This document shows positions 1-64,000 of a stretch of DNA of 64,000 bases, piece after piece. Origin of the DNA: an uncultured bacterium (lineage in GTDB: Bacteria; Cyanobacteriota; Vampirovibrionia; Gastranaerophilales; Gastranaerophilaceae); assembly GCA_949300515.1 (NCBI GenBank), contig CASGEP010000001.1, positions 6,740 to 70,739 of the forward strand, in the 5' to 3' direction. The notes beneath the pieces were generated by a model. The model did not search any database, was not told the origin of the DNA, and saw nothing but the letters and a program-made list of their open reading frames with translations. A program made the position numbers and the translations under genes. Numbering within the stretch: the stretch's first letter is position 1; each line of letters starts with the position of its first letter.

Positions 1-1
1 A

Positions 2-670
2 GCGGCATATGATGCGACATATGCTGACTTGAGTCTGAAACGTCTGGCAGAAGATGTTTCGTACGATTTAAACATAGAATCTGCCGACCTGCTTGCCGAC
101 TTACAGGTACTCTGGAATGCTGCAGCACAAAGGAGCGAAACAATAAAATATACGATATACAAGCTCTCAAACCCTGATGAAAACAAGCCCGATGAGAATA
201 TTTTGAAAAAAATTATTAAACCTATTGCAAGCTTTTCAACACTTGCAGGCACCGCGCTGAGTTCAAACCCTTATATGGCATCGGGCGCATTGATTGGCGG
301 CGGACTGCTGGGCGCGCTTGTAAAGGATGATAAAGATATTAACTACAAATTTACAAAAGTAAGCGATGCGGATATGGTTCTTTTGGTGCGAAAAATTGAC
401 GATTTACAAAAGAAACTCTTAAATCTTTATATAGATTACCTTACAAAACGCGAGTTAATGGCGATGACACTTGACAACCTTGAAAAAAGGCGCGAGATTT
501 ACCGGCAGTCGCAAAAGGCGCCAAAAGAGGAGCTTATTATAGCGGACGTATACTACAGAAATGCGCAAAATGCCGCAAAAAAAGCCGAGTCAGAGTTTTG
601 GGCATCAAGAATGATACTTGAAAACCTCGTAGGCTCTGAAGTTTTGGCGCAAATAGAAGAGAAAAAATAA
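2..670 (+). CDS. hypothetical protein, 5' end outside window
   Basis: The frame is open from nt 2 (AAYDATYADL...), so the TTG at 29 is probably internal. It has a Gly-rich hydrophobic patch (GALIGGGLLGALV) followed by a K/E-rich helical C-terminus. No family recognised. Confidence 0.5.
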   Translation, partial: AAYDATYADLSLKRLAEDVSYDLNIESADLLADLQVLWNAAAQRSETIKYTIYKLSNPDENKPDENILKKIIKPIASFSTLAGTALSSNPYMASGALIGGGLLGALVKDDKDINYKFTKVSDADMVLLVRKIDDLQKKLLNLYIDYLTKRELMAMTLDNLEKRREIYRQSQKAPKEELIIADVYYRNAQNAAKKAESEFWASRMILENLVGSEVLAQIEEKK

Positions 671-1018
671 CTATTTGCTGACTTTTATTATCCACTTTAT
701 ATTTAAGTCGGTATTTTGAAAGACTTTATTTAAGTCAGGAAGATTTCCGTAATGATTTACACTTATTGCAAGTTCTTCAAAACCGTGCGTGCTGAGGCTC
801 TGACCGCTGCACTCCTGCCAGCCTTCCGGTATATTATCACCGTAAAACAGCACAATCGTCCCCACGGGAACGCCATCACCCATGCCGCCTACAATTTTAA
901 CCTGCGGCGGCGGTTCTTTTACTTTTTTTGTCATCACAGGCGCCATAACAACCATTGCAACAGACATCAAAAGTATTACTATGAGCATTTCTGCAAGTGA
1001 AAAAGCCTTCGTCTTCAT
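671..1018 (-). CDS. prepilin-type N-terminal domain protein with C-terminal phage-tail-collar-like domain
   Basis: The N-terminus MKTKAFSLAEMLIVILLMSVAMVV fits the type IV pilin cleavage/methylation motif, with Ala instead of Gly at -1 and Glu at +5. A Pro-rich linker follows. The C-terminus GTIVLFYGDNIPEGWQECSGQSL...LPDLN resembles the tail collar domain consensus (G.I..F.G..P.GW..CdGq.L...LPDL). Confidence 0.7.
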   Translation of the reverse strand: MKTKAFSLAEMLIVILLMSVAMVVMAPVMTKKVKEPPPQVKIVGGMGDGVPVGTIVLFYGDNIPEGWQECSGQSLSTHGFEELAISVNHYGNLPDLNKVFQNTDLNIKWIIKVSK

Positions 1019-1059
1019 AAGCTTATTTTATCATTTTTACAATTTTGTGCAATATAAAA

Positions 1060-1536
1060 TCAGCCGTATAATTCTTTTGAACTATAATTTCTGATGTATT
1101 CAAGTATGGCGCCGCCTATTTCCTCTGTCGGGTCAAAATAAGGGCTGTTAGGGTAAAAAATTTGCTTTGCAAGCATTCTGTTGAGCGGACCAAAAGCATC
1201 GGGCACAAGAGTTTTTCTGTAAATTCCGCTCAGCATTACCTGAATATCTGGTGAATTTGAATTGTTAAATCTGCTTATTGCAGGGTAGAGCTTATCTATC
1301 CCTTCGACTTTGTTATCAAGCATTCTGTTTAATACATAGAGCGCTTCAAGCGCCGCTGCCTCGCTGTTTGTGGTTTTAAGCACATACTCAATCTGAGGCA
1401 GTGCATTTTTACCCTCGCTCACAATTTGGTTTACCTTGTTCTCATCAAAAAGACAATAGTTCGTGTTTGTGTTTGCTCTTTTGATATTATTTCCGAGATT
1501 TTGTATACAGTAGCACGTAATCGGATTAATTGCCAT
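1060..1536 (-). CDS. hypothetical protein, HEAT/ARM-like helical repeats
   Basis: 158-aa ORF with an AAGGAG SD 6 nt upstream of the ATG, 12 nt downstream of the preceding gene. The helical repeat-like sequence (NSEAAALEALYVLNRML, SPDIQVMLSGIY) matches no specific family. Confidence 0.6.
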   Translation of the reverse strand: MAINPITCYCIQNLGNNIKRANTNTNYCLFDENKVNQIVSEGKNALPQIEYVLKTTNSEAAALEALYVLNRMLDNKVEGIDKLYPAISRFNNSNSPDIQVMLSGIYRKTLVPDAFGPLNRMLAKQIFYPNSPYFDPTEEIGGAILEYIRNYSSKELYG

Positions 1537-1548
1537 AAATGCCGCTCC

Positions 1549-3069
1549 TTATGAATAAACAAACGGAGGTCCGTTTTTAATTTCAAGTAATATGTTATCA
1601 GCCATAACTTTCAGTTCCTCCGGCGCCTTGCCCTCTTTTCTTTTTCGCTCAAATTCTTCTATCAAAGGGGCAATTGCGCTTTCTTTTTTTGCTTTAAAGT
1701 TTTTAATCTCAACTTCAACCAGTCGTCTTTGAAGATTTAACTCTGTTTTTGCGTTTTCCTTGATTACTGTAACTTCCTTTAGCGCATCTGCGCCCTGTTG
1801 AGCTATATAACTTGCCGAACTCACGCCCGCCATAGCAAAAAACAAGTTCCTTAAGAAGGGATTATTGCTGTGTATCAGCCAGTTGTACAAATGTCCGCGG
1901 GTTTCGTTTAAATAGCAGTAGAAAAATGATTTTCCGCTCTCCGTACTCATTCCTGTGGGCGCATTTCCCCAGATGTTTTCTACATTGCTTGATACGTATG
2001 ATGCTATATCTTGAGCTTCTTTTTCGCTAAAACCTGCATTTTGCGCACACTCTGCGGCCATTTGCCTGCTTGCTCCCATCTTTATAAGGGTGTCTTTTAA
2101 AAGCTGCGCATCTTTTGTTTTATTGTTAATAATATCATTTAAAATATTTTGTTTTGTCGATTTAAAATTATCAATAAAACTCTCCTGTAGTTTGGCACCC
2201 TCTTTAAAGTTTTTAAAAGTAATGACGGCAAGCACCGCACCGAGGGCAAGCATTGCACCCGAAGCGGCTAAATACACAGAGATTGGACTCTTGCCTCTTT
2301 TTTTCTTCTCATCTTTAGGGTTTGATGTGAAATTAAAATGCCTGCTGAAAACTAAATCCTGCTCATTATTATTTCCGGCGGCATTTTCAAGCACTGTTTT
2401 AAAGTATTCGCCCTTTTGACTCAACATATTTCTCTGCAGTGTGAGCTTGCCCGAAAATGCCTTTGTTTCAACATCTATTAAGCTCTCTTGTAAATCTTTT
2501 TGAATGTCTGCTTCCTGTTTTTTAATCCAAATCTGTTTAACGCCTTCAACGAATTTTTTGGCACTAAGGGTGAGTGCGCTAAAGGCAAATATAGCTGCAG
2601 CGCTCAGGATATTTTGTCTGTTCGGATCGCGTAGCGCCATGTATGTGGCAAAGCCCGTTTCTTCAACGATATTCATATTCATGCCCATGGCGGGAAGCTG
2701 TTTTATAACAGGCTCGCTGAGATTTTTTTTGGCGGAATTTTTAAACACAAGACTCAAGAGTGCACTTATTGTAAATATTGCGCCTGTACTCAAAAACAGG
2801 GGCATAAGGGCTTTTTTTGTGTCAAAACCGTCCTTTTCTCCGTCGTTTTCGTGCAGAAAAGAGTCCAAACCAGTTTCCTTATCAGGTATTACAAGAGTAT
2901 TAAACATATCGTTCAAACTTGTTGAGTTATCCTTGTTATCTTTAATAAAGTTATTTACGACAACTCCCTCAAGTGTGGCGTTTTTCTGTTTGAGCTGGCG
3001 ATTTGTCAGGTATCTTGAGTTGATACTACTGTATCCAGGTGTTTGAGAGTTTAATTTCGGTTCCGACAA
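1549..3069 (-). CDS. hypothetical multi-pass membrane protein with long helical segments
   Basis: 506-aa ORF with a TTG start preceded by AAGGAAGAAG. Hydrophobic segments include ALMPLFLSTGAIFTISALLSLVF, ILSAAAIFAFSALTLSA and ISVYLAASGAMLALGAVLAVITF. The C-terminus is K/E-rich. No family recognised. Confidence 0.6.
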   Translation of the reverse strand: MSEPKLNSQTPGYSSINSRYLTNRQLKQKNATLEGVVVNNFIKDNKDNSTSLNDMFNTLVIPDKETGLDSFLHENDGEKDGFDTKKALMPLFLSTGAIFTISALLSLVFKNSAKKNLSEPVIKQLPAMGMNMNIVEETGFATYMALRDPNRQNILSAAAIFAFSALTLSAKKFVEGVKQIWIKKQEADIQKDLQESLIDVETKAFSGKLTLQRNMLSQKGEYFKTVLENAAGNNNEQDLVFSRHFNFTSNPKDEKKKRGKSPISVYLAASGAMLALGAVLAVITFKNFKEGAKLQESFIDNFKSTKQNILNDIINNKTKDAQLLKDTLIKMGASRQMAAECAQNAGFSEKEAQDIASYVSSNVENIWGNAPTGMSTESGKSFFYCYLNETRGHLYNWLIHSNNPFLRNLFFAMAGVSSASYIAQQGADALKEVTVIKENAKTELNLQRRLVEVEIKNFKAKKESAIAPLIEEFERKRKEGKAPEELKVMADNILLEIKNGPPFVYS

Positions 3070-3772
3070 TTTCTTCTTCCTTTTGTTTTGGGGTTAATAA
3101 CTTTCTGATGGCTTCTTTCAACTGTTCTATTTCAAAATTTTTAAATACGCTCATCTCATCTCTTATTTTTTCGTCTTCTTCGAATTCTTCATCAATTCCG
3201 AATATGGCAAAAAATCTTCTAAAGCGTTTTTTTAGTGTTTTAATTGAGTCTGAAATTTTCTTTTCAATAAAATTCTGTACTTCGCCAAGTACGGCGGTAA
3301 GCTTTTCCTGCACTTTAATCAATTCGGTTTTTATATTTTCTGCAAATGCGGCTATGTTTTTTATGGTGTCAGGCAGGTTTTTTACAATATTAATTAACGG
3401 TTTAATTATATTTTCCGAAATAGCACTAAATACTTTTGCTACAGGTTTTGGCAGAGCGTTTTGGATATTGTCCAGCACTTTTTGGGTAACTTCACTTATC
3501 CCCGCCAGCTGTTTTTGCAATTTTAATGCCATTTCGGCATTTTTGAGCATTACCTCCCGGGCGGCCTTGTCCATAGCCTCTGCCCGCTGCATTTGTTTCC
3601 ACTGGGCATAACATTCCTGATAAGTCATCTCACCGGGGCGCCTCGGTTCATCCGCTTTCCTGCTTGAACCGCCTCCGCCCATGCCGTTACATACGGGACA
3701 GGCACCAAGCGGCAGCCCGTGCGGGCAGGTATTAGCGCGAGAGTTATTAACCTGTGGTGAATATCCGCTCAT
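3026..3772 (-). CDS. hypothetical protein with N-terminal CxHx7CxxC motif and amphipathic helical repeats
   Basis: 248-aa ORF. The N-terminus contains CPHGLPLGACPVCNGMGGGG, a zinc-knuckle-like motif. The rest is repetitive amphipathic helix. It is the first gene after the riboswitch-like leader. Confidence 0.65.
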   Translation of the reverse strand: MSGYSPQVNNSRANTCPHGLPLGACPVCNGMGGGGSSRKADEPRRPGEMTYQECYAQWKQMQRAEAMDKAAREVMLKNAEMALKLQKQLAGISEVTQKVLDNIQNALPKPVAKVFSAISENIIKPLINIVKNLPDTIKNIAAFAENIKTELIKVQEKLTAVLGEVQNFIEKKISDSIKTLKKRFRRFFAIFGIDEEFEEDEKIRDEMSVFKNFEIEQLKEAIRKLLTPKQKEEEIVGTEIKLSNTWIQ

Positions 3773-3812
3773 AAAAAATTCCTTGTGCTATTTCACCGCA
3801 ACACAAGGAAAC
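3773..3812 (-). terminator. intrinsic terminator / SD-sequestering hairpin (expression platform of the upstream riboswitch-like element)
   Basis: The minus strand reads TTCCTTGTG-ttgcggtgaaatag-CACAAGGAA followed by TTTTTT and then the ATG at 3772. The only SD-like AAGGA lies in the 3' arm of the stem. Confidence 0.6.
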
Positions 3813-3840
3813 CTTTACTACCTGCAGTCGGTTTCCGCGA

Positions 3841-3935
3841 CTGACAAGGTGATATAAGTTTTCCGACTTTACGGCTGCGGCCCAGTTAAGGATTTTCACC
3901 TTATTTCCTTTTTGTAAGGTCATAGTATCACTAAC
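3841..3935 (-). promoter_or_regulatory. cobalamin-riboswitch-like aptamer (short, class-II-like), copy A
   Basis: The minus strand reads AAAGGAAAUAAGGUGAAAAUCCUUAACUGGGCCGCAGCCGUAAAGUCGGAAAAC. This matches the conserved Cbl riboswitch core (GGAA..GGUGAAA.UCC..CUGG.CCGCA.C.GU). The core is nearly identical to copy B at 20817-20902. The hairpin AAGG/CCUU in A is AGGG/CCCU in B, a compensatory change. The closing-helix boundaries are uncertain. Confidence 0.6.
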
Positions 3936-4051
3936 AGTTTTTCCCGTCAAATAAATATTCTCTTAAGTTAAGATATATTTATAAATTATTTACTCTCAAA
4001 AGTCGTAAAACAGCATGCTGCGGTATTTAACAGGGAAGTATAAAATTTACT

Positions 4052-4137
4052 TGCCGGTGGCCGGAGTCGAACCGGCACGTGGGGTGAACCACACCAGATT
4101 TTGAGTCTGGCACGTCTACCAATTTCATCACACCGGC
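4052..4137 (-). tRNA. tRNA-Leu(CAA): tRNA-Leu (anticodon CAA)
   Basis: Cloverleaf read by hand. Acceptor stem GCCGGTG/CACCGGC, anticodon loop CTCAAAA, long variable arm and T-loop GGTTCGACTCC. Confidence 0.93.
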
Positions 4138-4297
4138 AGGTAAAATTAAATTATTCATTTGTCAAATTAAATTCTGATTATTCATTTGTCAATCTGTCTG
4201 ATGTGATGAAATTGGTCTACATATTTTCTAAAACATGCTCCGCCTGTTTTGCATCACACCGGCAGGTAAATTAGATTATTCATTTGTCAAATTAAAT
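4126..4297. repeat. duplicated tRNA-Leu 5' end plus leader repeats
   Basis: The ~46-nt unit catcacaccggcaggtaaa(a)tta(a/g)attattcatttgtcaaattaaat occurs at 4126-4172 and 4252-4297. The 16-mer attattcatttgtcaa occurs three times (4150, 4177, 4275). Positions 4202-4220 are an inverted, imperfect copy of tRNA positions 4114-4132. Confidence 0.85.
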
Positions 4298-4312
4298 AAT
4301 ATCAAAAAAACA

Positions 4313-5764
4313 TTATTTTTCCAATTCTTTTTTGATAATTTCATTTAGCAATTTCGGATTTGCTCTGCCTTTTGTTTCTTTCATAGCCTGACCTACAAAA
4401 AATCCAAAGAGCTTATCTCTGCCGCCTTTGTAGGCTGCTACCTGCTCGGGATTAGCCTCGATTATTTTTCTTGCAACTTCTTCAAGAGCAGAAGTATCAG
4501 ATACCACGCTCAGACCCTTTTTCTCTACAAGTTCTGCGGCATCTTCGCCCGTTTTCAATATTTCAACTACAAGCTGTTTTGCAATATTATTTGAAATCGT
4601 ACCTTTGTCAAGCAGTTTAAGCAATTTGGCAAAGTTTTGAACGCTCAGTTTGGTATCATTAATTGCCGTTTTTTCTTCTTTCAGATAAGCGGCAATTTCG
4701 CCCGAGAGGAAATTTGAGGCAACTTTGGGATTTACACCCAACTTTAGGGCTTCATCGAAGAATAGCGCCGTGTCCATTTGATTTACAAGGACATTTGCAT
4801 CATATTCGCTCAATCCAAGTCCCATATACCTTTCGATTTTCTGCCCCGGAAGTTCAGGCATTGATTTTTTAATCTCTTCAATCCATTCCCTGCTTATTTC
4901 AAGAGGCATTAAATCCGGCTCGGGAAAATATCTGTAGTCATGTGCATCTTCTTTGCCGCGCATGGATGATGTTGTGCCGCTGTTATCATCCCACAGACGG
5001 GTTTCCTGTACAACTTCGCCGCCTTCTTCAAGTATTTCGGTTTGCCTTACAAATTCATACTCAATAGCTCTTTGAAGCGCTCTAAAGCTGTTTACATTTT
5101 TGATTTCCGCTCTTGTACCAAATTCCTTTTGCCCTTTAATTCTGACTGAAACATTTGCATCGGCGCGCATTGAACCCTCCTCAAGGTTGCCGTCGCAAAC
5201 GCCGATGTATCTTAAAATATTTCTCAACTGTTCAACGTATTCTCTTGCCTCATCCGACGAGCGCATATCAGGCTCGGATACAATCTCCAAAAGCGGCGTA
5301 CCTGCTCTGTTTAAATCCACAAGAGAATATGAAGAGCCGTAAAGCCCTGCGGCACCCGCATGCACAAGTTTCCCCGCATCTTCTTCAAGGTGTGCACGGG
5401 TTATACCGATTTTTTTATTTGAAATTTGCACCCAGCCGCCTACGCATATAGGTTCGTCAAATTGTGAAATCTGATAACCCTTTGGCAAATCAGGGTAAAA
5501 GTATTGTTTTCTGTCAAATTTACACCTGTTTGGAATTTGCGAGTTAAGCGCCAGACCTGTTAAAATACCCATTCTGACCGCTTCTTTATTTAAAACGGGC
5601 AAGACACCCGGCATGCCAAGAGTAATTGCGGAAGTTTGAGTATTTGGTTCCCTTCCAAACTCCGCACCGTCAGGCGCAAATATTTTTGTATTTGTCTTGA
5701 GCTGTGCGTGCACCTCAAGACCTATGACCATTTCATACTTTTCTTTCATATCCTCAAGCGACAT
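4313..5764 (-). CDS. gatB: Asp-tRNA(Asn)/Glu-tRNA(Gln) amidotransferase subunit B
   Basis: GatB hallmarks are present (YEMVIGLEVHAQL, C-terminal GatB/YqeY domain). The start was moved to the ATG at 5764, which has an AAGGAGA SD. The longer ORF to 5860 adds a hydrophobic non-homologous extension. Confidence 0.93.
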   Translation of the reverse strand: MSLEDMKEKYEMVIGLEVHAQLKTNTKIFAPDGAEFGREPNTQTSAITLGMPGVLPVLNKEAVRMGILTGLALNSQIPNRCKFDRKQYFYPDLPKGYQISQFDEPICVGGWVQISNKKIGITRAHLEEDAGKLVHAGAAGLYGSSYSLVDLNRAGTPLLEIVSEPDMRSSDEAREYVEQLRNILRYIGVCDGNLEEGSMRADANVSVRIKGQKEFGTRAEIKNVNSFRALQRAIEYEFVRQTEILEEGGEVVQETRLWDDNSGTTSSMRGKEDAHDYRYFPEPDLMPLEISREWIEEIKKSMPELPGQKIERYMGLGLSEYDANVLVNQMDTALFFDEALKLGVNPKVASNFLSGEIAAYLKEEKTAINDTKLSVQNFAKLLKLLDKGTISNNIAKQLVVEILKTGEDAAELVEKKGLSVVSDTSALEEVARKIIEANPEQVAAYKGGRDKLFGFFVGQAMKETKGRANPKLLNEIIKKELEK

Positions 5765-5907
5765 GTTATCTCCTTGCTTCAAGCTTTTTCTTAAATATAT
5801 CACAAAAATAATTATAAAAAAGTTAATAATTCTTAATATTTTTTGCCGTTTTGCGCACATTATTTTTGTTATTTGAGTTTATTAATATAAGGAAGTGGAG
5901 TAAAGTT

Positions 5908-6666
5908 ATGAGTTATCCTCTAAATTATCAACAACAGTATATGCCGGCTATGGTTCCGACAGCTTCATGCGGCGCGGTATCGATTAACATTATGAATCCT
6001 ACTGTCGGCTATACAAATCCGATGGGACATCAGCAGTATTACGGCGGCGTTTATCAGTATCCGCAGGCAAGCTATTACAGTCAGCAGCCCATGCAGATAC
6101 CCTACCCGATGAACTATAACAACAATATTAACAATAACTCGCTTAATGCTTTAAGCGATGATAACAATGCAGCTCCGACACCTCCCGCACCATCGGTTGC
6201 AACAGAGCCGAATAACACACAGCAGAGTGAAAAACAGGAAGAAGTAAGGGAAAAAATTCCCCTGACGGATGATTACATAAAATCACTGGAAAATTATTTA
6301 AACTCTCAAGACCCGAAAATCCGTCTGATGGCTGCAAAAGACGTGCTTGAAAGGTTTAAAGAGGATCCCTCAAGACAAAATGATGTTGCACTAACCGCAC
6401 TGTTAAATAAAATACTGCAGGACCCCAACTCTGCGGTACGGTTTTTGGGACTTGCTTCACTTGATGCGGGTTATGCAAAAGGCGACCAGCTAACAATTGA
6501 TATATTAAATTCAATCAAAAATAATACACAAAGCGAACATGGCGAAGACTCGCGGCTTGCCTCGCAAATTCTTCTGAGATTGAGCGCGGGCGACAAAGTT
6601 AAGTTTACGCCAAAAGATTCGCAAGCCGAACAGACAAACCAAAGTGACGTCAAGGAGGCTGCATGA
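5908..6666 (+). CDS. Q/P/Y/N-rich low-complexity protein with C-terminal HEAT-like repeats
   Basis: Start at the ATG at 5908, after GGAAGTGGAG. The N-terminal ~100 aa are Q/Y/P/N-rich (QQYYGGVYQYPQASYYSQQP, NYNNNINNN). The C-terminus has HEAT-like units (DPKIRLMAAKDVL, DPNSAVRFLGLASL). It is a paralog of 7265-8350 and shares the AVSINI motif. Confidence 0.7.
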   Translation: MSYPLNYQQQYMPAMVPTASCGAVSINIMNPTVGYTNPMGHQQYYGGVYQYPQASYYSQQPMQIPYPMNYNNNINNNSLNALSDDNNAAPTPPAPSVATEPNNTQQSEKQEEVREKIPLTDDYIKSLENYLNSQDPKIRLMAAKDVLERFKEDPSRQNDVALTALLNKILQDPNSAVRFLGLASLDAGYAKGDQLTIDILNSIKNNTQSEHGEDSRLASQILLRLSAGDKVKFTPKDSQAEQTNQSDVKEAA

Positions 6667-7124
6667 AAATAAACAGTGATATAGTACTGAATGTCGCTTC
6701 TAAAGCCGCCTCGGCACTTGCCGTTGCGGCAACTGCTTATGATGTGCACACTCTGGGTGTGAGAGAAGCCAAGATTAAGCGCGAGAGCAACTATGCGGAT
6801 GATTTCATAGCCCAGCAAATCGGTGCTTCAAAGTTAAATTATCCGAGTCAAAAACATAACGTCATGAAGCAGTGGATTTTAGATTTTCAATATCCCCTGC
6901 AAATATCCGAAATATGGGATGCCGCAAGCGGTTATGTTACGGGCGCGCTTAAGGGTATAGGGTACAATATTGCTACACTCGGCTTTAGCGCACTGGCTTT
7001 CTTTGGCAAGAAAGGCATAAGCAAAAAAGCGGGTCTGTTTGGTTTAGGTATTTCACTGGCATTGGATTTTATTAAAAACAGTACAAATATTTTTGAACGA
7101 ACGGACTATTTAAGACGGAAATAA
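6663..7124 (+). CDS. hypothetical small membrane protein
   Basis: ATGA start/stop overlap with the upstream gene. Hydrophobic segments include AASALAVAATAY, IATLGFSALAFFG and AGLFGLGISLALDF. No family recognised. Confidence 0.6.
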   Translation: MKINSDIVLNVASKAASALAVAATAYDVHTLGVREAKIKRESNYADDFIAQQIGASKLNYPSQKHNVMKQWILDFQYPLQISEIWDAASGYVTGALKGIGYNIATLGFSALAFFGKKGISKKAGLFGLGISLALDFIKNSTNIFERTDYLRRK

Positions 7125-7264
7125 ATTGTTGTAATATAATAACGGCAGCATATACAACCTGTTGTTTACAAAACTTAATAAATTTTCAAAAAATAGCAAT
7201 TTATTTTTATCAGCAGATTTATAGAAGCAGTTAGAGAATATCTATTTAAAAGGAGATTATATAT

Positions 7265-8350
7265 ATGATACAACCGCAGTATTTTCAACAGGCATATCCC
7301 CAAACGCCTTCGGCAGTAAGCATTAATATCTACGAGCCTAAAAGCTATGCTTCTGCTCCAAATCAAGTACCTTACGGTTATACAAACGAGCTTTATTCAA
7401 TGCCCCAAAATTCTCTCTGGGCAGCACAACCTCAAGGATATGTACAATCTCCTCAGTACCAGCCAATGTACTACCCTATGCAGGGACAAATGCCCTACCA
7501 GCCCGCACAGGTAATAAATCAACAGCCGCAGGCATATTTCCCGCAGCAAACAGGCGTACAGGCTCCCATTCCGCAAGTACAGATTGCCCCCGTTGCACAA
7601 CAGCAAATGCCCCCGAGTGCAATCGAACAACCTCAAACCGTTGAAGCACAACAAACAAGTATGCCTTCTGTTGAACAACCCGCGGATGCACCGAAAGTTG
7701 ATACCGATACACTGATTGCCGACTTAAGAAGCCCCAACTTTACATCTCAAAAGGAAGCAATTACATCAATAGCTAACTTCACGGTTGCTTCCCCCGAACT
7801 GGCGCTTCAAGTTGCAACCGACCCCGTAAAACAGGCACTGGTTGACGTAATTAAATCAGACACAAGCAAACTTCCGGATTTAGCGGCTGAAAAAAGCGCT
7901 ATAGAAGAAAAACAACAAAAAGGCGAAAAACTTACCCCCGAAGAAGAAGCAACACTTCAAAAAACATCTCCGAAAATAGAAGCCGAAACAAATAAAGCAT
8001 TTGCAATGTTTTCATTAGCAATGGTACAAAAAATATCAAGAGATAATATCGCACAGTATGCGGAAAATCAAACCAAAAACGGCAATCCCGCACCGGCACA
8101 GCCTAATTTAAAAGACTTAATCGGTTATAACGAATTGTTAAACGTTCTTCAAAACGAACCTAACGCAGAATTGAAGATTGCCGCAATTCAAGCTATCCAA
8201 TACATGGCAAGACCGGAAGAAAACGCTCAGGTAGAAGAAATTTTAACTCCCCTGACAAACGATTCCGACCCGACGGTAAGCAAATTTGCAAAAGAAGCTA
8301 TTGCAAAACTCGGTCAGGCTCCTGCTCAAGAGAACACAAACGCAGCTTAA
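7265..8350 (+). CDS. Q/P-rich low-complexity protein with C-terminal HEAT-like repeats
   Basis: AAAGGAGA SD. The N-terminal ~140 aa are Q/P/Y-rich. The C-terminus carries HEAT-like units (EPNAELKIAAIQAIQYM, DSDPTVSKFAKEAIAKLG). Paralog of 5908-6666. Confidence 0.7.
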   Translation: MIQPQYFQQAYPQTPSAVSINIYEPKSYASAPNQVPYGYTNELYSMPQNSLWAAQPQGYVQSPQYQPMYYPMQGQMPYQPAQVINQQPQAYFPQQTGVQAPIPQVQIAPVAQQQMPPSAIEQPQTVEAQQTSMPSVEQPADAPKVDTDTLIADLRSPNFTSQKEAITSIANFTVASPELALQVATDPVKQALVDVIKSDTSKLPDLAAEKSAIEEKQQKGEKLTPEEEATLQKTSPKIEAETNKAFAMFSLAMVQKISRDNIAQYAENQTKNGNPAPAQPNLKDLIGYNELLNVLQNEPNAELKIAAIQAIQYMARPEENAQVEEILTPLTNDSDPTVSKFAKEAIAKLGQAPAQENTNAA

Positions 8351-8388
8351 TAAACAAGCTTAATACTAATATATTTATAAAATTAACA

Positions 8389-8415
8389 CCCCCGCAGTAA
8401 CTGCTCGGGGGTTTT
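8389..8415 (+). terminator. rho-independent terminator
   Basis: CCCCCGCAG-taa-CTGCtcGGGGG followed by TTTT, 39 nt after the stop at 8350. Confidence 0.7.
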
Positions 8416-8473
8416 CATTATTAATAATTATTAATATTTTGAATTTTTTGCCGCTGTATTGTTTAATTGTAGT

Positions 8474-8788
8474 ATGGGAAATATAAAGAAATTTAGCGCC
8501 AATAACAACAAAAAAGTCGCTCAGCTTAAAACTTATCTCGGTTTTGAGTATATAAAGCTGAAAAAAGACGTTAACGGGCTGGAGTTTAATATAGATCATC
8601 TTTTGGAATATCCGAAAGGCATACGCTACAACATTTGCGTTGCAAGGAAAGTCGAAGATAAAACTTTTGTTTATAACTATTTTGTTGAGGGAGCAAAATT
8701 AAATTTATTTTTTGATGCATATTTTAATGGTAAAATTGAAGGCGATATTATAGACATAGACAAATTGAAGCCGGAAAATCTCGCATGA
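8474..8788 (+). CDS. hypothetical small protein
   Basis: ORF whose stop overlaps the radical SAM start (ATGA at 8785). The ATG at 8474 is preferred over the TTG at 8459. No family recognised. Confidence 0.4.
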   Translation: MGNIKKFSANNNKKVAQLKTYLGFEYIKLKKDVNGLEFNIDHLLEYPKGIRYNICVARKVEDKTFVYNYFVEGAKLNLFFDAYFNGKIEGDIIDIDKLKPENLA

Positions 8789-10563
8789 ATTCTGAGACTT
8801 TTTTAAATGAATACAGAAATATTTTACATGCTTGCGAAAGACCCTCCCGCTACATCGGGGATGAGTTTTTAAGTGCAAACAAAGACTTTACGTGCGCATC
8901 CGCCCGCATAGCTTTTGTTTTCCCTGACAAATACGAAATAGGGATAAGCAATTTCGGGCATAAAATCTTATATCATATAGTTAACTCACACCCTGACTAT
9001 ATGGCAGACAGAGCATATGCGCCCGATAAAGACTTTCTTGAATTATTGAATAAAAACAATAAAACACTATATGCGCTCGAGTCAAAAGAGCCGCTCAACA
9101 AGTTTGATTTTCTCGGCTTTGCGCTGCAATATGAAATGGCATACACAACGCTTTTAAAACTTTTGGAATGTTCCGAAATCGAAGTGCAATCTAAAGACAG
9201 AGCCGAAAATGCACCGATTATTATGGCAGGCGGACCCTGCGCCTACAATCCCGCTCCGCTTGAAGATTTTATTGATTTATTTATAATAGGCGACGGCGAA
9301 GAGGTAATAATAGAGATTTTAGACCTGTACGGCAAAATAAAAGAGCTCGACAGAAACGAAAAATTAAAACGCTTAAGCGAAATTAAAGGGGTATATTGCC
9401 CTAAATTTCCAAAGAAAACCCAAAAAAGGATATTTATACCCGATAAAAAATCCCACCCGAGCGCATCGCCCGTATCGCACTTTGTAAGTGTCCATGACAG
9501 GGCAACGGTAGAAATAAGACGCGGCTGCGGCAGGCTTTGCAGATTTTGCCAGAGCGCGCACACCAATTTGCCCGTAAGAGAGCGCCGTGCGGAGGATATT
9601 ATTTCTCTTTCCTGTGATTATATAAAAAATACCGGCTATGACGAATACTCGCTTCTGTCGCTCTCATCAAATGACCATACACACATAGAAGAGATTATCG
9701 AAAAGTTAAACGAGCACTTTAAAGGTACCGGTGTAAATGTTTCCCTGCCAAGCCAGAGGGCGGATAAGTTTTCGCTAAAGCTTGCGGGACTTATGCAGCA
9801 GGAAAAGAAAAGCACGGTTACTCTGGCGCCTGAGGCGGGAAGCCAAAGGATGAGAGATATTATCAATAAGAATTTATCGGAAGAGCAGATTTTAAATGCC
9901 GTTTTATCTTGTGTCAGAAGCGGATGGGATAAAATAAAATTTTACTTTATAATAGGACTCCCTTTTGAAGAAGATGAGGACGTAACAGCCATCGCAGAGT
10001 TGATTAAAAAAATTAATTCCAAATGCAGGGAAGAAAAACTGCGCATTCCGCTCATCACATGCTCAATATCGGTTTTTGTTCCAAAGCCGCACACCCCTTT
10101 TGGCTGGCATGGTCAAAACAGTGTTTTGGAAATTGAGCGCAAAAAAGCCCTCCTGCTGTCAAAGAAGCCCGAAATTAAAAACGCACGTTTAAATTTTCAC
10201 CATGCGGAAGTTTCAAGACTTGAAGCTTATTTGACCCGTGCGGGCAAAACCGCGGGAAAATTTATTTACGAACTGTATAAAAATGGCTCCTATCTTGATT
10301 CCTGGGAAGAAAATATTGATTTTGATATGTACTATAAAACAGCGGCAAAACTGGGTATAGATATCCAAAAAGAAGCATCTTCCACACTTAATCCCGAAAA
10401 TACTGCTCCCTGGGAGATAATTGACACGGGAATAAATAAACGGTGGCTGATAAATGAGTACGAGCGCGCAAAACAAGCTAAAACAACAATCCCTTGCGAA
10501 AGCAAATGTTCCAACTGCGGTGTATGCAGCAACTTTAAAGTAAGTAAAATCCTTGATAAATAA
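8785..10563 (+). CDS. B12-binding-domain radical SAM protein (TIGR03960-like)
   Basis: N-terminal RPSRYIGDEF signature and radical SAM CxxxCxxC motif (RRGCGRLCRFCQS). The ~590-aa length is typical of the family. Confidence 0.8.
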   Translation: MNSETFLNEYRNILHACERPSRYIGDEFLSANKDFTCASARIAFVFPDKYEIGISNFGHKILYHIVNSHPDYMADRAYAPDKDFLELLNKNNKTLYALESKEPLNKFDFLGFALQYEMAYTTLLKLLECSEIEVQSKDRAENAPIIMAGGPCAYNPAPLEDFIDLFIIGDGEEVIIEILDLYGKIKELDRNEKLKRLSEIKGVYCPKFPKKTQKRIFIPDKKSHPSASPVSHFVSVHDRATVEIRRGCGRLCRFCQSAHTNLPVRERRAEDIISLSCDYIKNTGYDEYSLLSLSSNDHTHIEEIIEKLNEHFKGTGVNVSLPSQRADKFSLKLAGLMQQEKKSTVTLAPEAGSQRMRDIINKNLSEEQILNAVLSCVRSGWDKIKFYFIIGLPFEEDEDVTAIAELIKKINSKCREEKLRIPLITCSISVFVPKPHTPFGWHGQNSVLEIERKKALLLSKKPEIKNARLNFHHAEVSRLEAYLTRAGKTAGKFIYELYKNGSYLDSWEENIDFDMYYKTAAKLGIDIQKEASSTLNPENTAPWEIIDTGINKRWLINEYERAKQAKTTIPCESKCSNCGVCSNFKVSKILDK

Positions 10564-10923
10564 CTATTTGGAGAGCTTTTCCACGCAAGATAAAAAATTC
10601 ATTATATCAATCGGTTTTGTAATGTAATCCTCGCAGCCCAGAGCTTTTGCGTTTTGTTTGTCTTTATCCATGGCAAAAGCTGATACCACAAGCGTTTTTG
10701 GGCGGCTGATGTTTTCATCTTTAATTTTTCTCAATAGCGACAAACCGTCCAGCTTTGGCAGCTGAATATCAAGCACCATAACATCAAAAACATCACTTTT
10801 AAGCTTCTCATATGCCTCAACCCCGTCGACAGCCTTTGTAACAGAGTAATTTTTAAACTCTAAAATGTCGCAAAAAAGCTTCATGTTAACTTCGTTATCT
10901 TCAACAATCAAAACTTTTGTCAT
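10564..10923 (-). CDS. single-domain response regulator (REC only)
   Basis: CheY-like receiver (KVLIVEDNEVN, VMVLDIQLPKLDG, conserved K in ITKP). No output domain. The start overlaps the kinase stop. Confidence 0.88.
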   Translation of the reverse strand: MTKVLIVEDNEVNMKLFCDILEFKNYSVTKAVDGVEAYEKLKSDVFDVMVLDIQLPKLDGLSLLRKIKDENISRPKTLVVSAFAMDKDKQNAKALGCEDYITKPIDIMNFLSCVEKLSK

Positions 10924-12131
10924 ACTACGGCACCCCTGAGTTGAACCCTAAAAGTTGAGCCTTTGTTTACCGTGCTCTCAAGGGTAATTTTGCCCTTGTG
11001 AAGTTTTACAAGTTCTTTTGTAATCGTAAGACCAAGACCTGTCGAGCTTTGACCCTTTACATAAAGGTTATTTAAATGAACAAACTTTGTAAAAATCTTA
11101 TTATGATACTTTTTATCTATACCGACACCCGTATCTTTGACTTCAAGGATAAAGTCTTTGCCGTCCTCATATATTTTAATAAAAATTTTGCCGCCGTCGG
11201 GCGTGAATTTAATGGCATTACTTAACAAATTAAACAAAATCTGCTGCAGCTTCTGGTAATCAGCCATAATATTTTTTTTACAGTTATTTTCAAAATTTAC
11301 TTCAATATTTTTTTGTTCCGACAGGGGCGAGAGTATGTTTATGGCTTCCTGTATAACAACATCGGGCGATAACTCACCGAGAGAAATTTTCATAGCCTTA
11401 GATTCAATTTTTGACAGGTCTAAAATTTCGTTTATCATACCCAGAAGGTGCAGCCCTGAAATATGGATGTCTTTAACGTATTCTTCCTGTTTTTCGTTTA
11501 AATCACCGAATATTTTATAACACAGCGCCTGAGAAAAGCCGATTATGGCGTTTAGCGGAGTCCTCAGCTCGTGCGATATATTTGCCAGAAATGCTGTTTT
11601 GGTCTTATCAAGCTCTAGCAGTTTTTTATGCTGCTTTTCTATTGTTTCATATGCGCTGTTTTTTTCCTCAATTGCGTTTTGCATAGCCTTAAGCTGCATT
11701 TTAAAGACATCATTAAGCTCATAATCTTTAATTAAATACGCAACCACACTGACAAGAGCTTCAAACGCACAAACTTCATCCTCGCTAAACCGCCCGTCGC
11801 GCACCGCGGCCACGAAACCAAAGAGCGAGTTTCTGATGAGCAGCTTGGTACATAGAACACAGCAGTTATTATCGTACACTTTAGAGTTGGTACACTGAGC
11901 ATGAATCAGCTCAAAAAACTTTTCGTCCAATACATTATACTTATCATCACGCGAAATCGAACCTTTGCACTCAAAACTCTCGGAATCGATAAAATATATT
12001 CCATAGTATTTTGCATCAATTACGCCGGATATACTTTCCAAAACATCCTTATAAAAGCTTGTGCCTGATGCACTTTTTGAATTTATCAGTTTCGTAATAA
12101 GATTAAAAGTATCGGTAACTTTAGCGTTCAT
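10920..12131 (-). CDS. soluble sensor histidine kinase (GAF-like N-terminus, HisKA, HATPase_c)
   Basis: H-box SHELRTPLNAIIGFSQ, N-box LLSNAIKFT and G-boxes DTGVGI/GLGLTI are present. There are no TM segments. The start was set to the ATG at 12131 to avoid overlap with the upstream gene. Confidence 0.88.
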   Translation of the reverse strand: MNAKVTDTFNLITKLINSKSASGTSFYKDVLESISGVIDAKYYGIYFIDSESFECKGSISRDDKYNVLDEKFFELIHAQCTNSKVYDNNCCVLCTKLLIRNSLFGFVAAVRDGRFSEDEVCAFEALVSVVAYLIKDYELNDVFKMQLKAMQNAIEEKNSAYETIEKQHKKLLELDKTKTAFLANISHELRTPLNAIIGFSQALCYKIFGDLNEKQEEYVKDIHISGLHLLGMINEILDLSKIESKAMKISLGELSPDVVIQEAINILSPLSEQKNIEVNFENNCKKNIMADYQKLQQILFNLLSNAIKFTPDGGKIFIKIYEDGKDFILEVKDTGVGIDKKYHNKIFTKFVHLNNLYVKGQSSTGLGLTITKELVKLHKGKITLESTVNKGSTFRVQLRGAVV

Positions 12132-12171
12132 TGAACAATTATAAAGCTTTTTAAAAAATAATGCAATGCGC

Positions 12172-12678
12172 TTAAGGCATATTAAGCCTGTAGCCGCCTT
12201 TAGTTGCATTTTGCAGTATGTCTTCGTTTATTTTTGCTCTGAGATTTTTAATGTATTTATATACATAATCTGTCGGAAGCTCAAGGACTTTTGCAAGGTC
12301 TTTAGCATAGACAATCTCATTTTTATTTTCTACAAAATGCTCAAGCACTGCTTTTTCTCTTGAAGTAAGAGATTTTTTAAATGTAATGTTTAATGTCGAG
12401 AAAAGATCCTTTGATTTGTCAGCTTTTTTAAGGGTTTTTTGCTGCATATCAACAGACTTAGATGCAATTTTTAATATATTTTCTTTTGGTTTTGCACTCT
12501 TTATTTGAGAAACAGATGCAGCCATTTTTTCATTTTTTAAAACTATATCTACGATATCACGTGTCTGTTTTTCTTCTTTTAAGGTCTTACCTAATCTTTT
12601 TGCAAACTCCTCCAGAGTAATTTTTTCAAGAGAACTTCTCCATTGTTTTATCTCTTCTTTACTTAAATATTCACTCAT
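12172..12678 (-). CDS. winged-helix (OmpR/PhoB-type C-terminal) DNA-binding protein lacking a receiver domain
   Basis: The C-terminus LTSREKAVLEHFVENKNEIVYAKDLAKVL...YIKNLRAKI...GGYRL fits the Trans_reg_C pattern. The N-terminal ~100 aa are not REC-like. Confidence 0.65.
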   Translation of the reverse strand: MSEYLSKEEIKQWRSSLEKITLEEFAKRLGKTLKEEKQTRDIVDIVLKNEKMAASVSQIKSAKPKENILKIASKSVDMQQKTLKKADKSKDLFSTLNITFKKSLTSREKAVLEHFVENKNEIVYAKDLAKVLELPTDYVYKYIKNLRAKINEDILQNATKGGYRLNMP

Positions 12679-12810
12679 TAACTATTCCTCTTTATGTGCG
12701 AAGTATTCCGTTCATTTTAGTTATAGCACACATCAGCACAAAAAATCCGCAAATATTTCATAAAGTAAATTTTTATTTATTTATTTAATAATTAACAAAA
12801 AAGTCTTGAC

Positions 12811-12842
12811 AATAAAAATTAAGCCTTGCAATTGCAAGGCTT
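12811..12842 (-). terminator. rho-independent terminator after fba
   Basis: Perfect 22-bp palindrome AAGCCTTGCAATTGCAAGGCTT (12821-12842), followed on the minus strand by AATTTTTATT. Confidence 0.65.
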
Positions 12843-12866
12843 AACGGAAATTATATAAAGAGCATA

Positions 12867-13826
12867 TTAGTCATCAGCGTGTCCGGCTGTACCCAATACA
12901 TCTTTCATTTTGTGTATTACCATTTCTTTAACTGCAGTTCTTCCGGGTCCCATATATTCTCTCGGGTCGAATTTTTCAGGGTGTTCAATGAAAAATTCAC
13001 GGATAGTAGATGTCATTGCAAGTCTTAAGTCGGTATCAATATTGATTTTTGCAACGCCGTTCTTTGAAGCAAATGCAAGCATATCTTCGGGAACGCCTTG
13101 TGCATCCGGTAATTTACCGCCGTATTTGTTGCATTTGTCAACAAAAGCTTTCGGAACTGACGATGAACCGTGCAGTACAAGCGGATAATCAAAACCGACA
13201 ACATCGTTAACGGCTTTTTTGATTTCAGCAAGTCTGTCAAAATCAAGTTTTGCTTCGCCTTTGAATTTGTATGCGCCGTGAGATGTACCGATTGCAACAG
13301 CCAGAGAATCGCAGCCTGTTTCTTTTACAAATCTTGCCGCTTCTTCAGGGTCAGTGTAAGTTGAATCTTTTGCATGAACTTTAACATCATCTTCCACACC
13401 AGCTAATTTACCCAGTTCGGCTTCTACCGAAACGCCTCTTGCATGGGCATATTCAACAACCTGTTTTGTAAGAGCAATATTTTCTTCAAGAGGAAATCTG
13501 CTTCCGTCAATCATTACAGATGAAAATCCGCCGTCTATGCAAGATTTGCAGATATCAAAATCTGCGCCGTGGTCTAAGTGAAGCGCGATTGGAACCGTAG
13601 TTGTTGCAAGAGCAGCTTCAACTAGTTTAATTAAGTATGTTTGATTTGCATATTTTCTTGCACCTGCAGAAACCTGTAAAATAATCGGAGAACGAGTTTC
13701 TTCCGCAGCTTCCGCTATACCTTGCAAAATTTCCATGTTGTTAACATTGTAAGCACCGATTGCATATTTTCCAGCAAGTGCTTTTTTGAACATTTCACCT
13801 GTTCCAACGAGTTTTCTTTCAGTCAT
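12867..13826 (-). CDS. fba: class II fructose-1,6-bisphosphate aldolase
   Basis: Family motifs are present (YAIGAYNVNN, LHLDHG, VLHGSSSVP). Confidence 0.93.
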   Translation of the reverse strand: MTERKLVGTGEMFKKALAGKYAIGAYNVNNMEILQGIAEAAEETRSPIILQVSAGARKYANQTYLIKLVEAALATTTVPIALHLDHGADFDICKSCIDGGFSSVMIDGSRFPLEENIALTKQVVEYAHARGVSVEAELGKLAGVEDDVKVHAKDSTYTDPEEAARFVKETGCDSLAVAIGTSHGAYKFKGEAKLDFDRLAEIKKAVNDVVGFDYPLVLHGSSSVPKAFVDKCNKYGGKLPDAQGVPEDMLAFASKNGVAKINIDTDLRLAMTSTIREFFIEHPEKFDPREYMGPGRTAVKEMVIHKMKDVLGTAGHADD

Positions 13827-13989
13827 AAAATATTCCTCATTAATGTACCGTATACGCGACTAATATATTACAAAATTAAAATGATTACAAGTATCGGCAA
13901 AATATTTAAAATGTCACTATATATTATTTACATGCACTTAAAAAAACTGTATAATTTTAATGTACAGTTTAATTGGAGTGTATTTTTTA

Positions 13990-14424
13990 ATGGGAAGTTT
14001 AAAAATTGCAATAGGCTGTGACCATGGCGGTTTTCATCTGAAAGAAAAAATTCTTGAGTATTTGGATGTGAATAAATTTGAATACAAAGACTTTGGTATC
14101 TACACTCTTGAGCAAAGCGACTACCCGATTGTCGCAAAGCAAGTTGCAAACGAAGTTGCGGCAGGGAATTTTGACAGAGGAATTCTTGTCTGCGGTACGG
14201 GTTTAGGCATGTCAATCGCCGCAAATAAAGTAAAAGGAATAAGAGCGGTTTGCCTTGAAAATACATACTCGGCAAGGGTTTCACGTGCTCACAACAACGC
14301 AAACGTACTTTGTCTGGGTGAGCGTGTAATCGGTCAAAATTTAGCTCTCGATATTGTGGACGTCTGGCTTAAAACAGGCTTTGAAGGCGGTAGACACAAA
14401 CGCAGAATTGATATGATTGAATGA
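13990..14424 (+). CDS. rpiB: ribose-5-phosphate isomerase B
   Basis: KIAIGCDHGG and CGTGLGMSIAANK motifs. The ATG at 13990 follows a TTGGAGTG SD. Confidence 0.9.
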   Translation: MGSLKIAIGCDHGGFHLKEKILEYLDVNKFEYKDFGIYTLEQSDYPIVAKQVANEVAAGNFDRGILVCGTGLGMSIAANKVKGIRAVCLENTYSARVSRAHNNANVLCLGERVIGQNLALDIVDVWLKTGFEGGRHKRRIDMIE

Positions 14425-14504
14425 TTTAGAAAGTATTTGAATATTAATATTTTTGATGTAGCATAGAAGTATAGAATTAGTTAATATTTAGGAAGTTTAT
14501 AACA

Positions 14505-16958
14505 ATGTTTGAAAGATTTACCGAAAAAGCAATAAGGGTTATAATGCTTGCACAAGAGGAAGCAAGACGATTAGGGCATAATTTCGTCGGTACTGAGCAG
14601 GTGCTTTTGGGTCTTATTGGCGAAGGCACGGGAATTGCAGCCAAGACCTTAAAATCAATGGGTGTTACGATAAAGGATGCCCGCGCTCAGGTTGAAAAAA
14701 TTATAGGTCGCGGAAGCGGCTTTGTTGCGGTTGAAATCCCTTTTACCCCGCGCGCCAAAAAGGTACTTGAACTCTCCTGGGATGAGGCAAGACAGCTTGG
14801 ACACAACTACATCGGCACGGAACATTTGCTTTTGGGTCTTATTCGCGAAGGCGAAGGCGTAGCGGCAAAGGTGCTTGAAAACTTGGGAGTAGACCTGAAC
14901 AAGTGCAGAAGCAACGTAATTAAACTTTTGGGCGAAACCAAATCGAGCTCGTCGGGAAGCCAGACCGCAACACCCGGTGCTTCTCAAAGTAAAGCAAAAA
15001 CACCCAGCCTTGACGAATTCGGTACAGACTTAACCCTTGCCGCACAGGAAATGCGCCTTGACCCTGTTGTAGGGCGTGAAAAAGAAATAGAGCGCGTAAT
15101 TCAGATACTTGCCAGACGTACAAAAAACAACCCGATTTTAATAGGTGAACCCGGTGTAGGTAAGACTGCAATTGCCCAGGGCTTAGCTCAGCGAATTGTA
15201 GATTGCGAAGTGCCTGATATTCTGGAATACAAAAAGATAATCCAGCTTGATATGGGTCTTTTGGTTGCAGGCACAAAATACCGCGGCGAGTTTGAAGAAC
15301 GCCTTAAAAAGATTATGGATGAAATTCGTCAGGCAGGAAATATAATTCTTGTAATCGATGAAATGCATACTCTAATCGGCGCAGGCGCAGCAGAAGGGGC
15401 AATTGATGCGGCAAACATCTTAAAACCCGCACTCTCACGCGGCGAAATTCAGGTTATAGGCGCAACAACGCTTGATGAATACAGAAAACACATCGAAAAA
15501 GACTCGGCTCTTGAGCGCCGTTTTCAGCCTGTAATTGTCGAGCAGCCCTCTGTTGAAGAAACAATTGAAATCATCAAAGGTTTGAAACCGAAATACGAAG
15601 AACACCACAAACTTCACATTTCGGATGAAGCAATTGTGGCTGCAACGGAACTGTCAAGCAAATTCATAACCGAGCGCTTCTTACCCGATAAAGCTATCGA
15701 TATTATTGACGAAGCAAGTTCAAAAGTCCGCCTGAATGTTTCCGCACTTCCTCCCGAAGGCAGAGAGCTTGAAAAAGAGCTGAAAGCCATAATTAAGGAA
15801 AAAGAAGAAGCAATCAGAAATCAGGAATTTGAAAAAGCCTCGGATTTGCGCGACGATGAGGCAAATCTAAAAGACAGAATAAGAGAAATACAAGACAAAT
15901 GGCGTAACGAACAGGATGAAAACAAACCTACGGTTGGCGTTGAAGAAGTTGCTCAGGTAATATCCACAATCACGGGTATCCCCGTTACAAAAATTACCGA
16001 AGGCGAATCACAAAGGCTTCTCAAGCTTGAAGATACTCTGCATGCGCGCGTTATCGGTCAAAACGAAGCCGTTGTTTCAATAGCAAAAGCAATCCGCCGT
16101 GCACGTGTCGGTCTTAAAAGTCCCAACCGCCCGATAGGAAGCTTCATTTTCTCAGGTCCCACGGGTGTCGGTAAAACAGAGCTTGCAAAAGCTCTTGCAG
16201 AAGCTGTTTTTGGCTCCGAGGACAATATGGTCAGAATTGATATGTCTGAATTTATGGAAAAACACACCACTGCAAAACTTATCGGTTCGCCACCGGGCTA
16301 TGTCGGTTACGACGACGGCGGTCATATGACAGAGATTATCAGGAAAAAACCATACTCGGTCGTGCTTTTTGATGAAATTGAAAAGGCTCACCCCGATGTC
16401 TTTAACATAATGCTTCAAATACTTGATGACGGACGCCTTACGGACTCAAAAGGACGCCACGTCAGCTTTAAAAATACAATTATCATTATGACATCAAACG
16501 TCGGTGCCCATATGATTCAAAACACGTCAAGACTCGGTTTTTCCGTTTCAAACGACGAAAAGAAAGACAAATACGAAAAACTCAAAGAAACTGTTATGGA
16601 AGAACTTAAAAAGGCATTTCGCCCCGAGTTCTTAAACAGGATTGACGACATCATCGTATTTGCTCATCTGAACAAAGAAGAAATCAGAGAAATTGTTGAC
16701 CTGATGTTAAATGATTTGTTTAAGCGCTTAAATGAAAGACAACTTACAATTGAAGTAACGGATGCCGCAAAAGACTACCTTGCAAAAGAAGGCTACTCGG
16801 AAGTTTACGGCGCCCGTCCGCTAAGGCGCGTTATCCAGAAGAAAGTAGAAGATGTTCTGGCTGAGGAAATTTTAACAGGAAACTATCAGCCAAACGACGA
16901 ACTTGTTATGGATTTGCGCGACGATCAGATTGTAATTGAAAAAAAAGTTAAAGCATAG
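14505..16958 (+). CDS. clpC: ATP-dependent Clp protease ATP-binding subunit ClpC
   Basis: Two Clp_N repeats, Walker A motifs GEPGVGKT and GPTGVGKT, and a UVR-like linker ([13 protein letters not shown]). 817 aa. Confidence 0.95.
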
Positions 16959-16962
16959 AGAT

Positions 16963-16991
16963 ATCGCCCGTTCAGGCGGGCGATTTTTTTT
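16963..16991 (+). terminator. rho-independent terminator after clpC
   Basis: ATCGCCCG-ttcag-GCGGGCGAT followed by T8. Confidence 0.85.
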
Positions 16992-17000
16992 AACTTAAAT

Positions 17001-17028
17001 TTGCAAAACATTATTTAGTAAATATAAT
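17001..17028 (+). promoter_or_regulatory. sigma70-like promoter for tRNA-Ser(GGA)
   Basis: TTGCAA at 17001, a 16-nt spacer, then TATAAT at 17023. The tRNA starts at 17045. Confidence 0.55.
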
Positions 17029-17044
17029 ATTATTACCACCTTTT

Positions 17045-17131
17045 GGAGAGGTGTCCGAGTGGTTTAAGGTGCAAACCTGGAACGTTTGTGTGGGGGCAAC
17101 TCCACCGGGGGTTCGAATCCCCCCCTCTCCG
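17045..17131 (+). tRNA. tRNA-Ser(GGA): tRNA-Ser (anticodon GGA)
   Basis: Acceptor stem GGAGAGG/CCTCTCC, anticodon loop CTGGAAC, long variable arm and T-loop GGTTCGAATCC. Confidence 0.92.
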
Positions 17132-17202
17132 AATTTATATAGCCCTGATATGCAATGTTTTATTCTTCTTTATCATCTATTGTAGATATAAAGGAGGATT
17201 TT

Positions 17203-17508
17203 ATGTTTTATAATGTTTTAAAACTTGACGATATTGTTAACCCAAAAGAAGAAAAATTTAAAAGAGTAGCGCTTCTTGAAAACGACAACAGCTCATTTAG
17301 CATAGTCGGGCTAAAGAAAAATGAAATTATCGACACCCACACATCATCATGTGATGCTGCCGTATATGTGCTGGATGGTGAAATTGAGCTGCACTTCAGC
17401 GCACAAAAATTTCTGATGAACGAAGGCGATATTTTAATGTTCAAAAAAGACGATGAACATAAGGTTTTAGCCCTAAAAGACTCAAAATTCTTACTAGTTA
17501 AAATCTAA
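17203..17508 (+). CDS. cupin domain protein
   Basis: ~100 aa with a cupin-like core (HTSSCDAAVYVLDGEIELHF...GDILMFKKDDEHKV). AAGGAGGA SD before the ATG at 17203. Confidence 0.65.
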   Translation: MFYNVLKLDDIVNPKEEKFKRVALLENDNSSFSIVGLKKNEIIDTHTSSCDAAVYVLDGEIELHFSAQKFLMNEGDILMFKKDDEHKVLALKDSKFLLVKI

Positions 17509-17510
17509 TG

Positions 17511-18248
17511 CTAAATAACGTCGTATCCGTTTTTTATAAATTTATTTTTAATTTCTGACACAACCTCGCGCGCGGGTTCGCTGACGTCTAATTTATACTT
17601 TAATCCGAGCTTTTCCCACTTTTCAACACCCATTTTATGATAGGGCAAAAGCTCGATTTTCTCTATTATTCCTCTGTAATTATCCAAAAACAAAATTAAT
17701 TTGCCAATATAATCCTCATCCGTTGTAAAAGTCGGCACAAGCACCTGTCTTATTCTTGTTTTCTTATTTATTGAATACAAATAATCCAAAAACTCAAGCA
17801 CTCTTTTATTATCTTTTCCTGTCAGTTTAAGGTGCATATCGAAATCCAAATGCTTAATATCAAGCATAACAAGGTCGCAAAGGTCAAGCACACCCTTCAC
17901 ATCATCACTCAACTCAACATACCCGCAGGTATCAAGGCAGGTGTGAATATTTACTTCTTTTAGCATTTTAAATAAGTCCAGAGCAAACTTTGGCTGCACA
18001 AGCGGCTCTCCGCCCGACAGAGTAACTCCGCCGCCTGTGAAGTTGAAAAAGTCTTTGTACTTTAAAATATCCTGATATACGCTCTCAGCAGTCCTTGCAC
18101 CTAGCTGGTTTTTGAACCAAGTGTCAGGATTATGGCAATAAAGACACCTGAAGGGGCACATCTGCATGAAAATTACATACCTTACCCCCGGTCCGTCGAG
18201 CGTAGCGCCCGTTAAAACGGAATGAATATAGCCTAAAATTTCTGTCAT
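17511..18248 (-). CDS. pflA: pyruvate formate-lyase activating enzyme
   Basis: Radical SAM motif CPFRCLYCHNPDTW and glycine-rich GGVTLSGGEP. Directly downstream of pflB. Confidence 0.93.
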   Translation of the reverse strand: MTEILGYIHSVLTGATLDGPGVRYVIFMQMCPFRCLYCHNPDTWFKNQLGARTAESVYQDILKYKDFFNFTGGGVTLSGGEPLVQPKFALDLFKMLKEVNIHTCLDTCGYVELSDDVKGVLDLCDLVMLDIKHLDFDMHLKLTGKDNKRVLEFLDYLYSINKKTRIRQVLVPTFTTDEDYIGKLILFLDNYRGIIEKIELLPYHKMGVEKWEKLGLKYKLDVSEPAREVVSEIKNKFIKNGYDVI

Positions 18249-18269
18249 ATAAGTATTTTAATACAAATT

Positions 18270-18306
18270 GATACAAATAGGCGCAAGATTTTGCAATCCT
18301 GCGCCA
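18270..18306 (-). terminator. weak stem-loop between pflB and pflA
   Basis: The minus strand reads GGCGCAGGATT-gcaa-AATCTTGCGCC followed by TATTTGT. It may be a partial terminator or a processing site. Confidence 0.4.
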
Positions 18307-18324
18307 AATATTTGTTACCGTTTT

Positions 18325-20577
18325 TTAAAAACGACTGTGGAATGTCCTTGAAATAACATCCTCTTGCTGCGCTCTGGTTAGCTTAATAAAGTTTACGGCA
18401 TAACCTGAAACCCTTATGGTTAGCTGCGGATAATTCTCCGGATGATCCATGGCATCAATAAGTGTTTCTCTGTCAAGCACATTAACGTTAATATGCTGAC
18501 CCATATTTGACATATAGCCGTCAAGCATACCTTTTAAGTTATTGATTTTCTCATCCTGAGTTTTTCCCAGAGAATTAGGGATAATTGAGAATGTATTTGA
18601 AATTCCGTCTTTAGCGTGTTTGAAAGGTAATTTTGCAACAGAACACAATGAAGCAAGCGCCCCGCACTCATCTCTGCCATGCAAAGGATTTGCACCCGGT
18701 GCGAAAGGAACGTTTGCCTTTCTGCCATCAGGTGTATTGCCCGTTTTCTTGCCGTAGACAACGTTTGATGTAATTGTAAGTATTGACTGAGTTGCAATTG
18801 CATTTCTGTATGTCGGAAGTTTTTCAATTTTATTCATAAATTTCTCAACAAGTTTTGTTGCAATTTCATCAACCCTGTCATCATTGTTGCCGAATTTTGG
18901 GAAATCACCCTCTATTTCAAAATCAACGGCAATTCCCTGTTCATTTCTGACAGGTCTTACTTTTGCATATTTAATAGCACTGAGTGAATCAACCGTGACG
19001 GAAAATCCTGCAATACCGCAGCCTAACTTTCTTACCACATTTTGATCCATAAGCGCCATTTGCGCCTTTTCATAGTAATACTTGTCATGCATATAATGAA
19101 TGATATTAAGCGCATTAACATATGTTGAAGCAAGCCAATCCATCATAGAGTCAAATTTTTCAATTACTTCATCATAGTTCAAATACTCGGATGTGATAGG
19201 CTCAAACCCCTGTGCCACTTTTGCAAAAGACTTCTCATCCACCCCGCCGTTAATAGCATACAAAAGAGCTTTTGCAAGGTTGGCACGCGCGCCGAAAAAC
19301 TGCATTTCCTTACCGATAATCATAGGCGAAACACAGCAGGCAATACCGTAATCATCCCCGAACATCGGGCGCATTAAATCATCATTTTCATACTGGATTG
19401 ATGATGTGTTAATTGAGAGTTTTGAGCAGAATTTTTTAAAATTATCCGGCAAATTAACAGACCACAAAACAGTCATGTTGGGCTCCGGTGCAGGCCCTAA
19501 GTTTGTGAGCGTATGAAGCATACGAAAACTGTTTTTTGTAACAAGCGTCCTGCCGTCATCGCCCATACCGCCGATTGATTCCGTAACCCAGACAGGGTCG
19601 CCGCTAAAGAGTTCGTTGTACTCGGGAGTTCTTAAAAAGCGAACCATACGCAATTTTATAATGAAATCATCCATTATTTCCTGCGCTTCCTGCTCGCTCA
19701 GAGTACCGTTTTTAATATCTCTTTCACTGTATATATCAAGGAATGTTGAAACTCTGCCAAGCGACATGGCAGCGCCGTTTTGGTCTTTTATAGCCGCTAA
19801 ATACCCGAAATACGTCCACTGGACAGCTTCGCGGAAATTGTTTGCAGGCTTGGATATGTCATAACCGTAAGTCAAAGCCATTGTTTTCATAGCTTCAAGA
19901 GCCAAAATCTGCTCCGAGAGTTCTTCTCTTTCTCTGATTATGTCTGATGTCATATTTAAGCGGTCAGAAGAAGACTTTTCAGCCTGTTTTTCTTCAATCA
20001 GTCTGTCTATGCCATATAAGGCAACGCGTCTGTAGTCGCCTATAATTCTTCCTCTGCCGTAGGCATCGGGCAAGCCTGTTATAATCCCGCTTTTTCTGCA
20101 AGCGCGGATTTCGGGTGTATAAGCCTGAAAAACTCCTTCATTGTGTGTTTTTCTGTATTTTGTAAAGATTTCTTTTACTTTTTCATCTTCTTTTAGTCCG
20201 TATGCCTGACAGGATGCCTCAACCATTCTGTGACCGCCCCAGGGCATAATAGCTCTTTTTAGCGGCGCATCTGTCTGTAAACCGACTATAAGTTCATTTT
20301 CTTTATCAATGTAGCCTGCCGCATAAGCATCAATTTGAGACGGCGTAGACACATCAGCGTCCAAGAGCCCGTTATTTTCATGCTCTTTTTTCATTAACTC
20401 TTTTACCTGTGACCAGATATTAAGAGTCCTTTGTGTAGGCTCTGCAAGAAAACAGTCGTCGCCGAGGTATGGCGTATAGTTATTTTGTATAAAATCGACC
20501 ACATCTATTGTATCAGTCCATGCGCCGCCTTTAAAACCCTGCCAGCAAGGCAATGTTTTATCCAATGTACATTCCAT
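18325..20577 (-). CDS. pflB: formate C-acetyltransferase (pyruvate formate-lyase)
   Basis: Active-site Cys pair (IACCVSPM) and C-terminal glycyl-radical motif RVSGYAVNF. 750 aa. Confidence 0.95.
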
Positions 20578-20816
20578 TATTGTCTCCTTTTACATGTTTA
20601 GTTTTTGTGTTGTTAATTTGTTAGTGCCTTTAATGACACGGATAATATGCGTTATAAGACATACAGTAAAATTATATTTTAGTTAATGTTTCTTGTCAAA
20701 TTGTTAAGAATAAAGCATAGGTTAACTTTTGTAAAAACGTACATTTTTAAATATACACCGTTTGTTCTAAATTTTACAAAAATTATTAGCCCATGCCAAA
20801 AATATATTATAAACTT

Positions 20817-20902
20817 AATATAACAATTAAGGAAAGCAAGGGTGAAAGTCCCTCACTGGTCCGCAGCCGTCACAGTCGGAATGCTTAATTTGCAATTATA
20901 TT
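20817..20902 (+). promoter_or_regulatory. cobalamin-riboswitch-like aptamer (short, class-II-like), copy B, nrdDG leader
   Basis: Candidate closing helix AATATAA/TTATATT around AAGGAAAGCAAGGGUGAAAGUCCCUCACUGGUCCGCAGCCGUCACAGUCGGAAUGC. The GAGGAG SD and the ATG at 20928 follow within 25 nt. Confidence 0.6.
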
Positions 20903-20927
20903 ACGCGACTAATGAGGAGATTTTAAC

Positions 20928-23186
20928 ATGCAAAATGCACTCAACAACGGTGAAAATGTTGTTTCACTAAATTCACAGCTTGTAAACGACGCAATTAAAA
21001 AGGCAAGAGAAGGAAGTTTAGAGTTTAAAAATCAGGTAATCGACGCATCGCACGCCATACTTGAAAATGTTTTAATAGTGAAAAAAGACGGCACAAAAGA
21101 AAAATACAATGTGCAAAAGGTCGTGAGTGCCGTTAAAAAATCGGCGGCAAGAATGCTGATAGAATTCAGTGAAGATGATATCTCGAAAATTTGCAACTAT
21201 GTAAACAAAAATGTTGCAAATATGAAAAAAGACAGTATCAATATCCTTGAAATTCACAATATTGTTGAGAGTGCACTTGAAGAAATTAACCCCAAGGTTG
21301 CACAAAGCTACAGAAATTACCGCAACTACAAGACAGACTTTGTGCATATGCTCGATAAGGTTTTTCAGGAAAGCCAAAAAATAATGTACATAGGCGACAA
21401 GGAAAATTCAAACTCGGATTCCGCCCTTGTATCAACCAAAAGGTCGCTTATATTTAACCAGTTAAATAAAGAACTCTATAAAAAATTCTTTTTAACCGTA
21501 GATGACTTGCAGGCTATAAGAGAAGGCTACATATATATTCATGATATGTCAGCGCGCCGTGATACTATGAACTGCTGCCTGTTTGATGTTGCAGCCGTAT
21601 TAAAGGGCGGTTTTGAGATGGGCAACCTCTGGTACAACGAGCCAAAAACACTTGATGTTGCTTTTGATGTGATAGGCGATATTGTAATGGCAGCGGCAAG
21701 CCAGCAATACGGCGGCTTTACCGTTGCAGAAGTAGATAAACTGCTTGCCCCGTACGCTAAAAAGTCGTTTGATGCAAATTACGACAGGTACGTTTGCCTC
21801 GGTCTGTCATTTGAAAAAGCACGCGAAGAAGCGATGAATGACGTTAAACACGACTTTGAACAAGGTTTTCAAGGCTGGGAATACAAATTTAATACAGTAG
21901 CTTCATCGCGTGGCGATTATCCCTTTATCACCATGACCTTTGGTCTCGGCACGGGCGAATTTGAAAAAATAGCATCACTTACCATGCTAAAGACAAGAGA
22001 AGGCGGGCAGGGTAAAAAATCCTGCAAAAAACCGGTGTTATTCCCAAAACTTGTCTTTCTTTTTGATAAAGATCTCCATGGCGAAGGCTGCGAACTGCAC
22101 GAACTCTACAAGGCGGGCGTTGAGTGCTCTAAAAAAGCAATGTACCCTGACTGGCTGTCTTTAACGGGCGAGGGCTACGTTGCATCAATGTATAAAAAAT
22201 ACAAAAAAGTAATCTCGCCAATGGGCTGCAGGGCGTTTTTATCCCCATGGTTTGAACGCGGAGGCATGACAGCGGCAGATGAAAATGATACACCCGTTTT
22301 TGTCGGCAGGTTTAACATCGGCGCAGTAAGCCTGCATTTGCCGATGATTTTGGCAAAGTCGCGCAAGGAAAGCAAAGACTTTTACGAAGTTCTTGACTAC
22401 TACCTTGAATTAATAAGAAAGATCCACATAAGAACTTATGAGTATCTGGGCGAAATGCGTGCATCGGTAAATCCTCTTGCATATTGCGAAGGCGGATTTT
22501 ACGGCGGACATTTAAAACCGCATGATAAAATTAAGCCCCTGCTCAAGTCTGCGACCGCATCTTTTGGTATAACGGCGCTTAACGAGCTGCAAGAACTCTA
22601 CAACGGCAAGTCGCTTGTCGAGGACGGAGAGTTTGTACTTGAAGTTATGGAGTATATAAATAAAAAAGTCGCACAATTTAAAGAGGAGGACGGTAATTTA
22701 TATGCAATATACGGCACTCCGGCTGAAAGCTTGTGCGGACTGCAAGTACAGCAGTTTAGAAAAAAATACGGTATAGTGGATAAAGTCTCGGACAGAGGCT
22801 ATGTTTCAAACAGTTTTCACTGCCATGTGAGCGAAAACATTACACCGATTGAAAAACAAAATATTGAAAACCGTTTCTGGAATTTATTTAACGGCGGAAA
22901 AATCCAATACGTTAAATATCCCGTTTCATACAATACAAAAGCAATTGAAACACTGGTTTTAAGAGCTATGGATATGGGATTTTACGAGGGCGTTAACCTC
23001 TCGCTTGCCTACTGCGAGGACTGCGGACATCAGGAGCTGTCGATGGATTCTTGCCCTAAATGCGGCAGCCGCAACCTTACAAAAATAGACAGAATGAACG
23101 GCTACCTGTCATACTCACGCGTTAACGGGGATACGCGCTTAAACGATGCAAAAATGGAAGAAATCAAAGACAGAGTGAGTATGTAG
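20928..23186 (+). CDS. nrdD: anaerobic ribonucleoside-triphosphate reductase (class III)
   Basis: N-terminal ATP-cone (VKKDGTKEKYNVQKV). C-terminal Zn ribbon CEDCGH...CPKCGS. Glycyl radical motif RMNGYLS. Confidence 0.93.
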   Translation: MQNALNNGENVVSLNSQLVNDAIKKAREGSLEFKNQVIDASHAILENVLIVKKDGTKEKYNVQKVVSAVKKSAARMLIEFSEDDISKICNYVNKNVANMKKDSINILEIHNIVESALEEINPKVAQSYRNYRNYKTDFVHMLDKVFQESQKIMYIGDKENSNSDSALVSTKRSLIFNQLNKELYKKFFLTVDDLQAIREGYIYIHDMSARRDTMNCCLFDVAAVLKGGFEMGNLWYNEPKTLDVAFDVIGDIVMAAASQQYGGFTVAEVDKLLAPYAKKSFDANYDRYVCLGLSFEKAREEAMNDVKHDFEQGFQGWEYKFNTVASSRGDYPFITMTFGLGTGEFEKIASLTMLKTREGGQGKKSCKKPVLFPKLVFLFDKDLHGEGCELHELYKAGVECSKKAMYPDWLSLTGEGYVASMYKKYKKVISPMGCRAFLSPWFERGGMTAADENDTPVFVGRFNIGAVSLHLPMILAKSRKESKDFYEVLDYYLELIRKIHIRTYEYLGEMRASVNPLAYCEGGFYGGHLKPHDKIKPLLKSATASFGITALNELQELYNGKSLVEDGEFVLEVMEYINKKVAQFKEEDGNLYAIYGTPAESLCGLQVQQFRKKYGIVDKVSDRGYVSNSFHCHVSENITPIEKQNIENRFWNLFNGGKIQYVKYPVSYNTKAIETLVLRAMDMGFYEGVNLSLAYCEDCGHQELSMDSCPKCGSRNLTKIDRMNGYLSYSRVNGDTRLNDAKMEEIKDRVSM

Positions 23187-23187
23187 T

Positions 23188-23679
23188 ATGAATTATCATG
23201 ATATAACAACGGACGATATGCTCAACGGCGACGGTCTGAGGGTTGTTCTCTGGGTATCGGGCTGCACTCATCACTGCGACGGCTGTCAAAATCCGATAAC
23301 CTGGGATATAGCGGGAGGTTTGCCGTTTGATGAAAATGCGGAAAACGAACTTTTTGAAAAGCTTAACCAGCCCCACATCGCAGGCATTACATTCAGCGGC
23401 GGCGACCCGCTGCACCCTATGAACAGAGATGAAGTCTTGATGCTTGCAAAAAAAGTGCGAAACTTATACCCGAATAAGACAATCTGGCTCTACACGGGCT
23501 TTTTGTGGGAAGATATCTGCACGCTGGATGGAATTGAGTGTATAGATGTACTTGCTGACGGAAGATTTGAAAAAGATAAACTTGATAATAATTTACTCTG
23601 GGTAGGCAGTCCGAACCAACGCGTAATAGACGTCAAAACCAGCCTGCAGAGCGGAAAAGCAGTTTTGCATAAAAGTTAA
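23188..23679 (+). CDS. nrdG: anaerobic ribonucleotide reductase activating protein
   Basis: Radical SAM motif GCTHHCDGCQNP and GITFSGGDPL. Adjacent to nrdD. Confidence 0.92.
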   Translation: MNYHDITTDDMLNGDGLRVVLWVSGCTHHCDGCQNPITWDIAGGLPFDENAENELFEKLNQPHIAGITFSGGDPLHPMNRDEVLMLAKKVRNLYPNKTIWLYTGFLWEDICTLDGIECIDVLADGRFEKDKLDNNLLWVGSPNQRVIDVKTSLQSGKAVLHKS

Positions 23680-23803
23680 TTGTAACAATTTTGTAATATT
23701 TGAAGGTAAAATACTAAACTTTTTATAAATTGTGCCGATGACATTATGGTAGATATGCAAGTTAGTATAATGTAAATATTGTTTACTAGAAAAGGATGGC
23801 ACA

Positions 23804-25684
23804 ATGAGTATGAACATTGATTTATCGTCAATTTTAACAAAAATTGCGAACGATTCAAGCTTTGTTGACGGTTCAGAAGGCAAATTTTCAAAGGGCGAAA
23901 CACTTTTTATCTCCGGCACTTCTGCAAAAGGTGATATGGTGACTTTGAAAGATTCCAGCGGCGACAGCTACAATGTTTCTGCACAAGAGCTAAAAGGTTA
24001 TTTAACCGACGAAGAACTACAAGCATTGATGAGCAACTCGGCAACTGTTCAGGTTGGCTCAACGGAAGCAACTTCGGCAACATCAGAAGTGAGCGAAGTA
24101 GGTGAAGTTGAAGCAACAACCGAAGTAGGCGAAACTGCCGAAGTGGGCACCACATCTGCTGCAATTCAAGACGAAATCGACAAACTTGAAGCGCAACGTT
24201 TAGCAAACCTTGACAGCATGGAAACACTCAAGGATCAAATCGAAGACTTGAAAGATGAAATTCAAGAGTCGATAAACGCTGCAATTCAAGAAATGGAAGA
24301 AATCGAAGAAGAGCAGAAGAAAAAAGCTCAAGAAGTAGTTGACGAAGAACTGCAAAAATTCAAAAACTCAAACGGCGAAATGACACAGGATGAGTTTAAT
24401 GCAAATGTTCAAAGTCAATTAGCAGCTATTAATCCGTCAATGGGCACAGTAGTTGCAGAATTATTAACCGCAAACACCAAAACATCTCTTATGAGCAATT
24501 TACTTGGTCAATTAGATGCTAAAATTGCAACTGATTCACAATTATGCAGCCAAATTGATGCCAAAAACGTTGAATTAGACTCTGCAATTGCAGCCGAAGA
24601 AGCTGAAAAAGCAGCTCAAGAAGCTCAAGAACAAGCAGCACAATCAACAACATCATCTAACTCTTGCGACCCGATTGGTTTCCAAATGGAAGCTGACAGC
24701 GACGGCGACGGCACGGTTGGAACAGTTCAGTTCGACTTCTTCTATGATTCGGATGGCGACGGAAAAATCAACTCCATGGATGACTTCGTCGGTGCAAAAG
24801 CCGATAAAGCAGGCGAAGACGGATGGAGCGAAATCGAAAACCTTGACGGTGTCGGCGGCGAAGCAGACGGCGTAATTACATCGGATGAATTGTCCAATGC
24901 AGGCATGAAAGTTATGGTAACCGACGAAAACGGTGAACAGTATGCAATGAGCATGGATGAATTTGAAGCTCAATACGGCGAAATCGAAATTAACTCTCAA
25001 GACGTTGAAGCAGGCGAAGAAGGCTTTGCAAGCGGCGTAGGACCTAAAAACTTTGATGCTGATGCAGGCAACGAACTGTTAAGCTCATTTAACCTGTCTG
25101 TAGGAGATGAAGACTTAACCGGTTATCAAACAAAAGATACTGAGGACTGGTTGGTTAACAACTACTCAGACGTTATGGACTTAGACTCCATCGCAGCCGA
25201 AGGCGTTGATGTATCCGGTGTAGCTGCAGGTGAAGCAGCAGGCGCAGTAGACGGCGCAGGCTCAGCTGAAGCAGCTCAATACGTAGAATTCGCAAAAGAA
25301 TACCGCGACAACGTACTTCCTAAACTTGAAGCACAAATCAATGAAGCTTATGCGGAACTCGGATTGTCACAAGATGCAATTACTGCATTCAAAAATATGG
25401 CAACGGCACAAGCTGACATTGAAGGTCAACAAATAGCCGAAGACCTGAAGGCTCAAGAAGAAGAAAAAGCTCAACAGCTCTATGAAGAAGCTCAAGCAGC
25501 TAAGGAAGCTGAAGAAGCTGCAGCAGCCGAAGAAGAAGCCGCAGCTGAAGAAGCAGCCGAAGAAGATGCTGATGTAAGTGAAGAAGACACCCCTGATTTC
25601 GATGACTTAGAAGTCGGCGAAACGGTTGACACAACTGAAAGCACCTCGGAATTAGAAGATCTTCTTGGCGAAGAAGAAGCGTAA
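23804..25684 (+). CDS. highly acidic hypothetical protein with EF-hand-like loops and coiled-coil/low-complexity regions
   Basis: 626 aa, very rich in D/E/A with few K/R. DSDGDGTVG and DSDGDGKINSMDDF fit the canonical EF-hand loop spacing. The tail is EEAAAAEEEAAAEEAAEED. No signal peptide is evident. Confidence 0.7.
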   Translation: MSMNIDLSSILTKIANDSSFVDGSEGKFSKGETLFISGTSAKGDMVTLKDSSGDSYNVSAQELKGYLTDEELQALMSNSATVQVGSTEATSATSEVSEVGEVEATTEVGETAEVGTTSAAIQDEIDKLEAQRLANLDSMETLKDQIEDLKDEIQESINAAIQEMEEIEEEQKKKAQEVVDEELQKFKNSNGEMTQDEFNANVQSQLAAINPSMGTVVAELLTANTKTSLMSNLLGQLDAKIATDSQLCSQIDAKNVELDSAIAAEEAEKAAQEAQEQAAQSTTSSNSCDPIGFQMEADSDGDGTVGTVQFDFFYDSDGDGKINSMDDFVGAKADKAGEDGWSEIENLDGVGGEADGVITSDELSNAGMKVMVTDENGEQYAMSMDEFEAQYGEIEINSQDVEAGEEGFASGVGPKNFDADAGNELLSSFNLSVGDEDLTGYQTKDTEDWLVNNYSDVMDLDSIAAEGVDVSGVAAGEAAGAVDGAGSAEAAQYVEFAKEYRDNVLPKLEAQINEAYAELGLSQDAITAFKNMATAQADIEGQQIAEDLKAQEEEKAQQLYEEAQAAKEAEEAAAAEEEAAAEEAAEEDADVSEEDTPDFDDLEVGETVDTTESTSELEDLLGEEEA

Positions 25685-25706
25685 AAACTCTTAAAAAATA
25701 GTTTTT

Positions 25707-25735
25707 AGTGCCCCTTTAAAAGGGGCACTTTTTTA
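25707..25735. terminator. bidirectional rho-independent terminator
   Basis: AGTGCCCCT-ttaaa-AGGGGCACT, flanked by A-run and T-run, between convergent genes. Confidence 0.85.
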
Positions 25736-27325
25736 TATTACGCCTCTGTGTTTAAATATACGATAATAAGCTCTGATTGTTGTTGTAATTTTCTTTCTTC
25801 GCGGCATTTTAAAGAAAAATATTAACGGAATGGCGAGTATGCACATCAGCGCAAGGAGTAAAAATACATCATAAAACGCGCAGAGCTTTGCCTGTGCAAG
25901 CATTTGCATGTAAAAATAGCCGTTTGCCTTTTTATCTGCAATATAGGGGGCAAAATATGTTAAAAACTTTGTTTTCATAACCATCAGTTTATAGTGGAAA
26001 TTAAGATTTGTAGTACTTAAATAAGCAACAAGATAGTTCTGATGAATTTGCGAAACGCGTGTCACAAACGTGGACACAGCGGAGGTTGAAATCGCCGTTA
26101 TAATATTTTTAAAGAGGGCATGAAGCCCTGCAGCATCAGCCAGTTTTGTTTTTGAAAGTGTCATAAAAGCAAGCGCGCTTATTGGTACAAAAGTTGTGGC
26201 AATTCCGATACCTAAAATAATATTTGGCAAAATTATACTCTCGAGCGAAGAAGTATTATTCAATCTTGAAAACATAAACACGGCAATTGACATAATAACA
26301 AGACCGATAGCCGATAACAACCTGTTTTCAACCTTATCCGCAACTTTTCCCATTACAAGAAGCCCTATAAAACAGGAAACAGCACGCGGAAACACCGCAA
26401 CGCCCGCAAAAAACGGCGGATAACCGAGAATGTTTTGCACAAACTGCGGTATCAAAAGCAGTGTACCGTAGAGCATAATGTTAATAAACGAGCTTATAGC
26501 CGTGCCAACAAGAAAATTTCTGTCCTTAAAAACCCTTACATCAACAATGGGTTTTTTAGACTCAAGCTCCCAGACATAGAAAAATACAAAAGACACAATA
26601 GCAATGAGTGTGAGCCAGTAAATCCAGTAGGTATCAAACCAGTTAAACTGTTCACCCTTATCAAGAACTATTTGCATACAGCCCATGCCGAGTATAATTG
26701 CAAACAGCCCGACATAGTCCATCTTGGTCTTTGACTTATCCTGCGGCTTATCATCCCTGATAAATAATTTTATAAGCGCCAAACTTAAAAGGCAAAGCGG
26801 AATATTCATAATAAAAACCCACTGCCATGAGTAATTATCCGTCAGATAACCGCCCACAAACGGACCGAACAGGGGCGAAAACATTGCCGCAAACCCAAAA
26901 AAGCCCATGGCAACACCTTTTTTCTCGGGCGGAAAAGTTTCAAGCAAAACAGCCTGCGCAAGGGGCAAAAGCGCGCCGCCTGCCGCACCCTGAAATATAC
27001 GACAGAGTATCAGCATATGCAAATCCTTGCACAACAGACATAAAATACACCCTATGCAAAATAAACTCACGCTCCAGTAGGCAACACTCTTTTTGCCGCA
27101 TGCATTTACCCACCAGCCGAATATAGGAAGCATAATACCGCCTGAGATAATGTATGCGGTAATAATACTGTTTGCTTCATATGGTGTTGCTCCGAAATAA
27201 CCGGCAATATGCGGCTGGCACACGTTTGTGGCGGAAGATGCTACCATTGACATAAATGCAGGCAAAAGTATTGTAATCGCCACAATATAAGGGTTAACTT
27301 TTTTTGTTGTTGTTTGCTTGGGCAT
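25733..27325 (-). CDS. MFS transporter, DHA2 (EmrB/QacA-like, 14-TMS) family
   Basis: 530 aa with many TM segments. The N-terminus is paralogous to the emrB-like gene at 46092 (LLPAFMSMVASSATNV.QPHIAGYFG). Confidence 0.85.
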   Translation of the reverse strand: MPKQTTTKKVNPYIVAITILLPAFMSMVASSATNVCQPHIAGYFGATPYEANSIITAYIISGGIMLPIFGWWVNACGKKSVAYWSVSLFCIGCILCLLCKDLHMLILCRIFQGAAGGALLPLAQAVLLETFPPEKKGVAMGFFGFAAMFSPLFGPFVGGYLTDNYSWQWVFIMNIPLCLLSLALIKLFIRDDKPQDKSKTKMDYVGLFAIILGMGCMQIVLDKGEQFNWFDTYWIYWLTLIAIVSFVFFYVWELESKKPIVDVRVFKDRNFLVGTAISSFINIMLYGTLLLIPQFVQNILGYPPFFAGVAVFPRAVSCFIGLLVMGKVADKVENRLLSAIGLVIMSIAVFMFSRLNNTSSLESIILPNIILGIGIATTFVPISALAFMTLSKTKLADAAGLHALFKNIITAISTSAVSTFVTRVSQIHQNYLVAYLSTTNLNFHYKLMVMKTKFLTYFAPYIADKKANGYFYMQMLAQAKLCAFYDVFLLLALMCILAIPLIFFFKMPRRKKITTTIRAYYRIFKHRGVI

Positions 27326-27367
27326 TATTCTAATTCCTTTGTGTTATCATAATAACACAAAGGAATT

Positions 27368-27784
27368 CTATGAAAAGTATTTATTTTTGAATTCGTCGCC
27401 GAAATTTTTTGTATAATATCCTGTAAACTTCTCAATTCGCAACAGCATATCTTTTGAAATTATATGCTCAATTTTACAGGCAATCTCCTGCGCCTCGTCA
27501 TGCTTTGCACCGAGAACTTTTTCAAAAAAATCAGACAGCGAGTTGTGTTTTTTTATAACATCCTCCGCCGCAAGTATGCCCTGCCGTGTAATAGAAATGG
27601 CATCATATCGCCCGTAGTTTATTAAATTTTTATCGGCAAGTTTTTTTAGCGCCTCGGTTGTTGAAGCACGGCTGACACCGAGTGCGCGCGCAATATCTAC
27701 CGCCTTTACGGTGTTATTTCTTTTATAAATCAAATACAACGCCTCAAGATAATCTTCAAGACTGGACGACAGTTTATCACTCAT
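27368..27784 (-). CDS. DtxR/MntR-family metal-dependent transcriptional repressor
   Basis: SSLEDYLEALYLIY...VKAVDIARALGVSRASTTEALKKLADKNLI is a typical DtxR-family wHTH plus dimerisation domain. 138 aa. Confidence 0.88.
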   Translation of the reverse strand: MSDKLSSSLEDYLEALYLIYKRNNTVKAVDIARALGVSRASTTEALKKLADKNLINYGRYDAISITRQGILAAEDVIKKHNSLSDFFEKVLGAKHDEAQEIACKIEHIISKDMLLRIEKFTGYYTKNFGDEFKNKYFS

Positions 27785-27787
27785 TAA

Positions 27788-28840
27788 TTAATTATGAGTG
27801 TGATTTGTATGTTTGTCAATATTTTCGCCGTTTCTGTAGCCTATGGCACTTCTGTAGCCCGAAACAAGATACATAACGGGGAGCATCGGCTCTATCCACT
27901 TAACACCTGAGAGCACGCCTGCAGTTGCAATGTCATCCGTATGCAGTGCAATATCGAGCGGTTCGGGTTTTCTTAGCTCTTTTTTATTAGTGTTGTCTTT
28001 GTTGCAGCAAATTTTATTTATAATCGGATTTACGATTTTGTTTCCGATTTGATTTGCAATAAAACTGCCGCCCAGAACACCAACGGTAAGTATGCCGCTC
28101 AGGATTATCCCCGTCTTTTTAAGCGGGGTCAGCTGTTTGATTATACCCTTCTCGTTTAGTTTTTCAGCCGCAAATAAAAAGGTTCCCGCACCTACGTTAC
28201 ACAAAAATATGTTTGCAAAAAATTGATAAATTCCCTCTTTAATTTTATTTGTCGTTTTTTCCCTTGTTTGTTCACCCGTCAGTTTATCCGCCGCAATTCC
28301 GCCCGCAATCCCGCTTATTACGGGGATAAAACCCATTACAGAGAGCTTTGAAATTTCACCCATGATATTTTGCGATGTAATATTCTCCTTGTTTCCAAAC
28401 AACTTTTCAATAAGCTTTTGCGAGCCTGATTTGTCCTTAATTTCTGCAAGCAGAGTGTCGGTATCTTTAAGGCTTAACATCTTTGTTCTGGCTTTATTTA
28501 AAATGGCTGTTACATTTTCTTTCAGATTGGGGGTTAATTTTACAAAATCATCCACAGCCTGATTTTGCAGCCTTAAAAGCTCATCTTTAGGCACGCTTTC
28601 AATAAGCTTTTCGCCTTTAATCTTTATAAAATTAGTACCTAAAAGTGATGAGGCGGTAATTGTACCAAGAATTGCGGCGTTTTGTATTGCCCGTTTTTTC
28701 CTGTTTTCTTTTGGCTGCTCAAAAGTATCTTTAACACCGAAACCAAGAGCCGCGGTTGTTAATATAAGGGGCATATGTCTGCTTAAAGTGTTTGACAGTA
28801 ATGGCTGATCAAGAAATTTTCCCACTGATGATATTTTCAT
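27788..28840 (-). CDS. hypothetical membrane protein with His-rich C-terminus
   Basis: 350 aa with an N-terminal TM segment, a helical soluble segment, several G/A-rich TM segments and the C-terminal tail KHTNHTHN. It is the first gene after the DtxR-type operators. Confidence 0.6.
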   Translation of the reverse strand: MKISSVGKFLDQPLLSNTLSRHMPLILTTAALGFGVKDTFEQPKENRKKRAIQNAAILGTITASSLLGTNFIKIKGEKLIESVPKDELLRLQNQAVDDFVKLTPNLKENVTAILNKARTKMLSLKDTDTLLAEIKDKSGSQKLIEKLFGNKENITSQNIMGEISKLSVMGFIPVISGIAGGIAADKLTGEQTREKTTNKIKEGIYQFFANIFLCNVGAGTFLFAAEKLNEKGIIKQLTPLKKTGIILSGILTVGVLGGSFIANQIGNKIVNPIINKICCNKDNTNKKELRKPEPLDIALHTDDIATAGVLSGVKWIEPMLPVMYLVSGYRSAIGYRNGENIDKHTNHTHN

Positions 28841-28851
28841 TTTTTCTCCTG

Positions 28852-28889
28852 TTGTTAGTCATACCTAACATTTGTTAGACATGCCTAAC
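28852..28889. promoter_or_regulatory. two tandem palindromic operators (DtxR/MntR-type)
   Basis: TGTTAGtcatacCTAACA (28852-28869) and TGTTAGacatgcCTAACA (28872-28889), centres 20 bp apart. They overlap a candidate minus-strand promoter (TTGACA 28915-28910, 17-nt spacer, TATTGT 28892-28887). The half-sites resemble the DtxR iron-box GTTAG..CTAAC. Confidence 0.7.
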
Positions 28890-28930
28890 AATATTGCAAA
28901 CAAAAAACTTTGTCAATAGCAGAAAAAAAA

Positions 28931-30241
28931 TTACAGAGTAGTATTTTGTGCAATATCGTCGAGATTTTCCACATCAACCTCGCGCAGGAAGTTTATGTAG
29001 CAGGAATAATACTGGGCAAGAGCGTAGGTATAGCCGATAATAATCGACCTGAAAGACTGTTCTATAACGATAAGTGAAGTTAAATCATTTGTTTTGCCTT
29101 CTTCATAGTTCTTTTTAGATGTTTTCATCATAACTTTTGAATCTTCTATAAGGCTGTCGGTGTAGTAGTTCAGATTTACCCTTGCGTTTACAAGTTTCTC
29201 ATAAGCGCTGCTCAGGTTTGCAAACGCGTTGTTTTGAACAGCGGCGTATTTTAGCTCAGCCTTTTCAATTTCAAGCTTTGCATTTTTTATCTCGGGAGAA
29301 TAGTTGTACAAAAGAGGTATATTCGTAAGTCCCGCGCCGACATATGCGCCGTTCAGATACCTTCCCTCATCAGACACCCCGACGGGCTGAAACAGATAAC
29401 CCGCACCTATTTCTAAATCCGGTATTCTCTGACTTGTTGCAATTTTGAGATTGTTTTTTGCAACGTCAATTTCTTTTTGCGCAATTTTAAGGTCAAATCT
29501 GTGCTGCTCCGCAAGAGCCAGAATATCATTGAAAGAAGGAAGCGGAGATTTTGGCGAGGGGGTTAAAAGCTTTGTAAAGCCAGCATCATCGTCAAATGTT
29601 TCTACAATTGAATCATATATAGGGTCGGTATCCATAACACTGTTAAATTCAAAGCGTGCTGCCATAATGTTTGTGCGGGCAGTGTTAAGCTGTGTTTTAA
29701 CATGATTTAGAGAAATATTTGCCTGAATAACGTCTGTTTCAGTTGCTTTTCCTGCTTTGTATCTTAACTTAACAATTCTGTTTAATTCCGTCAGAGATTT
29801 TTCTTCCATCTCAAGCGACTCAACGATGGATTTAGCGCTTACAAGGTTAATATAAGCTTCTCTGACGTCCATTTTTAAATCAAAATTTTTATATTTTGCA
29901 TTTTCTTCACTTACGTTGTAGCTCGCCTGTGCGCTTTTTTTCCTGTATTTTCTTTTAAAGAGTTCAATAACCTGCGAAACACCTATTGAGTGAGGGTTTC
30001 CCGAGCCTGCTTCTCCCATATTCCAATATGTTGATATACTCGGGTTTTGCAGTCTGTTTGCTGCCTTTATTTGGTTTTTTGCTATCTGCACATCAATATT
30101 TTGAGCCTGCAGACCTATACTGTTATCTATGGCAATATTAATTGCTTCATCAAGCGTTATTTTTGCAATATCATCAATTGCAAATGAAGCTGTGCAAAAA
30201 AACAGTAATATTATAATTGTGAATGCGGCTTTAAAATTCAA
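28931..30241 (-). CDS. TolC-family outer membrane efflux protein
   Basis: Signal peptide MNFKAAFTIIILLFFCTASFA (TTG start). Two OEP-type repeats with the characteristic helical heptads. Confidence 0.82.
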   Translation of the reverse strand: MNFKAAFTIIILLFFCTASFAIDDIAKITLDEAINIAIDNSIGLQAQNIDVQIAKNQIKAANRLQNPSISTYWNMGEAGSGNPHSIGVSQVIELFKRKYRKKSAQASYNVSEENAKYKNFDLKMDVREAYINLVSAKSIVESLEMEEKSLTELNRIVKLRYKAGKATETDVIQANISLNHVKTQLNTARTNIMAARFEFNSVMDTDPIYDSIVETFDDDAGFTKLLTPSPKSPLPSFNDILALAEQHRFDLKIAQKEIDVAKNNLKIATSQRIPDLEIGAGYLFQPVGVSDEGRYLNGAYVGAGLTNIPLLYNYSPEIKNAKLEIEKAELKYAAVQNNAFANLSSAYEKLVNARVNLNYYTDSLIEDSKVMMKTSKKNYEEGKTNDLTSLIVIEQSFRSIIIGYTYALAQYYSCYINFLREVDVENLDDIAQNTTL

Positions 30242-30332
30242 CTTCTACTCTTTTTAAATTTGTACGCTTATATATAATAACATTAATATTAAGTTATGGC
30301 ATGTTTTTTGCAATTCTGATATTGTGAAATAC

Positions 30333-31691
30333 ATGAAAAGTTATGAAATCAGATTGTATTTTAGTGCCTTTATGGCGGCACTTGGCGGCTTATTATCAGG
30401 TTACGATACGGGTGTGATATCGGGCGCACTGCTCTATATTAATCAAACCTGGGATTTAAGTGTTTCACAGCAAGGTTTTCTTGTCAGCTCCGTATTAATA
30501 GGTGCACTTCTCGGCGCCGCCGCAAACGGTATTTTAGCGGATATATTCGGCAGAAAAAAAGTAATAATTGCAACATCCGTTATGTTTTTTGCAGGCTCAA
30601 TTTTCTGCGCTTTTGCGCAAAGTCCGCAGGCTCTTATATTATCAAGGATGTTTACGGGTTTTGCCGTCGGGGCAGTTAACTTTGCGGCACCTTTATATAT
30701 ATCCGAAGTTTCCCCGAAAGAAAAACGGGGTATGTTTGTGTCGCTGTTTCAGCTTGCAATAACGGCAGGCATACTGTTTTCATATCTTATTAACTCTGCT
30801 TTTGCAAACTTTGAACACTCATGGCGCCTTATGCTGGCGGCGGGTGTCGCACCTGCGGCGCTGCTTTTCCTTGGAATGCTGTTTTTGGATGACACACCGC
30901 GCTGGCTTGTCCTAAAAGGCAGAGATGACGAAGCAAAAGAAGCCTTTAGAAAAATTCAGGGCGACATTGATATTGACTCTGAAATAATGGAGATAAAAAA
31001 ATCTTTTGAAACAAAAGATACGGATAAATTTAAGTTTAAAAAATGGCTCATTATGCCTTTTGTTGTAGGTATCGGCATAATGTTTGCCCAGATTTGCACC
31101 GGGGTAAATACCATTATATACTATGCCCCTACCATATTTAAGCTTGCAGGCTTTAACAGTAATCAAAGTGCTATTTATGCCACAAGCTTAATCGGCATTG
31201 TGAATTTTCTTATGACTTTTGTTGCAATTGCATACAGTGACAAAATAGGAAGAAAACCGCTTTTATATATGGGCTTAACGGGTGTAATGCTTAGCCTTAT
31301 TGTTATGAGCTGCGTTTTTGCATTTGCTTCTTCCCTTGGCGACTGCATAAAATGGTTTGCCGTTGGCAGTCTGCTTTTCTACATTATCTGCTTTGCCTTT
31401 AGCCTCGGCCCAATCGGGATGACACTGATTTCGGAAGTATTTCCGCTAAAAGTGCGCGGGGTCGGCATGAGTATTTGCATGGTTTCAAACTTCGTGTTTA
31501 ATTTTATAATCACATACTCATTTCCGATTATGCTCAAAAACACGGGTGCTGCAAATACGTTTATGATATTTGTTATAATATGTATAATATGTCTGTTCTT
31601 TGTTTACTTTTTTGTTCCCGAAACAAAAGGTATTGCGCTTGAGCAAATTGAAGAAAACTGGAAAAGCGGCGTGCGTGCAAGAGATTTTTAA
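30333..31691 (+). CDS. sugar porter family MFS transporter
   Basis: Sugar-porter motifs GRKK, DDTPRWLVLKGR and PETKG. A GTG at 30324 is an alternative start. Confidence 0.85.
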   Translation: MKSYEIRLYFSAFMAALGGLLSGYDTGVISGALLYINQTWDLSVSQQGFLVSSVLIGALLGAAANGILADIFGRKKVIIATSVMFFAGSIFCAFAQSPQALILSRMFTGFAVGAVNFAAPLYISEVSPKEKRGMFVSLFQLAITAGILFSYLINSAFANFEHSWRLMLAAGVAPAALLFLGMLFLDDTPRWLVLKGRDDEAKEAFRKIQGDIDIDSEIMEIKKSFETKDTDKFKFKKWLIMPFVVGIGIMFAQICTGVNTIIYYAPTIFKLAGFNSNQSAIYATSLIGIVNFLMTFVAIAYSDKIGRKPLLYMGLTGVMLSLIVMSCVFAFASSLGDCIKWFAVGSLLFYIICFAFSLGPIGMTLISEVFPLKVRGVGMSICMVSNFVFNFIITYSFPIMLKNTGAANTFMIFVIICIICLFFVYFFVPETKGIALEQIEENWKSGVRARDF

Positions 31692-32998
31692 ATATATTCA
31701 CTGCTAAACTTCCATGCCCTGAGTGTCTTTGAAAAGTAGTCAGGTTTAAGCCCGGCTTTTTGTTTTAGTGAATTTAAAAAGAATTTTTTATCGCCAATCT
31801 GTTCCCATACGCTTGGCAGATAAAGCGCGCGGTATTTACCGTCCTGTATAATTAAGCCGTCCTTATAAGGCACAAGCCGGGCAAGCAGGTCGTCTTCATC
31901 CGTGAAGGTCATTTCACAAGGCTCGCTCAAAAGCGAAATTTTAATATCGATTTGCAAAAGCTCCGACTCCTGAAGCGGGGGAAACCTTCTATCCGAATAT
32001 GCACTAAAATATGCATTTTGAACTAAATCTAAAATCAGGGGTCTGTGCGCAACGGATGAACCTATACAACCCCTCAGCCTGTTATTTTTCTCTAACGTAA
32101 CAAAACTTGCGCCCTGCTGGTCAAGCACCTGCGGATAATTATCAAGAGATATTTTTCCCTTATTTTTAATTGACTGAAATGCGATATCTTTAAGCATATT
32201 TCCAAAATACTTTGCAATATATGAGTTTTTATCCCCTTCATACAACAACCATGCACCATAGCCCACAACTTTTGAGTCATCTTTTGTCACAAGCGACGAA
32301 TTTCGCATATCAAGCCGTATAAAAGAATATTTCATTTCATCAGCAAACTTAAGGACAGCATTGATTGAAGCGGCGCCGCAGGCTTGCTCGGGGTGAAATT
32401 GTTTATAATCGTTTGATTCTATCATCTGAGCGGTAACTTCATCAATTTTCTTCGCCTGCGAATTGTTCAGATAATGACTCAAATCGCTTGATACAACAAA
32501 AGAACAGCTGCTATCTTCCCAATAATCGGATATGATTTTATTAACGGCATCCGCACCTTTGTGACCGACTAAAACGGGAATAATTTTAAAGTTTTTGTGC
32601 AAATACTGTAAAATAGGGAGCTGCACCTCAATGGCATGTTCTCCTTCAAAGTTATTATTACTTACTTCAAGCCCGAGGGCTGATATTATATCCTTATTCA
32701 GCTCAATTTCACCCAGAGGCGTAAGAAAAGAGTCATAATCACAAACAACGGCTGTGCTTGTGTACACCTTATGCGCGGGAGAAAATATAAAAATGTTTTC
32801 GCCTTTTATGTGTTTTAAAGCCTTAAAGGCGCATGCTGCAGAGTATCTGTAACCAGCATGCGGTGAAATTACAAGCCTTGATAAATAATCCGAGTCAAAA
32901 GATGTCTCACTATCATATATTTTAAATAAATTCAAAAGTTCATCTTTGCCGTCAGGATAAAACATGCCTGCAACAGAAGGGGTTTTTACTTTTTTCAT
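31688..32998 (-). CDS. AmmeMemoRadiSam system fusion protein (Memo-like protein B fused to AMMECR1 protein A)
   Basis: The N-terminus PSVAGMFYP...SPHAGYRYS...SSDLSHY is Memo-like. The C-terminus GASFVTLEKNNRLRGCIGS...LPSVWEQ is AMMECR1-like. Divergent from the cognate radical SAM gene. Confidence 0.85.
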   Translation of the reverse strand: MKKVKTPSVAGMFYPDGKDELLNLFKIYDSETSFDSDYLSRLVISPHAGYRYSAACAFKALKHIKGENIFIFSPAHKVYTSTAVVCDYDSFLTPLGEIELNKDIISALGLEVSNNNFEGEHAIEVQLPILQYLHKNFKIIPVLVGHKGADAVNKIISDYWEDSSCSFVVSSDLSHYLNNSQAKKIDEVTAQMIESNDYKQFHPEQACGAASINAVLKFADEMKYSFIRLDMRNSSLVTKDDSKVVGYGAWLLYEGDKNSYIAKYFGNMLKDIAFQSIKNKGKISLDNYPQVLDQQGASFVTLEKNNRLRGCIGSSVAHRPLILDLVQNAYFSAYSDRRFPPLQESELLQIDIKISLLSEPCEMTFTDEDDLLARLVPYKDGLIIQDGKYRALYLPSVWEQIGDKKFFLNSLKQKAGLKPDYFSKTLRAWKFSSEYI

Positions 32999-33039
32999 AA
33001 ATTCTCCGCGATTTTTATAATATCAATTATAATATATTT

Positions 33040-34041
33040 ATGGAGTATTTTACAAAGTATAATGACGAGATTTTAATATGCGATGTGTGCCCGAGGCATT
33101 GCAGACTCAGAAAGGGACAGAGCGGATTTTGCCGCGTAAGGCAAAACACGGGCGAAAAGATAGAACTTGCATCGCGCGGGCATATCACGGGTCTTGCAAT
33201 AGACCCGATTGAAAAAAAGCCCCTGTACCATTTTTTCCCTTCCTCAAAAGTTCTGTCTTTTGGTACGTACGGGTGCAATATGGGCTGCAGATTTTGTCAG
33301 AATTACCACATAACAAAAACACGCAAAGACCCCTTTCAGCTGCCAAAAGTGTCGCCAAAATACATTGTTGAAACCGCAAAAAAATACAACTGCAAAAGTA
33401 TAGCCTTTACATATAACGACCCTGTTATATTTTTTGACTTTGCAAAAGATGTTGCACAAATTGCAAAAAAAGAGGGTATTTACAGCGTTGCCGTAAGTGC
33501 GGGCTACGCGTGCGAGTGTGTAAGAGAAGATTTATTTTGCGAAATGGATGCGCTAAACATAGACCTGAAGTCTTTTTCTAATGATTTTTACGGGAAAAAC
33601 TGCTTTGCAAACCTTGATGTCGTACTTGAAACGATTAAATTTATACACAATAAAACAAACGCCCACCTTGAACTCACTACATTACTGATTGAAGGAGAAA
33701 ATGACTCCAATGACGAGATTGAAGCAATGTGCGGCTGGCTTGTAAAAAATATAGGCAAAGATGTTCCTCTGCACTTTAGCGCTTTTCATGGCGCCTATAA
33801 GTTTGAAAACAAAAAACGTACTTCGCTTGAAACGCTGCTTAGAGCATATAATATCGCGCGCGCCTCAGGCATTAACTACGTTTACATCGGAAATGTAAAC
33901 AACAGCGAAACATCCTGCACATACTGTAAAAACTGCGGCGAAAAACTTATTGAGCGTGAGGGATACAGGATTATAAACCGTAATCTTGATAATCTCTCAC
34001 GCTGCAAAAAGTGTCTTTCTAAACTCGACGGCAGATTTTAG
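33040..34041 (+). CDS. AmmeMemoRadiSam system radical SAM enzyme
   Basis: Contains CDVCPRHC, the radical SAM motif GCNMGCRFCQN and a C-terminal Cys cluster CTYCKNCG...CKKC. Confidence 0.85.
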   Translation: MEYFTKYNDEILICDVCPRHCRLRKGQSGFCRVRQNTGEKIELASRGHITGLAIDPIEKKPLYHFFPSSKVLSFGTYGCNMGCRFCQNYHITKTRKDPFQLPKVSPKYIVETAKKYNCKSIAFTYNDPVIFFDFAKDVAQIAKKEGIYSVAVSAGYACECVREDLFCEMDALNIDLKSFSNDFYGKNCFANLDVVLETIKFIHNKTNAHLELTTLLIEGENDSNDEIEAMCGWLVKNIGKDVPLHFSAFHGAYKFENKKRTSLETLLRAYNIARASGINYVYIGNVNNSETSCTYCKNCGEKLIEREGYRIINRNLDNLSRCKKCLSKLDGRF

Positions 34042-35487
34042 TTACACAATAGGCTTTGAGTCCTTTGTAAACTCGTTAATAGCCTTTGTTGCCGTCCTTA
34101 CATTGCTGATACAGTCGTTACCGCCGACACAGCCGCCTTCACAGCACATGACCTCAATTAAATTACCGAATTCGCACTCGCCTTTTTTGGCAAAACCTTT
34201 AAGTGCCCTTATTGATTCTTTGTTTATACCGTTTACAAGGTAAGGTTTAATTTCGCTTTTGCCGTTATCTGCAGCTTCAACGGATTTTGCAACACCGCCC
34301 GTTATACCGAAATTCCTTCCTTCGCGCGACGGTTCAACCTCATATTGAGTGCCTTCAAGCTCACTCAGTTCAATTTTGTGCGCCACAAACAGTGCGCCCA
34401 ACTCCTCATAGTTCATAACATAGTCTATATTATCATTTTTAAGAGCTTCACTCTTTTTTGCCACACAGGGAGAAATAAACACACTGATTGCATCAGGGTA
34501 TTTCTCTTTGCAAATTTGCGCAATATAGTAAGCGGGCGTTTTAGTTTCCGATCTGAAAGGTGCAATTTCGCCCAGGTGTTTATCAACAAGATTATTATAG
34601 CCGGCACAGCATGAGGTTGTCATAAACTTCTGACCGTTTTCAATTCTTTCCCTGAATTCCTCAGCCTCATTCAGCGCCGTAACGTCCGCACCTTGAGCAA
34701 CTTCAAGTACATCGTAAAATCCGCATTTTAAAAGCGCCGTTTTCAGCTGATAAATTGTACAAGGAAGCTGTCCCACAATGGAGGGAGCAATCATTGCCAC
34801 AACTTTTTTACCCTGTTTAATTCTTGTCAGGATGTCAATTATCTGGCTTTTTTCATGTATTGCGCCAAACGGACATGAACTTACGCACTTGCCGCAGGTT
34901 ATACATTTTTCAAAGTCTATCCTTGCATGTCCCTGTTCATCTTTTGAAATAGCATCCACGGGACATGCGTTTTCACATGGCACAACGATTTTTACAATTG
35001 CATGATATGGGCAGACCTGAATGCATTTTGTACAGTTTTTACATTTAGAGCTGTCAATCTGTGATTTACCGTTAACAATTGATATTGCGCCGAATTTACA
35101 ATTTTCAATACACGGGCGCGCAACACAGCCCTGACACAAATCCGTTACAAAAATTCTGTTTGGAACACAGCCCTTGCATGCCGATTCAAGCACAGTCAGA
35201 GTTTGCTCATCCGGTTTTTCACGCTTTTGTGCTTCTTTTGCATAGTTTGAAAGCAAAACTCTCTCGTCCGAACCTTCAATTGGAAAACCCAAAGTCGCAA
35301 TTATTCTGTTTCTTAAAATTTCTCTTTCTTTATATATACAACACCTGTAGGGCACCTCATGTCCCTTAGGGCGCATTTCAAAAGGTATTAATCTTGTATT
35401 TTCTTCAAAATTGTCTGATAAAAACGCTTTTATTGTTTTAACCAAAATTTCTTTCTTTAAATGTGTTGCCTGATTATTCTTGTCCAT
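34042..35487 (-). CDS. [FeFe] hydrogenase, group B-like, with N-terminal multi-[4Fe-4S] ferredoxin domains
   Basis: H-cluster motifs are TTSCCAGY (L1, Ala in place of the usual Pro), SPCVAKKSE (L2) and EVMCCEGGCVGG (L3). Several CxxCxxCxxxCP motifs lie upstream. Confidence 0.8.
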   Translation of the reverse strand: MDKNNQATHLKKEILVKTIKAFLSDNFEENTRLIPFEMRPKGHEVPYRCCIYKEREILRNRIIATLGFPIEGSDERVLLSNYAKEAQKREKPDEQTLTVLESACKGCVPNRIFVTDLCQGCVARPCIENCKFGAISIVNGKSQIDSSKCKNCTKCIQVCPYHAIVKIVVPCENACPVDAISKDEQGHARIDFEKCITCGKCVSSCPFGAIHEKSQIIDILTRIKQGKKVVAMIAPSIVGQLPCTIYQLKTALLKCGFYDVLEVAQGADVTALNEAEEFRERIENGQKFMTTSCCAGYNNLVDKHLGEIAPFRSETKTPAYYIAQICKEKYPDAISVFISPCVAKKSEALKNDNIDYVMNYEELGALFVAHKIELSELEGTQYEVEPSREGRNFGITGGVAKSVEAADNGKSEIKPYLVNGINKESIRALKGFAKKGECEFGNLIEVMCCEGGCVGGNDCISNVRTATKAINEFTKDSKPIV

Positions 35488-35737
35488 TATTCAACTTTCT
35501 CTCAATCGCTTCCATAACTTTCTCAATTGTTGCTTTATTTATAACTTCATCATCTACCAATACATAAGGAGCCTGCGCTTCGGAGCAGCTTGAACAGTAG
35601 TCAAGACACGTTACACCCTGGATGTCAACACTGTTGCCAAATTTTTTAGGGATAATCTCTTCCAGCTCTTGCAGTTCGGACGCACCCATTACAAAACAGG
35701 TTGTACCCATACATATTTTAACAACGGTTTTTTTCAT
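35474..35737 (-). CDS. thioredoxin-like [2Fe-2S] ferredoxin (NuoE-fold, small)
   Basis: 87 aa with four Cys in the pattern CMGTTC...CLDYCSSC. Confidence 0.7.
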   Translation of the reverse strand: MKKTVVKICMGTTCFVMGASELQELEEIIPKKFGNSVDIQGVTCLDYCSSCSEAQAPYVLVDDEVINKATIEKVMEAIERKLNNGQE

Positions 35738-35746
35738 TTCATCTCC

Positions 35747-36907
35747 TTATATATATCGAACGGTGACTTTCTTAATATACTTGTTTTCAAGAATTTTTGC
35801 CATCTTTTTTATAATATTCTTGCGAATTTCAATTTCAATCGGCAAATTGGGATCGTAATGTGCCTGATTTAATTTTGCACCAACCATAAATTCAATGCAA
35901 TCACTACTAAGTAAAAATTGCATTAAATCATACGCGGCATTTTTTTCTTTGTCGTTAAAGCCGTTTTCAAGATATTCATACGTTTTTGTAAGCGTTAAAA
36001 TACCCTCCGTAACAAGGTCAACACCTTCCATTTGCGACACGGCGGGCAATTTCCCGACACTCCTTACATTATTATAAACGGGAATATTAAGTTCCCGCGA
36101 TATTAAATTAGCCGTGGTGCCGCCGCAAATAGCCTTTTTGGCATCCGAATTATAGAATTCATGCGCATATTCGTTGTCTTTTTCCTGATGATAAGGAGGA
36201 CCCGTGAAAATCAAAGCGCGGCGGGGTTCTCTGTAGTATATCACACAGCAGGAAGTGTCGTCTTTTGCCTTTCTGTCGGCTTCCGTGTTAAGTGCAACCC
36301 TGACTACAAACTTTGCAAGCTCGCTGCTTGAAATGTCGGGCGTATCGTTAATTTTCTCAAGTAAAAATCTTATTAAACCGCTTCGCCTCAATCCGAGTTT
36401 TAACTCGGGGCTGCCAAGACCCGCCTGTGTTACGCCGTCCGAGCAAAATATGAGCCTGTCGCCCAATTTCAACTGCAGCTTATACACTCTCATATGCCTG
36501 TTTGTAAAAGTGTCCGAATCAATAACCGTGTAGGGCGGCTCAACAACATTGTTTCCGCTTATATATACAAAATTGGGGTTGCCTTCTTCTACAATTCTTA
36601 CCTCGCCGTCCTCGCTGCAGTGCGCAACTGAAAAAGTTGAGTAGCTTATCTTGCGCACTTTGCAAACAGGCAGAGAGTTCATAATAACTTCACATGCAGT
36701 TTTAATGTCAGCACCTGCTTCAACAAATTTTAAAAGCATGGTTGCCGTCATTGTAGCCAAAATATTTGCTTTTATTCCGCTGCCTAAACCGTCTGACAGA
36801 ACGGCAATCAAATCCCCGCTTTGCGGATATCTTTTAGATAAAAAGTAATCTCCGTAAGTATTTTGGTTGTATTTTTTCTCTTGTGCACAGTCAATGTCTA
36901 TAAACAT
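35747..36907 (-). CDS. SpoIIE/PP2C-family serine phosphatase
   Basis: LSDGLGSGIKANILATM...FCSDGVTQAG fits the PPM/SpoIIE pattern. The start overlaps the hydS stop. Confidence 0.8.
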   Translation of the reverse strand: MFIDIDCAQEKKYNQNTYGDYFLSKRYPQSGDLIAVLSDGLGSGIKANILATMTATMLLKFVEAGADIKTACEVIMNSLPVCKVRKISYSTFSVAHCSEDGEVRIVEEGNPNFVYISGNNVVEPPYTVIDSDTFTNRHMRVYKLQLKLGDRLIFCSDGVTQAGLGSPELKLGLRRSGLIRFLLEKINDTPDISSSELAKFVVRVALNTEADRKAKDDTSCCVIYYREPRRALIFTGPPYHQEKDNEYAHEFYNSDAKKAICGGTTANLISRELNIPVYNNVRSVGKLPAVSQMEGVDLVTEGILTLTKTYEYLENGFNDKEKNAAYDLMQFLLSSDCIEFMVGAKLNQAHYDPNLPIEIEIRKNIIKKMAKILENKYIKKVTVRYI

Positions 36908-38625
36908 TACTTTTTATCCTCGTCAGAGGTGTCATAGTCTTGTGCTATTGTGCTTAATAAAAGTTCCGTTTCTACCATATGCTCACCCAAAAGACAAGCT
37001 ATTTCCTGTACAATTGCAATATTCTTATTTATAACCTCATGCGCTTTTTGTGCAATTTTTTCTCTGCCCATTTCGCTCTGCGTAACATCGGTAATTATCG
37101 CACCCGCAAGCTCATTTTTTTCTATCGAAAATGCACTTATGTCATAGAGCCTGTTTTTAACGGGATAATGTTCTTTATGTATATCACGCTCGGTTTTAAG
37201 AGTTTCTTTAAAGATATCTGAAAAGTCTATAATCCTGTCTATGCAGGCACCGTTTAAGCCTTCCGGTCTGTCGGAGAATATATCATACATATCCGAGCAG
37301 AACATTTTGATAAATGCTTCGTTGGATTCAACAATTCTTAAATCCTTGTCAACCATAACAATGGCTGAAGGCATACACCTGAGCATTGCCGCGGCTTTTT
37401 GCATAGCTATTTTTCTCATATAAGATACACACATTGAAGGCTCGGCTTCACCTGATAACAAAGCACATGCAAGCTCTCTGCAAGTATTATAACCGCAGCC
37501 GCCGCAGTTAAGTTCGTCCTCTTCCGTGTATTTGCCTATTTTTTTAAGAGCCTCCGAAATCTTTTCATAGCTGTAGTTTGGATTTTCAACGGGTTTTTTT
37601 ACATAGTCTTTCTCAAGCACTGTTTTTGGCTCGTTTGGTATTATTTCTCTCTTTTTAACCTTAGAGAGCGTATCGCTTACTCTTAAAAGTTCGGACTTTT
37701 TGGTCGAACTGCACGGTCCCGCAAGACATCCGCCGTTACAGGAGAGTGCTTCTATAAAGATTTTTTTGTTAAGGCTTTGAGGGTCAAGCCCTTTTAGTGT
37801 TTTTTCAAGATTTTCAATTGAGCTGATATTAATAAACTGAACGTCATCAGCCATGCCGCCCTGTTTAATTGTTTCATTCATTCCGCCTTCAATAGGGTAT
37901 AATGCACCCTCATAAGCGCTCTCGGGGATAAAAGCTTCGCTGCCCGTTTCGTCAATATCATCAGCCGATATAAATTCATCCTGCAGCCAAAATTTCAACT
38001 CCTCAAAGGTAAGAGCCGCATCTATCAGGTCGGGGTTGTGATCGGATTCATTTTTCTTTGCAATGCAGGGTCCGATGAAAACAATGTGAATATGGCTGCC
38101 ATACATCTCCTTAAGCATTTTTGCATGTGTCAGCGCAGGAGAAGCAACCGGAGTAATGCAGGGCAAAAATTTAGTATTGTAGAGTCTTATGTAGTCTACA
38201 ACAACAGGGCAAGCGCTTGAGATAAAAAGCCCCTTATCTTTTTGCTTCATAAGTTTTGCACACTCAATCGACACTTCCTGTGCCCCGAGGGCTGTTTCAC
38301 TTACATACTTAAAACCGAGCTTTTTTAAAAGCGCAATCATCTTTGAAGGACTGTACTCAAAAATACCGCTCCAGCTCGGCGCAAGAGAAACATAAACATC
38401 CTGCTGCGCCCTAAAGAGATTTTTAACTTTTTCAATGTCATTTCTGACTCTTTTTGCGTTATTCGGGCATGCTTGTACACAATTTCCGCAGGCTATACAC
38501 TTATCGGGCAATACCGAGGCATGACCCTGCTGTATGCTAATCGCTTTAACATGACATTGTCTGACACACTTATAACAGTCATGACATTCGTTGTAGAGTG
38601 TGTAAACGGGATAAAGTTTGTCCAT
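36907..38625 (-). CDS. hydS: sensory [FeFe] hydrogenase (group C, HydS-like) with C-terminal PAS domain
   Basis: N-terminal 2x CxxCxxCxxxCP. H-cluster motifs are SSACP (L1, first Cys replaced by Ala), GPCIAKKNE (L2) and LSCNGGCLAGP (L3). There is an extra CGGCGYNTC motif, then a PAS-like region. Confidence 0.82.
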   Translation of the reverse strand: MDKLYPVYTLYNECHDCYKCVRQCHVKAISIQQGHASVLPDKCIACGNCVQACPNNAKRVRNDIEKVKNLFRAQQDVYVSLAPSWSGIFEYSPSKMIALLKKLGFKYVSETALGAQEVSIECAKLMKQKDKGLFISSACPVVVDYIRLYNTKFLPCITPVASPALTHAKMLKEMYGSHIHIVFIGPCIAKKNESDHNPDLIDAALTFEELKFWLQDEFISADDIDETGSEAFIPESAYEGALYPIEGGMNETIKQGGMADDVQFINISSIENLEKTLKGLDPQSLNKKIFIEALSCNGGCLAGPCSSTKKSELLRVSDTLSKVKKREIIPNEPKTVLEKDYVKKPVENPNYSYEKISEALKKIGKYTEEDELNCGGCGYNTCRELACALLSGEAEPSMCVSYMRKIAMQKAAAMLRCMPSAIVMVDKDLRIVESNEAFIKMFCSDMYDIFSDRPEGLNGACIDRIIDFSDIFKETLKTERDIHKEHYPVKNRLYDISAFSIEKNELAGAIITDVTQSEMGREKIAQKAHEVINKNIAIVQEIACLLGEHMVETELLLSTIAQDYDTSDEDKK

Positions 38626-38626
38626 A

Positions 38627-38872
38627 TCAACCCCTGATGTTATCCAGTATTTCTTTTAGCTTTTCTTGTGTAATGTTTGAGTATAACTTACCGTCAATAG
38701 TGATGTTTGGTCCTTGAGCACATTTTCCCTCGCAACGCGAGCCAGATATATCAACATTTGCGTCAAGGTTATATTTTTTTACATAATCTTCAATAAAATT
38801 AAGATGTTCTTCATTGCCCCTCGCATAACAAGAACTACCGAGACATACCGTTATATTTATTTGTTTATCCAT
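38627..38872 (-). CDS. thioredoxin-like [2Fe-2S] ferredoxin (NuoE-fold, small)
   Basis: 81 aa with CLGSSC...SRCEGKC. First gene of the hydS operon. Confidence 0.7.
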   Translation of the reverse strand: MDKQINITVCLGSSCYARGNEEHLNFIEDYVKKYNLDANVDISGSRCEGKCAQGPNITIDGKLYSNITQEKLKEILDNIRG

Positions 38873-38995
38873 TTTACTATTCCTAATACATATACAGTAT
38901 AGTCTAAAGAGAGTATTTAAGCAATTTAATATTTGATTTTAGCTTTTGTGCGTGCAATAATCACCTTAGGGTTGTTAGTAAGTAAGGAGAAATAC

Positions 38996-39496
38996 ATGAG
39001 CACACAAACCTCCGGTGGAATTAACTTCAAGAAAGTTAATGACATCATTGACTCTTGTGGTGCAAAAAAATCCAACCTGATTGCCATTTTACAAAAAGTT
39101 CAGGATGAATTTAAGTACCTGCCCCAAGATGCCATTACCTATATAGGTACAAAAATTGACGGTTTATCACCCGCAACAGTCTATGGCGTTGCAACTTTTT
39201 ACGCACAGTTTTCACTGGAGCCGAAAGGCAAATATGAAATAAAGTGCTGCGACGGTACGGCATGCCACGTCAGAGGGTCTATGCCGGTTTATACATATTT
39301 AATGCAGAGATTTAATCTTAAAGAAGGAAAATATACCTCGGATGACGGCATGTTTTCCGTAGAAACGGTTAGTTGTTTGGGTGCCTGCGGTCTTGCTCCC
39401 GTTGTTGTAATAAACGGCAAAGTCTACCCGCAAATGACATCTGACGCGATTAAAATAATCATTGATACAATTGTTGCGCAGGAAAATGAGGGTTAG
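38996..39496 (+). CDS. hydC: NuoE-like [2Fe-2S] subunit of HydABC-type hydrogenase
   Basis: CDGTACHVRG...CLGACGLAP motif. The ATG at 38996 follows an AAGGAGA SD. Confidence 0.88.
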   Translation: MSTQTSGGINFKKVNDIIDSCGAKKSNLIAILQKVQDEFKYLPQDAITYIGTKIDGLSPATVYGVATFYAQFSLEPKGKYEIKCCDGTACHVRGSMPVYTYLMQRFNLKEGKYTSDDGMFSVETVSCLGACGLAPVVVINGKVYPQMTSDAIKIIIDTIVAQENEG

Positions 39497-39499
39497 ACA

Positions 39500-41368
39500 A
39501 TGGAAACACAAGAAAGAACACTGAATATTGACATTGAACAAGAACGTATAAAAGCAAATGAAGCTATAAAAAAACAAGGTTTGAGAGTGCTTGTATGCAA
39601 CGGTACGGGCTGTATTGCAAACGGCTCAAACGAAGTTATGGAAAAATTTAAAGAGCTCGGCGCCGATGTTTCAATTTTAAGCAGCCATGACAAGGTAACA
39701 ATCGTACCTACAGGCTGCCACGGTTTTTGCGAACAGGGCGTTCTGGTTGTTATACCCGAGTTTGATATTACATATGTTAAAGTTAAACCCGAAGATGTTG
39801 AAGAAATTGTAAACTCTCACATTAAAGACGGCAAACCCGTAGAGCGCCTGCTCTATACAGATCCTAAGACCAACAGGCATGTTTATAAAAATGAAGAAAT
39901 TAATTTTTATGCGAAACAATCAAGAACATCCCTTAAAAATTGCGGTGAAATCAATGCAGAGTGCATAGATGAAGCAATTGCCGAAGGTGCATACAGAGCA
40001 TTGGCAAAAGTTCTCGAGCAAAACAACCCTGAAGCTGTTATCGAGGAAATCGAAAAATCAGGCCTTAGAGGCAGAGGCGGCGGCGGTTTCCCGACAGGCA
40101 GAAAATGGCGTTTTACCGCGGCCAATCGCGGCGGAAAATCATACGTTGTATGTAACGGTGATGAAGGTGACCCGGGCGCATTTATGGACAGATCAGTTAT
40201 GGAAGGCGATCCGCATAAACTGCTTGAAGGTATGGCTATCGCAGGTTTTGCAATCGGTGCGGATGAAGCATACATTTACGTGCGTGCAGAATATCCTCTT
40301 GCGATTAAAAGACTCAGAATTGCTATAAAGCAGGCTGAAGAAAGAAATCTTCTTGGTCAAAATATCATGGGCAGCGGCTTTAATTTTGATATTCACATTA
40401 AAGAAGGAGCCGGAGCATTTGTTTGCGGTGAAGAAACGGCTCTTATGGCTTCAATTGAAGGTGAGCGCGGCATGCCAAGACCCAAACCGCCGTTCCCTGC
40501 TAACTGCGGTCTTTTCGGACGCCCCACCCTTATTAATAACGTGGAAACACTGGCAAATGTTCCCGTTATTATTGATAAAGGAGCGCAATGGTTCTCCTCA
40601 TTCGGCACCGAAACATCAAAAGGTACAAAAACTTTCGCACTGACAGGCGAAGTAAACAACACAGGCCTTATTGAGGTACCTATGGGTACAACTTTAAGAG
40701 AAATCGTCTTTGATATAGGCGGCGGGATAAGAAACGGCAAAAAATTCAAAGCCGTACAAATAGGAGGCCCTTCGGGCGGATGTTTAACGGAAGAACACCT
40801 TGATATACCAATGGACTATGACAACCTTATAAAAGCAGGCGCAATGGTCGGCTCGGGCGGACTTGTCGTTATGAACGAGGACACCTGTATTGTTGAAGTT
40901 GCGCGCTTCTTTATGCACTTTACACAGAGCGAAAGCTGCGGTAAATGCGTACCATGCCGCGAAGGTACAAAAAATATGTTGAAAATATTGGAAAAAATCG
41001 TTCGCGGACAGGGAGAGATGAAAGACCTCGACACTCTTGAAGAGCTTGCTATAGCCGTAAAAGAAGGTTCGCTGTGCGGTTTGGGTAAAACGGCTCCAAA
41101 CCCTGTTTTATCGACTCTTAAATACTTTAGGGACGAATACATTGCGCACATTAAGGACAAAAGATGTCCCGCCGGCGTTTGCAGTGCACTTAAAGTTATT
41201 AAAATTAACGAAGAACTCTGCAAAGGCTGTACAAAATGTGCGAGAAACTGCCCTGTGGGCGCAATTGAGGGCACTGTGAAAAATCCTCATAAAATTAATC
41301 AGGAAAAATGTATTAAATGCGGTGCATGTATTAGCGCATGTCCGTTTAAGGCTATTTCACAGGCGTAA
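39500..41368 (+). CDS. hydB: NuoF-like NAD(P)H-binding flavoprotein subunit of HydABC-type hydrogenase
   Basis: N-terminal 2Fe-2S domain, GRGGGGFPTG.KW, GDEGDPGAFMDR, SCGKCVPCREG, and two C-terminal 4Fe-4S motifs. Confidence 0.92.
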   Translation: METQERTLNIDIEQERIKANEAIKKQGLRVLVCNGTGCIANGSNEVMEKFKELGADVSILSSHDKVTIVPTGCHGFCEQGVLVVIPEFDITYVKVKPEDVEEIVNSHIKDGKPVERLLYTDPKTNRHVYKNEEINFYAKQSRTSLKNCGEINAECIDEAIAEGAYRALAKVLEQNNPEAVIEEIEKSGLRGRGGGGFPTGRKWRFTAANRGGKSYVVCNGDEGDPGAFMDRSVMEGDPHKLLEGMAIAGFAIGADEAYIYVRAEYPLAIKRLRIAIKQAEERNLLGQNIMGSGFNFDIHIKEGAGAFVCGEETALMASIEGERGMPRPKPPFPANCGLFGRPTLINNVETLANVPVIIDKGAQWFSSFGTETSKGTKTFALTGEVNNTGLIEVPMGTTLREIVFDIGGGIRNGKKFKAVQIGGPSGGCLTEEHLDIPMDYDNLIKAGAMVGSGGLVVMNEDTCIVEVARFFMHFTQSESCGKCVPCREGTKNMLKILEKIVRGQGEMKDLDTLEELAIAVKEGSLCGLGKTAPNPVLSTLKYFRDEYIAHIKDKRCPAGVCSALKVIKINEELCKGCTKCARNCPVGAIEGTVKNPHKINQEKCIKCGACISACPFKAISQA

Positions 41369-41379
41369 GAGAGGTAAAA

Positions 41380-43137
41380 ATGACAAATACACTATTTATA
41401 AACGGAAAAGAATGCGAATATACAAACGAGCCGAATTTGCTTGAAGTAATAAGAAATAACGGCTTTAGCGTACCTACATTTTGCTACAGACCCGACTTAA
41501 CACAGTACGGCGCCTGCAGAATGTGTGTTGTTGAAATTGAAGGACGCGGAATACAGTCATCATGCACGATGCCGCCTGAACCGGGTCTTAAAATTCACAC
41601 AAACACAGAAAAAACAAGAAGAATAAGAAAAATAGTTCTTGAGCTTCTTCTTGCAAACCACGACAGAGAATGCACAACCTGCGACAAGTCGGGCAAATGC
41701 GAGCTTCAAAAATACGCTCAGGAATACGGCATAAACGATATAAGATTTGCAAAGAAAAAACCGCAAGACTATTTGCCGATTGATAACTCCAATCCGTCAA
41801 TCGTGCGCGATCCCAATAAATGTATACTCTGCGGTGCGTGCGTTCGTGCTTGTGCGGAGTTTCAAGGTCACAGCGTGTTAGGCTTTGCAAACAGGGGCTC
41901 AAAAACCGTTGTACAGCCAATGGCAGGCAGGGCTCTTGGCAGCGTGGACTGCGTTTTCTGCGGACAGTGTCAGGCAGTTTGTCCCACAGGTGCGCTCACG
42001 ATTAAAACAGACATCGACAGAGTATGGGATTTAATAAACGATAAAAATAAGAAAACTGCAGTTCAAATGGCGCCGTCGGTGCGTGTTGCACTGGGTGAAG
42101 AATTTGGGCTCAAACCCGGCGAAAATGTAATTGGCAAGTTCAATGCGGCGCTAAGACAGCTCGGATTTGATCTGGTATTTGACACTAATTTCTCGGCAGA
42201 TTTAACAATCATGGAAGAAGCAACCGAATTTATTGAGCGGCTTACAAAGGGTGAAAACCTGCCTCTGTTTACTTCTTGCTGTCCGGCATGGGTTAGATAC
42301 CTTGAAACACAACACCCTGATTTGCTGAATCATTTATCAAGCTGCAAATCACCACAGGGTATGTTATCTCCCGTTATTAAAGCGGTTGTGCCCAAATATT
42401 TTGAAGACTATACGGAAGAAAATCTGTATGTTGTATCTATAATGCCATGTACCGCAAAGAAAGCGGAAGCAGTACGCGGACAACTCTACAGCAACGGCAG
42501 AGCACAGACCGATGTTGTTTTAACAACGCAAGAAATTGCAAGAATGCTAAAATCAGCAGGGATAAATCTTGCAACAATTACGCCTGAAGCTAATGACTCT
42601 CCTTTTGGACAATATACAGGTGCAGCAACTATTTTTGGAGCTTCAGGCGGTGTTGCGGAAGCTGCTGTGCGTACGGCATATGAATTTGTAACGCATGAAT
42701 CTCTTGAAAATATTGACTTTAAACCGCTGCGTGGTGTTGACAAAGCTCACAGAGCAAAAGAAGCTGAAATTGACATTAAAGGCACAAAGGTAAAAGTCAG
42801 AGTTGTATCAACTCTAAAAGAAGCAGAAAAATCAATTCGTGAATTAAAAGAAGGTAAGGCTGATTTTCAACTTCTGGAAGTAATGGCATGCCCCGGCGGC
42901 TGTGTAAACGGCGGCGGACAGCCAAGGAGCTGCGACAACTCGCAAATTAAAGAGGAGCGCGCACAGGGACTTTATAAAGAGGACTCAGAACTGCCCTTTA
43001 GAAAGTCGCACACAAACCCTGATATTATCAAACTTTATGAGGAATTTTTGGAAAAACCGAACTCACACAAAGCGCACGAGCTTTTGCACACCACATACTC
43101 GGATATGTTTAAAAATTCCTACAGAGACCTTGTATAA
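41380..43137 (+). CDS. hydA: [FeFe] hydrogenase catalytic subunit, group A (bifurcating-type architecture)
   Basis: N-terminal 2Fe-2S (CRMCVVE) and FeS clusters. Canonical H-cluster motifs TSCCPAW, MPCTAKKAE and EVMACPGGCVNGGG. Confidence 0.93.
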   Translation: MTNTLFINGKECEYTNEPNLLEVIRNNGFSVPTFCYRPDLTQYGACRMCVVEIEGRGIQSSCTMPPEPGLKIHTNTEKTRRIRKIVLELLLANHDRECTTCDKSGKCELQKYAQEYGINDIRFAKKKPQDYLPIDNSNPSIVRDPNKCILCGACVRACAEFQGHSVLGFANRGSKTVVQPMAGRALGSVDCVFCGQCQAVCPTGALTIKTDIDRVWDLINDKNKKTAVQMAPSVRVALGEEFGLKPGENVIGKFNAALRQLGFDLVFDTNFSADLTIMEEATEFIERLTKGENLPLFTSCCPAWVRYLETQHPDLLNHLSSCKSPQGMLSPVIKAVVPKYFEDYTEENLYVVSIMPCTAKKAEAVRGQLYSNGRAQTDVVLTTQEIARMLKSAGINLATITPEANDSPFGQYTGAATIFGASGGVAEAAVRTAYEFVTHESLENIDFKPLRGVDKAHRAKEAEIDIKGTKVKVRVVSTLKEAEKSIRELKEGKADFQLLEVMACPGGCVNGGGQPRSCDNSQIKEERAQGLYKEDSELPFRKSHTNPDIIKLYEEFLEKPNSHKAHELLHTTYSDMFKNSYRDLV

Positions 43138-43161
43138 ATCGGCTGCAGTGAACATAAAGAG

Positions 43162-43190
43162 AAACCGGACAATATTCTTGTCCGGTTTTT
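43162..43190 (+). terminator. rho-independent terminator after hydA
   Basis: AAACCGGACAA-tattc-TTGTCCGGTTT followed by TT. Confidence 0.8.
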
Positions 43191-43301
43191 GCCGTTTGTA
43201 CAGATTGTAATTGTACACACTGAAAATAGCCGTATAAATGATTTTGAAATTATTAAATAATTAATTTGCAAAAGAATATTTTTCTTAGTACAATTAGTGG
43301 C

Positions 43302-43389
43302 GGAGAGTTGTCCGAGCGGTTTATGGTGCGGATCTCGAAAGTCCGTGCAGGCTAATTACCTGCCGAGGGTTCGAATCCCTCACTCTCCG
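43302..43389 (+). tRNA. tRNA-Ser(CGA): tRNA-Ser (anticodon CGA)
   Basis: Acceptor stem GGAGAGT/ACTCTCC, anticodon loop CTCGAAA, long variable arm and T-loop GGTTCGAATCC. Confidence 0.92.
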
Positions 43390-43563
43390 AATTTGTTTTG
43401 ATGCCGGTGGCTAATTTCAGACAGTGCGCCGTATGTATCGAAGGGGGTTAAGTATTGTATCCTCACGGGAATAATACACGTGCGGCGTTACGAAAAGAAA
43501 TTTAATACATTACAAGCTGAATTTATTTCACAAACACGCTCTGTCTGCACAGGGAATATCTAA

Positions 43564-44184
43564 TCACCATTTACCGTAATGCATTTTTTCTTCCGCACTG
43601 TATTTTACCTGCTCAACTTCAATATTATCTTCGCAAGCATAACCAAGACCAATGTAGCAAGGCAACAGATAATTTTGCGGCGCACCTAAAGCTTTTGCAA
43701 CATTCTCTCCTTCTTCTCCGACAGGAATTCTCATGGAACATGCAAGCCCTTCTGCAGTTGCCGCAAGAAAAATATTCTCAATAACACACCAGACAGAGGA
43801 CAAGGGATTCAAGGAACTGACACAGGTCGGCTTCATAACGGCAGAATTTGACTTAAAGAAAGGTAAAATTATATGCGAAGCATTCATCAGCATTGAATAT
43901 TGTCTTGGCATGGCAATCGCATACATCTTTTGCTGCGGCGTACCGTTTACAAGAGTCTGTTTTAAGATTTCAAGGGACGGCTCAACACCTTGCCTTACAA
44001 ACTGCAAAGCGCGCTCTTTGTCCTCTTTATCTTTTAAAATTACAAATTCCCGGTTTCTTAAATGGTCGTGAGTCGGCGCTTGAAGCCCCGCATCAATAAT
44101 CTTTTTCAACGTTTCATCGGGTACACTTTTTTCTTTAAAATCCCTTACAATACGTCTTTTGTAAATAGCTTCATATAAATCCAT
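43564..44184 (-). CDS. nitroreductase family protein
   Basis: 206 aa with the family-typical N-terminus (AIYKRRIVRDFK) and overall pattern. Confidence 0.8.
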   Translation of the reverse strand: MDLYEAIYKRRIVRDFKEKSVPDETLKKIIDAGLQAPTHDHLRNREFVILKDKEDKERALQFVRQGVEPSLEILKQTLVNGTPQQKMYAIAMPRQYSMLMNASHIILPFFKSNSAVMKPTCVSSLNPLSSVWCVIENIFLAATAEGLACSMRIPVGEEGENVAKALGAPQNYLLPCYIGLGYACEDNIEVEQVKYSAEEKMHYGKW

Positions 44185-44195
44185 AGTATTCTCCT

Positions 44196-44414
44196 TTAAA
44201 TATTATTGAACTTATTTTTCATATGATTTGAAAACACTGTTGTCAGGCGGACAAGCTCTTTAATATCATTTGCGCTAAGCTCAGCCATGGCGTTTATTTC
44301 GGCATTTGCAGCCGGAGGAATTATATTTTGAACATAATCTATACCCGAGTTTGTAAATCTTGGCAATATTATTCCGTTTTTTAATATTTTGTCAAGATTA
44401 GCACAAAATAACAC
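44196..44414 (-). pseudogene. MarR-like regulator fragment (C-terminal part only)
   Basis: 72 codons resembling the wing and C-terminal helix of MarR proteins (LDKILKNGIILPRF...SANDIKELVRL). A stop lies 3 codons upstream of the GTG. No HTH region is present. Confidence 0.45.
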
Positions 44415-44485
44415 ATTCTGCTATACTATGCATACGGGAGGCAAGATGGAAGATAAAGAGTCAAAAATAGCACTAAGCGCACTTT

Positions 44486-45100
44486 CTAAATATTTTCGTC
44501 AATTTTGTATAAATCCGCTCCGCCCGAGGCTTTATACATTCCTATCGTTGCAATGACAGAGTTAATCTTGTTTGAAACTTCTTCTTTTTTAACTGCCAGA
44601 TAAGCCTGCCTGGCGTATAATACCTCTAAATCCCCCGAAGCTCCGATATCTCGCTTATCAAGCGCAAGGGAATATGTCTTTTTCTGCATATCAAGGCGAT
44701 TTTTGCTTTGCAAATAATTTTGTACGGCTTCATTATATTGCAAAATAGCCGTATTCATTTCTTTTATACCGTCTAAAATCGTCTTTTGATAGTCATTAAG
44801 CGCTTCTTCATACTCGAATTTTTTCAACTTAAGCATTGCAATTTTTCTTCCGCCGGTAAATAAGTCAATTGAAGGCAAAATTCCTGCGCTGAACATTTGC
44901 GATACAGAGTTAAACAGGCTGTCAAGGTGATAGGCGTTAAGCCCTATTTGACCAAAAATTATAAATCTCTGGAAAAACTCACGCCGTACCGCCTTAACGT
45001 CGAAGCCTATCCGTTTTATATTAGCCTCCCTGCTTATATAATCGGGGCGGTTTTGAATAATTTCCGTACTGTATTTTAAAGGGATATTATTTAAAGGCAT
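44486..45100 (-). pseudogene. NodT/TolC-family outer membrane factor, C-terminal half only
   Basis: 204 aa that align with the second half of the OMF at 56347-57399 (EIIQNRPDY..., LFTGGRKIA..., MYKASGGADLY). There is no signal peptide or first repeat. Confidence 0.7.
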
Positions 45101-45126
45101 AACATCATCATATGTGCTTCTTTTAA

Positions 45127-45285
45127 TACTGTCTGAAGAATCAGCCAGATAAAATATTTAAAACTGACATTACCCTGCGAAGTGAAACTACAAAGGGTAT
45201 AACAGAGCAAGAACTTGCAACAACATTTGAAACGCTTGAGAAAATGAACAAAAACATAAGAGATAAAGTTAAACTGCAAATTTAA
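45127..45285 (+). pseudogene. MarR-like regulator fragment (C-terminal ~50 codons, no start)
   Basis: Open frame ...ITLRSETTKGITEQELATTFETLEKMNKNI, bounded upstream by a TAA. It sits where an emrR-type gene would precede emrAB. Confidence 0.4.
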
Positions 45286-45302
45286 AATTAAAGGAGAATA
45301 AG

Positions 45303-46092
45303 TTGAACAACAAAAAAAGCCGAAAGCAAAAAAGATGATGTTATAGAAGTTGAGGACACGCGCCCCGAATATATGAAAAAAAAGGGTGCTTGTTCCCTGT
45401 ATTACCGCAATTGTATTTTTAATTTGCGGGATATTTTGCGCAATCCATGCCGTGTTTTACAAATCAACAGACGATGCCTTTATAGAGGGTCATATGATAA
45501 CAGTGGCTCCAAGGGTGTCAGGGCAGGTAATAAAGCTCAATATTGATGACAATCAAGAGGTTAGCGAGGGCGATTTACTGCTTGAAATCGACCCTAATGA
45601 CTACATTGCCAAACTGAAGGAAGCAAAAGCAAAGCTCGAGGAGCCTCTATTAAACGGCTCGAGGCAGAGGTGGAGCAGGATGAACTGAACCTTTCATATA
45701 CAAAAATCTATGCTTCATCAAACGACATGATAACAAACCGCACGGTAGAACATGGGAACTATGTGCAGGTGGCGCAGCCGCTGTTTGCAATAGTGCCGCA
45801 GAAAATGTGGGTTGTGGCAAACTTTAAAGAAACCCAGCTTGCAAATATGAAACCCGGACAGCCCGTAAAAATAAAAATAGACACCTACGGGGCAAAAAAA
45901 TTTAAAGGGAAGGTCGACAGCATTCAGCGCTCAACGGGGGCAAGAGCAAGTCTTTTCCCGCCTGAAAACGCGGTCGGAAGTTATGTAAAAATCGTACAAA
46001 GAGTGCCCGTAAAAATTATATTTACGGAAGATATCTCAAACTACAACATAGTTCCCGGCATGTCTGTTGTTCCGGAGGTCAAAGTAAAATAA
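45303..46092 (+). pseudogene. HlyD/EmrA-family periplasmic adaptor, disrupted by frameshifts
   Basis: A strong AAGGAGA SD precedes the TTG at 45303. The recognisable EmrA sequence is split over at least three frames (STDDAFIEGHMITVAPRVSGQV..., then LNLSYTKIYASSNDMI...). Breaks lie at A7 (45312-45318), A8 (45376-45383) and a 23-bp insert (45634-45656). Confidence 0.7.
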
Positions 46093-47660
46093 TGACAAAA
46101 GTAGTTTACAAACATCATCCCGCACCCTTATGGCTGGTTGCGCTTTCGATACTGTTGCCGACATCCTTTGCCTGTCTGGCAACATCAGCCACAAATGTTG
46201 CGATACCGCATATCTCAGGTTATTTCGGTTCGACCGTTGATGAAGCAAACTGGATAATAACATCCTATATGGTTGCAAACTCCTGTTTAATATTAATGTC
46301 GGGATGGCTTGAAAATGTACTCGGAAGAAAACGTTTTCTCAAGATATTTATAGGGATATTTACACTCGGCTCGCTTATATGCGCAATTGCGCCGAACCTC
46401 AACTCGATGGTACTCGGGCGGCTTATTCAGGGTATCGGAGGCGGCCCTATGACACCGCTTTCGCAATCCATACTGCTTAGCGCGTTTCCTTCCGACAAAA
46501 AAGGTATAGCAATGAGCCTGTACGGAATTGCTGTTATGGTCTTTGCGATTTTAGGACCGACATTTGGCGGATTTATTGTAGATAACGCGGACTGGCAATG
46601 GATTTATCTCGTAAATATACCCGTGGGGATTTTATCCGTATGTATGGTCCATACAAACATAGAAGAATCAGACTATAAAAGAGAAGCGAAGAAAGCGGAT
46701 TTCCCGGGTATGATATCCCTTGTCCTGTGGCTTTTATCCATGCAGATTGTGTTGGATAAAGGGCAGCAGTACAACTGGTTTGACTGTGCATGGATAAGCT
46801 GGCTGGCAGGGTTTTCGGTATGTGCACTGGCGTTTTTTATAATAAGAGAGCTTGAGAGCAGCGCGTCTCTTATCAATTTAAGACTGTTTAAAGACAGAAA
46901 CTTTTTAATAGGTACAATATTAGCTTCATCCGTTAATATGCTGGTTTTCTCAACAATTGTACTTGTACCGCAGTTTTTGCAAAATATGATGGGTTATACC
47001 GCAATTCTCAGCGGATATGCACTTGCTCCGCGTATTGTGTCATGTGTTTTAATGATGCTTGCAATAAATCATTTGATGAAAATTTTTGACAACAGAATAC
47101 TTATTGCTCTGGGGTTTTTGTTTTTAGGTATTTCAACTTTATTTTTTATAGACCTGAATTTAAGCATATCTTTTATTTATATCGCAATTCCACAGGTATT
47201 AATGGGTGTCGGTGTTATCTTAACTTTTATTCCCATATCCTCGCTTGTGTTGGGAACCCTGCCGAAATCCGAACTTACCAACGGCTCAAGTCTGCATAAT
47301 TTATGTAAAAGTACCACCACCGCAGTTGTTGCATCCGTTGCTTCCACGCTTGTTGCAAGGCATGCACAAATGCATCAGGTTTATCTGGTTGAAAATTTAT
47401 CAAATTTCAACACGGTCTTTCAGCAAAAATTTGCCGCACTTGTAAGCTCGTTTATGGCAAATGCCTCAAGTACATATGCAACAATTAAGGCTAATTCCTA
47501 CATGTATAAATCACTGCTCACACAATCGCGCCTTATGGCATATGTAGATGTATTTGAAACATTTGCACTGATTGCATTTCTGCTGATACCGCTTGCAATT
47601 CTCTTTAAAACTGAGTCAGGAGAAAAGAAAGAGTTAACAAACCAAACTCACCATATATAA
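46092..47660 (+). CDS. MFS DHA2-family efflux pump (EmrB-like)
   Basis: 522 aa, 14-TMS type. The start overlaps the emrA-like stop (TAATG). Confidence 0.85.
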   Translation: MTKVVYKHHPAPLWLVALSILLPTSFACLATSATNVAIPHISGYFGSTVDEANWIITSYMVANSCLILMSGWLENVLGRKRFLKIFIGIFTLGSLICAIAPNLNSMVLGRLIQGIGGGPMTPLSQSILLSAFPSDKKGIAMSLYGIAVMVFAILGPTFGGFIVDNADWQWIYLVNIPVGILSVCMVHTNIEESDYKREAKKADFPGMISLVLWLLSMQIVLDKGQQYNWFDCAWISWLAGFSVCALAFFIIRELESSASLINLRLFKDRNFLIGTILASSVNMLVFSTIVLVPQFLQNMMGYTAILSGYALAPRIVSCVLMMLAINHLMKIFDNRILIALGFLFLGISTLFFIDLNLSISFIYIAIPQVLMGVGVILTFIPISSLVLGTLPKSELTNGSSLHNLCKSTTTAVVASVASTLVARHAQMHQVYLVENLSNFNTVFQQKFAALVSSFMANASSTYATIKANSYMYKSLLTQSRLMAYVDVFETFALIAFLLIPLAILFKTESGEKKELTNQTHHI

Positions 47661-47773
47661 AGCTGCAAATTGCGCCGCAAACAGTCTTTGGCGGAAATAT
47701 TACTCTCCGGTTATCATATACAAACGCTTCAAATTGCGCCGTAAAGCAGAGTTAATACAATATTTAAGCAAGC

Positions 47774-48391
47774 TCACGACTGTGACTGTGTATCCTGCTG
47801 AACCGTGTTATCAGAAAACCAATCGATAAGGGCGCGTTTTTCTCCGAAAGTTATATTAAAAGATTTCTCAAACATCTCGCCCGTTAAAAAGTCATAGCTT
47901 GTATTAAATGCAAGGGGTTCTTCTTTAACGCCGAGTTTTTCAAACTTTTCCTGCGATACGACACTTTCACCGTCCTCAACGACGTTTGAATAGTTATATC
48001 CCTGAAAACAGCAAAAGGGAACTTTTATTTTGCCGTTTTTAGCCGTATACATTAAGCCAAATGCGCGGCATATAACTCCTCTGAAGTTATACACCGAACA
48101 TTCATCATTCAATAAAAACGGACAGTCATACTTGAATACATCGCCCCTAAACTCGCGTTTTTGTTTCTGTATGTTCTCAATATTTGCGGCAATTTGCTGT
48201 TGTTTTTCTAAATCCAGCTGCCATAGACCAATCATCAAATAATTAATTTCTGCCTGAGAATAGGGAAACTGAGCATTTTTACAGCACAGTGTACAGCCTT
48301 TTTTGCAGTGTATATAGGGTTTTTGCCTGTCAAAAAAACTGCTTAGTTTATCATTAACATATTCCAGATAAGAAAGATAATTATTTAACAT
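47774..48391 (-). CDS. YkgJ-family cysteine-cluster protein
   Basis: CKKGCTLCCKN (CxxCxxCC) and a second Cys cluster (CPFLLNDECSVY...CRAF). Confidence 0.7.
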   Translation of the reverse strand: MLNNYLSYLEYVNDKLSSFFDRQKPYIHCKKGCTLCCKNAQFPYSQAEINYLMIGLWQLDLEKQQQIAANIENIQKQKREFRGDVFKYDCPFLLNDECSVYNFRGVICRAFGLMYTAKNGKIKVPFCCFQGYNYSNVVEDGESVVSQEKFEKLGVKEEPLAFNTSYDFLTGEMFEKSFNITFGEKRALIDWFSDNTVQQDTQSQS

Positions 48392-48437
48392 ACTTCACTC
48401 ACAAATACATAATTGACATTTTATTTGAAACATTACG

Positions 48438-49469
48438 CTAAGAATTGCTGCTGCGCAAATTTAAGTTTTTTGCATAAAATTGCGTCAGCTTTTCAACGGC
48501 AGCATCAACATACTCGGGAACATAATACATCTCCACATGTGTTACATTTGGAATTATAACATATTCCTTTTCGCCGGAGAGTTTGTCATACGCTTCTTTG
48601 CTAAAGTAGGCGGATTCTGCTTTCTCTTCTACTATAAACAGTACAAGGCGGGACGATAGAAGCTCCGGTCTGTCAAATGCGCTAAATGCAGCCTGCCGGG
48701 CATAGTTAGAGAAAATATATTTATTTTGGGAGCGCGGGTGCTTAGCCTTCGACACTCTGTAATACTCGTATCCCTGACGATACATGGCGGGAGCATTTTC
48801 GGGTATTTCATCGTAAGAATTCGGAACATAACCCGAGTATTTAACAGACTCGCCGTCTGCCTCTTTTGTTCTCTGCTGCGCTGCCTGCTTTAATTTAGCC
48901 AGCCGCTCGTCAAGAGTCATACTGTCGCCGAGCCCCTGACGTCTTGCACGTCCGAGGTCAAAAGCGGAAACTGTTACAACGGCTTTTATTCTCATCTCGG
49001 TCTGTGCGGCATTAAAAGCATATCCGCCGCCCGCGCAAATTCCCAAAACTCCTATGTTGTCCACATCAACAAAAGAAAGTGTGGTTAAGTAATCAACAGC
49101 CGAGCGGACATCTTCAACTCTTGAGGCGGGATTTTCAAGGAAGCGCGGTTCGCCGCCGCTCACACCCTGATATGAGGCATCAAAAGCAAGTGTTACAAAA
49201 CCGTTTTTTGCAAGGTTTTGCGCATACAGTCCCGCAACCCGCTCTTTTACACCGCCCGCCGGATGAACAACAATAATTGCGGGATATTTCTTGTTAGAAT
49301 TAAAATCCGCAGGCTTGTACAATTCTGCCGCAATTTTAATGTTTGAATACGCCTGATTGTAATAAACTTTATCTTTCATAACGTTTTCCTTATCAACTTT
49401 AGCACAGGCAAACAGAGTGCCGTAACCTAAAGTACACAGAGTCAACTTGGCTGTAAATATTTTTTTCAT
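48438..49469 (-). CDS. alpha/beta hydrolase (dienelactone-hydrolase-like), probable lipoprotein
   Basis: Lipobox LFAC. Nucleophile elbow GICAGGG (Cys nucleophile, as in dienelactone hydrolases). C-terminal His (VTHVEMY). Confidence 0.75.
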   Translation of the reverse strand: MKKIFTAKLTLCTLGYGTLFACAKVDKENVMKDKVYYNQAYSNIKIAAELYKPADFNSNKKYPAIIVVHPAGGVKERVAGLYAQNLAKNGFVTLAFDASYQGVSGGEPRFLENPASRVEDVRSAVDYLTTLSFVDVDNIGVLGICAGGGYAFNAAQTEMRIKAVVTVSAFDLGRARRQGLGDSMTLDERLAKLKQAAQQRTKEADGESVKYSGYVPNSYDEIPENAPAMYRQGYEYYRVSKAKHPRSQNKYIFSNYARQAAFSAFDRPELLSSRLVLFIVEEKAESAYFSKEAYDKLSGEKEYVIIPNVTHVEMYYVPEYVDAAVEKLTQFYAKNLNLRSSNS

Positions 49470-49481
49470 AAATTCTCCCGC

Positions 49482-49952
49482 TTACTTCAGATTATCAAGC
49501 CACTTTGTAATCTCATCATCGGTTTGAGAGTTGCCTCTTTCATACACAACAAAGGAAGATAGCACTTTTGCTCCTTTTGCAAGTTTTTCCATATCTTTAT
49601 CTATTGTATATCCTCCGCCGCCGCCATGGGTAACAAAGGGGACAATTGTTTTACCCTCAAAGTTATTTTGCACTAAAAAAGTCATAACCGGCGGAGCCAT
49701 TGTATACCACCATGCCGGAGTTCCGACAAATACCACATCATACGGTGATACATCCGTATTATTTATCGGGGGATGAATATTTTTATCTTTTTGTTCTTTT
49801 GCAATTCCGTAGGCGGTTTCATTGTAATCTTGCGGATAGGGCGTAACAGGCTCAATTCTAAAGATATCGGCGCCTGTTTTAGTCTGTATTTTCTCGGCAA
49901 TTGATTTTGTGTTGCCGCCCCATGAAAAATAAACGAAATTAGAGATATTATT
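49482..49952 (-). pseudogene. flavodoxin-family protein lacking a start codon
   Basis: The frame is open from the TAA at 49953-49955: NNISNFVYFSWGGNTKSIAEKIQ...PYDVVFVGTPAWW...CTHGGGG-like. There is no ATG/GTG/TTG before the internal GTG at 49736. Confidence 0.6.
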
Positions 49953-50801
49953 TTAAGAAATATACCCGATGTCGGAAATTATCAGACCGCAATAAAAGGA
50001 GTAAGAATTGCAAGACGTGATAATCCAACAGAATTTTTAAGATGTTTTTACAACCCGAGCTGCATTCTTGTCCTGCAAGGTTTAAAACAAATGCTCTACG
50101 GGGATGAGAATTTATTGTATACAAAAGGTCAATACGTTGTTTCATGTACGGATATTCCGGTATCAAGCAGAGTTGTTAAAGCAAGCGAAAGAGAACCCTT
50201 TGTTGTTCTTATATTGGAACTTGACTCCAATATAATTTCAAATTTGATATTGGAAACAAAATTACCTAAAAATATTGACAGTGATGACAGGGCGCTTGCA
50301 ATAGCCGACACCGATGAGCAGCTGCTTGATTCTTTTTACCGTCTTGCCCTGCTTATTGAAAAATCAGAGTCCGAAAGACAGATAATGGCTCCGATAATAA
50401 TAAAAGAAATTTATTACAGGCTTTTAACAGGGCCTCTCGGCAATCAACTGCGTTTAATTAACACAAAAGGTACCCGCTCAAACCAGATATCACAAGTAAT
50501 TTCACTAATCAAAGAAAAATACAGCGAAAAACTCAATATGAATGAAATTGCAAAGCTTGTAAATATGGCTCCCTCGTCATTTTACAGGAATTTTAAAAAA
50601 GTAACACAGACAAGCCCTCTGCAATATCAAAAACAACTAAGACTAAATGAGGCACAGCGCCTTATGCTCACGGGCAAACACAATGCAGAGTCCGCAAGCT
50701 ATATTGTAGGCTACGAAAGCCCGACACAATTCAGCAGAGAGTATAAAAAAATGTTCGGAAATCCGCCAAAAACAAATGTAAAAAGTCTGGCAGCGGTATA
50801 G
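49922..50801 (+). pseudogene. AraC-family regulator (AraC_N-type ligand domain plus HTH), apparent +1 frameshift after the start codon
   Basis: The ATG at 49922 is out of frame by 1 nt with the open frame 49926-50801 (KINEIRDIIL...QGLKQMLYGDE... C-terminal HTH_AraC). Removing one A from the A5 run 49925-49929 gives MKINEIRD... Confidence 0.65.
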
Positions 50802-51002
50802 AGTTTAAATGTTACTATAAAGTATGGATATATTACATTTATGCCCTTGAGGCATAGAAGTTAATACAGCATAAGTATTTGATTTTTTAACAAAGAATGT
50901 AAATAATAGTATGGAACACAGACAATCAAGCGGCTGTAGCCGCAAACAGCAAAGATAAACTTGCAATCATAAAGCCGCTGTGTAAAAATCCGGACAAAAA
51001 AT

Positions 51003-51914
51003 ATGCAGCAAAAAAACCTGTATTTATATTGTAATATAGCTTTAATACTGACAGCGCTTATTTCGGGGCTGTCATTTGTCGCACAAAAACTCGGAATGCA
51101 CTATGTAGGTCCGTTCACATTTAATACCTTAAGGTGCTTTATCGGCGTTTTGAGCCTGCTTCCCGTGATGTACATTTTTAAAAAATTTGCGGCGGAGCAC
51201 ACAAAATCATATAACTCAAAAATACTGTTAAGAGGCGGAATACTGGCAGGAATTGTTATATTCTTTGCTTTTTCAATAAACCAGTACTGCATGATATACG
51301 CTGATGCGGGAAAAGCAGGGTTTATCACATCTTTGTATATAATTTTCGTTCCCATTATTGCAATATTTTTAAAACAAAGACTGCAAACAAACGTAAAAAT
51401 AAGCATTATTGTTGCACTTGCAGGCTTGTACCTTTTGTGTGCAAAAGAGGTAATGTCGTTTGCCATGTGGGATATAGGACTTTTAATCAGTGCTTTTTTC
51501 TTCGCACTGCACATAATAACCGTAAGCTATTACTCCAAAAGAGCCGATGCCGTAAAACTGGCGGCTGTTCAGTTTTTTGTGGCGGGCGTTTTATCTCTGC
51601 CTTTTATGCTGCTTATTGAACATCCAACTATGGAGTCAATTATTGCAGGCCGGAAACCTATTCTTTTTATAGGCATTATTGTAACAGGTGTTGCCTACAC
51701 CCTGCAAAACTATGGACACAAGGCGACAAAAGCTGTCCTTGCAACGTTGATTTTAAGTACCGAAGCGATTTTTGCAGTACTTGGCGGCGTGGTAATACTC
51801 GGTGAAACCCTTACAATAAAAGAAATATCGGGCTGCATTATAATGCTTGCAGCTATAATTATATCTCAAATTCCAAACAGTCGAAACTTGACAACCAAGG
51901 AGAATATCAAATGA
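51003..51914 (+). CDS. DMT/EamA-family transporter
   Basis: 303 aa, about 10 TM segments, two EamA-like halves. Confidence 0.8.
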   Translation: MQQKNLYLYCNIALILTALISGLSFVAQKLGMHYVGPFTFNTLRCFIGVLSLLPVMYIFKKFAAEHTKSYNSKILLRGGILAGIVIFFAFSINQYCMIYADAGKAGFITSLYIIFVPIIAIFLKQRLQTNVKISIIVALAGLYLLCAKEVMSFAMWDIGLLISAFFFALHIITVSYYSKRADAVKLAAVQFFVAGVLSLPFMLLIEHPTMESIIAGRKPILFIGIIVTGVAYTLQNYGHKATKAVLATLILSTEAIFAVLGGVVILGETLTIKEISGCIIMLAAIIISQIPNSRNLTTKENIK

Positions 51915-52771
51915 AAAATCAAATTTCAAACCAAACATTTGATGAAGAACGTTCTTTGTACAACATTAAAGACACCGAAGTCTTAAATTGCAAATTTGAA
52001 GGTCCCGCAGACGGCGAGTCCGTATTAAAGGAATGCAGAAATTTTTGCGTAAACAGATGTTCTTTTTCGCTTCGCTACCCCATATGGCATGCAAAAAAGT
52101 TTTTGCTGAAAAATTCATCAATGGATGACAAAACAAGAGCGCCGCTGTGGTATTGCAGGGACGGTGAAATAACGGACAGCAGCATAGGAGGAATTAAATG
52201 CCTCAGAGAATGTAAAAACATATCGGTAAACAACTGTCACATTATCTCGCCCGAATTTGGCTGGAGATGTAAAGATGTAAAAATAACTAACTCCACAATT
52301 GATTCAATGTATTTTCTTTTTGAATCCAAAAATGTCGATATTGAAAATCTTAATATGACAGGGAAATACTCATTTCAATATATGAAAAATCTCAAAATTA
52401 AAAATTCAAACCTCGATACAAAGGATGCTTTCTGGCACAGCAAAGATATCACGGTTGAAAACTCCGTTGTAAAAGGCGAGTATCTCGGCTGGTTCAGCAA
52501 AAATCTTACATTTATCAACTGCAAAATTATCGGAACACAACCCCTGTGCTACTGTAAAAATCTGAAACTGGTAAATTGCACCATGGAAGCTACAGACCTG
52601 TCTTTTGAATACTCGGAAGTTGAAGCGGATATAAAAGGACATATCGACTCTGTTAAAAATCCAAAATCAGGAACAATTGTGGCAGATTCAATCGGAGAAA
52701 TAATTCTGGAAGATGCAATTATGAAATGCGAAGGCAAAGTTCTGACAAGAGAGCAAAGCAGCATTGCTTAA
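51911..52771 (+). CDS. DUF3737-like beta-helix repeat protein
   Basis: N-terminus FDEERSLYN. Repeats of the form C/N-rich NxxIxNSxL suggest a parallel beta-helix. The family assignment is from memory only. Confidence 0.5.
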   Translation: MKNQISNQTFDEERSLYNIKDTEVLNCKFEGPADGESVLKECRNFCVNRCSFSLRYPIWHAKKFLLKNSSMDDKTRAPLWYCRDGEITDSSIGGIKCLRECKNISVNNCHIISPEFGWRCKDVKITNSTIDSMYFLFESKNVDIENLNMTGKYSFQYMKNLKIKNSNLDTKDAFWHSKDITVENSVVKGEYLGWFSKNLTFINCKIIGTQPLCYCKNLKLVNCTMEATDLSFEYSEVEADIKGHIDSVKNPKSGTIVADSIGEIILEDAIMKCEGKVLTREQSSIA

Positions 52772-52821
52772 ACAAATAAAATACGTACGCCAGCATAAAA
52801 AAGAAAGAGGCAGTATTACAG

Positions 52822-53664
52822 ATGAAAAAAATATTAACGTTGTTTTTGGCATTAATACTGTCGCAAAATATAATCTTTGCTGCAGCAGTGCAAAATGAGG
52901 ATAAAAACATGACAAGAACAGATATTTGTAAAAAGAATTATAAAACACTTTTTGGCGGCGAAGCGCTGACTCCGAAGGGCGATGACCCCGAGATGATGGC
53001 AATTTTGCAAAAGTACATCTTTGGCGAAGTCTTTACGGTCGGCGAACTTGATATTAAAACAAGAGAAATGATAACAGTTACCTCTCTGGCTGTTCAACAG
53101 ACACTCCCGCAGCTAAAAGCACACATCGGCGGAGCAATGAACGCAGGAGCCACTCCGATTGAACTCAGAGAAGCAATTTACCAGCTTGCACCGTTTATCG
53201 GATTTCCAAAAACCCTAAACGCACTTAGTGTATTAAACGAAGTTTTTAAAGAAAAAGGAATAGAAACACCCCTTAAATCAACCGCAACAGTCAAAGAAGA
53301 AGAACGCTACGAAAAAGGTTTTGCAATACAAAATCCTCTCTACGGCGATGAAATAAAACAGGTGTTAACAGGTCTGCCTGACGATATGGGTGCAGATGTT
53401 GCAAGATTTTTAACGGAAGTCTGCTTTGGTGATTACTACACAAGAGAAGGGCTTGATATCAAAACAAGAGAGCTGCTGTTTGTAGCAGCACTTGTAACTA
53501 CGGGTAACAATGCAACCTTAAAAAGCCACATCAGGGGCAATTTAAAAGCCGGAAACTCAAAAGAAACAATAACGGCAGCAATCATCCAATGCCTGCCTTA
53601 TGTCGGCTTCCCCAACACTATAGCCGCACTTAAAACACTAAAAGAAGTATTAAACGAAAAATAG
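52822..53664 (+). CDS. carboxymuconolactone decarboxylase-family protein (two CMD domains), secreted
   Basis: Signal peptide MKKILTLFLALILSQNIIFAAA. Two copies of the LDIKTRE...LKAHI/LKSHI...G.P CMD pattern. Confidence 0.78.
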   Translation: MKKILTLFLALILSQNIIFAAAVQNEDKNMTRTDICKKNYKTLFGGEALTPKGDDPEMMAILQKYIFGEVFTVGELDIKTREMITVTSLAVQQTLPQLKAHIGGAMNAGATPIELREAIYQLAPFIGFPKTLNALSVLNEVFKEKGIETPLKSTATVKEEERYEKGFAIQNPLYGDEIKQVLTGLPDDMGADVARFLTEVCFGDYYTREGLDIKTRELLFVAALVTTGNNATLKSHIRGNLKAGNSKETITAAIIQCLPYVGFPNTIAALKTLKEVLNEK

Positions 53665-53685
53665 TTTACACTTCTATATTATAAA

Positions 53686-53720
53686 AGGAGGCGATATTCT
53701 CGCCTCCTTGTTTGTGTTTT
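53686..53720. terminator. bidirectional rho-independent terminator
   Basis: AGGAGGCGA-tattc-TCGCCTCCT followed by a T-rich tract, between convergent genes. Confidence 0.8.
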
Positions 53721-53729
53721 AAATGCAAA

Positions 53730-54011
53730 CTATTTTATATTCTTATTAAAAAACTCGGTTAACTTTTCAACAACCTGCACTACAAACTCCGGTTTGTCAT
53801 ATAAATCAACATGCGTTGCACCGTCTATTGTATAGATTTCTTTCGGGTCTTTTGCCCTTTTATAAGCGTCTTCACTAAAGAATTTCGTATCGGCTTTGTT
53901 TTCGGGCTTAAAGATTAATCCCGCAATTTTTAAACCCGTTTTCATAAAACTAACTTTTTCACCTTCATAATAGTGAGAGTCGTTCATAAATTTTACATGT
54001 TCCGCTAACAT
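53730..54011 (-). pseudogene. internally deleted remnant of an alpha/beta hydrolase (paralog of 48438-49469)
   Basis: 93 aa. The N-terminal beta-strand region (LKIAGLIFKPENKADTKF) is joined directly to the C-terminal end (FSEDAYKRAK...GATHVDLYDKPEFVVQVVEKLTEFFNKN). The catalytic core is absent. Confidence 0.6.
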
Positions 54012-54072
54012 ATTTTTCTCCTTTTTATCAACAATTTTGATTTTAAAAATAAAATAAGGAAGGCGGCAAACA

Positions 54073-54765
54073 ATGACAAATACAAAAAACAATAAAACAT
54101 TAATCTATATACTAAACGGCAGCCCGAGAAAAAATTGGAATACCGCAAAAATGTGCGAAAGCTTTAAAAAAGGCGCACAAGACACGGGAATAAATGCTAA
54201 AATAATCAATTTATATGACTTAAATTACAAGGGCTGCTACAGCTGCTTTGCCTGCAAAGTAAAAAACGGTAAATCCTGCGGCAAATGTGCATATCCCGAT
54301 GAATTAAAAGAAATATTGGAAAAAGTATCCAACTCGGAAGGGCTTGTTTTTGCCTCGCCCGTATACTTTGGGGAGCTAACCGCACAAATGAGAGCGTTTA
54401 TGGAAAGACTGCTTTTTCCTGTGTATGTTTATGACAAAGCAGGCTCCAAAATTCCGCCCAAAAAACTTGAAACAGCGATTATCTATACTATGAACGTAAA
54501 GCCCGACAGATTTAACGACTGGTTTGTCGGAAAAGACAAGTCGGGGCCCTTAGGTTTATTTGAAAAATGGATAGAAATGACATATGAAAAACCCGAAATC
54601 CTCTGTGCCTATGACACTTTGCAATTCAGCGATTACGGCAAATATGTGGCAGATGTTTGGGATGTTGAAGAAAAAGAAAACACAACAGGGAAGAATTCCT
54701 CAAAGAGCTTGAGTCCGCATACAATGCCGGCGCAAAAATGGCTGAGAAAATTAAAGCAAAATTAA
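54073..54765 (+). CDS. flavodoxin-like NAD(P)H-dependent FMN reductase family protein, probable C-terminal frameshift
   Basis: LIYILNGSPRKNWNT and the Cys cluster CYSCFACK...CGKC. After the A5 run at 54671-54675, the -1 frame encodes a more protein-like tail ([31 protein letters not shown], stop at 54768-54770). Confidence 0.7.
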   Translation: MTNTKNNKTLIYILNGSPRKNWNTAKMCESFKKGAQDTGINAKIINLYDLNYKGCYSCFACKVKNGKSCGKCAYPDELKEILEKVSNSEGLVFASPVYFGELTAQMRAFMERLLFPVYVYDKAGSKIPPKKLETAIIYTMNVKPDRFNDWFVGKDKSGPLGLFEKWIEMTYEKPEILCAYDTLQFSDYGKYVADVWDVEEKENTTGKNSSKSLSPHTMPAQKWLRKLKQN

Positions 54766-55785
<1,020 letters not shown>

Positions 55786-55793
55786 GGAGAAAA

Positions 55794-55835
55794 CTTGAAC
55801 AGACGCGATTTTATTAAAAATTCAGCCTTTTATTA
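55794..55835 (+). pseudogene. orphan 13-codon ORF encoding a twin-arginine signal N-terminus
   Basis: A TAAGGAGAAAAC SD precedes the TTG at 55794. It encodes (M)NRRDFIKNSAFY then stop, a Tat motif RRxFxK with no mature domain. Confidence 0.4.
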
Positions 55836-56297
55836 ATCAAACAGCGATTTTTCAAGGTAAATCATATCCACAAGCTGTTTACTGTTTTCAAATATGGGGT
55901 GCGGATAATTATCAACAAAAAAATTCTTTACTCTGCGGGTTTGTCTAAACCCGCGCTTTTTATAGAAATTCAAAGTAATATCATTCTCGCCCGTACCGAG
56001 AATTACTTTTCTAAAGCTATCCTTATACTTATCAAATACAAAATTTAATAATTTTGAAGCATAACCCCTGTTTTGATATTTTGGATATGTGGCAAGATTT
56101 TTTATTTCAATTGTATCAGAGTTAATAATTACAAGAGCACAAACGGACACTAAAGCATTATCTTCATATAAAGCATAAAGCTTTGAGCACTCCAAATATT
56201 TGCCGACCATTAACTCGTCTTCATCACCGATTAACAGCAGCGGCATAAACTCTGCTTTATTATTTACCACTTCTCTTATTTCCATTATCGAGCCCAT
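55833..56297 (-). CDS. GNAT-family N-acetyltransferase
   Basis: Acetyl-CoA motif YQNRGYASKLL and overall GNAT length. Confidence 0.82.
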   Translation of the reverse strand: MGSIMEIREVVNNKAEFMPLLLIGDEDELMVGKYLECSKLYALYEDNALVSVCALVIINSDTIEIKNLATYPKYQNRGYASKLLNFVFDKYKDSFRKVILGTGENDITLNFYKKRGFRQTRRVKNFFVDNYPHPIFENSKQLVDMIYLEKSLFD

Positions 56298-56346
56298 TTT
56301 TAAAATATTTATCCATGATAGTATAAATCAAACGAGGATAGAAGCT

Positions 56347-57399
56347 ATGAAAAAAATATTTTTTGTATTTATTTTTGTTTTAGCCTGTACCTGCACCATA
56401 TTTTGCACAAAAACAGCTATGGCTGAAAATTTAGAGAATTCTAATACAAAAAAAGTTGAAAAAGATTACGAAGCATTAAAGTACGATGAAAAATCGGCAT
56501 TTATTTCACTTACCACCCTTAGTGCATCGACTTATTTCAATATACTAAGCCTTGATAAACAAATTGAATATCAAAATGAGCTTACGGCTCTAAGGAAAGA
56601 AATTCTTGATTTAACAAAAATTAATTACGACTACGGCCTTGCTTCATCAACGGATGTAACCGTTGCGGATAAATCATACACCGAAGCCCTGTCTGATATT
56701 GAAACCCTAAAAAACAGCCGCGCCAAGCTGCTTAACCAACTCAGCGTTTTAATAGGAGAAAGCAGCGAAAACTCCTCAGAGCTTCAAAGGGGCACTATTG
56801 ACTCAATAGAGATATTAAAAGACCTGCCGCAGAGCATACCCTCCGAAATTATAGAAAAAAGACCCGACATTTTAAAAGCCGAAGCGCAATTGCAGGCTGC
56901 GGCACTGGACGTTAAAATTGCCCGCAAAAATCTCCTCCCGAGCATTAATCTGACAGGATTTCTCGGTTTTAACGCCTATGCTTTTTCCCCGCTTTTTAAC
57001 TGGGAAAGTTTTATAATGTCATTAGGCGGCGGGCTGACCCAGCCCATATTTAGCGGCGGCAAGCTTCTTGCAAGACTGAGAGGGAAAAAGTATAAATACG
57101 AGCAAATGTTTAACACTTATCAAAAAACAATTTTGACCTCAATGCAGGAAATAAATGACAGTCTTGCGGATTTAAAAACAAATACGACAAAAAACCAAAA
57201 TGACATCAAACGGGTTGAGTGCGAAACAAAATATTATAACGATATGTACTATAAATATGAAAAAGGCGCGGTTTCATACCTCGATACGCTAAAATACAAA
57301 GAAAATCTCTTATCCCTTCAAAAAGAAGAAATTAAAAGCAAGGCGGACGCAATTATAGCATCATTAAGCCTTTATAAATCCGTCGGCGGACAACTGTAG
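56347..57399 (+). CDS. NodT-type outer membrane factor lipoprotein, shorter than typical
   Basis: The ATG at 56347 follows GAGGA. Lipobox-like VLAC. C-terminal OMF repeat (EIIEKRPDILKAEAQ, IFSGGKLLA, LYKSVGG). About 350 aa, versus roughly 450 or more expected for the family. Confidence 0.7.
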   Translation: MKKIFFVFIFVLACTCTIFCTKTAMAENLENSNTKKVEKDYEALKYDEKSAFISLTTLSASTYFNILSLDKQIEYQNELTALRKEILDLTKINYDYGLASSTDVTVADKSYTEALSDIETLKNSRAKLLNQLSVLIGESSENSSELQRGTIDSIEILKDLPQSIPSEIIEKRPDILKAEAQLQAAALDVKIARKNLLPSINLTGFLGFNAYAFSPLFNWESFIMSLGGGLTQPIFSGGKLLARLRGKKYKYEQMFNTYQKTILTSMQEINDSLADLKTNTTKNQNDIKRVECETKYYNDMYYKYEKGAVSYLDTLKYKENLLSLQKEEIKSKADAIIASLSLYKSVGGQL

Positions 57400-57440
57400 A
57401 GAAAAACGGCAAGAATATTTGAAACATTACACGCGCAAAA

Positions 57441-58439
57441 CTATTTCAAGAGCTTATCAACCTGTTCCCATTTACTTGAAAACTGTGCGGGCGTAAACAC
57501 GTGATTTTTGGATTCGTTTTGTCCGAACCCTCCGAAATTATCACAGTACTTGCACAGCGAAACACTGCTTCTGCCGCCTTTTGCAAGCGTATCGCGGATG
57601 TTTTTATAATCATCGCCATACCACGCCTCAAGAAGGGTCTGGCGTGTCAGGTCGCCGAGTGTATAAATCCCGAGGGCATCATTGCAGCACAGCGACAGTT
57701 TCCCGTCAGGACGGACTATCACCTGTTTAAAGGGCAATCTGCAATTTGTCTTTAGCTTGTAGGTAAAGTGCCTGTTTTTAGACTGACCGCCTCTGTTATT
57801 TCTGATTTCGTTTTTATTTATCATCTGAATTATGACTTTACGCCTTAAAACAGGGTTTGCGGTGCAGATTTCTACAATTTTTTTAATGTTATCGGGTAGT
57901 TTTTTCTCACCCTCATAGTACATATCAATACAGAAAGTGTCGCAATATTTTACAAGTTCGCAAAATTTTTCGTTATTGAGCAATATCCCGTTTGTAAAAA
58001 TCGAAAGATGGGCTTTTTTGCAGGTTTCTTTTATGTACTTTGCAAATTGGCAAATTCTTTTATCCAAAAGAGGCTCATTGTTTGAAAAAATTTGAATTCT
58101 GCCGTCATAGCCCATATCACGCAGCTGATTTACAATATTTTTAAACAAATCCTCGTCCATAATTTTAAATTTTCGCTTGTCATCCTTGCGATTAACGGGA
58201 CAAAACGCACACTCGCCATTGCACCTGTTAATCGTTTCAAGCTCAATTGTTTCAAACAAGCCGACCTTGCCCGTACTTAAATACTCGTCAATTTCCGCCT
58301 GAACGGCGTTTTTTGTTTCAGAGTCCATAATAATTTTTCTCGGCAAAAGGAGCAAAATTTCATATAAAAAAGAGTCTTTGGGTAATTTATTATATAAAAA
58401 ATTTTTAAGCCGAAACAGAGTAAGAATAAATTTTGTCAT
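57441..58439 (-). CDS. radical SAM protein with SPASM/twitch-like C-terminal Cys cluster
   Basis: CNGECAFCPV radical SAM motif. C-terminal LCCNDALG...CKYC cluster. Confidence 0.78.
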   Translation of the reverse strand: MTKFILTLFRLKNFLYNKLPKDSFLYEILLLLPRKIIMDSETKNAVQAEIDEYLSTGKVGLFETIELETINRCNGECAFCPVNRKDDKRKFKIMDEDLFKNIVNQLRDMGYDGRIQIFSNNEPLLDKRICQFAKYIKETCKKAHLSIFTNGILLNNEKFCELVKYCDTFCIDMYYEGEKKLPDNIKKIVEICTANPVLRRKVIIQMINKNEIRNNRGGQSKNRHFTYKLKTNCRLPFKQVIVRPDGKLSLCCNDALGIYTLGDLTRQTLLEAWYGDDYKNIRDTLAKGGRSSVSLCKYCDNFGGFGQNESKNHVFTPAQFSSKWEQVDKLLK

Positions 58440-58447
58440 ACATCTGC

Positions 58448-58843
58448 CTACCCGAAAATCTCTTTTAAAATCGCAACAAACGGCTTGTTTACAAGAGGTT
58501 CCGTTTTTATTTTTTTACCCTTAAAAGTTTTTTCCAGACTGTCTAAAACAGGTAAATATTTCAGAGTGGAAACAAGCACAAGATTAAAATCATAACCATT
58601 TAACTTTTCAAAGGGTATAATTTTATACCCCAAAAAGTCTTGTCCTTCCTGCTCCGGATAAAATCTCCTGTCACATATTCCAACGGCATTAAGCGATGAT
58701 AAATCGTAATTGTTTTTAACAACTTCAAAAAATTCACCCGCACCGTAGAATAAGACTTTTTTATTTTTAATTTTGTTTAATTTCTTCAATTGCTTATCGA
58801 AATTAACACTTTTCAGATACACCAAAATTTCCTGCTCTGTCAT
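58448..58843 (-). CDS. hypothetical protein, Rossmann-like module paralogous to the N-termini of 61343 and 63094 products
   Basis: The ATG at 58843 follows a GGAGAG SD. NKKVLFYGAGEFF...FNLVLVST aligns with NKKVLIYGNGIFF...IDVIICST (61343) and ANIAIFGAGDVG...IDLVVSST (63094). Confidence 0.6.
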   Translation of the reverse strand: MTEQEILVYLKSVNFDKQLKKLNKIKNKKVLFYGAGEFFEVVKNNYDLSSLNAVGICDRRFYPEQEGQDFLGYKIIPFEKLNGYDFNLVLVSTLKYLPVLDSLEKTFKGKKIKTEPLVNKPFVAILKEIFG

Positions 58844-58934
58844 AATCACTCTCCGCAACTTTTTATGATTATATATAATACCCGAATAATTTTCAAGCTT
58901 GCCATAATACCCTTAAGGGCTTAAAATAAAATTT

Positions 58935-59963
58935 ATGAGCGAGAGCAAATTCGGAGTTTTAAAATACAGCGCGGTAAATATCGGCGATGATATACAGAGT
59001 ATCGCCGCAATGCGCTTTTTACCGAGGATTGATGAATATATACACCGCGACAGGATTGACAGGTTCAAATCAAAACAAAAAGTCAAAACCATAATGAATG
59101 CAGCATGGATGCTTGAGCCAAAGCATATGCCCCCGAGTGAAGACATCGACCCTTTGCTGATTTCAATGCATTTAAAAATGGTTACAAGGCAGCATATGAC
59201 AAAAAAATTAAAACGGTATCTGATTAACCATGGTCCCGTGGGCTGCCGTGACACGGATACTATGGAGTATTTGCACTCTCTTGATATACCCGCTTATTTT
59301 TCAGGCTGTATTACAATGACAATAAAAAAAAATCCTGAAATTAAACGTCAAAACTACATTTTAACCGTTGATATGCCAAAGTATATTCAGGATGAAATCA
59401 AAAAAAGGACCAATCGTCCCGTCTATAATGTTTCAAGGCGCATGAGCGTATATTTCAATCAATATGAACGCTTTAGAGTCGCAAAAATGGCGCTTTATAT
59501 GTACCACAGCGCGCACTGTGTAGTTACAAGAGCGCTCCATGCCGCCATTCCCTCTCTTGCGTTTGACACACCGGTATTAATGCTTGATTTAAAAACAAAA
59601 CCTTTTGACAACAGGCAAGACCCGAGATATTACGGGCTGATTGAGTTTTTTAACCCTGTAAAAGAAATTGATTTTCTAAATAATGCGAATATCTATGATT
59701 TTGAAAATCCGCCCGAAAATCCCGACAGGCACATAGCAATCAGGGATGAACTTATTAAAAAATGCAGCGAATTTACGGGCTACGATAATCCGCAGACTTT
59801 GGTTGAAAATTTTGACAATCCTTTTGTTGAGCTTTACTCAATGCTTGCTTACAAACAGCACAGGATGGACAGAAACGCCTACTGGGTCGGCGCGGGGGAA
59901 TTACTGAAAACCGCTTTCAGGAAAGCTGTCCTTAGAAAAACAAGGTGCGACCTTGAAATATAG
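58935..59963 (+). CDS. polysaccharide pyruvyl transferase-like protein
   Basis: N-terminus NIGDDIQSIAA and C-terminus HCVVTRALHAAIPSLAFDTPVLML fit the PS_pyruv_trans pattern. Assignment from pattern only. Confidence 0.55.
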   Translation: MSESKFGVLKYSAVNIGDDIQSIAAMRFLPRIDEYIHRDRIDRFKSKQKVKTIMNAAWMLEPKHMPPSEDIDPLLISMHLKMVTRQHMTKKLKRYLINHGPVGCRDTDTMEYLHSLDIPAYFSGCITMTIKKNPEIKRQNYILTVDMPKYIQDEIKKRTNRPVYNVSRRMSVYFNQYERFRVAKMALYMYHSAHCVVTRALHAAIPSLAFDTPVLMLDLKTKPFDNRQDPRYYGLIEFFNPVKEIDFLNNANIYDFENPPENPDRHIAIRDELIKKCSEFTGYDNPQTLVENFDNPFVELYSMLAYKQHRMDRNAYWVGAGELLKTAFRKAVLRKTRCDLEI

Positions 59964-59978
59964 TCTTTGGGGTAAAAA

Positions 59979-61340
59979 ATGAAAAATTATGCAATAATTC
60001 TGGCATCGGGAAGCGGGGAGAGAACGGGACTCAATACCCCCAAACAGTTCTTAAAAATTGCAGGCAAAACAGTAATTGAGCATACCCTGCAGACTTTTCA
60101 AAAACACCCTGAAATTGATGAGATAATTATTGTTGCAAACAAAGATTATATTGAACAGGTTGAAAACATAATAAAAATAAACAACTCAAAAAAGCCCGTA
60201 AAAATTGTGCAGGGCGGCGCAACAAGGAAAGACAGTTCATTTAACGGTATTAACTCAATTAAAGACACACAGGCAAATGTACTAATCCATGATGCCGTAA
60301 GACCTTTTATCTCATCAAAAATAATAGATGATTGCATAGAGGCGCTAAAAACACATAAAGCAATTGATGTTGCCATACCCTCGAGCGACACTATTGTAAT
60401 TGCCAATGACGATAACTTTATCAAACAAATTCCCGAGAGAAAATTTTTCAGACGAGGACAAACCCCGCAGTGTTTTTATTTACCCGTAATAAAAAAAGCG
60501 CACGAGCTTTCGCTCAATGACGATGAGGCAAAAAATGTAACGGATGACTGTTCGCTTGTTTTAAAATACGGTCTTTGCGAGGTTTATATAGTGGAGGGCG
60601 ACCATTTTAACAGAAAAATAACCTATCCGCTTGATGTTGCAATTGCAGACAAACTTTTTCAGCTAAAAAGCCTGAAACTTGACGATGTCGGACTTGAGTG
60701 CATAAAAGATAAAGTTTTGGTTGTCTTTGGACACTCAAGGGGCATAGGCAGGGAAATATGCACACTTGCAGAGGAATACGGTGCCAGAGTACGGGGTTTT
60801 TCAAGGAAAAACGGGGTAGATATTTCCGATTTTAACCTTGTAAAAGACTCTCTTTCGGACGTAAACAAAAAAGAAGGTAAAATTGACTGCGTTATAAATA
60901 CGGCGGGAGTATTAAATATCGGCAATCTTGAAGCAAGAAATATGTCCGACATACAAAAGGAAATTGCCGTTAATTATCTGGGCGCAATAAACATTGCAAA
61001 AGAATCTTTTAATTATTTAAAAGAAAGCAAAGGCTCGCTGCTTTTTTACACCTCAAGCTCCTACACAAGAGGGCGCGCAAAATACTGTACTTACTCATCC
61101 TCAAAAGCTGCTATTGTAAATCTGGCACAGGCACTGAGCGAGGAGTGGGCAAAATTTGACATCAGGGTAAATGTTATAAATCCCGAGCGCACGGCAACAC
61201 AGATGAGATTTCAAAACTTCGGAAAAGAACCCGAGGACACCCTGCTCTCGCCAAAAAAAGTTGCAAAAGTATCCCTTGAAACAATCCTTAGCAGCTACAC
61301 CGGACAGGTTATTAACGTCACAAGGGAGGATTTATTTTAA
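59979..61340 (+). CDS. bifunctional CDP-ribitol synthase-like protein (IspD/TarI-type cytidylyltransferase fused to SDR reductase, Bcs1-like)
   Basis: The N-terminus AIILASGSGERTG...PKQF is cytidylyltransferase-like. The C-terminus VLVVFGHSRGIG...YSSSKAA is SDR-like with a YxxxK catalytic motif. Confidence 0.8.
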   Translation: MKNYAIILASGSGERTGLNTPKQFLKIAGKTVIEHTLQTFQKHPEIDEIIIVANKDYIEQVENIIKINNSKKPVKIVQGGATRKDSSFNGINSIKDTQANVLIHDAVRPFISSKIIDDCIEALKTHKAIDVAIPSSDTIVIANDDNFIKQIPERKFFRRGQTPQCFYLPVIKKAHELSLNDDEAKNVTDDCSLVLKYGLCEVYIVEGDHFNRKITYPLDVAIADKLFQLKSLKLDDVGLECIKDKVLVVFGHSRGIGREICTLAEEYGARVRGFSRKNGVDISDFNLVKDSLSDVNKKEGKIDCVINTAGVLNIGNLEARNMSDIQKEIAVNYLGAINIAKESFNYLKESKGSLLFYTSSSYTRGRAKYCTYSSSKAAIVNLAQALSEEWAKFDIRVNVINPERTATQMRFQNFGKEPEDTLLSPKKVAKVSLETILSSYTGQVINVTREDLF

Positions 61341-61342
61341 TA

Positions 61343-63076
61343 ATGACTCAGGATTTTAAAAAATTTGAAAACAAAGAGTATACAGACTACATAAATCTGT
61401 TTAAAAAAAGCAGCTTTAAAAAAAGACTTGAAAATTTATCCAAAAAATATAAAAATAAAAAAGTTTTAATATACGGAAACGGCATATTTTTTGATGCACT
61501 GGCGGACAGTTTCGACTTAAACTCTTATTTTAATATCAAAGGGGTATCCGATATAAGATATCTGCACAATAAGCCCGACAGCTATAAGAATTTCAAAGTT
61601 TTCAACCCCTACGATTTTAAAAACGAAAACATTGATGTCATCATCTGCTCGACAATTAACCCCGCGCAAATATACTTTTTTATGAAAAAGCACGGCGTAA
61701 TGCCCGATAAATGCCTTTTTGACAGCTTTTTAGACAAAACAAAAAACGAAGTTTTTAATGACTTTATGCTTAAAAATTCACTCCTTCTGAAATATTTAAA
61801 ACTCACTTTAAATATCCCAAAGACCCTAAAATATGCTCTCTTTTTAAATTCGGATGAAATAAATTCAAAAATCAACTACTTAAATGTAATTAAAAACCTC
61901 AAAAAAAGAAATAAAAAAACTCACCCGCTTCGCGTGTTATTTATTGTCGAAGAAAATGCAAAATGGGGCTATCAGTCCGTTTATGACATTTTAAAAAACG
62001 ACCCGAATTTTGAAGTTCTGCCCGTTTTGTGTTACCCGATAATTACAAAAGACAGAGAATACTACTCCCAGAGCGAAAATATTGAATTTTTTAAAAACCT
62101 CGGAATTGAAGCAGTTGACGGGTGCCCGAAAAACGACGGAAATTTTACGCCGATTGATACATTTAAGCCCGATATAGTGTTCTATCAGCAGCCATGGTAT
62201 GTTCTTGACGACTGGCACCCCTGCGCCGTTTCAAAATACGCACTTAGCTGCATTGTTTCTTACGGCTACTCCTCAATTGATGTTAAAAGCTGGGGTTCAA
62301 TCGCCGTACAGAACTTAAGCGGAAATTTATGGAAAATGTTCTGCGAATCCCCTTATCACAAAACATTTTACGAAAAGGCCGCAAAAATAAAACATAAAGA
62401 GATTTTAAAAACTACTGGCTATCCAAAAATGGATTACTACAAAGAGCCTGTAAATCCTTATTTTGAAGCACTTTGGAAAGACGGCAAATCAAAACGCCCC
62501 AGAATAATATGGGCGCCGCACCACTCTATTGATCAAAGAGGACTTGAAATGTCTAATTTTATGGAGCATTACAGGTTTTTTCTTGATTTTGCAAAAAACA
62601 ACAAAAACTATTCGTTTATTTTTAAACCCCACCCCATGCTGGAGTTTAAGTGCATATCCGAAGGTTTTATGACAAAAGACGAATATGACACGTACATTCA
62701 AGAATGGAATACTCTTGAAAATGCAAGCGTGTGGGATAAAGGGGACTACTTTGATATTTTTAAAACTTCGGATATACTGATAACCGACTGCTCGTCCTTC
62801 CTTGGCGAGTACTGTTTCAGTCAAAAACCGATTATTTTTCTTGATAAAAACTCGCGCTGCGGATTTAACGACTTTGGCTTAAAAATGAAAAAAACTTTTT
62901 ATATACCCCAAAACCTTGATGAAATACCGCAAATGATATACGATTTACTGATAAATAAAAACGATTACAAAAAAGAACAGAGAATTAAGCTTATAAAACA
63001 AGAATACTTTTACCCGTCCGGGGGTGTCGGGAAAATGATAACGGAATTTATAAGAAAAGAACTTGATATACAGTGA
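61343..63076 (+). CDS. CDP-glycerol/ribitol poly(alditol phosphate) transferase (TagF/TarL-like) with extra N-terminal module
   Basis: C-terminal Glyphos_transf pattern (IIWAPHH, FIFKPHP, SDILITDCSSF..EY). The N-terminal ~130 aa are paralogous to 58448-58843. Confidence 0.78.
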   Translation: MTQDFKKFENKEYTDYINLFKKSSFKKRLENLSKKYKNKKVLIYGNGIFFDALADSFDLNSYFNIKGVSDIRYLHNKPDSYKNFKVFNPYDFKNENIDVIICSTINPAQIYFFMKKHGVMPDKCLFDSFLDKTKNEVFNDFMLKNSLLLKYLKLTLNIPKTLKYALFLNSDEINSKINYLNVIKNLKKRNKKTHPLRVLFIVEENAKWGYQSVYDILKNDPNFEVLPVLCYPIITKDREYYSQSENIEFFKNLGIEAVDGCPKNDGNFTPIDTFKPDIVFYQQPWYVLDDWHPCAVSKYALSCIVSYGYSSIDVKSWGSIAVQNLSGNLWKMFCESPYHKTFYEKAAKIKHKEILKTTGYPKMDYYKEPVNPYFEALWKDGKSKRPRIIWAPHHSIDQRGLEMSNFMEHYRFFLDFAKNNKNYSFIFKPHPMLEFKCISEGFMTKDEYDTYIQEWNTLENASVWDKGDYFDIFKTSDILITDCSSFLGEYCFSQKPIIFLDKNSRCGFNDFGLKMKKTFYIPQNLDEIPQMIYDLLINKNDYKKEQRIKLIKQEYFYPSGGVGKMITEFIRKELDIQ

Positions 63077-63093
63077 TTTAGGACGGAGTAAAA

Positions 63094-64000
63094 ATGATTA
63101 AAGAACATTTAAAAAAGATACTGTTTGATAAAATAAAACCCGGGGCAAATATAGCAATATTCGGCGCGGGCGATGTCGGGGTAAAAATGTACCATGACAT
63201 AAAAAAATACAGAAATGATGTTAATATTAAATGTTTTATCGACACGTTTAAAACAGGTACCGTTGAAGGAGTCGGGATTTTTCCGTTTTCACAGATTAAT
63301 ACACTAAAAGATATCGACCTTGTTGTATCGTCCACAAGGAGGGATTACTCTCTTGTTATGAATATCTTTCAATATTACAATATAGATTTTCTCCCGCAGG
63401 AGAGATTTTGCGATTTTTATTACAAAAACAACAACGAATTTTTAAATGATGAAAATCTGGACAAAATTTTAAACATGTTAGACGAGGAAAAAGACAGAGA
63501 ACTTTTAAAACTTGTATACTCGTCAAGAACCTGTATGGTAAATGATGCCATGGACGAATACGCCGTTAAAAACCATAACATCAGAAAATACTACAATGCA
63601 AGAAACATTTACAAACAGTACGTAGACAGGCTTGTTTTGGATAAAATAAAAATTATTTACGATTTAGGCTTTTTTGACGGCAGAAATTTTCTCGCATACG
63701 ATAAATTTATGCCGAATTTAGAAAAAATATACGCTTTTGAAGCAATTTACGACATAGCCAAAAATCCCGCAATGGACGCCGTTTTAAAAAGAGGCGGCAA
63801 AGTGGAGATAATAAACTCCGCCGTTGCGGACAAAGACGGAGAAGCCGTATTTTGTCTGAATAATGCGCTTTTATCAGGCTCGGTTTTAAAAGGTGTATCA
63901 ACAAAAAAACACGACACCGAAAAATACAGCGACTTAGAGAAAAAAGTTAAAGTTACAAGTATTGATAACTACTTTTCAAACAATAACATAAAAGCACCCG
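63094..64000 (+). CDS. FkbM-family methyltransferase with N-terminal Rossmann-like module, 3' end outside window
   Basis: Not in the ORF track because no stop lies in the window. ATG at 63094 after GGACGGAG. The hand translation gives MIKEHLKKILFDKIKPGANIAIFGAGDVG...IIYDLGFFDGRNF...IYAFEAIYD...INSAVADKDGEAVF...VKVTSIDNYF, an FkbM-like pattern. Confidence 0.65.
   Translation, partial: MIKEHLKKILFDKIKPGANIAIFGAGDVGVKMYHDIKKYRNDVNIKCFIDTFKTGTVEGVGIFPFSQINTLKDIDLVVSSTRRDYSLVMNIFQYYNIDFLPQERFCDFYYKNNNEFLNDENLDKILNMLDEEKDRELLKLVYSSRTCMVNDAMDEYAVKNHNIRKYYNARNIYKQYVDRLVLDKIKIIYDLGFFDGRNFLAYDKFMPNLEKIYAFEAIYDIAKNPAMDAVLKRGGKVEIINSAVADKDGEAVFCLNNALLSGSVLKGVSTKKHDTEKYSDLEKKVKVTSIDNYFSNNNIKAP

Follow-up and report, generated by a model that had tools for sequence, protein, structure and literature searches.

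In organisms that lack B12 synthesis, the genes under cobalamin (Cbl) riboswitches are, almost without exception, those for corrinoid transport and accessory proteins or for B12-independent isozymes. The stretch of 64,000 nt analysed here (the window), which is from a Gastranaerophilales bacterium (Melainabacteria), was described in a first-pass annotation as carrying a Cbl-riboswitch-like leader in front of four genes for unrecognisable proteins, raising the questions of whether this leader is a riboswitch and what the operon behind it does. Upon re-reading the sequence, the riboswitch core, the hairpin with its U6 tract and the open reading frames were all found where that annotation had placed them (Table 1).

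Table 1. Features of the operon, its leader and the second aptamer in the window.
Feature	Position	Strand	Basis
-35-like hexamer TTGACG	3945-3950	-	Promoter scan
Extended -10 (TGnTACTAT)	3922-3930	-	Promoter scan
Class-II cobalamin aptamer (AdoCbl-II, RF01689)	3852-3917	-	Rfam covariance model
P3, AAG / CUU	3908-3910 / 3856-3858	-	Aptamer alignment
P4-L4; J3/4 GAAAU	3887-3903	-	Aptamer alignment
P5-L5 CUGGGCCGCAG	3875-3885	-	Aptamer alignment
P6-L6; J6/3 AAAA	3863-3874; 3859-3862	-	Aptamer alignment
Middle hairpin (CCUUGUCAGUCG / CGACUGCAGG)	3821-3849	-	Covariation
Linker and first bases of terminator 5' arm (AAGGUUUCC)	3807-3815	-	Candidate antiterminator partner
Intrinsic terminator / SD-sequestering hairpin with U6	3773-3810	-	Terminator scan
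p248, 248 aa	3026-3772	-	Open reading frame
p506, 506 aa	1549-3069	-	Open reading frame; 44-nt overlap with p248
p158, 158 aa	1060-1536	-	Open reading frame
p115, 115 aa	671-1018	-	Prepilin-like N-terminus and phage-tail-collar domain
Paralogous AdoCbl-II aptamer	20814-20894	+	RF01689

Aptamer identity and structure

The first-pass annotation had suggested searching the minus-strand leader with the AdoCbl-II model RF01689, and this search returned a match spanning the whole model at 34.4 bits, with an E value of 1.4e-6 in the local search and of 2.5e-4 over both strands of the whole 64-kb window. Because this score is below the gathering score of 36.5 bits, a default gathering-threshold scan, and with it routine annotation, misses the aptamer. 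Three leaders of orthologous operons score above the gathering score (L023, 42.1 bits; L016, 38.6 bits; L021, 38.1 bits), and the remaining orthologous leaders tested score 33.8-36.0 bits. RF01689 is the best clan member for the leader, and the class-II model fits it better than the class-I model RF00174.

The core, AAAGGAAAUAAGGUGAAAAUCCUUAACUGGGCCGCAGCCGUAAAGUCGGAAAAC, lies on the minus strand; its 38 nt occur once in the window and in 0 of 100 shuffles, which puts the signal well outside chance, and hardly vary among 16 genome loci and four metagenome loci. The class-II core elements, i.e. J3/4 (GGAAA), P4 with the L4 T-loop (GUGAAAnUC), P5-L5, P6 with L6 (GUAAAGUC) and J6/3, are present in the full-length model alignment of the window copy, and the core is nearly invariant in 23 distinct leaders. 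In P3, P4, P5 and P6, 97.5% of the cells are paired, compared with 27-56% in slid registers, and four pairs show compensatory changes (one in P3, three in P4), while P5 and P6 are invariant and hence uninformative. The 3' strand of P3 is missing in one leader (L027). The P1 helix and the J1/3 internal loop were not found in the RF01689 alignment, in which model positions 10-17 are deleted, and the element is therefore set down as a class-II variant. J1/3 is a key ligand-selectivity element of class-II switches (PMC6158498).

The promoter elements are also conserved: the -35-like hexamer is kept as TTGACG or TTTGCA in main-clade loci, and a TGn plus TAnnAT box lies 12-13 nt 5' of GGAAA in most leaders. 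Transcription is predicted to start at about 3915, 4-6 nt ahead of P3, the first aptamer helix; this placement of the predicted start by the conserved extended -10 would account for the essential absence of P1 and J1/3.

The paralogous aptamer in the same window scores 34.2 bits with RF01689 (E 3e-4 for the window; 1.8e-6 locally), has kept a P3 of 5 bp and a stretch like J1/3, and sits 33 nt upstream of nrdD (20928-23186), the product of which has NRDD and ATP-cone domains. We take nrdD to encode a B12-independent ribonucleotide reductase and to be a textbook B12-regulon gene. By sequence, the two aptamers belong to the same regulon, and the nrdD copy serves as an internal control. In total, we conclude from these comparisons that the leader (3773-3930) carries a class-II cobalamin (AdoCbl-II) aptamer.

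Expression platform

The stem and U6 tract that had been reported to end just before the ATG at 3772, burying the only Shine-Dalgarno (SD)-like sequence, are indeed there. Nine solid pairs, UUCCUUGUG/CACAAGGAA (3802-3810 with 3779-3787; 12 pairs over 3810-3779 by simple scan), are followed by U6 (3773-3778), which abuts the ATG, and the sole AAGGA (3784-3780) lies within the 3' arm. The hairpin and U-run are kept in 24 of 25 leaders, L022 being the exception.

L5 (GCCGCAG) can pair with UUGCGGU (3795-3801) in the terminator loop, and perfect complements of 5-9 nt are found across the leaders. In 16 leaders, pairing in the resulting kissing helix amounts to 98%; the helix is found independently and de novo by RNAalifold and shows partial covariation in that L5 A/G goes with loop U/C, with AU, GU and GC at one pair. 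The first-pass annotation did not mention this complementarity. Between aptamer and terminator, the middle hairpin stands where P13 stands in class-II switches. Its 7-nt loop CGGAAAC (3831-3837) is conserved, and its stems vary among loci with pairing retained and compensatory changes in eight of the ten pairs. This loop is also complementary to L5, through GCG(G), with a compensatory GCGCA/UGCGC between L5 and the middle loop in L025; there are, then, two different downstream loops complementary to L5. Pairing in the full OFF model amounts to 93%, with 10 compensatory pairs, a level that 0 of 500 shuffles reached.

As first noted, the AAGGAA of the aptamer is identical to part of the terminator 3' arm, from which an antiterminator pairing of AAGGAA with UUCCUU had been proposed. 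This pairing is possible; however, an alternative in which the linker and the 5' arm of the terminator (AAGGUUUCC) are taken up by the 3' GG, J6/3 and P3' of the aptamer (GGAAAACUU, 3856-3864) is energetically equivalent. The 3' version is better in 13 of 25 leaders and the 5' version in 12, and only the former type shows compensatory changes (AAAA/UUU, AACA/UGU, AAUA/UAU, and CUU or CUC with AAG or GAG). The best duplex lies at the junction of linker and 5' arm in 19 of 25 leaders, and RNAalifold pairs GGAA with UUCC. All these candidate duplexes are weak, at -4 to -7.7 kcal/mol, with per-sequence shuffle p values of 0.03-0.5. Since the terminator is the lowest-energy structure in any case, switching would have to be kinetic.

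Among class-II switches (RF01689 AdoCbl-II, formerly 'AdoCbl-variant'; env8 HyCbl, PDB 4FRG/4FRN), the element shares the order of the core and its conserved nucleotides, including GGAAA in J3/4, the T-loop L4, P5-L5, P6 with L6 and a purine-rich J6/3, and has no peripheral P6 extension. It also shares regulation through complementarity of L5 with a downstream hairpin loop, which is computational here, and one copy in the window would control a B12-independent isozyme (nrdD). By contrast, P3 is shortened from 5 to 3 bp, P1 and J1/3 are absent or vestigial, L5 is longer (GGRCCGCAG vs about 4 nt), an extra covarying hairpin is interposed, and, in the main clade, L5 has its complement in a terminator loop, the terminator being intrinsic and sequestering the SD as well. 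The first AdoCbl-II elements to be reported came from marine metagenomes (PMC2864571), whereas the elements described here are from gut Melainabacteria, with the copies in the window just under the Rfam cut-off. Class-I switches (RF00174, E. coli btuB leader) belong to the same clan (CL00101) as the element, have its ligand family and OFF logic, and likewise form a kissing loop, between L5 and L13. They possess, however, a full B12 box and, as a peripheral domain, a large P6 extension, whereas the element here is ~55 nt.

Operon composition and proteins

The four open reading frames are spaced by -44, 12 and 41 nt, as originally given. That the same leader should recur ahead of related operons had been set beforehand as a point on which the riboswitch reading could fail; the leader is present at all loci examined. 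The aptamer is accompanied by the trio p248, p506 and p158 at 28 of 28 related loci with protein identity down to about 35%, among them 16 genome loci, four metagenome loci retrieved by RNA pattern alone and seven more distant operons (33-43% protein identity). The fourth gene fared differently: p115 is found in the main clade, L016 and L027, and elsewhere its position is taken by an HD-domain gene (HD_5-type phosphohydrolase), another unfamiliar gene or nothing. Thus, of the proposed four-gene operon, the trio is, by sequence comparison, the conserved regulated core, and the fourth gene is lineage-specific. In several lineages, the operon has flagellar genes or response regulators as neighbours. 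No corrinoid genes adjoin the operon in eight genomic contexts or occur elsewhere in the annotated parts of the window.

The N terminus of p248 contains a Cys/His module that is invariant in the alignment (TCPHGLPxGACPxCNGMGGGG...PGEMxxxEC) and rare (152 of 1.84 billion representative clusters), followed by variable amphipathic helices. p506 is a membrane protein with about four TM helices and long coiled helices; its alignments contain the invariant motif FYCYLNETRGHLYNW and the C-terminal ADNILLEIKNGPPFVYS. The invariant Cys/His/aromatic motif is probably in a periplasmic loop, and the two extramembrane loop strands pair in an AF2 model of mediocre quality (pLDDT 66). p158, the most conserved of the three in alignments, is confidently modelled (pLDDT 92) as a small ARM/HEAT-like alpha-solenoid, for which the best fold matches are generic (ARM/HEAT/CID; TM 0.45-0.62, E of at least 0.057), with no sequence-family match. 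Two of the three core proteins appear to be cytoplasmic.

Family searches bear out that the proteins are unrecognisable, save for p115. For p248, p506 and p158, there was no above-threshold match in Pfam or NCBIfam and none by sequence in PADLOC or the PDB, and p506 and p158 had no PDB fold match at E≤0.001. Likewise, these proteins have no similarity to BtuB, BtuF/BtuCD, ECF-CbrT, BtuM, BtuG/H or CbiMNQO by sequence (all three) or fold (p506 and p158). Among the operon proteins, no likeness to a transporter, an ATPase or a known corrinoid binder was found, and no energising component is encoded. p115 resembles phage tail-collar proteins in its Collar domain (PF07484, 33.1 bits vs a cut-off of 24) and type IV pilins and pseudopilins in its hydrophobic prepilin-type N terminus (AFSLAEMLIVI), which matches ComGC at E 2.6e-5; however, it is very small (115 aa), lies outside the conserved core, and its pilin motifs score just under the cut-offs (PF07963 N_methyl, 18.9 vs 21.2 bits; TIGR02532, 16.1 vs 16.3 bits).

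In the cobamide-uptake operons of Bacteroides, formerly uncharacterised genes behind Cbl riboswitches proved to encode corrinoid acquisition proteins, among them novel surface and vesicle B12-binding lipoproteins (PMC12751083). The operon described here is similar in that a gut bacterium has a Cbl riboswitch ahead of co-transcribed genes for lineage-specific, family-less proteins, but these proteins have no similarity to those of Bacteroides by sequence or, for p506 and p158, by fold, and the operon contains no TonB-dependent receptor, ABC or ECF component.

Discussion

The leader very probably functions as a B12-responsive OFF switch on this operon, judging from its conservation and covariation, and the original reading of a cobalamin-class riboswitch with a terminator- and SD-sequestering OFF platform ahead of an unrecognisable operon is supported. 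In the model that we propose, the ligand-free aptamer would use its 3' core, GGAAAACUU, its 5' AAGGAAA, or both, to capture the linker together with the bottom of the terminator 5' arm (AAGGUUUCC); transcription would then read through and the SD would be free. With corrinoid bound, the aptamer would close and the 5' arm would be released, and the kiss between L5 and the terminator loop would stabilise termination and SD occlusion. Such a kissing loop is the known regulatory contact of class-II switches (PMC6158498). Plentiful corrinoid would in this way switch off the Melainabacteria-specific operon.

A leader of cobalamin-aptamer descent could also have ceased to sense corrinoids, responding to another ligand or acting as a constitutive attenuator. 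The score below the Rfam gathering cut-off, the 3-bp P3 and the missing P1 and J1/3 would fit this, the latter being a key selectivity element in class II (PMC6158498). We nevertheless consider it improbable: the model-aligned core nucleotides are nearly invariant although the proteins have diverged to 35% identity, some orthologs score above the gathering score, the same aptamer type precedes nrdD, and the L5-loop complementarity is kept with compensatory change. Even less credible is a protein-coding leader. A 67-aa open reading frame (3747-3950) spans it, and some database gene calls run p248 homologs (P0002, P0014) through it as an N-terminal extension; however, the orthologs are offset by gaps of 1, 2 and 4 nt, which disrupt every frame, variation falls at paired stem positions with compensatory changes and not at codon third positions, and the covariance model RF01689 matches.

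Accepting a B12-responsive riboswitch, the operon could be switched on when B12 runs out and yet not handle corrinoids. It would then be a module of the envelope, of adhesion or of motility, or else replace or support a B12-dependent process by non-enzymatic means; we regard this as less likely. With their coiled helices, ARM repeat and amphipathic helices, the proteins look like structural parts or scaffolds and not like transporters, the variable fourth genes encode a putative pseudopilin or an HD_5-type phosphohydrolase, and the flagellar or response-regulator neighbours and the missing energising component point the same way. By contrast, p248 and p506 have invariant Cys/His motifs, which fit cofactor or metal binding better than a purely structural role. 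Moreover, most of the unfamiliar genes that have been tested behind Cbl riboswitches proved to encode corrinoid-binding or transport accessories, and these prior cases count against this alternative.

The first-pass annotation had suggested either a corrinoid capture or handling module or a B12-repressed envelope function, and both suggestions stay conjectural. The best reading of the sequence data is that the operon is a B12-repressed, lineage-specific, membrane-associated module. p248, as a cytoplasmic Cys/His knuckle with amphipathic helices, p506, as a 4-TM inner-membrane protein, p158, as an ARM-like adaptor, and, in this clade, p115, as a pseudopilin with a tail-collar head, would form a membrane-anchored complex, produced when B12 is scarce and not otherwise, that would most likely serve to acquire or handle corrinoids. 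Taken by itself, the proposal that the operon acquires or handles corrinoids is tentative, and we put it at somewhat less than an even chance; the combined reading, in which a minimal class-II cobalamin riboswitch governs a B12-scarcity membrane complex for corrinoids, is moderately favoured, with function as its weakest link. The riboswitch is of a known class in a variant form, and the operon is a well-founded lead with a function that we infer. The trio behind a B12 switch, conserved across gut Melainabacteria, would be an unrecognised component of their response to scarce B12.

The leader of the operon contains a near-threshold class II cobalamin aptamer

The first-pass annotation had described a cobalamin riboswitch-like leader in front of four tightly packed genes. 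All the sequence features described were found: on the minus strand from 3950 to 3770, a promoter-like TTGACG-17-TACTAT is followed by a cobalamin-like core, a second hairpin and a final hairpin with U6, which abuts the ATG of p248, and the four ORFs, named here by their length in amino acids, and their spacings matched the description. RF01689, the Rfam model for class II cobalamin riboswitches (AdoCbl-II), aligned end to end with the aptamer with a score of 34.4 bits under permissive filters and an E-value of 1.4e-6 in a local search and 2.5e-4 for the whole window, yet this score is below the gathering score of 36.5 bits. At default gathering thresholds, Rfam returned only tRNAs in the whole window, and riboswitches surfaced only with permissive thresholds; a third tRNA, tRNA-Ser (CGA), was detected by ARAGORN and the permissive Rfam scan and not in the default run. 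A 67-aa ORF over the leader was rejected as coding, because orthologous leaders have frame-breaking indels of 1, 2 and 4 nt as well as stem covariation.

The permissive whole-window scan gave a second RF01689 match of 34.2 bits, just under the Rfam cut-off, upstream of nrdD. The two aptamers share the same core in an alignment; in the nrdD aptamer P3 is complete at 5 bp, and a platform close to the SD (GCGAC near GAGGAG) takes the place of a terminator. nrdDG is a classical member of cobalamin riboswitch regulons. Because the same near-threshold aptamer type precedes nrdD, we conclude that this RF01689-type aptamer is a B12 sensor used by the organism. Moreover, a riboswitch in front of nrdD implies that an additional B12-dependent reductase is encoded elsewhere in the organism.

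Features of the window and of related loci (positions refer to the window unless a locus is named)
Feature	Position	Strand	Remark
p115	671-1018	-	Fourth gene of the operon
p158	1060-1536	-	Third gene
p506	1549-3069	-	Second gene
p248	3026-3772	-	First gene; ATG at 3772
Final hairpin of the leader	3810-3779	-	Followed by U6
RF01689 match, operon aptamer	3852-3917	-	34.4 bits
RF01689 match, nrdD aptamer	20814-20894	+	34.2 bits
nrdD, class III B12-independent ribonucleotide reductase	20928-23186	+	33 nt downstream of the second aptamer
nrdG-like ORF	23188-23679
Secreted helical protein	29-670	+	C-terminal 213 aa only in the window
Secreted helical pair, full length	L001 9103-10846; L028 3214-4957; L027 8827-10592	-	Related loci
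tRNA-Leu (CAA)	4051-4138
Three copies of a 30-nt element	4123-4297	-	Between gatB and tRNA-Leu
Q/P/Y-rich HEAT proteins	5851-6666; 7265-8350	+
Pyruvate formate-lyase and activase, several FeFe-hydrogenase-like genes, NuoF-like subunit, MFS transporters, three TolC-like OEP genes	17511-20577 (-); 34042-43137
tRNA-Ser (CGA)	43301-43390	+
Atypical leader of L022	6827-7003
Atypical leader of L027	5094-5294

The aptamer and the first three genes are conserved together

By its p248 homologs, the window belongs to Gastranaerophilales (Melainabacteria), and the closest genome locus is that of Ca. Galligastranaerophilus intestinavium (83% identity). In all 16 genome loci, the same four genes and a convergent conserved neighbour were present together with the nearly invariant leader core GGAAAUAAGGUGAAAAUCCUUAACUGGRCCGCAGCCGUAAAGUCGGAAAAC. 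A degenerate pattern based solely on the RNA core, run against metagenome contigs, gave four further sites, all four preceding a p248 homolog; none of the four matches lay ahead of other genes. Finally, seven distant operons retrieved via their proteins (33-43% protein identity) have the first three genes in the same order and the aptamer. Three distant leaders score above the Rfam cut-off (L023, 42.1 bits; L016, 38.6; L021, 38.1) and the rest score 33.8-36.0 bits; the RF01689 threshold leaves out an entire clade. The motif is thus present in homologous operons at 16 genome, four metagenome and seven distant loci, which decisively contradicts the idea that such operons never carry it. The proposed four-gene operon held for this clade (16/16 genome loci), whereas only the first three genes, p248-p506-p158 (hereafter the trio), are kept in all the distant operons. 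We conclude that a B12-type riboswitch is coupled tightly and anciently to the trio.

The leader is a class II variant with no recognisable P1 or J1/3

Pairing across 23 distinct aptamers is 97.5% in the helices P3 (3 bp), P4 (5 bp), P5 (3 bp) and P6 (3 bp), while slid-register controls gave only 27-56%. Four aptamer pairs show compensatory changes, i.e. the outer P3 pair (AU 13, GC 5, UA 1 and GU 1) and three pairs in P4. P3 is shorter than in the Rfam consensus, and the alignment has a deletion of model positions 10-17, which correspond to J1/3 and part of P3. An extended -10 box, TGnTAnnAT, is conserved 12-13 nt ahead of GGAAA in most leaders, and the transcript is predicted to start 4-6 nt before P3; with such a start, the P1 and J1/3 described for class II cobalamin riboswitches (PMC6158498) would not fit.

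The middle hairpin has stem sequences that are quite unlike between loci with pairing kept, compensatory changes in eight of its ten pairs and a conserved 7-nt loop, CGnnnAC. Of 25 leaders, 24 have a final hairpin with a U-run, and an SD-like AAGGA, GAGGA or AGGGA invariably lies in the 3' arm of this hairpin, approximately 7 nt before the AUG. Two leaders are atypical: that of L022 has neither terminator nor U-run and therefore probably exerts translational control only, and in that of L027 the P3 3' strand cannot be recognised and the terminal hairpin is much longer.

The leader RNA is homologous to class II cobalamin riboswitches and probably works like them. It differs from them in that P1 and J1/3, which were searched for, were not found, P3 is minimal, L5 is enlarged, the predicted kissing partner in this clade lies in the terminator loop, and an extra hairpin is interposed; for these reasons, we consider it a variant.

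Covariation points to a kissing loop and a candidate antiterminator

In the main clade, L5 (GGRCCGCAGC) has a perfect complement of 5-9 nt in the terminator loop, as exemplified by L006 (GACCGCAGC x GCUGCGGUC). RNAalifold, unprompted, paired the L5 and terminator-loop columns. Across 16 leaders, pairing in the resulting helix of 7 pairs reaches 98%, and one of these pairs shows an A/G in L5 co-varying with a U/C in the loop. In distant leaders, the L5 complement (UGCGG) is instead in the middle-hairpin loop, with a compensatory pair, GCGCA/UGCGC, in L025; L018 and L024 have an additional GGCCC in the terminator loop that faces GGGCC in L5. Docking of L5 on L13 is a known regulatory contact in class II (PMC6158498).

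In 19 of 25 leaders, the segment that pairs best with the aptamer 3' core (P6 GG, J6/3 and the P3 3' strand) is found where the linker meets the 5' arm of the terminator. Compensatory changes in this antiterminator comprise J6/3 AAAA with UUU, AACA with UGU (L023), AAUA with UAU (L025 and L026), and CUU/CUC with AAG/GAG, and GGAA x UUCC was also paired by RNAalifold; the duplexes are weak and individually not significant. The candidate segments are AAGGUUUCC, GGAAAACUU and AAGGAAA. The pairing proposed earlier, 5' AAGGAAA x UUUCCUU, may form instead; by duplex energy the two are equivalent, with this one better in 12 of 25 leaders and the 3'-core alternative in 13. Both aptamer strands are locked away once the aptamer has folded.

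The leader has its thermodynamic minimum in the terminator fold, and control must therefore be kinetic. For the switch as a whole, we infer that without ligand the open aptamer would capture the terminator arm, allowing read-through and leaving the SD free. With ligand bound, the aptamer would close and release the terminator arm, and L5 would dock on the terminator loop or the middle loop, leading to termination and SD occlusion.

The trio proteins have no detectable relatives outside their families

p248 has an invariant N-terminal module, TCPHGLPxGACPxCNGMGGGG...PGEMxxxEC (C16, H18, C25, C28, E48 and C54), followed by poorly conserved amphipathic helices. Of 1.84 billion representative clusters, only 152 contain the module, and these are essentially the p248 family alone; no informative fusions were detected among these representatives; multi-stretch matches were rejected as low-complexity, and a single OEP fusion (P0444) looks chimeric. 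p506 was modelled by AF2 with approximately four hydrophobic helices and very long helices (pLDDT 66); in its sequence, the motif FYCYLNETRGHLYNW and a C-terminal ADNILLEIKNGPPFVYS are invariant. In the AF2 model, short strands of the TM1-TM2 and TM3-TM4 loops pair with each other; together with the positive-inside rule, this pairing suggests a topology with both loops in the periplasm and both termini in the cytoplasm. p158, the most conserved protein of the trio, is a small ARM/HEAT-like solenoid with a confident model (pLDDT 92), and its fold matches are generic and non-significant.

Searches of Pfam, NCBIfam, PADLOC and, by sequence, the PDB gave no match for p248, p506 or p158, and PDB profile searches with all three families and Foldseek searches of the PDB with the p158 and p506 models gave nothing significant. 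Across Pfam, NCBIfam, PADLOC and PHROGs, the four proteins gave no more than helical-bundle noise below threshold for p248, tape-measure-like noise in PHROGs and the p115 Collar domain. ClyA, TTYH and chemoreceptor fold matches to p506 were disregarded (TM<=0.2). p115 is pseudopilin-like with a tail-collar domain and is restricted to some lineages; elsewhere the fourth gene encodes an HD_5 phosphohydrolase or a 342-aa unknown protein, or is absent.

Genomic neighbourhood

Two paralogous proteins of approximately 292 aa, secreted and helical, are encoded convergently to the operon, and no family match was found for them. The one in the window is approximately 90% identical across main-clade loci, exceeding the conservation of the operon itself. 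After the pair come a pentapeptide-repeat protein and two GerE-type response regulators, and loci with the pilin-like fourth gene all retain this neighbourhood. The 30-nt element upstream of the operon has a promoter-like TTGACAAATGAATAAT. The first 22 nt of the tRNA-Leu region are duplicated 126 nt upstream, and these repeats could be the remnant of a duplication or of an integration at the tRNA gene. The two Q/P/Y-rich proteins have low-complexity N-terminal halves and HEAT-repeat C-terminal halves and flank a 153-aa unknown protein in an arrangement that is syntenic in relatives. p158 was tested as a paralog of these neighbours (271 and 361 aa), and no paralogy was detectable. The fermentation and hydrogenase gene content is typical of an anaerobic fermenter.

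Possible function of the trio

Coupling to such a riboswitch would mean expression under corrinoid scarcity. In B12 non-producers, the regulated genes usually encode corrinoid uptake or accessory proteins or B12-independent substitutes; moreover, cobalamin riboswitches are among the most reliable pointers to undiscovered B12 biology and have led to several corrinoid-binding or transport proteins. The trio looks neither enzymatic, which argues against a role as an isozyme, nor like a conventional transporter. The single likeliest role, which we propose tentatively, is a membrane-anchored complex for corrinoid acquisition or handling; a ligand or metal might then bind at the conserved Cys/His motifs, and the p506 tail would have p158 as its adaptor. 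The main rival, that the trio is an envelope or behaviour module for B12 scarcity that does not itself handle corrinoids, seems to us somewhat less likely. A search of eight genomic contexts of the operon and of most of the window turned up no corrinoid genes; cob, cbi and btu genes were not found in the annotated parts of the window.

Melainabacteria are non-photosynthetic relatives of Cyanobacteria and form a diderm lineage sister to them. Extending the corrinoid-handling reading, it is possible, if doubtful, that the trio is a new, Melainabacteria-specific corrinoid machinery unrelated to BtuB/BtuFCD, ECF and BtuG, coupled to a pseudopilin in some lineages and controlled by a P1-less class II riboswitch whose L5, organised by the ligand, contacts an intrinsic terminator directly at the terminator loop. 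Searches of a literature library on the operon, Melainabacteria B12 biology and pilin-linked cobalamin riboswitches returned nothing relevant, and the module is not described in any paper there. The earlier interpretation is partly supported, with a conserved B12-type riboswitch ahead of unrecognisable proteins of putative function, and the operon offers a strong lead towards new B12 biology in Melainabacteria.

The leader is a compact natural class II aptamer that apparently works without P1 or J1/3, and its kissing-loop complementarity to the terminator loop is useful for understanding and engineering minimal B12 switches. Altogether, a riboswitch missed by standard annotation points to a module of three genes that is shared throughout an entire order of uncultured gut bacteria, with no relatives detectable elsewhere. 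If the trio does not handle corrinoids, the leader would be one of the rare B12 riboswitches that govern a non-metabolic envelope function; if it does, these bacteria would have a new way of acquiring B12, which would bear on competition for B12 in animal guts.

Follow-up and report, generated by a model that had tools for sequence, protein, structure and literature searches.

[quoted passage not shown] The adjacency of the two genes is obligate. The phosphatase gene lies directly 3' of hydS in nearly all of 80 related loci, mostly overlapping it, and in all eight distant lineages, with junctions of -4 to +4 nt. The window, i.e., the whole 64,000-nt stretch of DNA that was analysed, comes from a MAG of a gut Gastranaerophilales bacterium (Melainabacteria), a diderm relative of cyanobacteria with a 1.7-Mb genome. 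The locus itself is an ordinary copy of a known module, which was published as hfsABCD or "group C3, phosphatase-linked" from Thermoanaerobacterium and Ruminococcus albus and is found here in Gastranaerophilales. Since descriptions and genetic studies of this module already exist (hfsABCD; R. albus hydS-hydA2), its novelty is lower than the preliminary description implied, and the main added value lies in the phosphatase. The best explanation of the whole, which we regard as probable, is that a HydS-regulated PP2C shifts electron flow between H2 and ethanol.

Organisation of the locus

The five minus-strand genes (38872→34042) are arranged in the order Fd81, HydS, PP2C phosphatase, Fd87, group B hydrogenase, and are divergent from hydCBA. 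The following features were assigned:

38627..38872, minus strand: Fd81, an 81-aa thioredoxin-like [2Fe-2S] protein in the HfsA position (C-terminal half of PF01257, E=4e-13)
36907..38625, minus strand: HydS, 572 aa, group C (M2f-type) putative sensory [FeFe] hydrogenase (Pfam and motifs)
36236..36907, minus strand: PP2C/SpoIIE-type domain, residues 1-224 of a 386-aa HfsC-like protein (PF07228, Foldseek)
35747..36235, minus strand: C-terminal domain of the same protein, residues 225-386 plus stop (AF2, family alignment)
35474..35737, minus strand: Fd87, an 87-aa thioredoxin-like [2Fe-2S] protein (PF01257 C-terminal half/DUF1450)
34042..35487, minus strand: group B [FeFe] hydrogenase, 481 aa, in the HfsD/HydA2 position (TIGR04105)
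38896..38924, minus strand: predicted sigma-70-type promoter of the five-gene operon (phylogenetic footprint, 19 loci)
38933..38961, plus strand: predicted hydCBA promoter (promoter scan and footprint)
38997..39496, plus strand: hydC, NuoE-like [2Fe-2S] subunit (PF01257, E=3e-46)
39500..41368, plus strand: hydB, NuoF-like FMN/NADH subunit (PF01512, PF10589, Fer4, PF01257)
41380..43137, plus strand: hydA, catalytic subunit of a HydABC-type hydrogenase (NF040763, TIGR02512, motifs)
43162..43188, strand not specified: palindromic hairpin terminator after hydA, an 11-bp stem followed by a T-run

All eight ORFs of the preliminary description were recovered at the positions it gave, and its layout of a minus-strand operon divergent from hydCBA was borne out gene by gene by the ORF and domain calls. 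It had reported spacings or overlaps of 1-14 nt; the minus-strand junctions comprise a 1-nt gap (Fd81/HydS), a 1-nt stop/start overlap within TAATG (HydS/PP2C), a 9-nt gap (PP2C/Fd87) and a 14-nt overlap (Fd87/group B). These genes are best explained as a single operon, for which co-transcription is predicted. The five-gene operon is kept in nearly all of the 80 Gastranaerophilales loci, down to ~60% identity, so the arrangement is not due to chance. Within the order, adhE-rex and hydCBA are combined with the module in changing ways. The statement that the locus contains no kinase, anti-sigma factor or DNA-binding output also held, and a search of its flanks revealed no gene of these types.

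The most likely start of hydC is the ATG at 38997, preceded by the RBS AAGGAG, and not the TTG at 38933, which gives a divergent region of 124 bp. The two promoters predicted in this region stand back to back, with their -35 elements 8 bp apart, and this arrangement is conserved in the footprint. The promoter of the five-gene operon consists of a -35 TTGCTT (38924-38919), a 17-nt spacer and a -10 TATACT (38901-38896) that is invariant over the 19 loci, while that of hydCBA combines TTGATT, a 17-nt spacer and an extended -10 (TG-AATAAT).

The divergent hydC-hydB-hydA was called as NuoE, NuoF and an A6/A3-type HydA, as previously proposed. HydB carries an N-terminal [2Fe-2S] and two C-terminal [4Fe-4S] sites. 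HydA is composed of 2Fe-2S, NuoG-type, 2x4Fe-4S and H-domain segments and an SSU tail, and its motifs (TSCCP, MPCTAKK, EVMACPGGC) are canonical; it scored 489 bits with TIGR02512 (cut-off 406) and 763.6 bits with NF040763, marginally under the 'exception' cut-off of 765. By these sequence features, hydCBA is assigned as a HydABC bifurcating/NADH-linked hydrogenase of the A3/A6 type.

The enzyme previously called group-B-like exceeds the curated TIGR04105 (B1) cut-off, with 511.6 bits against 450, and contains the motifs TSCCAG (291), SPCVAKK (339) and EVMCCEGGC (447). The L1 motif of the characterised group B (M2a) enzymes CpIII and ToHydA is TSCCCP, with an additional Cys. This form is absent from the hydrogenase described here, and L1 is TSCCAG in 61 of 63 group B orthologues, which indicates that the group B subtype differs from the characterised enzymes. 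Fd87, with a CX4C...CX3C set (Cys9/14/44/48), presumably serves the group B hydrogenase as its partner; both genes are jointly absent from loci L025-27, L030 and L070.

HydS and the linked phosphatase

HydS contains two N-terminal [4Fe-4S] sites (2x Fer4), followed by the H-domain (Fe_hyd_lg_C, PF02906, E=3e-44), a PF04060 site and a PAS-like tail. All four H-cluster-ligating cysteines are present: SSAC(139)P, GPC(187) and SC(296)NGGC(300). The motifs are SSACP (136), GPCIAKK (185), SCNGGC (295) and CGGCGYNTC (374). The proton-relay Cys (C299 of CpI) is replaced by Ala138 within SSACP, and the Met497 position by Ser295 within EALSCNGGC; across 67 HydS orthologues SSACP is invariant and L3 never carries Met. 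The CGGCGYNTC site (PF04060, E=2e-9, residues 372-400) provides the four cysteines of a C-terminal atypical [4Fe-4S] cluster, a described feature of HydS (PMC13104023). The Ala/Ser substitutions and this site agree with the sensory type already assigned to the protein. Of the claim that HydS carries a PAS domain, a PAS-like tail stands (residues 413-516), but its scores are below the Pfam cut-offs (PAS_8, 17.9 bits vs 21.8; PAS_9, 17.5 bits vs 27).

TmHydS of Thermotoga maritima shares the Ala and Ser substitutions (A131/S267), the N-terminal 2x[4Fe-4S] and the C-terminal four-Cys cluster, which is followed by PAS in TmHydS (PMC10055695) and by the weakly detected PAS-like tail in HydS. It differs in L2, which in HydS is GPC and not MPC; TmHydS is a characterised protein, and HydS a putative sensor assigned by sequence. 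Homology suggests that HydS is an H2 sensor. Fd81 (Cys10/15/47/51, CX4C...CX3C set), kept upstream of HydS in the related loci and in Lentisphaeria and Fibrobacterales contexts, is its presumed redox partner.

The SpoIIE/PP2C phosphatase reported downstream of HydS was recognised by PF07228 (E=6e-13, residues 30-223), with intact metal-binding Asp motifs GDYF (19), SDGLGSG (38), CSDG (155) and KDDTS (215). The best structural matches of the domain are SpoIIE, RsbX and 3pu9 (Foldseek, E~1e-13). The protein shares the PP2C fold and metal-binding motifs of SpoIIE/RsbU/RsbX, but its regulatory module is C-terminal, of an unrelated and unnamed fold, and neither a cognate STAS substrate nor an RsbW kinase is present in its genome.

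The uncharacterised extension, estimated before at ~150 aa, is real and comprises 162 aa with no family match. In the AF2 model of the isolated segment (pLDDT 88.8) it is an independently folding alpha/beta domain. Profile searches of Pfam, NCBIfam and the PDB with residues 224-386 identified no relative, and Foldseek against the PDB gave only generic flavodoxin/methylglyoxal-synthase-like folds (best E 1.4e-3, TM ≤0.48). With membership set at E≤1e-3, the domain family includes at least 816 clusters (50% identity) across many phyla, always C-terminal in PP2Cs of ~385-400 aa; its invariants are TGPP, D244, CGGTTA, LVTEG, D336 and N347. We propose that it is a HydS-docking or ligand-binding module. 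A lead to the ATP-binding NBD_C domain (PF17042) had come from two of 19 weak matches. Comparison by hhalign with 12 genuine NBD_C kinases gave a probability of 0.04%, and the lead was rejected.

The means of signal transfer from putative sensory [FeFe] hydrogenases is an acknowledged open question, and a 2026 paper calls the identification of their interaction partners critical (PMC13104023). The present results narrow this search, as the phosphatase is the one invariant HydS neighbour across phyla and its conserved unannotated domain is an obvious place to look for the surface of contact. A tentative extension of this view is that the HydS-linked PP2C may be a self-sufficient, kinase-independent partner of sensory [FeFe] hydrogenases, with the C-terminal domain as a new HydS-docking/metabolite-binding module and with a non-classical substrate in place of a partner-switching cascade. 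Such a substrate could be a redox enzyme that phosphorylates itself or is modified in another way, e.g., AdhE, Rex or the group B hydrogenase/ferredoxin. If this is true, thousands of adjacent HydS/PP2C pairs supply the long-sought interaction partner and, at the same time, a co-evolution data set for mapping the interface.

The hfs module and its probable role in electron flow between H2 and ethanol

An association of sensory group C hydrogenases with phosphatases had been noted as known, and the published hfsABCD gene order matches. As described in papers later than Shaw 2009, hfsABCD of T. saccharolyticum and T. thermosaccharolyticum comprises a small Fe-S protein, the PAS-bearing HfsB, the Ser phosphatase HfsC and the ferredoxin-linked HfsD (PMC5707799; PMC11837493). 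The likeness is one of published gene order, with HfsC as the putative counterpart of the phosphatase and its C-terminal domain. Among the profile matches listed, the Firmicutes member is a 'Bacillota bacterium' MAG, with no named Thermoanaerobacterium HfsC. The same papers describe a separate hydABC(D) and a functional tie to adhE/rex in the hfsABCD hosts (PMC5707799; PMC11837493). They also describe, for R. albus 7, a putative H2-sensing HydS with a ferredoxin-dependent HydA2, comparable to hfsB/hfsD (Zheng et al. 2014, J Bacteriol 196:3840, cited in PMC5707799 and PMC11837493), and HydABC as the third hydrogenase (PMC5707799; PMC11837493). The present locus differs from hfsABCD in an extra gene, that of the 87-aa [2Fe-2S] protein, which separates the phosphatase from the group B hydrogenase, in its divergence from hydCBA, and in its host, a diderm Melainabacterium of 1.7 Mb.

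In the mechanism that we favour, HydS would be a slow hydrogenase, lacking the proton-relay Cys and fed through a small [2Fe-2S] protein of its own, and would report the H2/redox state. It would be made in translational coupling with the putatively catalytically competent PP2C, and we infer that it directly contacts the C-terminal alpha/beta domain and sets phosphatase activity. The phosphatase would alter the phosphorylation of a target other than the classical RsbV/RsbW pair, and electron flow would be shifted between ethanol (AdhE/Rex) and the production of H2 by the divergent HydABC and by the group B hydrogenase, which has a small ferredoxin to itself. The genetics of hfs, which revealed a phenotype in regulation and a connection with adhE, are consistent with this mechanism (PMC5707799; PMC11837493). 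The recurrent linkage of the module to rex, adhE and hydCBA also speaks for it. The sub-threshold PAS scores weigh against it, as does the position of the PP2C in a genome with no detectable Ser/Thr kinase, which leaves the origin of a phospho-substrate unexplained. In biofuel organisms the module governs how flux is divided between H2 and ethanol, and it probably also controls the release of H2 by Melainabacteria of the gut.

The five genes might instead encode a structural multi-subunit Hfs hydrogenase, in which HydS works next to the group B enzyme as an electron-transfer or catalytic subunit and the phosphatase acts on the complex by post-translational tuning, with no H2-sensing gene control. 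This would fit the close translational coupling throughout the five genes, the provision of a small ferredoxin for each hydrogenase and the joint loss of Fd87 and the group B gene. It would also fit the role of hfs as the main H2-evolving system of T. saccharolyticum, where deletion of hfsB increases hydrogenase activity (PMC5707799; PMC11837493). However, in Elusimicrobia, Fibrobacterales, Lentisphaeria and loci L025-27 hydS-PP2C is not accompanied by a group B gene, and all 67 HydS orthologues lack the proton-relay Cys, as do low-activity sensors (PMC10055695). This explanation is unlikely.

Rex and the search for a phosphatase target

We also doubt that Rex is the missing DNA-binding output, modulated by HydS-PP2C either directly or via a hydrogenase-set NADH/NAD+ ratio and controlling adhE and the hydrogenase genes. 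The rex gene adjoins hydS-PP2C in four of the eight distant lineages, adhE-rex lies directly upstream of the module in 16 of 67 Gastranaerophilales loci, and adhE-rex of the same genome bears a good Rex box. In T. saccharolyticum, deletion of hfsB raises adhE and rex transcripts (PMC5707799; PMC11837493). However, such adjacency may reflect a mere shared regulon, and rex and the hyd locus are located here on different contigs. The hyd divergent region has no Rex box with N6 or N4 spacing, and a Rex operator between the two operons was rejected; matches across the window were at chance level. Rex is not a known phosphoprotein.

A pseudo-phosphatase or scaffold, with the real activity (e.g., small-molecule-binding or enzymatic) in the C-terminal domain, would fit the lack of a kinase that could supply a phospho-substrate. 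The invariant acidic/Gly-rich pocket at the strand ends, of a kind typical for Rossmann-like folds that bind ligands, and family member P0213, which has lost the PP2C Asp motifs and retained the C-terminal domain, point in this direction. Nevertheless, we consider it very unlikely, as Asp20/39/157/216-217 are kept in at least 90% of diverse family members and no enzymatic relative of the C-terminal domain could be detected, the lead to NBD_C having been rejected.

Canonical partner switching, in which an RsbW-type kinase/anti-sigma factor from another locus phosphorylates an unlinked RsbV/SpoIIAA-like STAS antagonist and the PP2C removes the phosphate, is scarcely credible, despite the SpoIIE/RsbU/RsbX structural class of the phosphatase and the one REC-STAS protein of the genome. 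The partner search covered the whole genome and 30 relatives. The phosphatase is the only PP2C in the genome and in the genus (one per genome), and no RsbW-type, Hanks-type or HPr kinase was recognisable in either; HPr kinase, as a source of phospho-Ser, is absent from 16 genomes. The presence of a PP2C in small Melainabacteria genomes with no recognisable Ser/Thr kinase speaks against partner switching in its usual form. The RsbW/RsbV-like partners that the preliminary description had suggested looking for did not emerge, with no RsbW-type kinase over the cut-off and no cognate STAS: HATPase_c_2 (PF13581) had no match over the cut-off in the genome or 11 genus relatives, and STAS domains other than that of REC-STAS are confined to long transporter-sized ORFs. 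The REC-STAS protein (G000:C15:32905-33909) was rejected as a substrate, since by manual alignment it apparently lacks the phospho-site Ser and it does not co-vary with the PP2C (REC-STAS without PP2C in G022, G026 and G028; PP2C without REC-STAS in G012, G015, G025 and G030). The weak HATPase_c_2 matches fall in long ORFs, and the one inspected is a histidine kinase. A pair of 100-aa and 140-aa ORFs at 45386-46092, considered as RsbV/RsbW-like and rejected, represents a broken HlyD/EmrA adaptor.

Organization and conservation of the hydS operon

The hydrogenase locus at 34042-43137 is real: an ORF map matched the gene coordinates of the preliminary description exactly, and its interpretation of the locus was found to be correct.

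Genes of the locus (ORF map; window positions)
38872-38627, minus strand, Fd-like protein Fd81 (81 aa)
38625-36907, minus strand, HydS (572 aa)
36907-35747, minus strand, phosphatase (386 aa)
35737-35474, minus strand, Fd-like protein Fd87 (87 aa)
35487-34042, minus strand, group B hydrogenase (481 aa; also TIGR04105)
to 43137, plus strand, hydC, hydB and hydA

The minus-strand junctions are, in order, a 1-nt gap, a TAATG stop/start overlap between the HydS and phosphatase genes, a 9-nt gap and a 14-nt overlap. The locus was earlier said to encode no kinase, anti-sigma factor or DNA-binding output, which was borne out, and the flanks (an AmmeMemoRadiSam pair, a nitroreductase and efflux genes) likewise contain no kinase, anti-sigma factor or regulator. 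The group B gene (minus, end 34042) and a radical-SAM gene (plus, end 34041) are convergent with abutting stop codons, leaving zero intergenic space and no terminator hairpin at the 34041/34042 junction.

Candidatus Gastranaerophilales/Galligastranaerophilus MAGs (gut Melainabacteria) supply the closest homologues as well as every one of the 80 related loci. The source genome (1.72 Mb, 57 contigs) is 94.6% complete. Nearly all Gastranaerophilales loci retain the five-gene operon, to about 60% identity. In five loci (L025, L026, L027, L030 and L070) Fd87 and the group B gene are jointly missing and Fd-HydS-PP2C remains, with hydCBA adjoining in four of them. As a divergent neighbour, hydCBA was found only in the nearest genera. 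An adhE-rex pair lies directly upstream of the hydS operon, co-oriented with it, in 16 of the 67 loci with sufficient upstream sequence, and adhE without rex occupies this position in 4 more of the same 67. The adhE-rex operon of the source genome is located on contig C24 (G000:C24:43760-47125; L117:261-3626), and a good match to the Rex box, TTGTGAAATAAATCACGA, forms a predicted operator upstream of adhE (L117:214-231). No Rex box was found in the hyd divergent region.

Eight divergent members of the family, drawn from other lineages, all have the phosphatase gene directly 3' of a HydS gene (Fe_hyd_lg_C plus PF04060), at a junction of -4 to +4 nt; rex adjoins four of these loci and hydCBA five. 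Because the phosphatase always follows HydS directly in these members, HydS-PP2C constitutes the invariant core, and the small ferredoxins, group B hydrogenase, HydABC, Rex and AdhE are its interchangeable neighbours.

A module of the same type is encoded by the Thermoanaerobacterium hfsABCD operon, comprising the small HfsA, the PAS-bearing hydrogenase HfsB, the serine phosphatase HfsC and the ferredoxin-linked hydrogenase HfsD, which resembles R. albus HydA2; the phenotypes of hfs deletion mutants suggest a regulatory role and a connection with adhE and rex (PMC5707799; PMC11837493). Co-localisation of hydS, PP2C and ADH genes in Kiritimatiellia was reported in a 2026 preprint, and a paper on hydrogen metabolism in Melainabacteria mentions neither sensory hydrogenases nor phosphatases. 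Thus, the hydS-phosphatase operon is an already known module, and its novelty lies in the phylum, not in the kind.

HydS and the accompanying hydrogenases

Fd81 and Fd87 both match the C-terminal half of PF01257 (thioredoxin-like [2Fe-2S]), each with a CX4C...CX3C cysteine set. HydS contains two Fer4 motifs, an H-domain and a four-Cys PF04060 site (residues 372-400), followed by sub-threshold PAS matches at residues 413-516. All four cluster-ligating Cys are present. The L1 motif, SSACP, places Ala at the proton-relay Cys position, L2 is GPCIAKK, and L3, EALSCNGGC, has Ser in place of Met497. Among 67 HydS orthologues SSACP is invariant, and the L3 position is A, G or S without exception. The same features (A131 and S267) have been studied in T. 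maritima HydS (PMC10055695), and a C-terminal [4Fe-4S] cluster followed by PAS, the latter putative in HydS, is the layout of group C (M2f) enzymes (PMC13104023). At the sequence level, HydS is a genuine group C enzyme of the sensory type.

HydA, HydB and HydC are built as in HydABC enzymes and, unlike those of HydS, the HydA motifs are canonical (TSCCP/MPC/EVMACPGGC). The 481-aa enzyme scored 511.6 bits against TIGR04105 (group B1; curated cut-off 450). Its motifs TSCCAG (L1), SPC (L2, SPCVAKK) and EVMCCEGGC are fixed in 61 of 63 orthologues. CpIII and ToHydA, which are characterised M2a enzymes of group B, carry TSCCCP instead. A HydG-like maturase is represented by its last 41 codons alone, at the extreme end of a contig (G000:C6:75177-75299); this truncation is an assembly break and no proof of gene absence.

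The phosphatase and its C-terminal domain

The SpoIIE/PP2C match is confined to phosphatase residues 30-223. The metal-binding motifs GDYF, SDGLGSG, CSDG and KDDTS are intact, and at least 90% of a diverse set of 19 family members share them. In the confident AlphaFold model of the full-length protein (pLDDT 89.6, pTM 0.83), the N-terminal half resembles SpoIIE, RsbX and other PP2Cs (E about 1e-13). Residues 225-386, modelled alone, form a domain of alternating beta and alpha elements (pLDDT 88.8).

The preliminary description considered this C-terminal extension uncharacterised, a view upheld by our searches: no relative was identified in Pfam, in NCBIfam or, by sequence, in PDB, and the fold comparison with PDB returned only generic flavodoxin/MGS-like folds (best E 1.4e-3, TM ≤0.48). 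A weak lead to NBD_C was ruled out by hhalign. Used as the sole query in an exhaustive search, the domain retrieved 816 clusters (50% identity) at E ≤1e-3, and in each full-length match it forms the C-terminal part of a protein of ~380-430 aa. In a profile search, 7,999 of 8,000 scored candidates had E ≤1e-20. Named family members belong to Ignavibacteriota, Bacteroidota, Bacillota, Elusimicrobiota, Lentisphaeria and Fibrobacterales. The invariant or near-invariant positions (TGPP, D244, CGGTTA, LVTEG, D336 and VGxxxN) are placed at strand ends, in a cluster that looks like a binding pocket. One aligned family member, P0213, retains the motifs of the C-terminal domain but no longer has the metal-binding Asp motifs of the PP2C part, which hints that this domain may be selectable independently.

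Candidate partners, proposed mechanism and the divergent promoter region

The source genome and 11 genus relatives each encode a single SpoIIE-family phosphatase, the HydS-linked PP2C. The genome search for RsbW/RsbV-like proteins suggested earlier revealed no HATPase_c_2 (RsbW) match above the cut-off in the genus; sub-cut-off HATPase_c_2 matches fell within long ORFs, the one examined being a histidine kinase. No Pkinase match exceeded the cut-off in the genus, and HPr kinase was absent from 16 genomes. STAS domains were found in two settings: within long ORFs of transporter size, and in a single 335-aa protein with a response-regulator receiver fused to STAS (G000:C15:32905-33909; L005:763-1770). 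In a manual alignment, this REC-STAS protein seemingly has Asp at the usual phospho-Ser position. Within the genus and in several relatives this protein is conserved, in a distribution pattern that does not track that of the PP2C. These results bear out the earlier statement on the unknown target of the phosphatase and allow a stronger one: in this lineage, partner switching of the canonical kind is unlikely.

Three relatives encode Rv1364c-like fusions (777-789 aa) of a SpoIIE-type PP2C and an RsbW-type HATPase_c_2, in G029 besides the HydS-linked phosphatase.

PP2C-HATPase_c_2 fusions in relatives' genomes
G017:C36:10425-11411
G024:C2:135991-137007
G029:C30:15278-16273

The observations made here cover the parts present, their motifs and folds, their conservation and what is absent. 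As an inferred mechanism, we propose that the slow H-cluster of HydS would be the point of H2/redox sensing, that the signal may pass to the co-translated phosphatase by direct contact via its C-terminal domain, and that the phosphatase may act on a non-classical target, balancing H2 evolution against ethanol formation. [quoted passage not shown] Signal transmission can be approached through three concrete, testable handles: HydS and PP2C form an obligate pair, the C-terminal domain is conserved and unnamed, and the genomes are kinase-less.

The probable start codon of hydC is the ATG at 38997, preceded by the ribosome-binding site AAGGAG. The listed ORF begins instead with the TTG at 38933, which falls on the hexamer TTGATT, the -35 element of the predicted hydCBA promoter. 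With the ATG as start, a 124-bp divergent region remains, containing two predicted back-to-back sigma-70-type promoters, both conserved. The hydC leader carries a block conserved across related loci, CTAACAAC, also given as GGGTTGTTAG at 38969-38978 (CTAACAACCC on the other strand). The hexamer TGTTAG in this block equals a half-site of the DtxR-like palindromes at 28852-28889; the leader contains a single half-site alone, and the match may be a coincidence.
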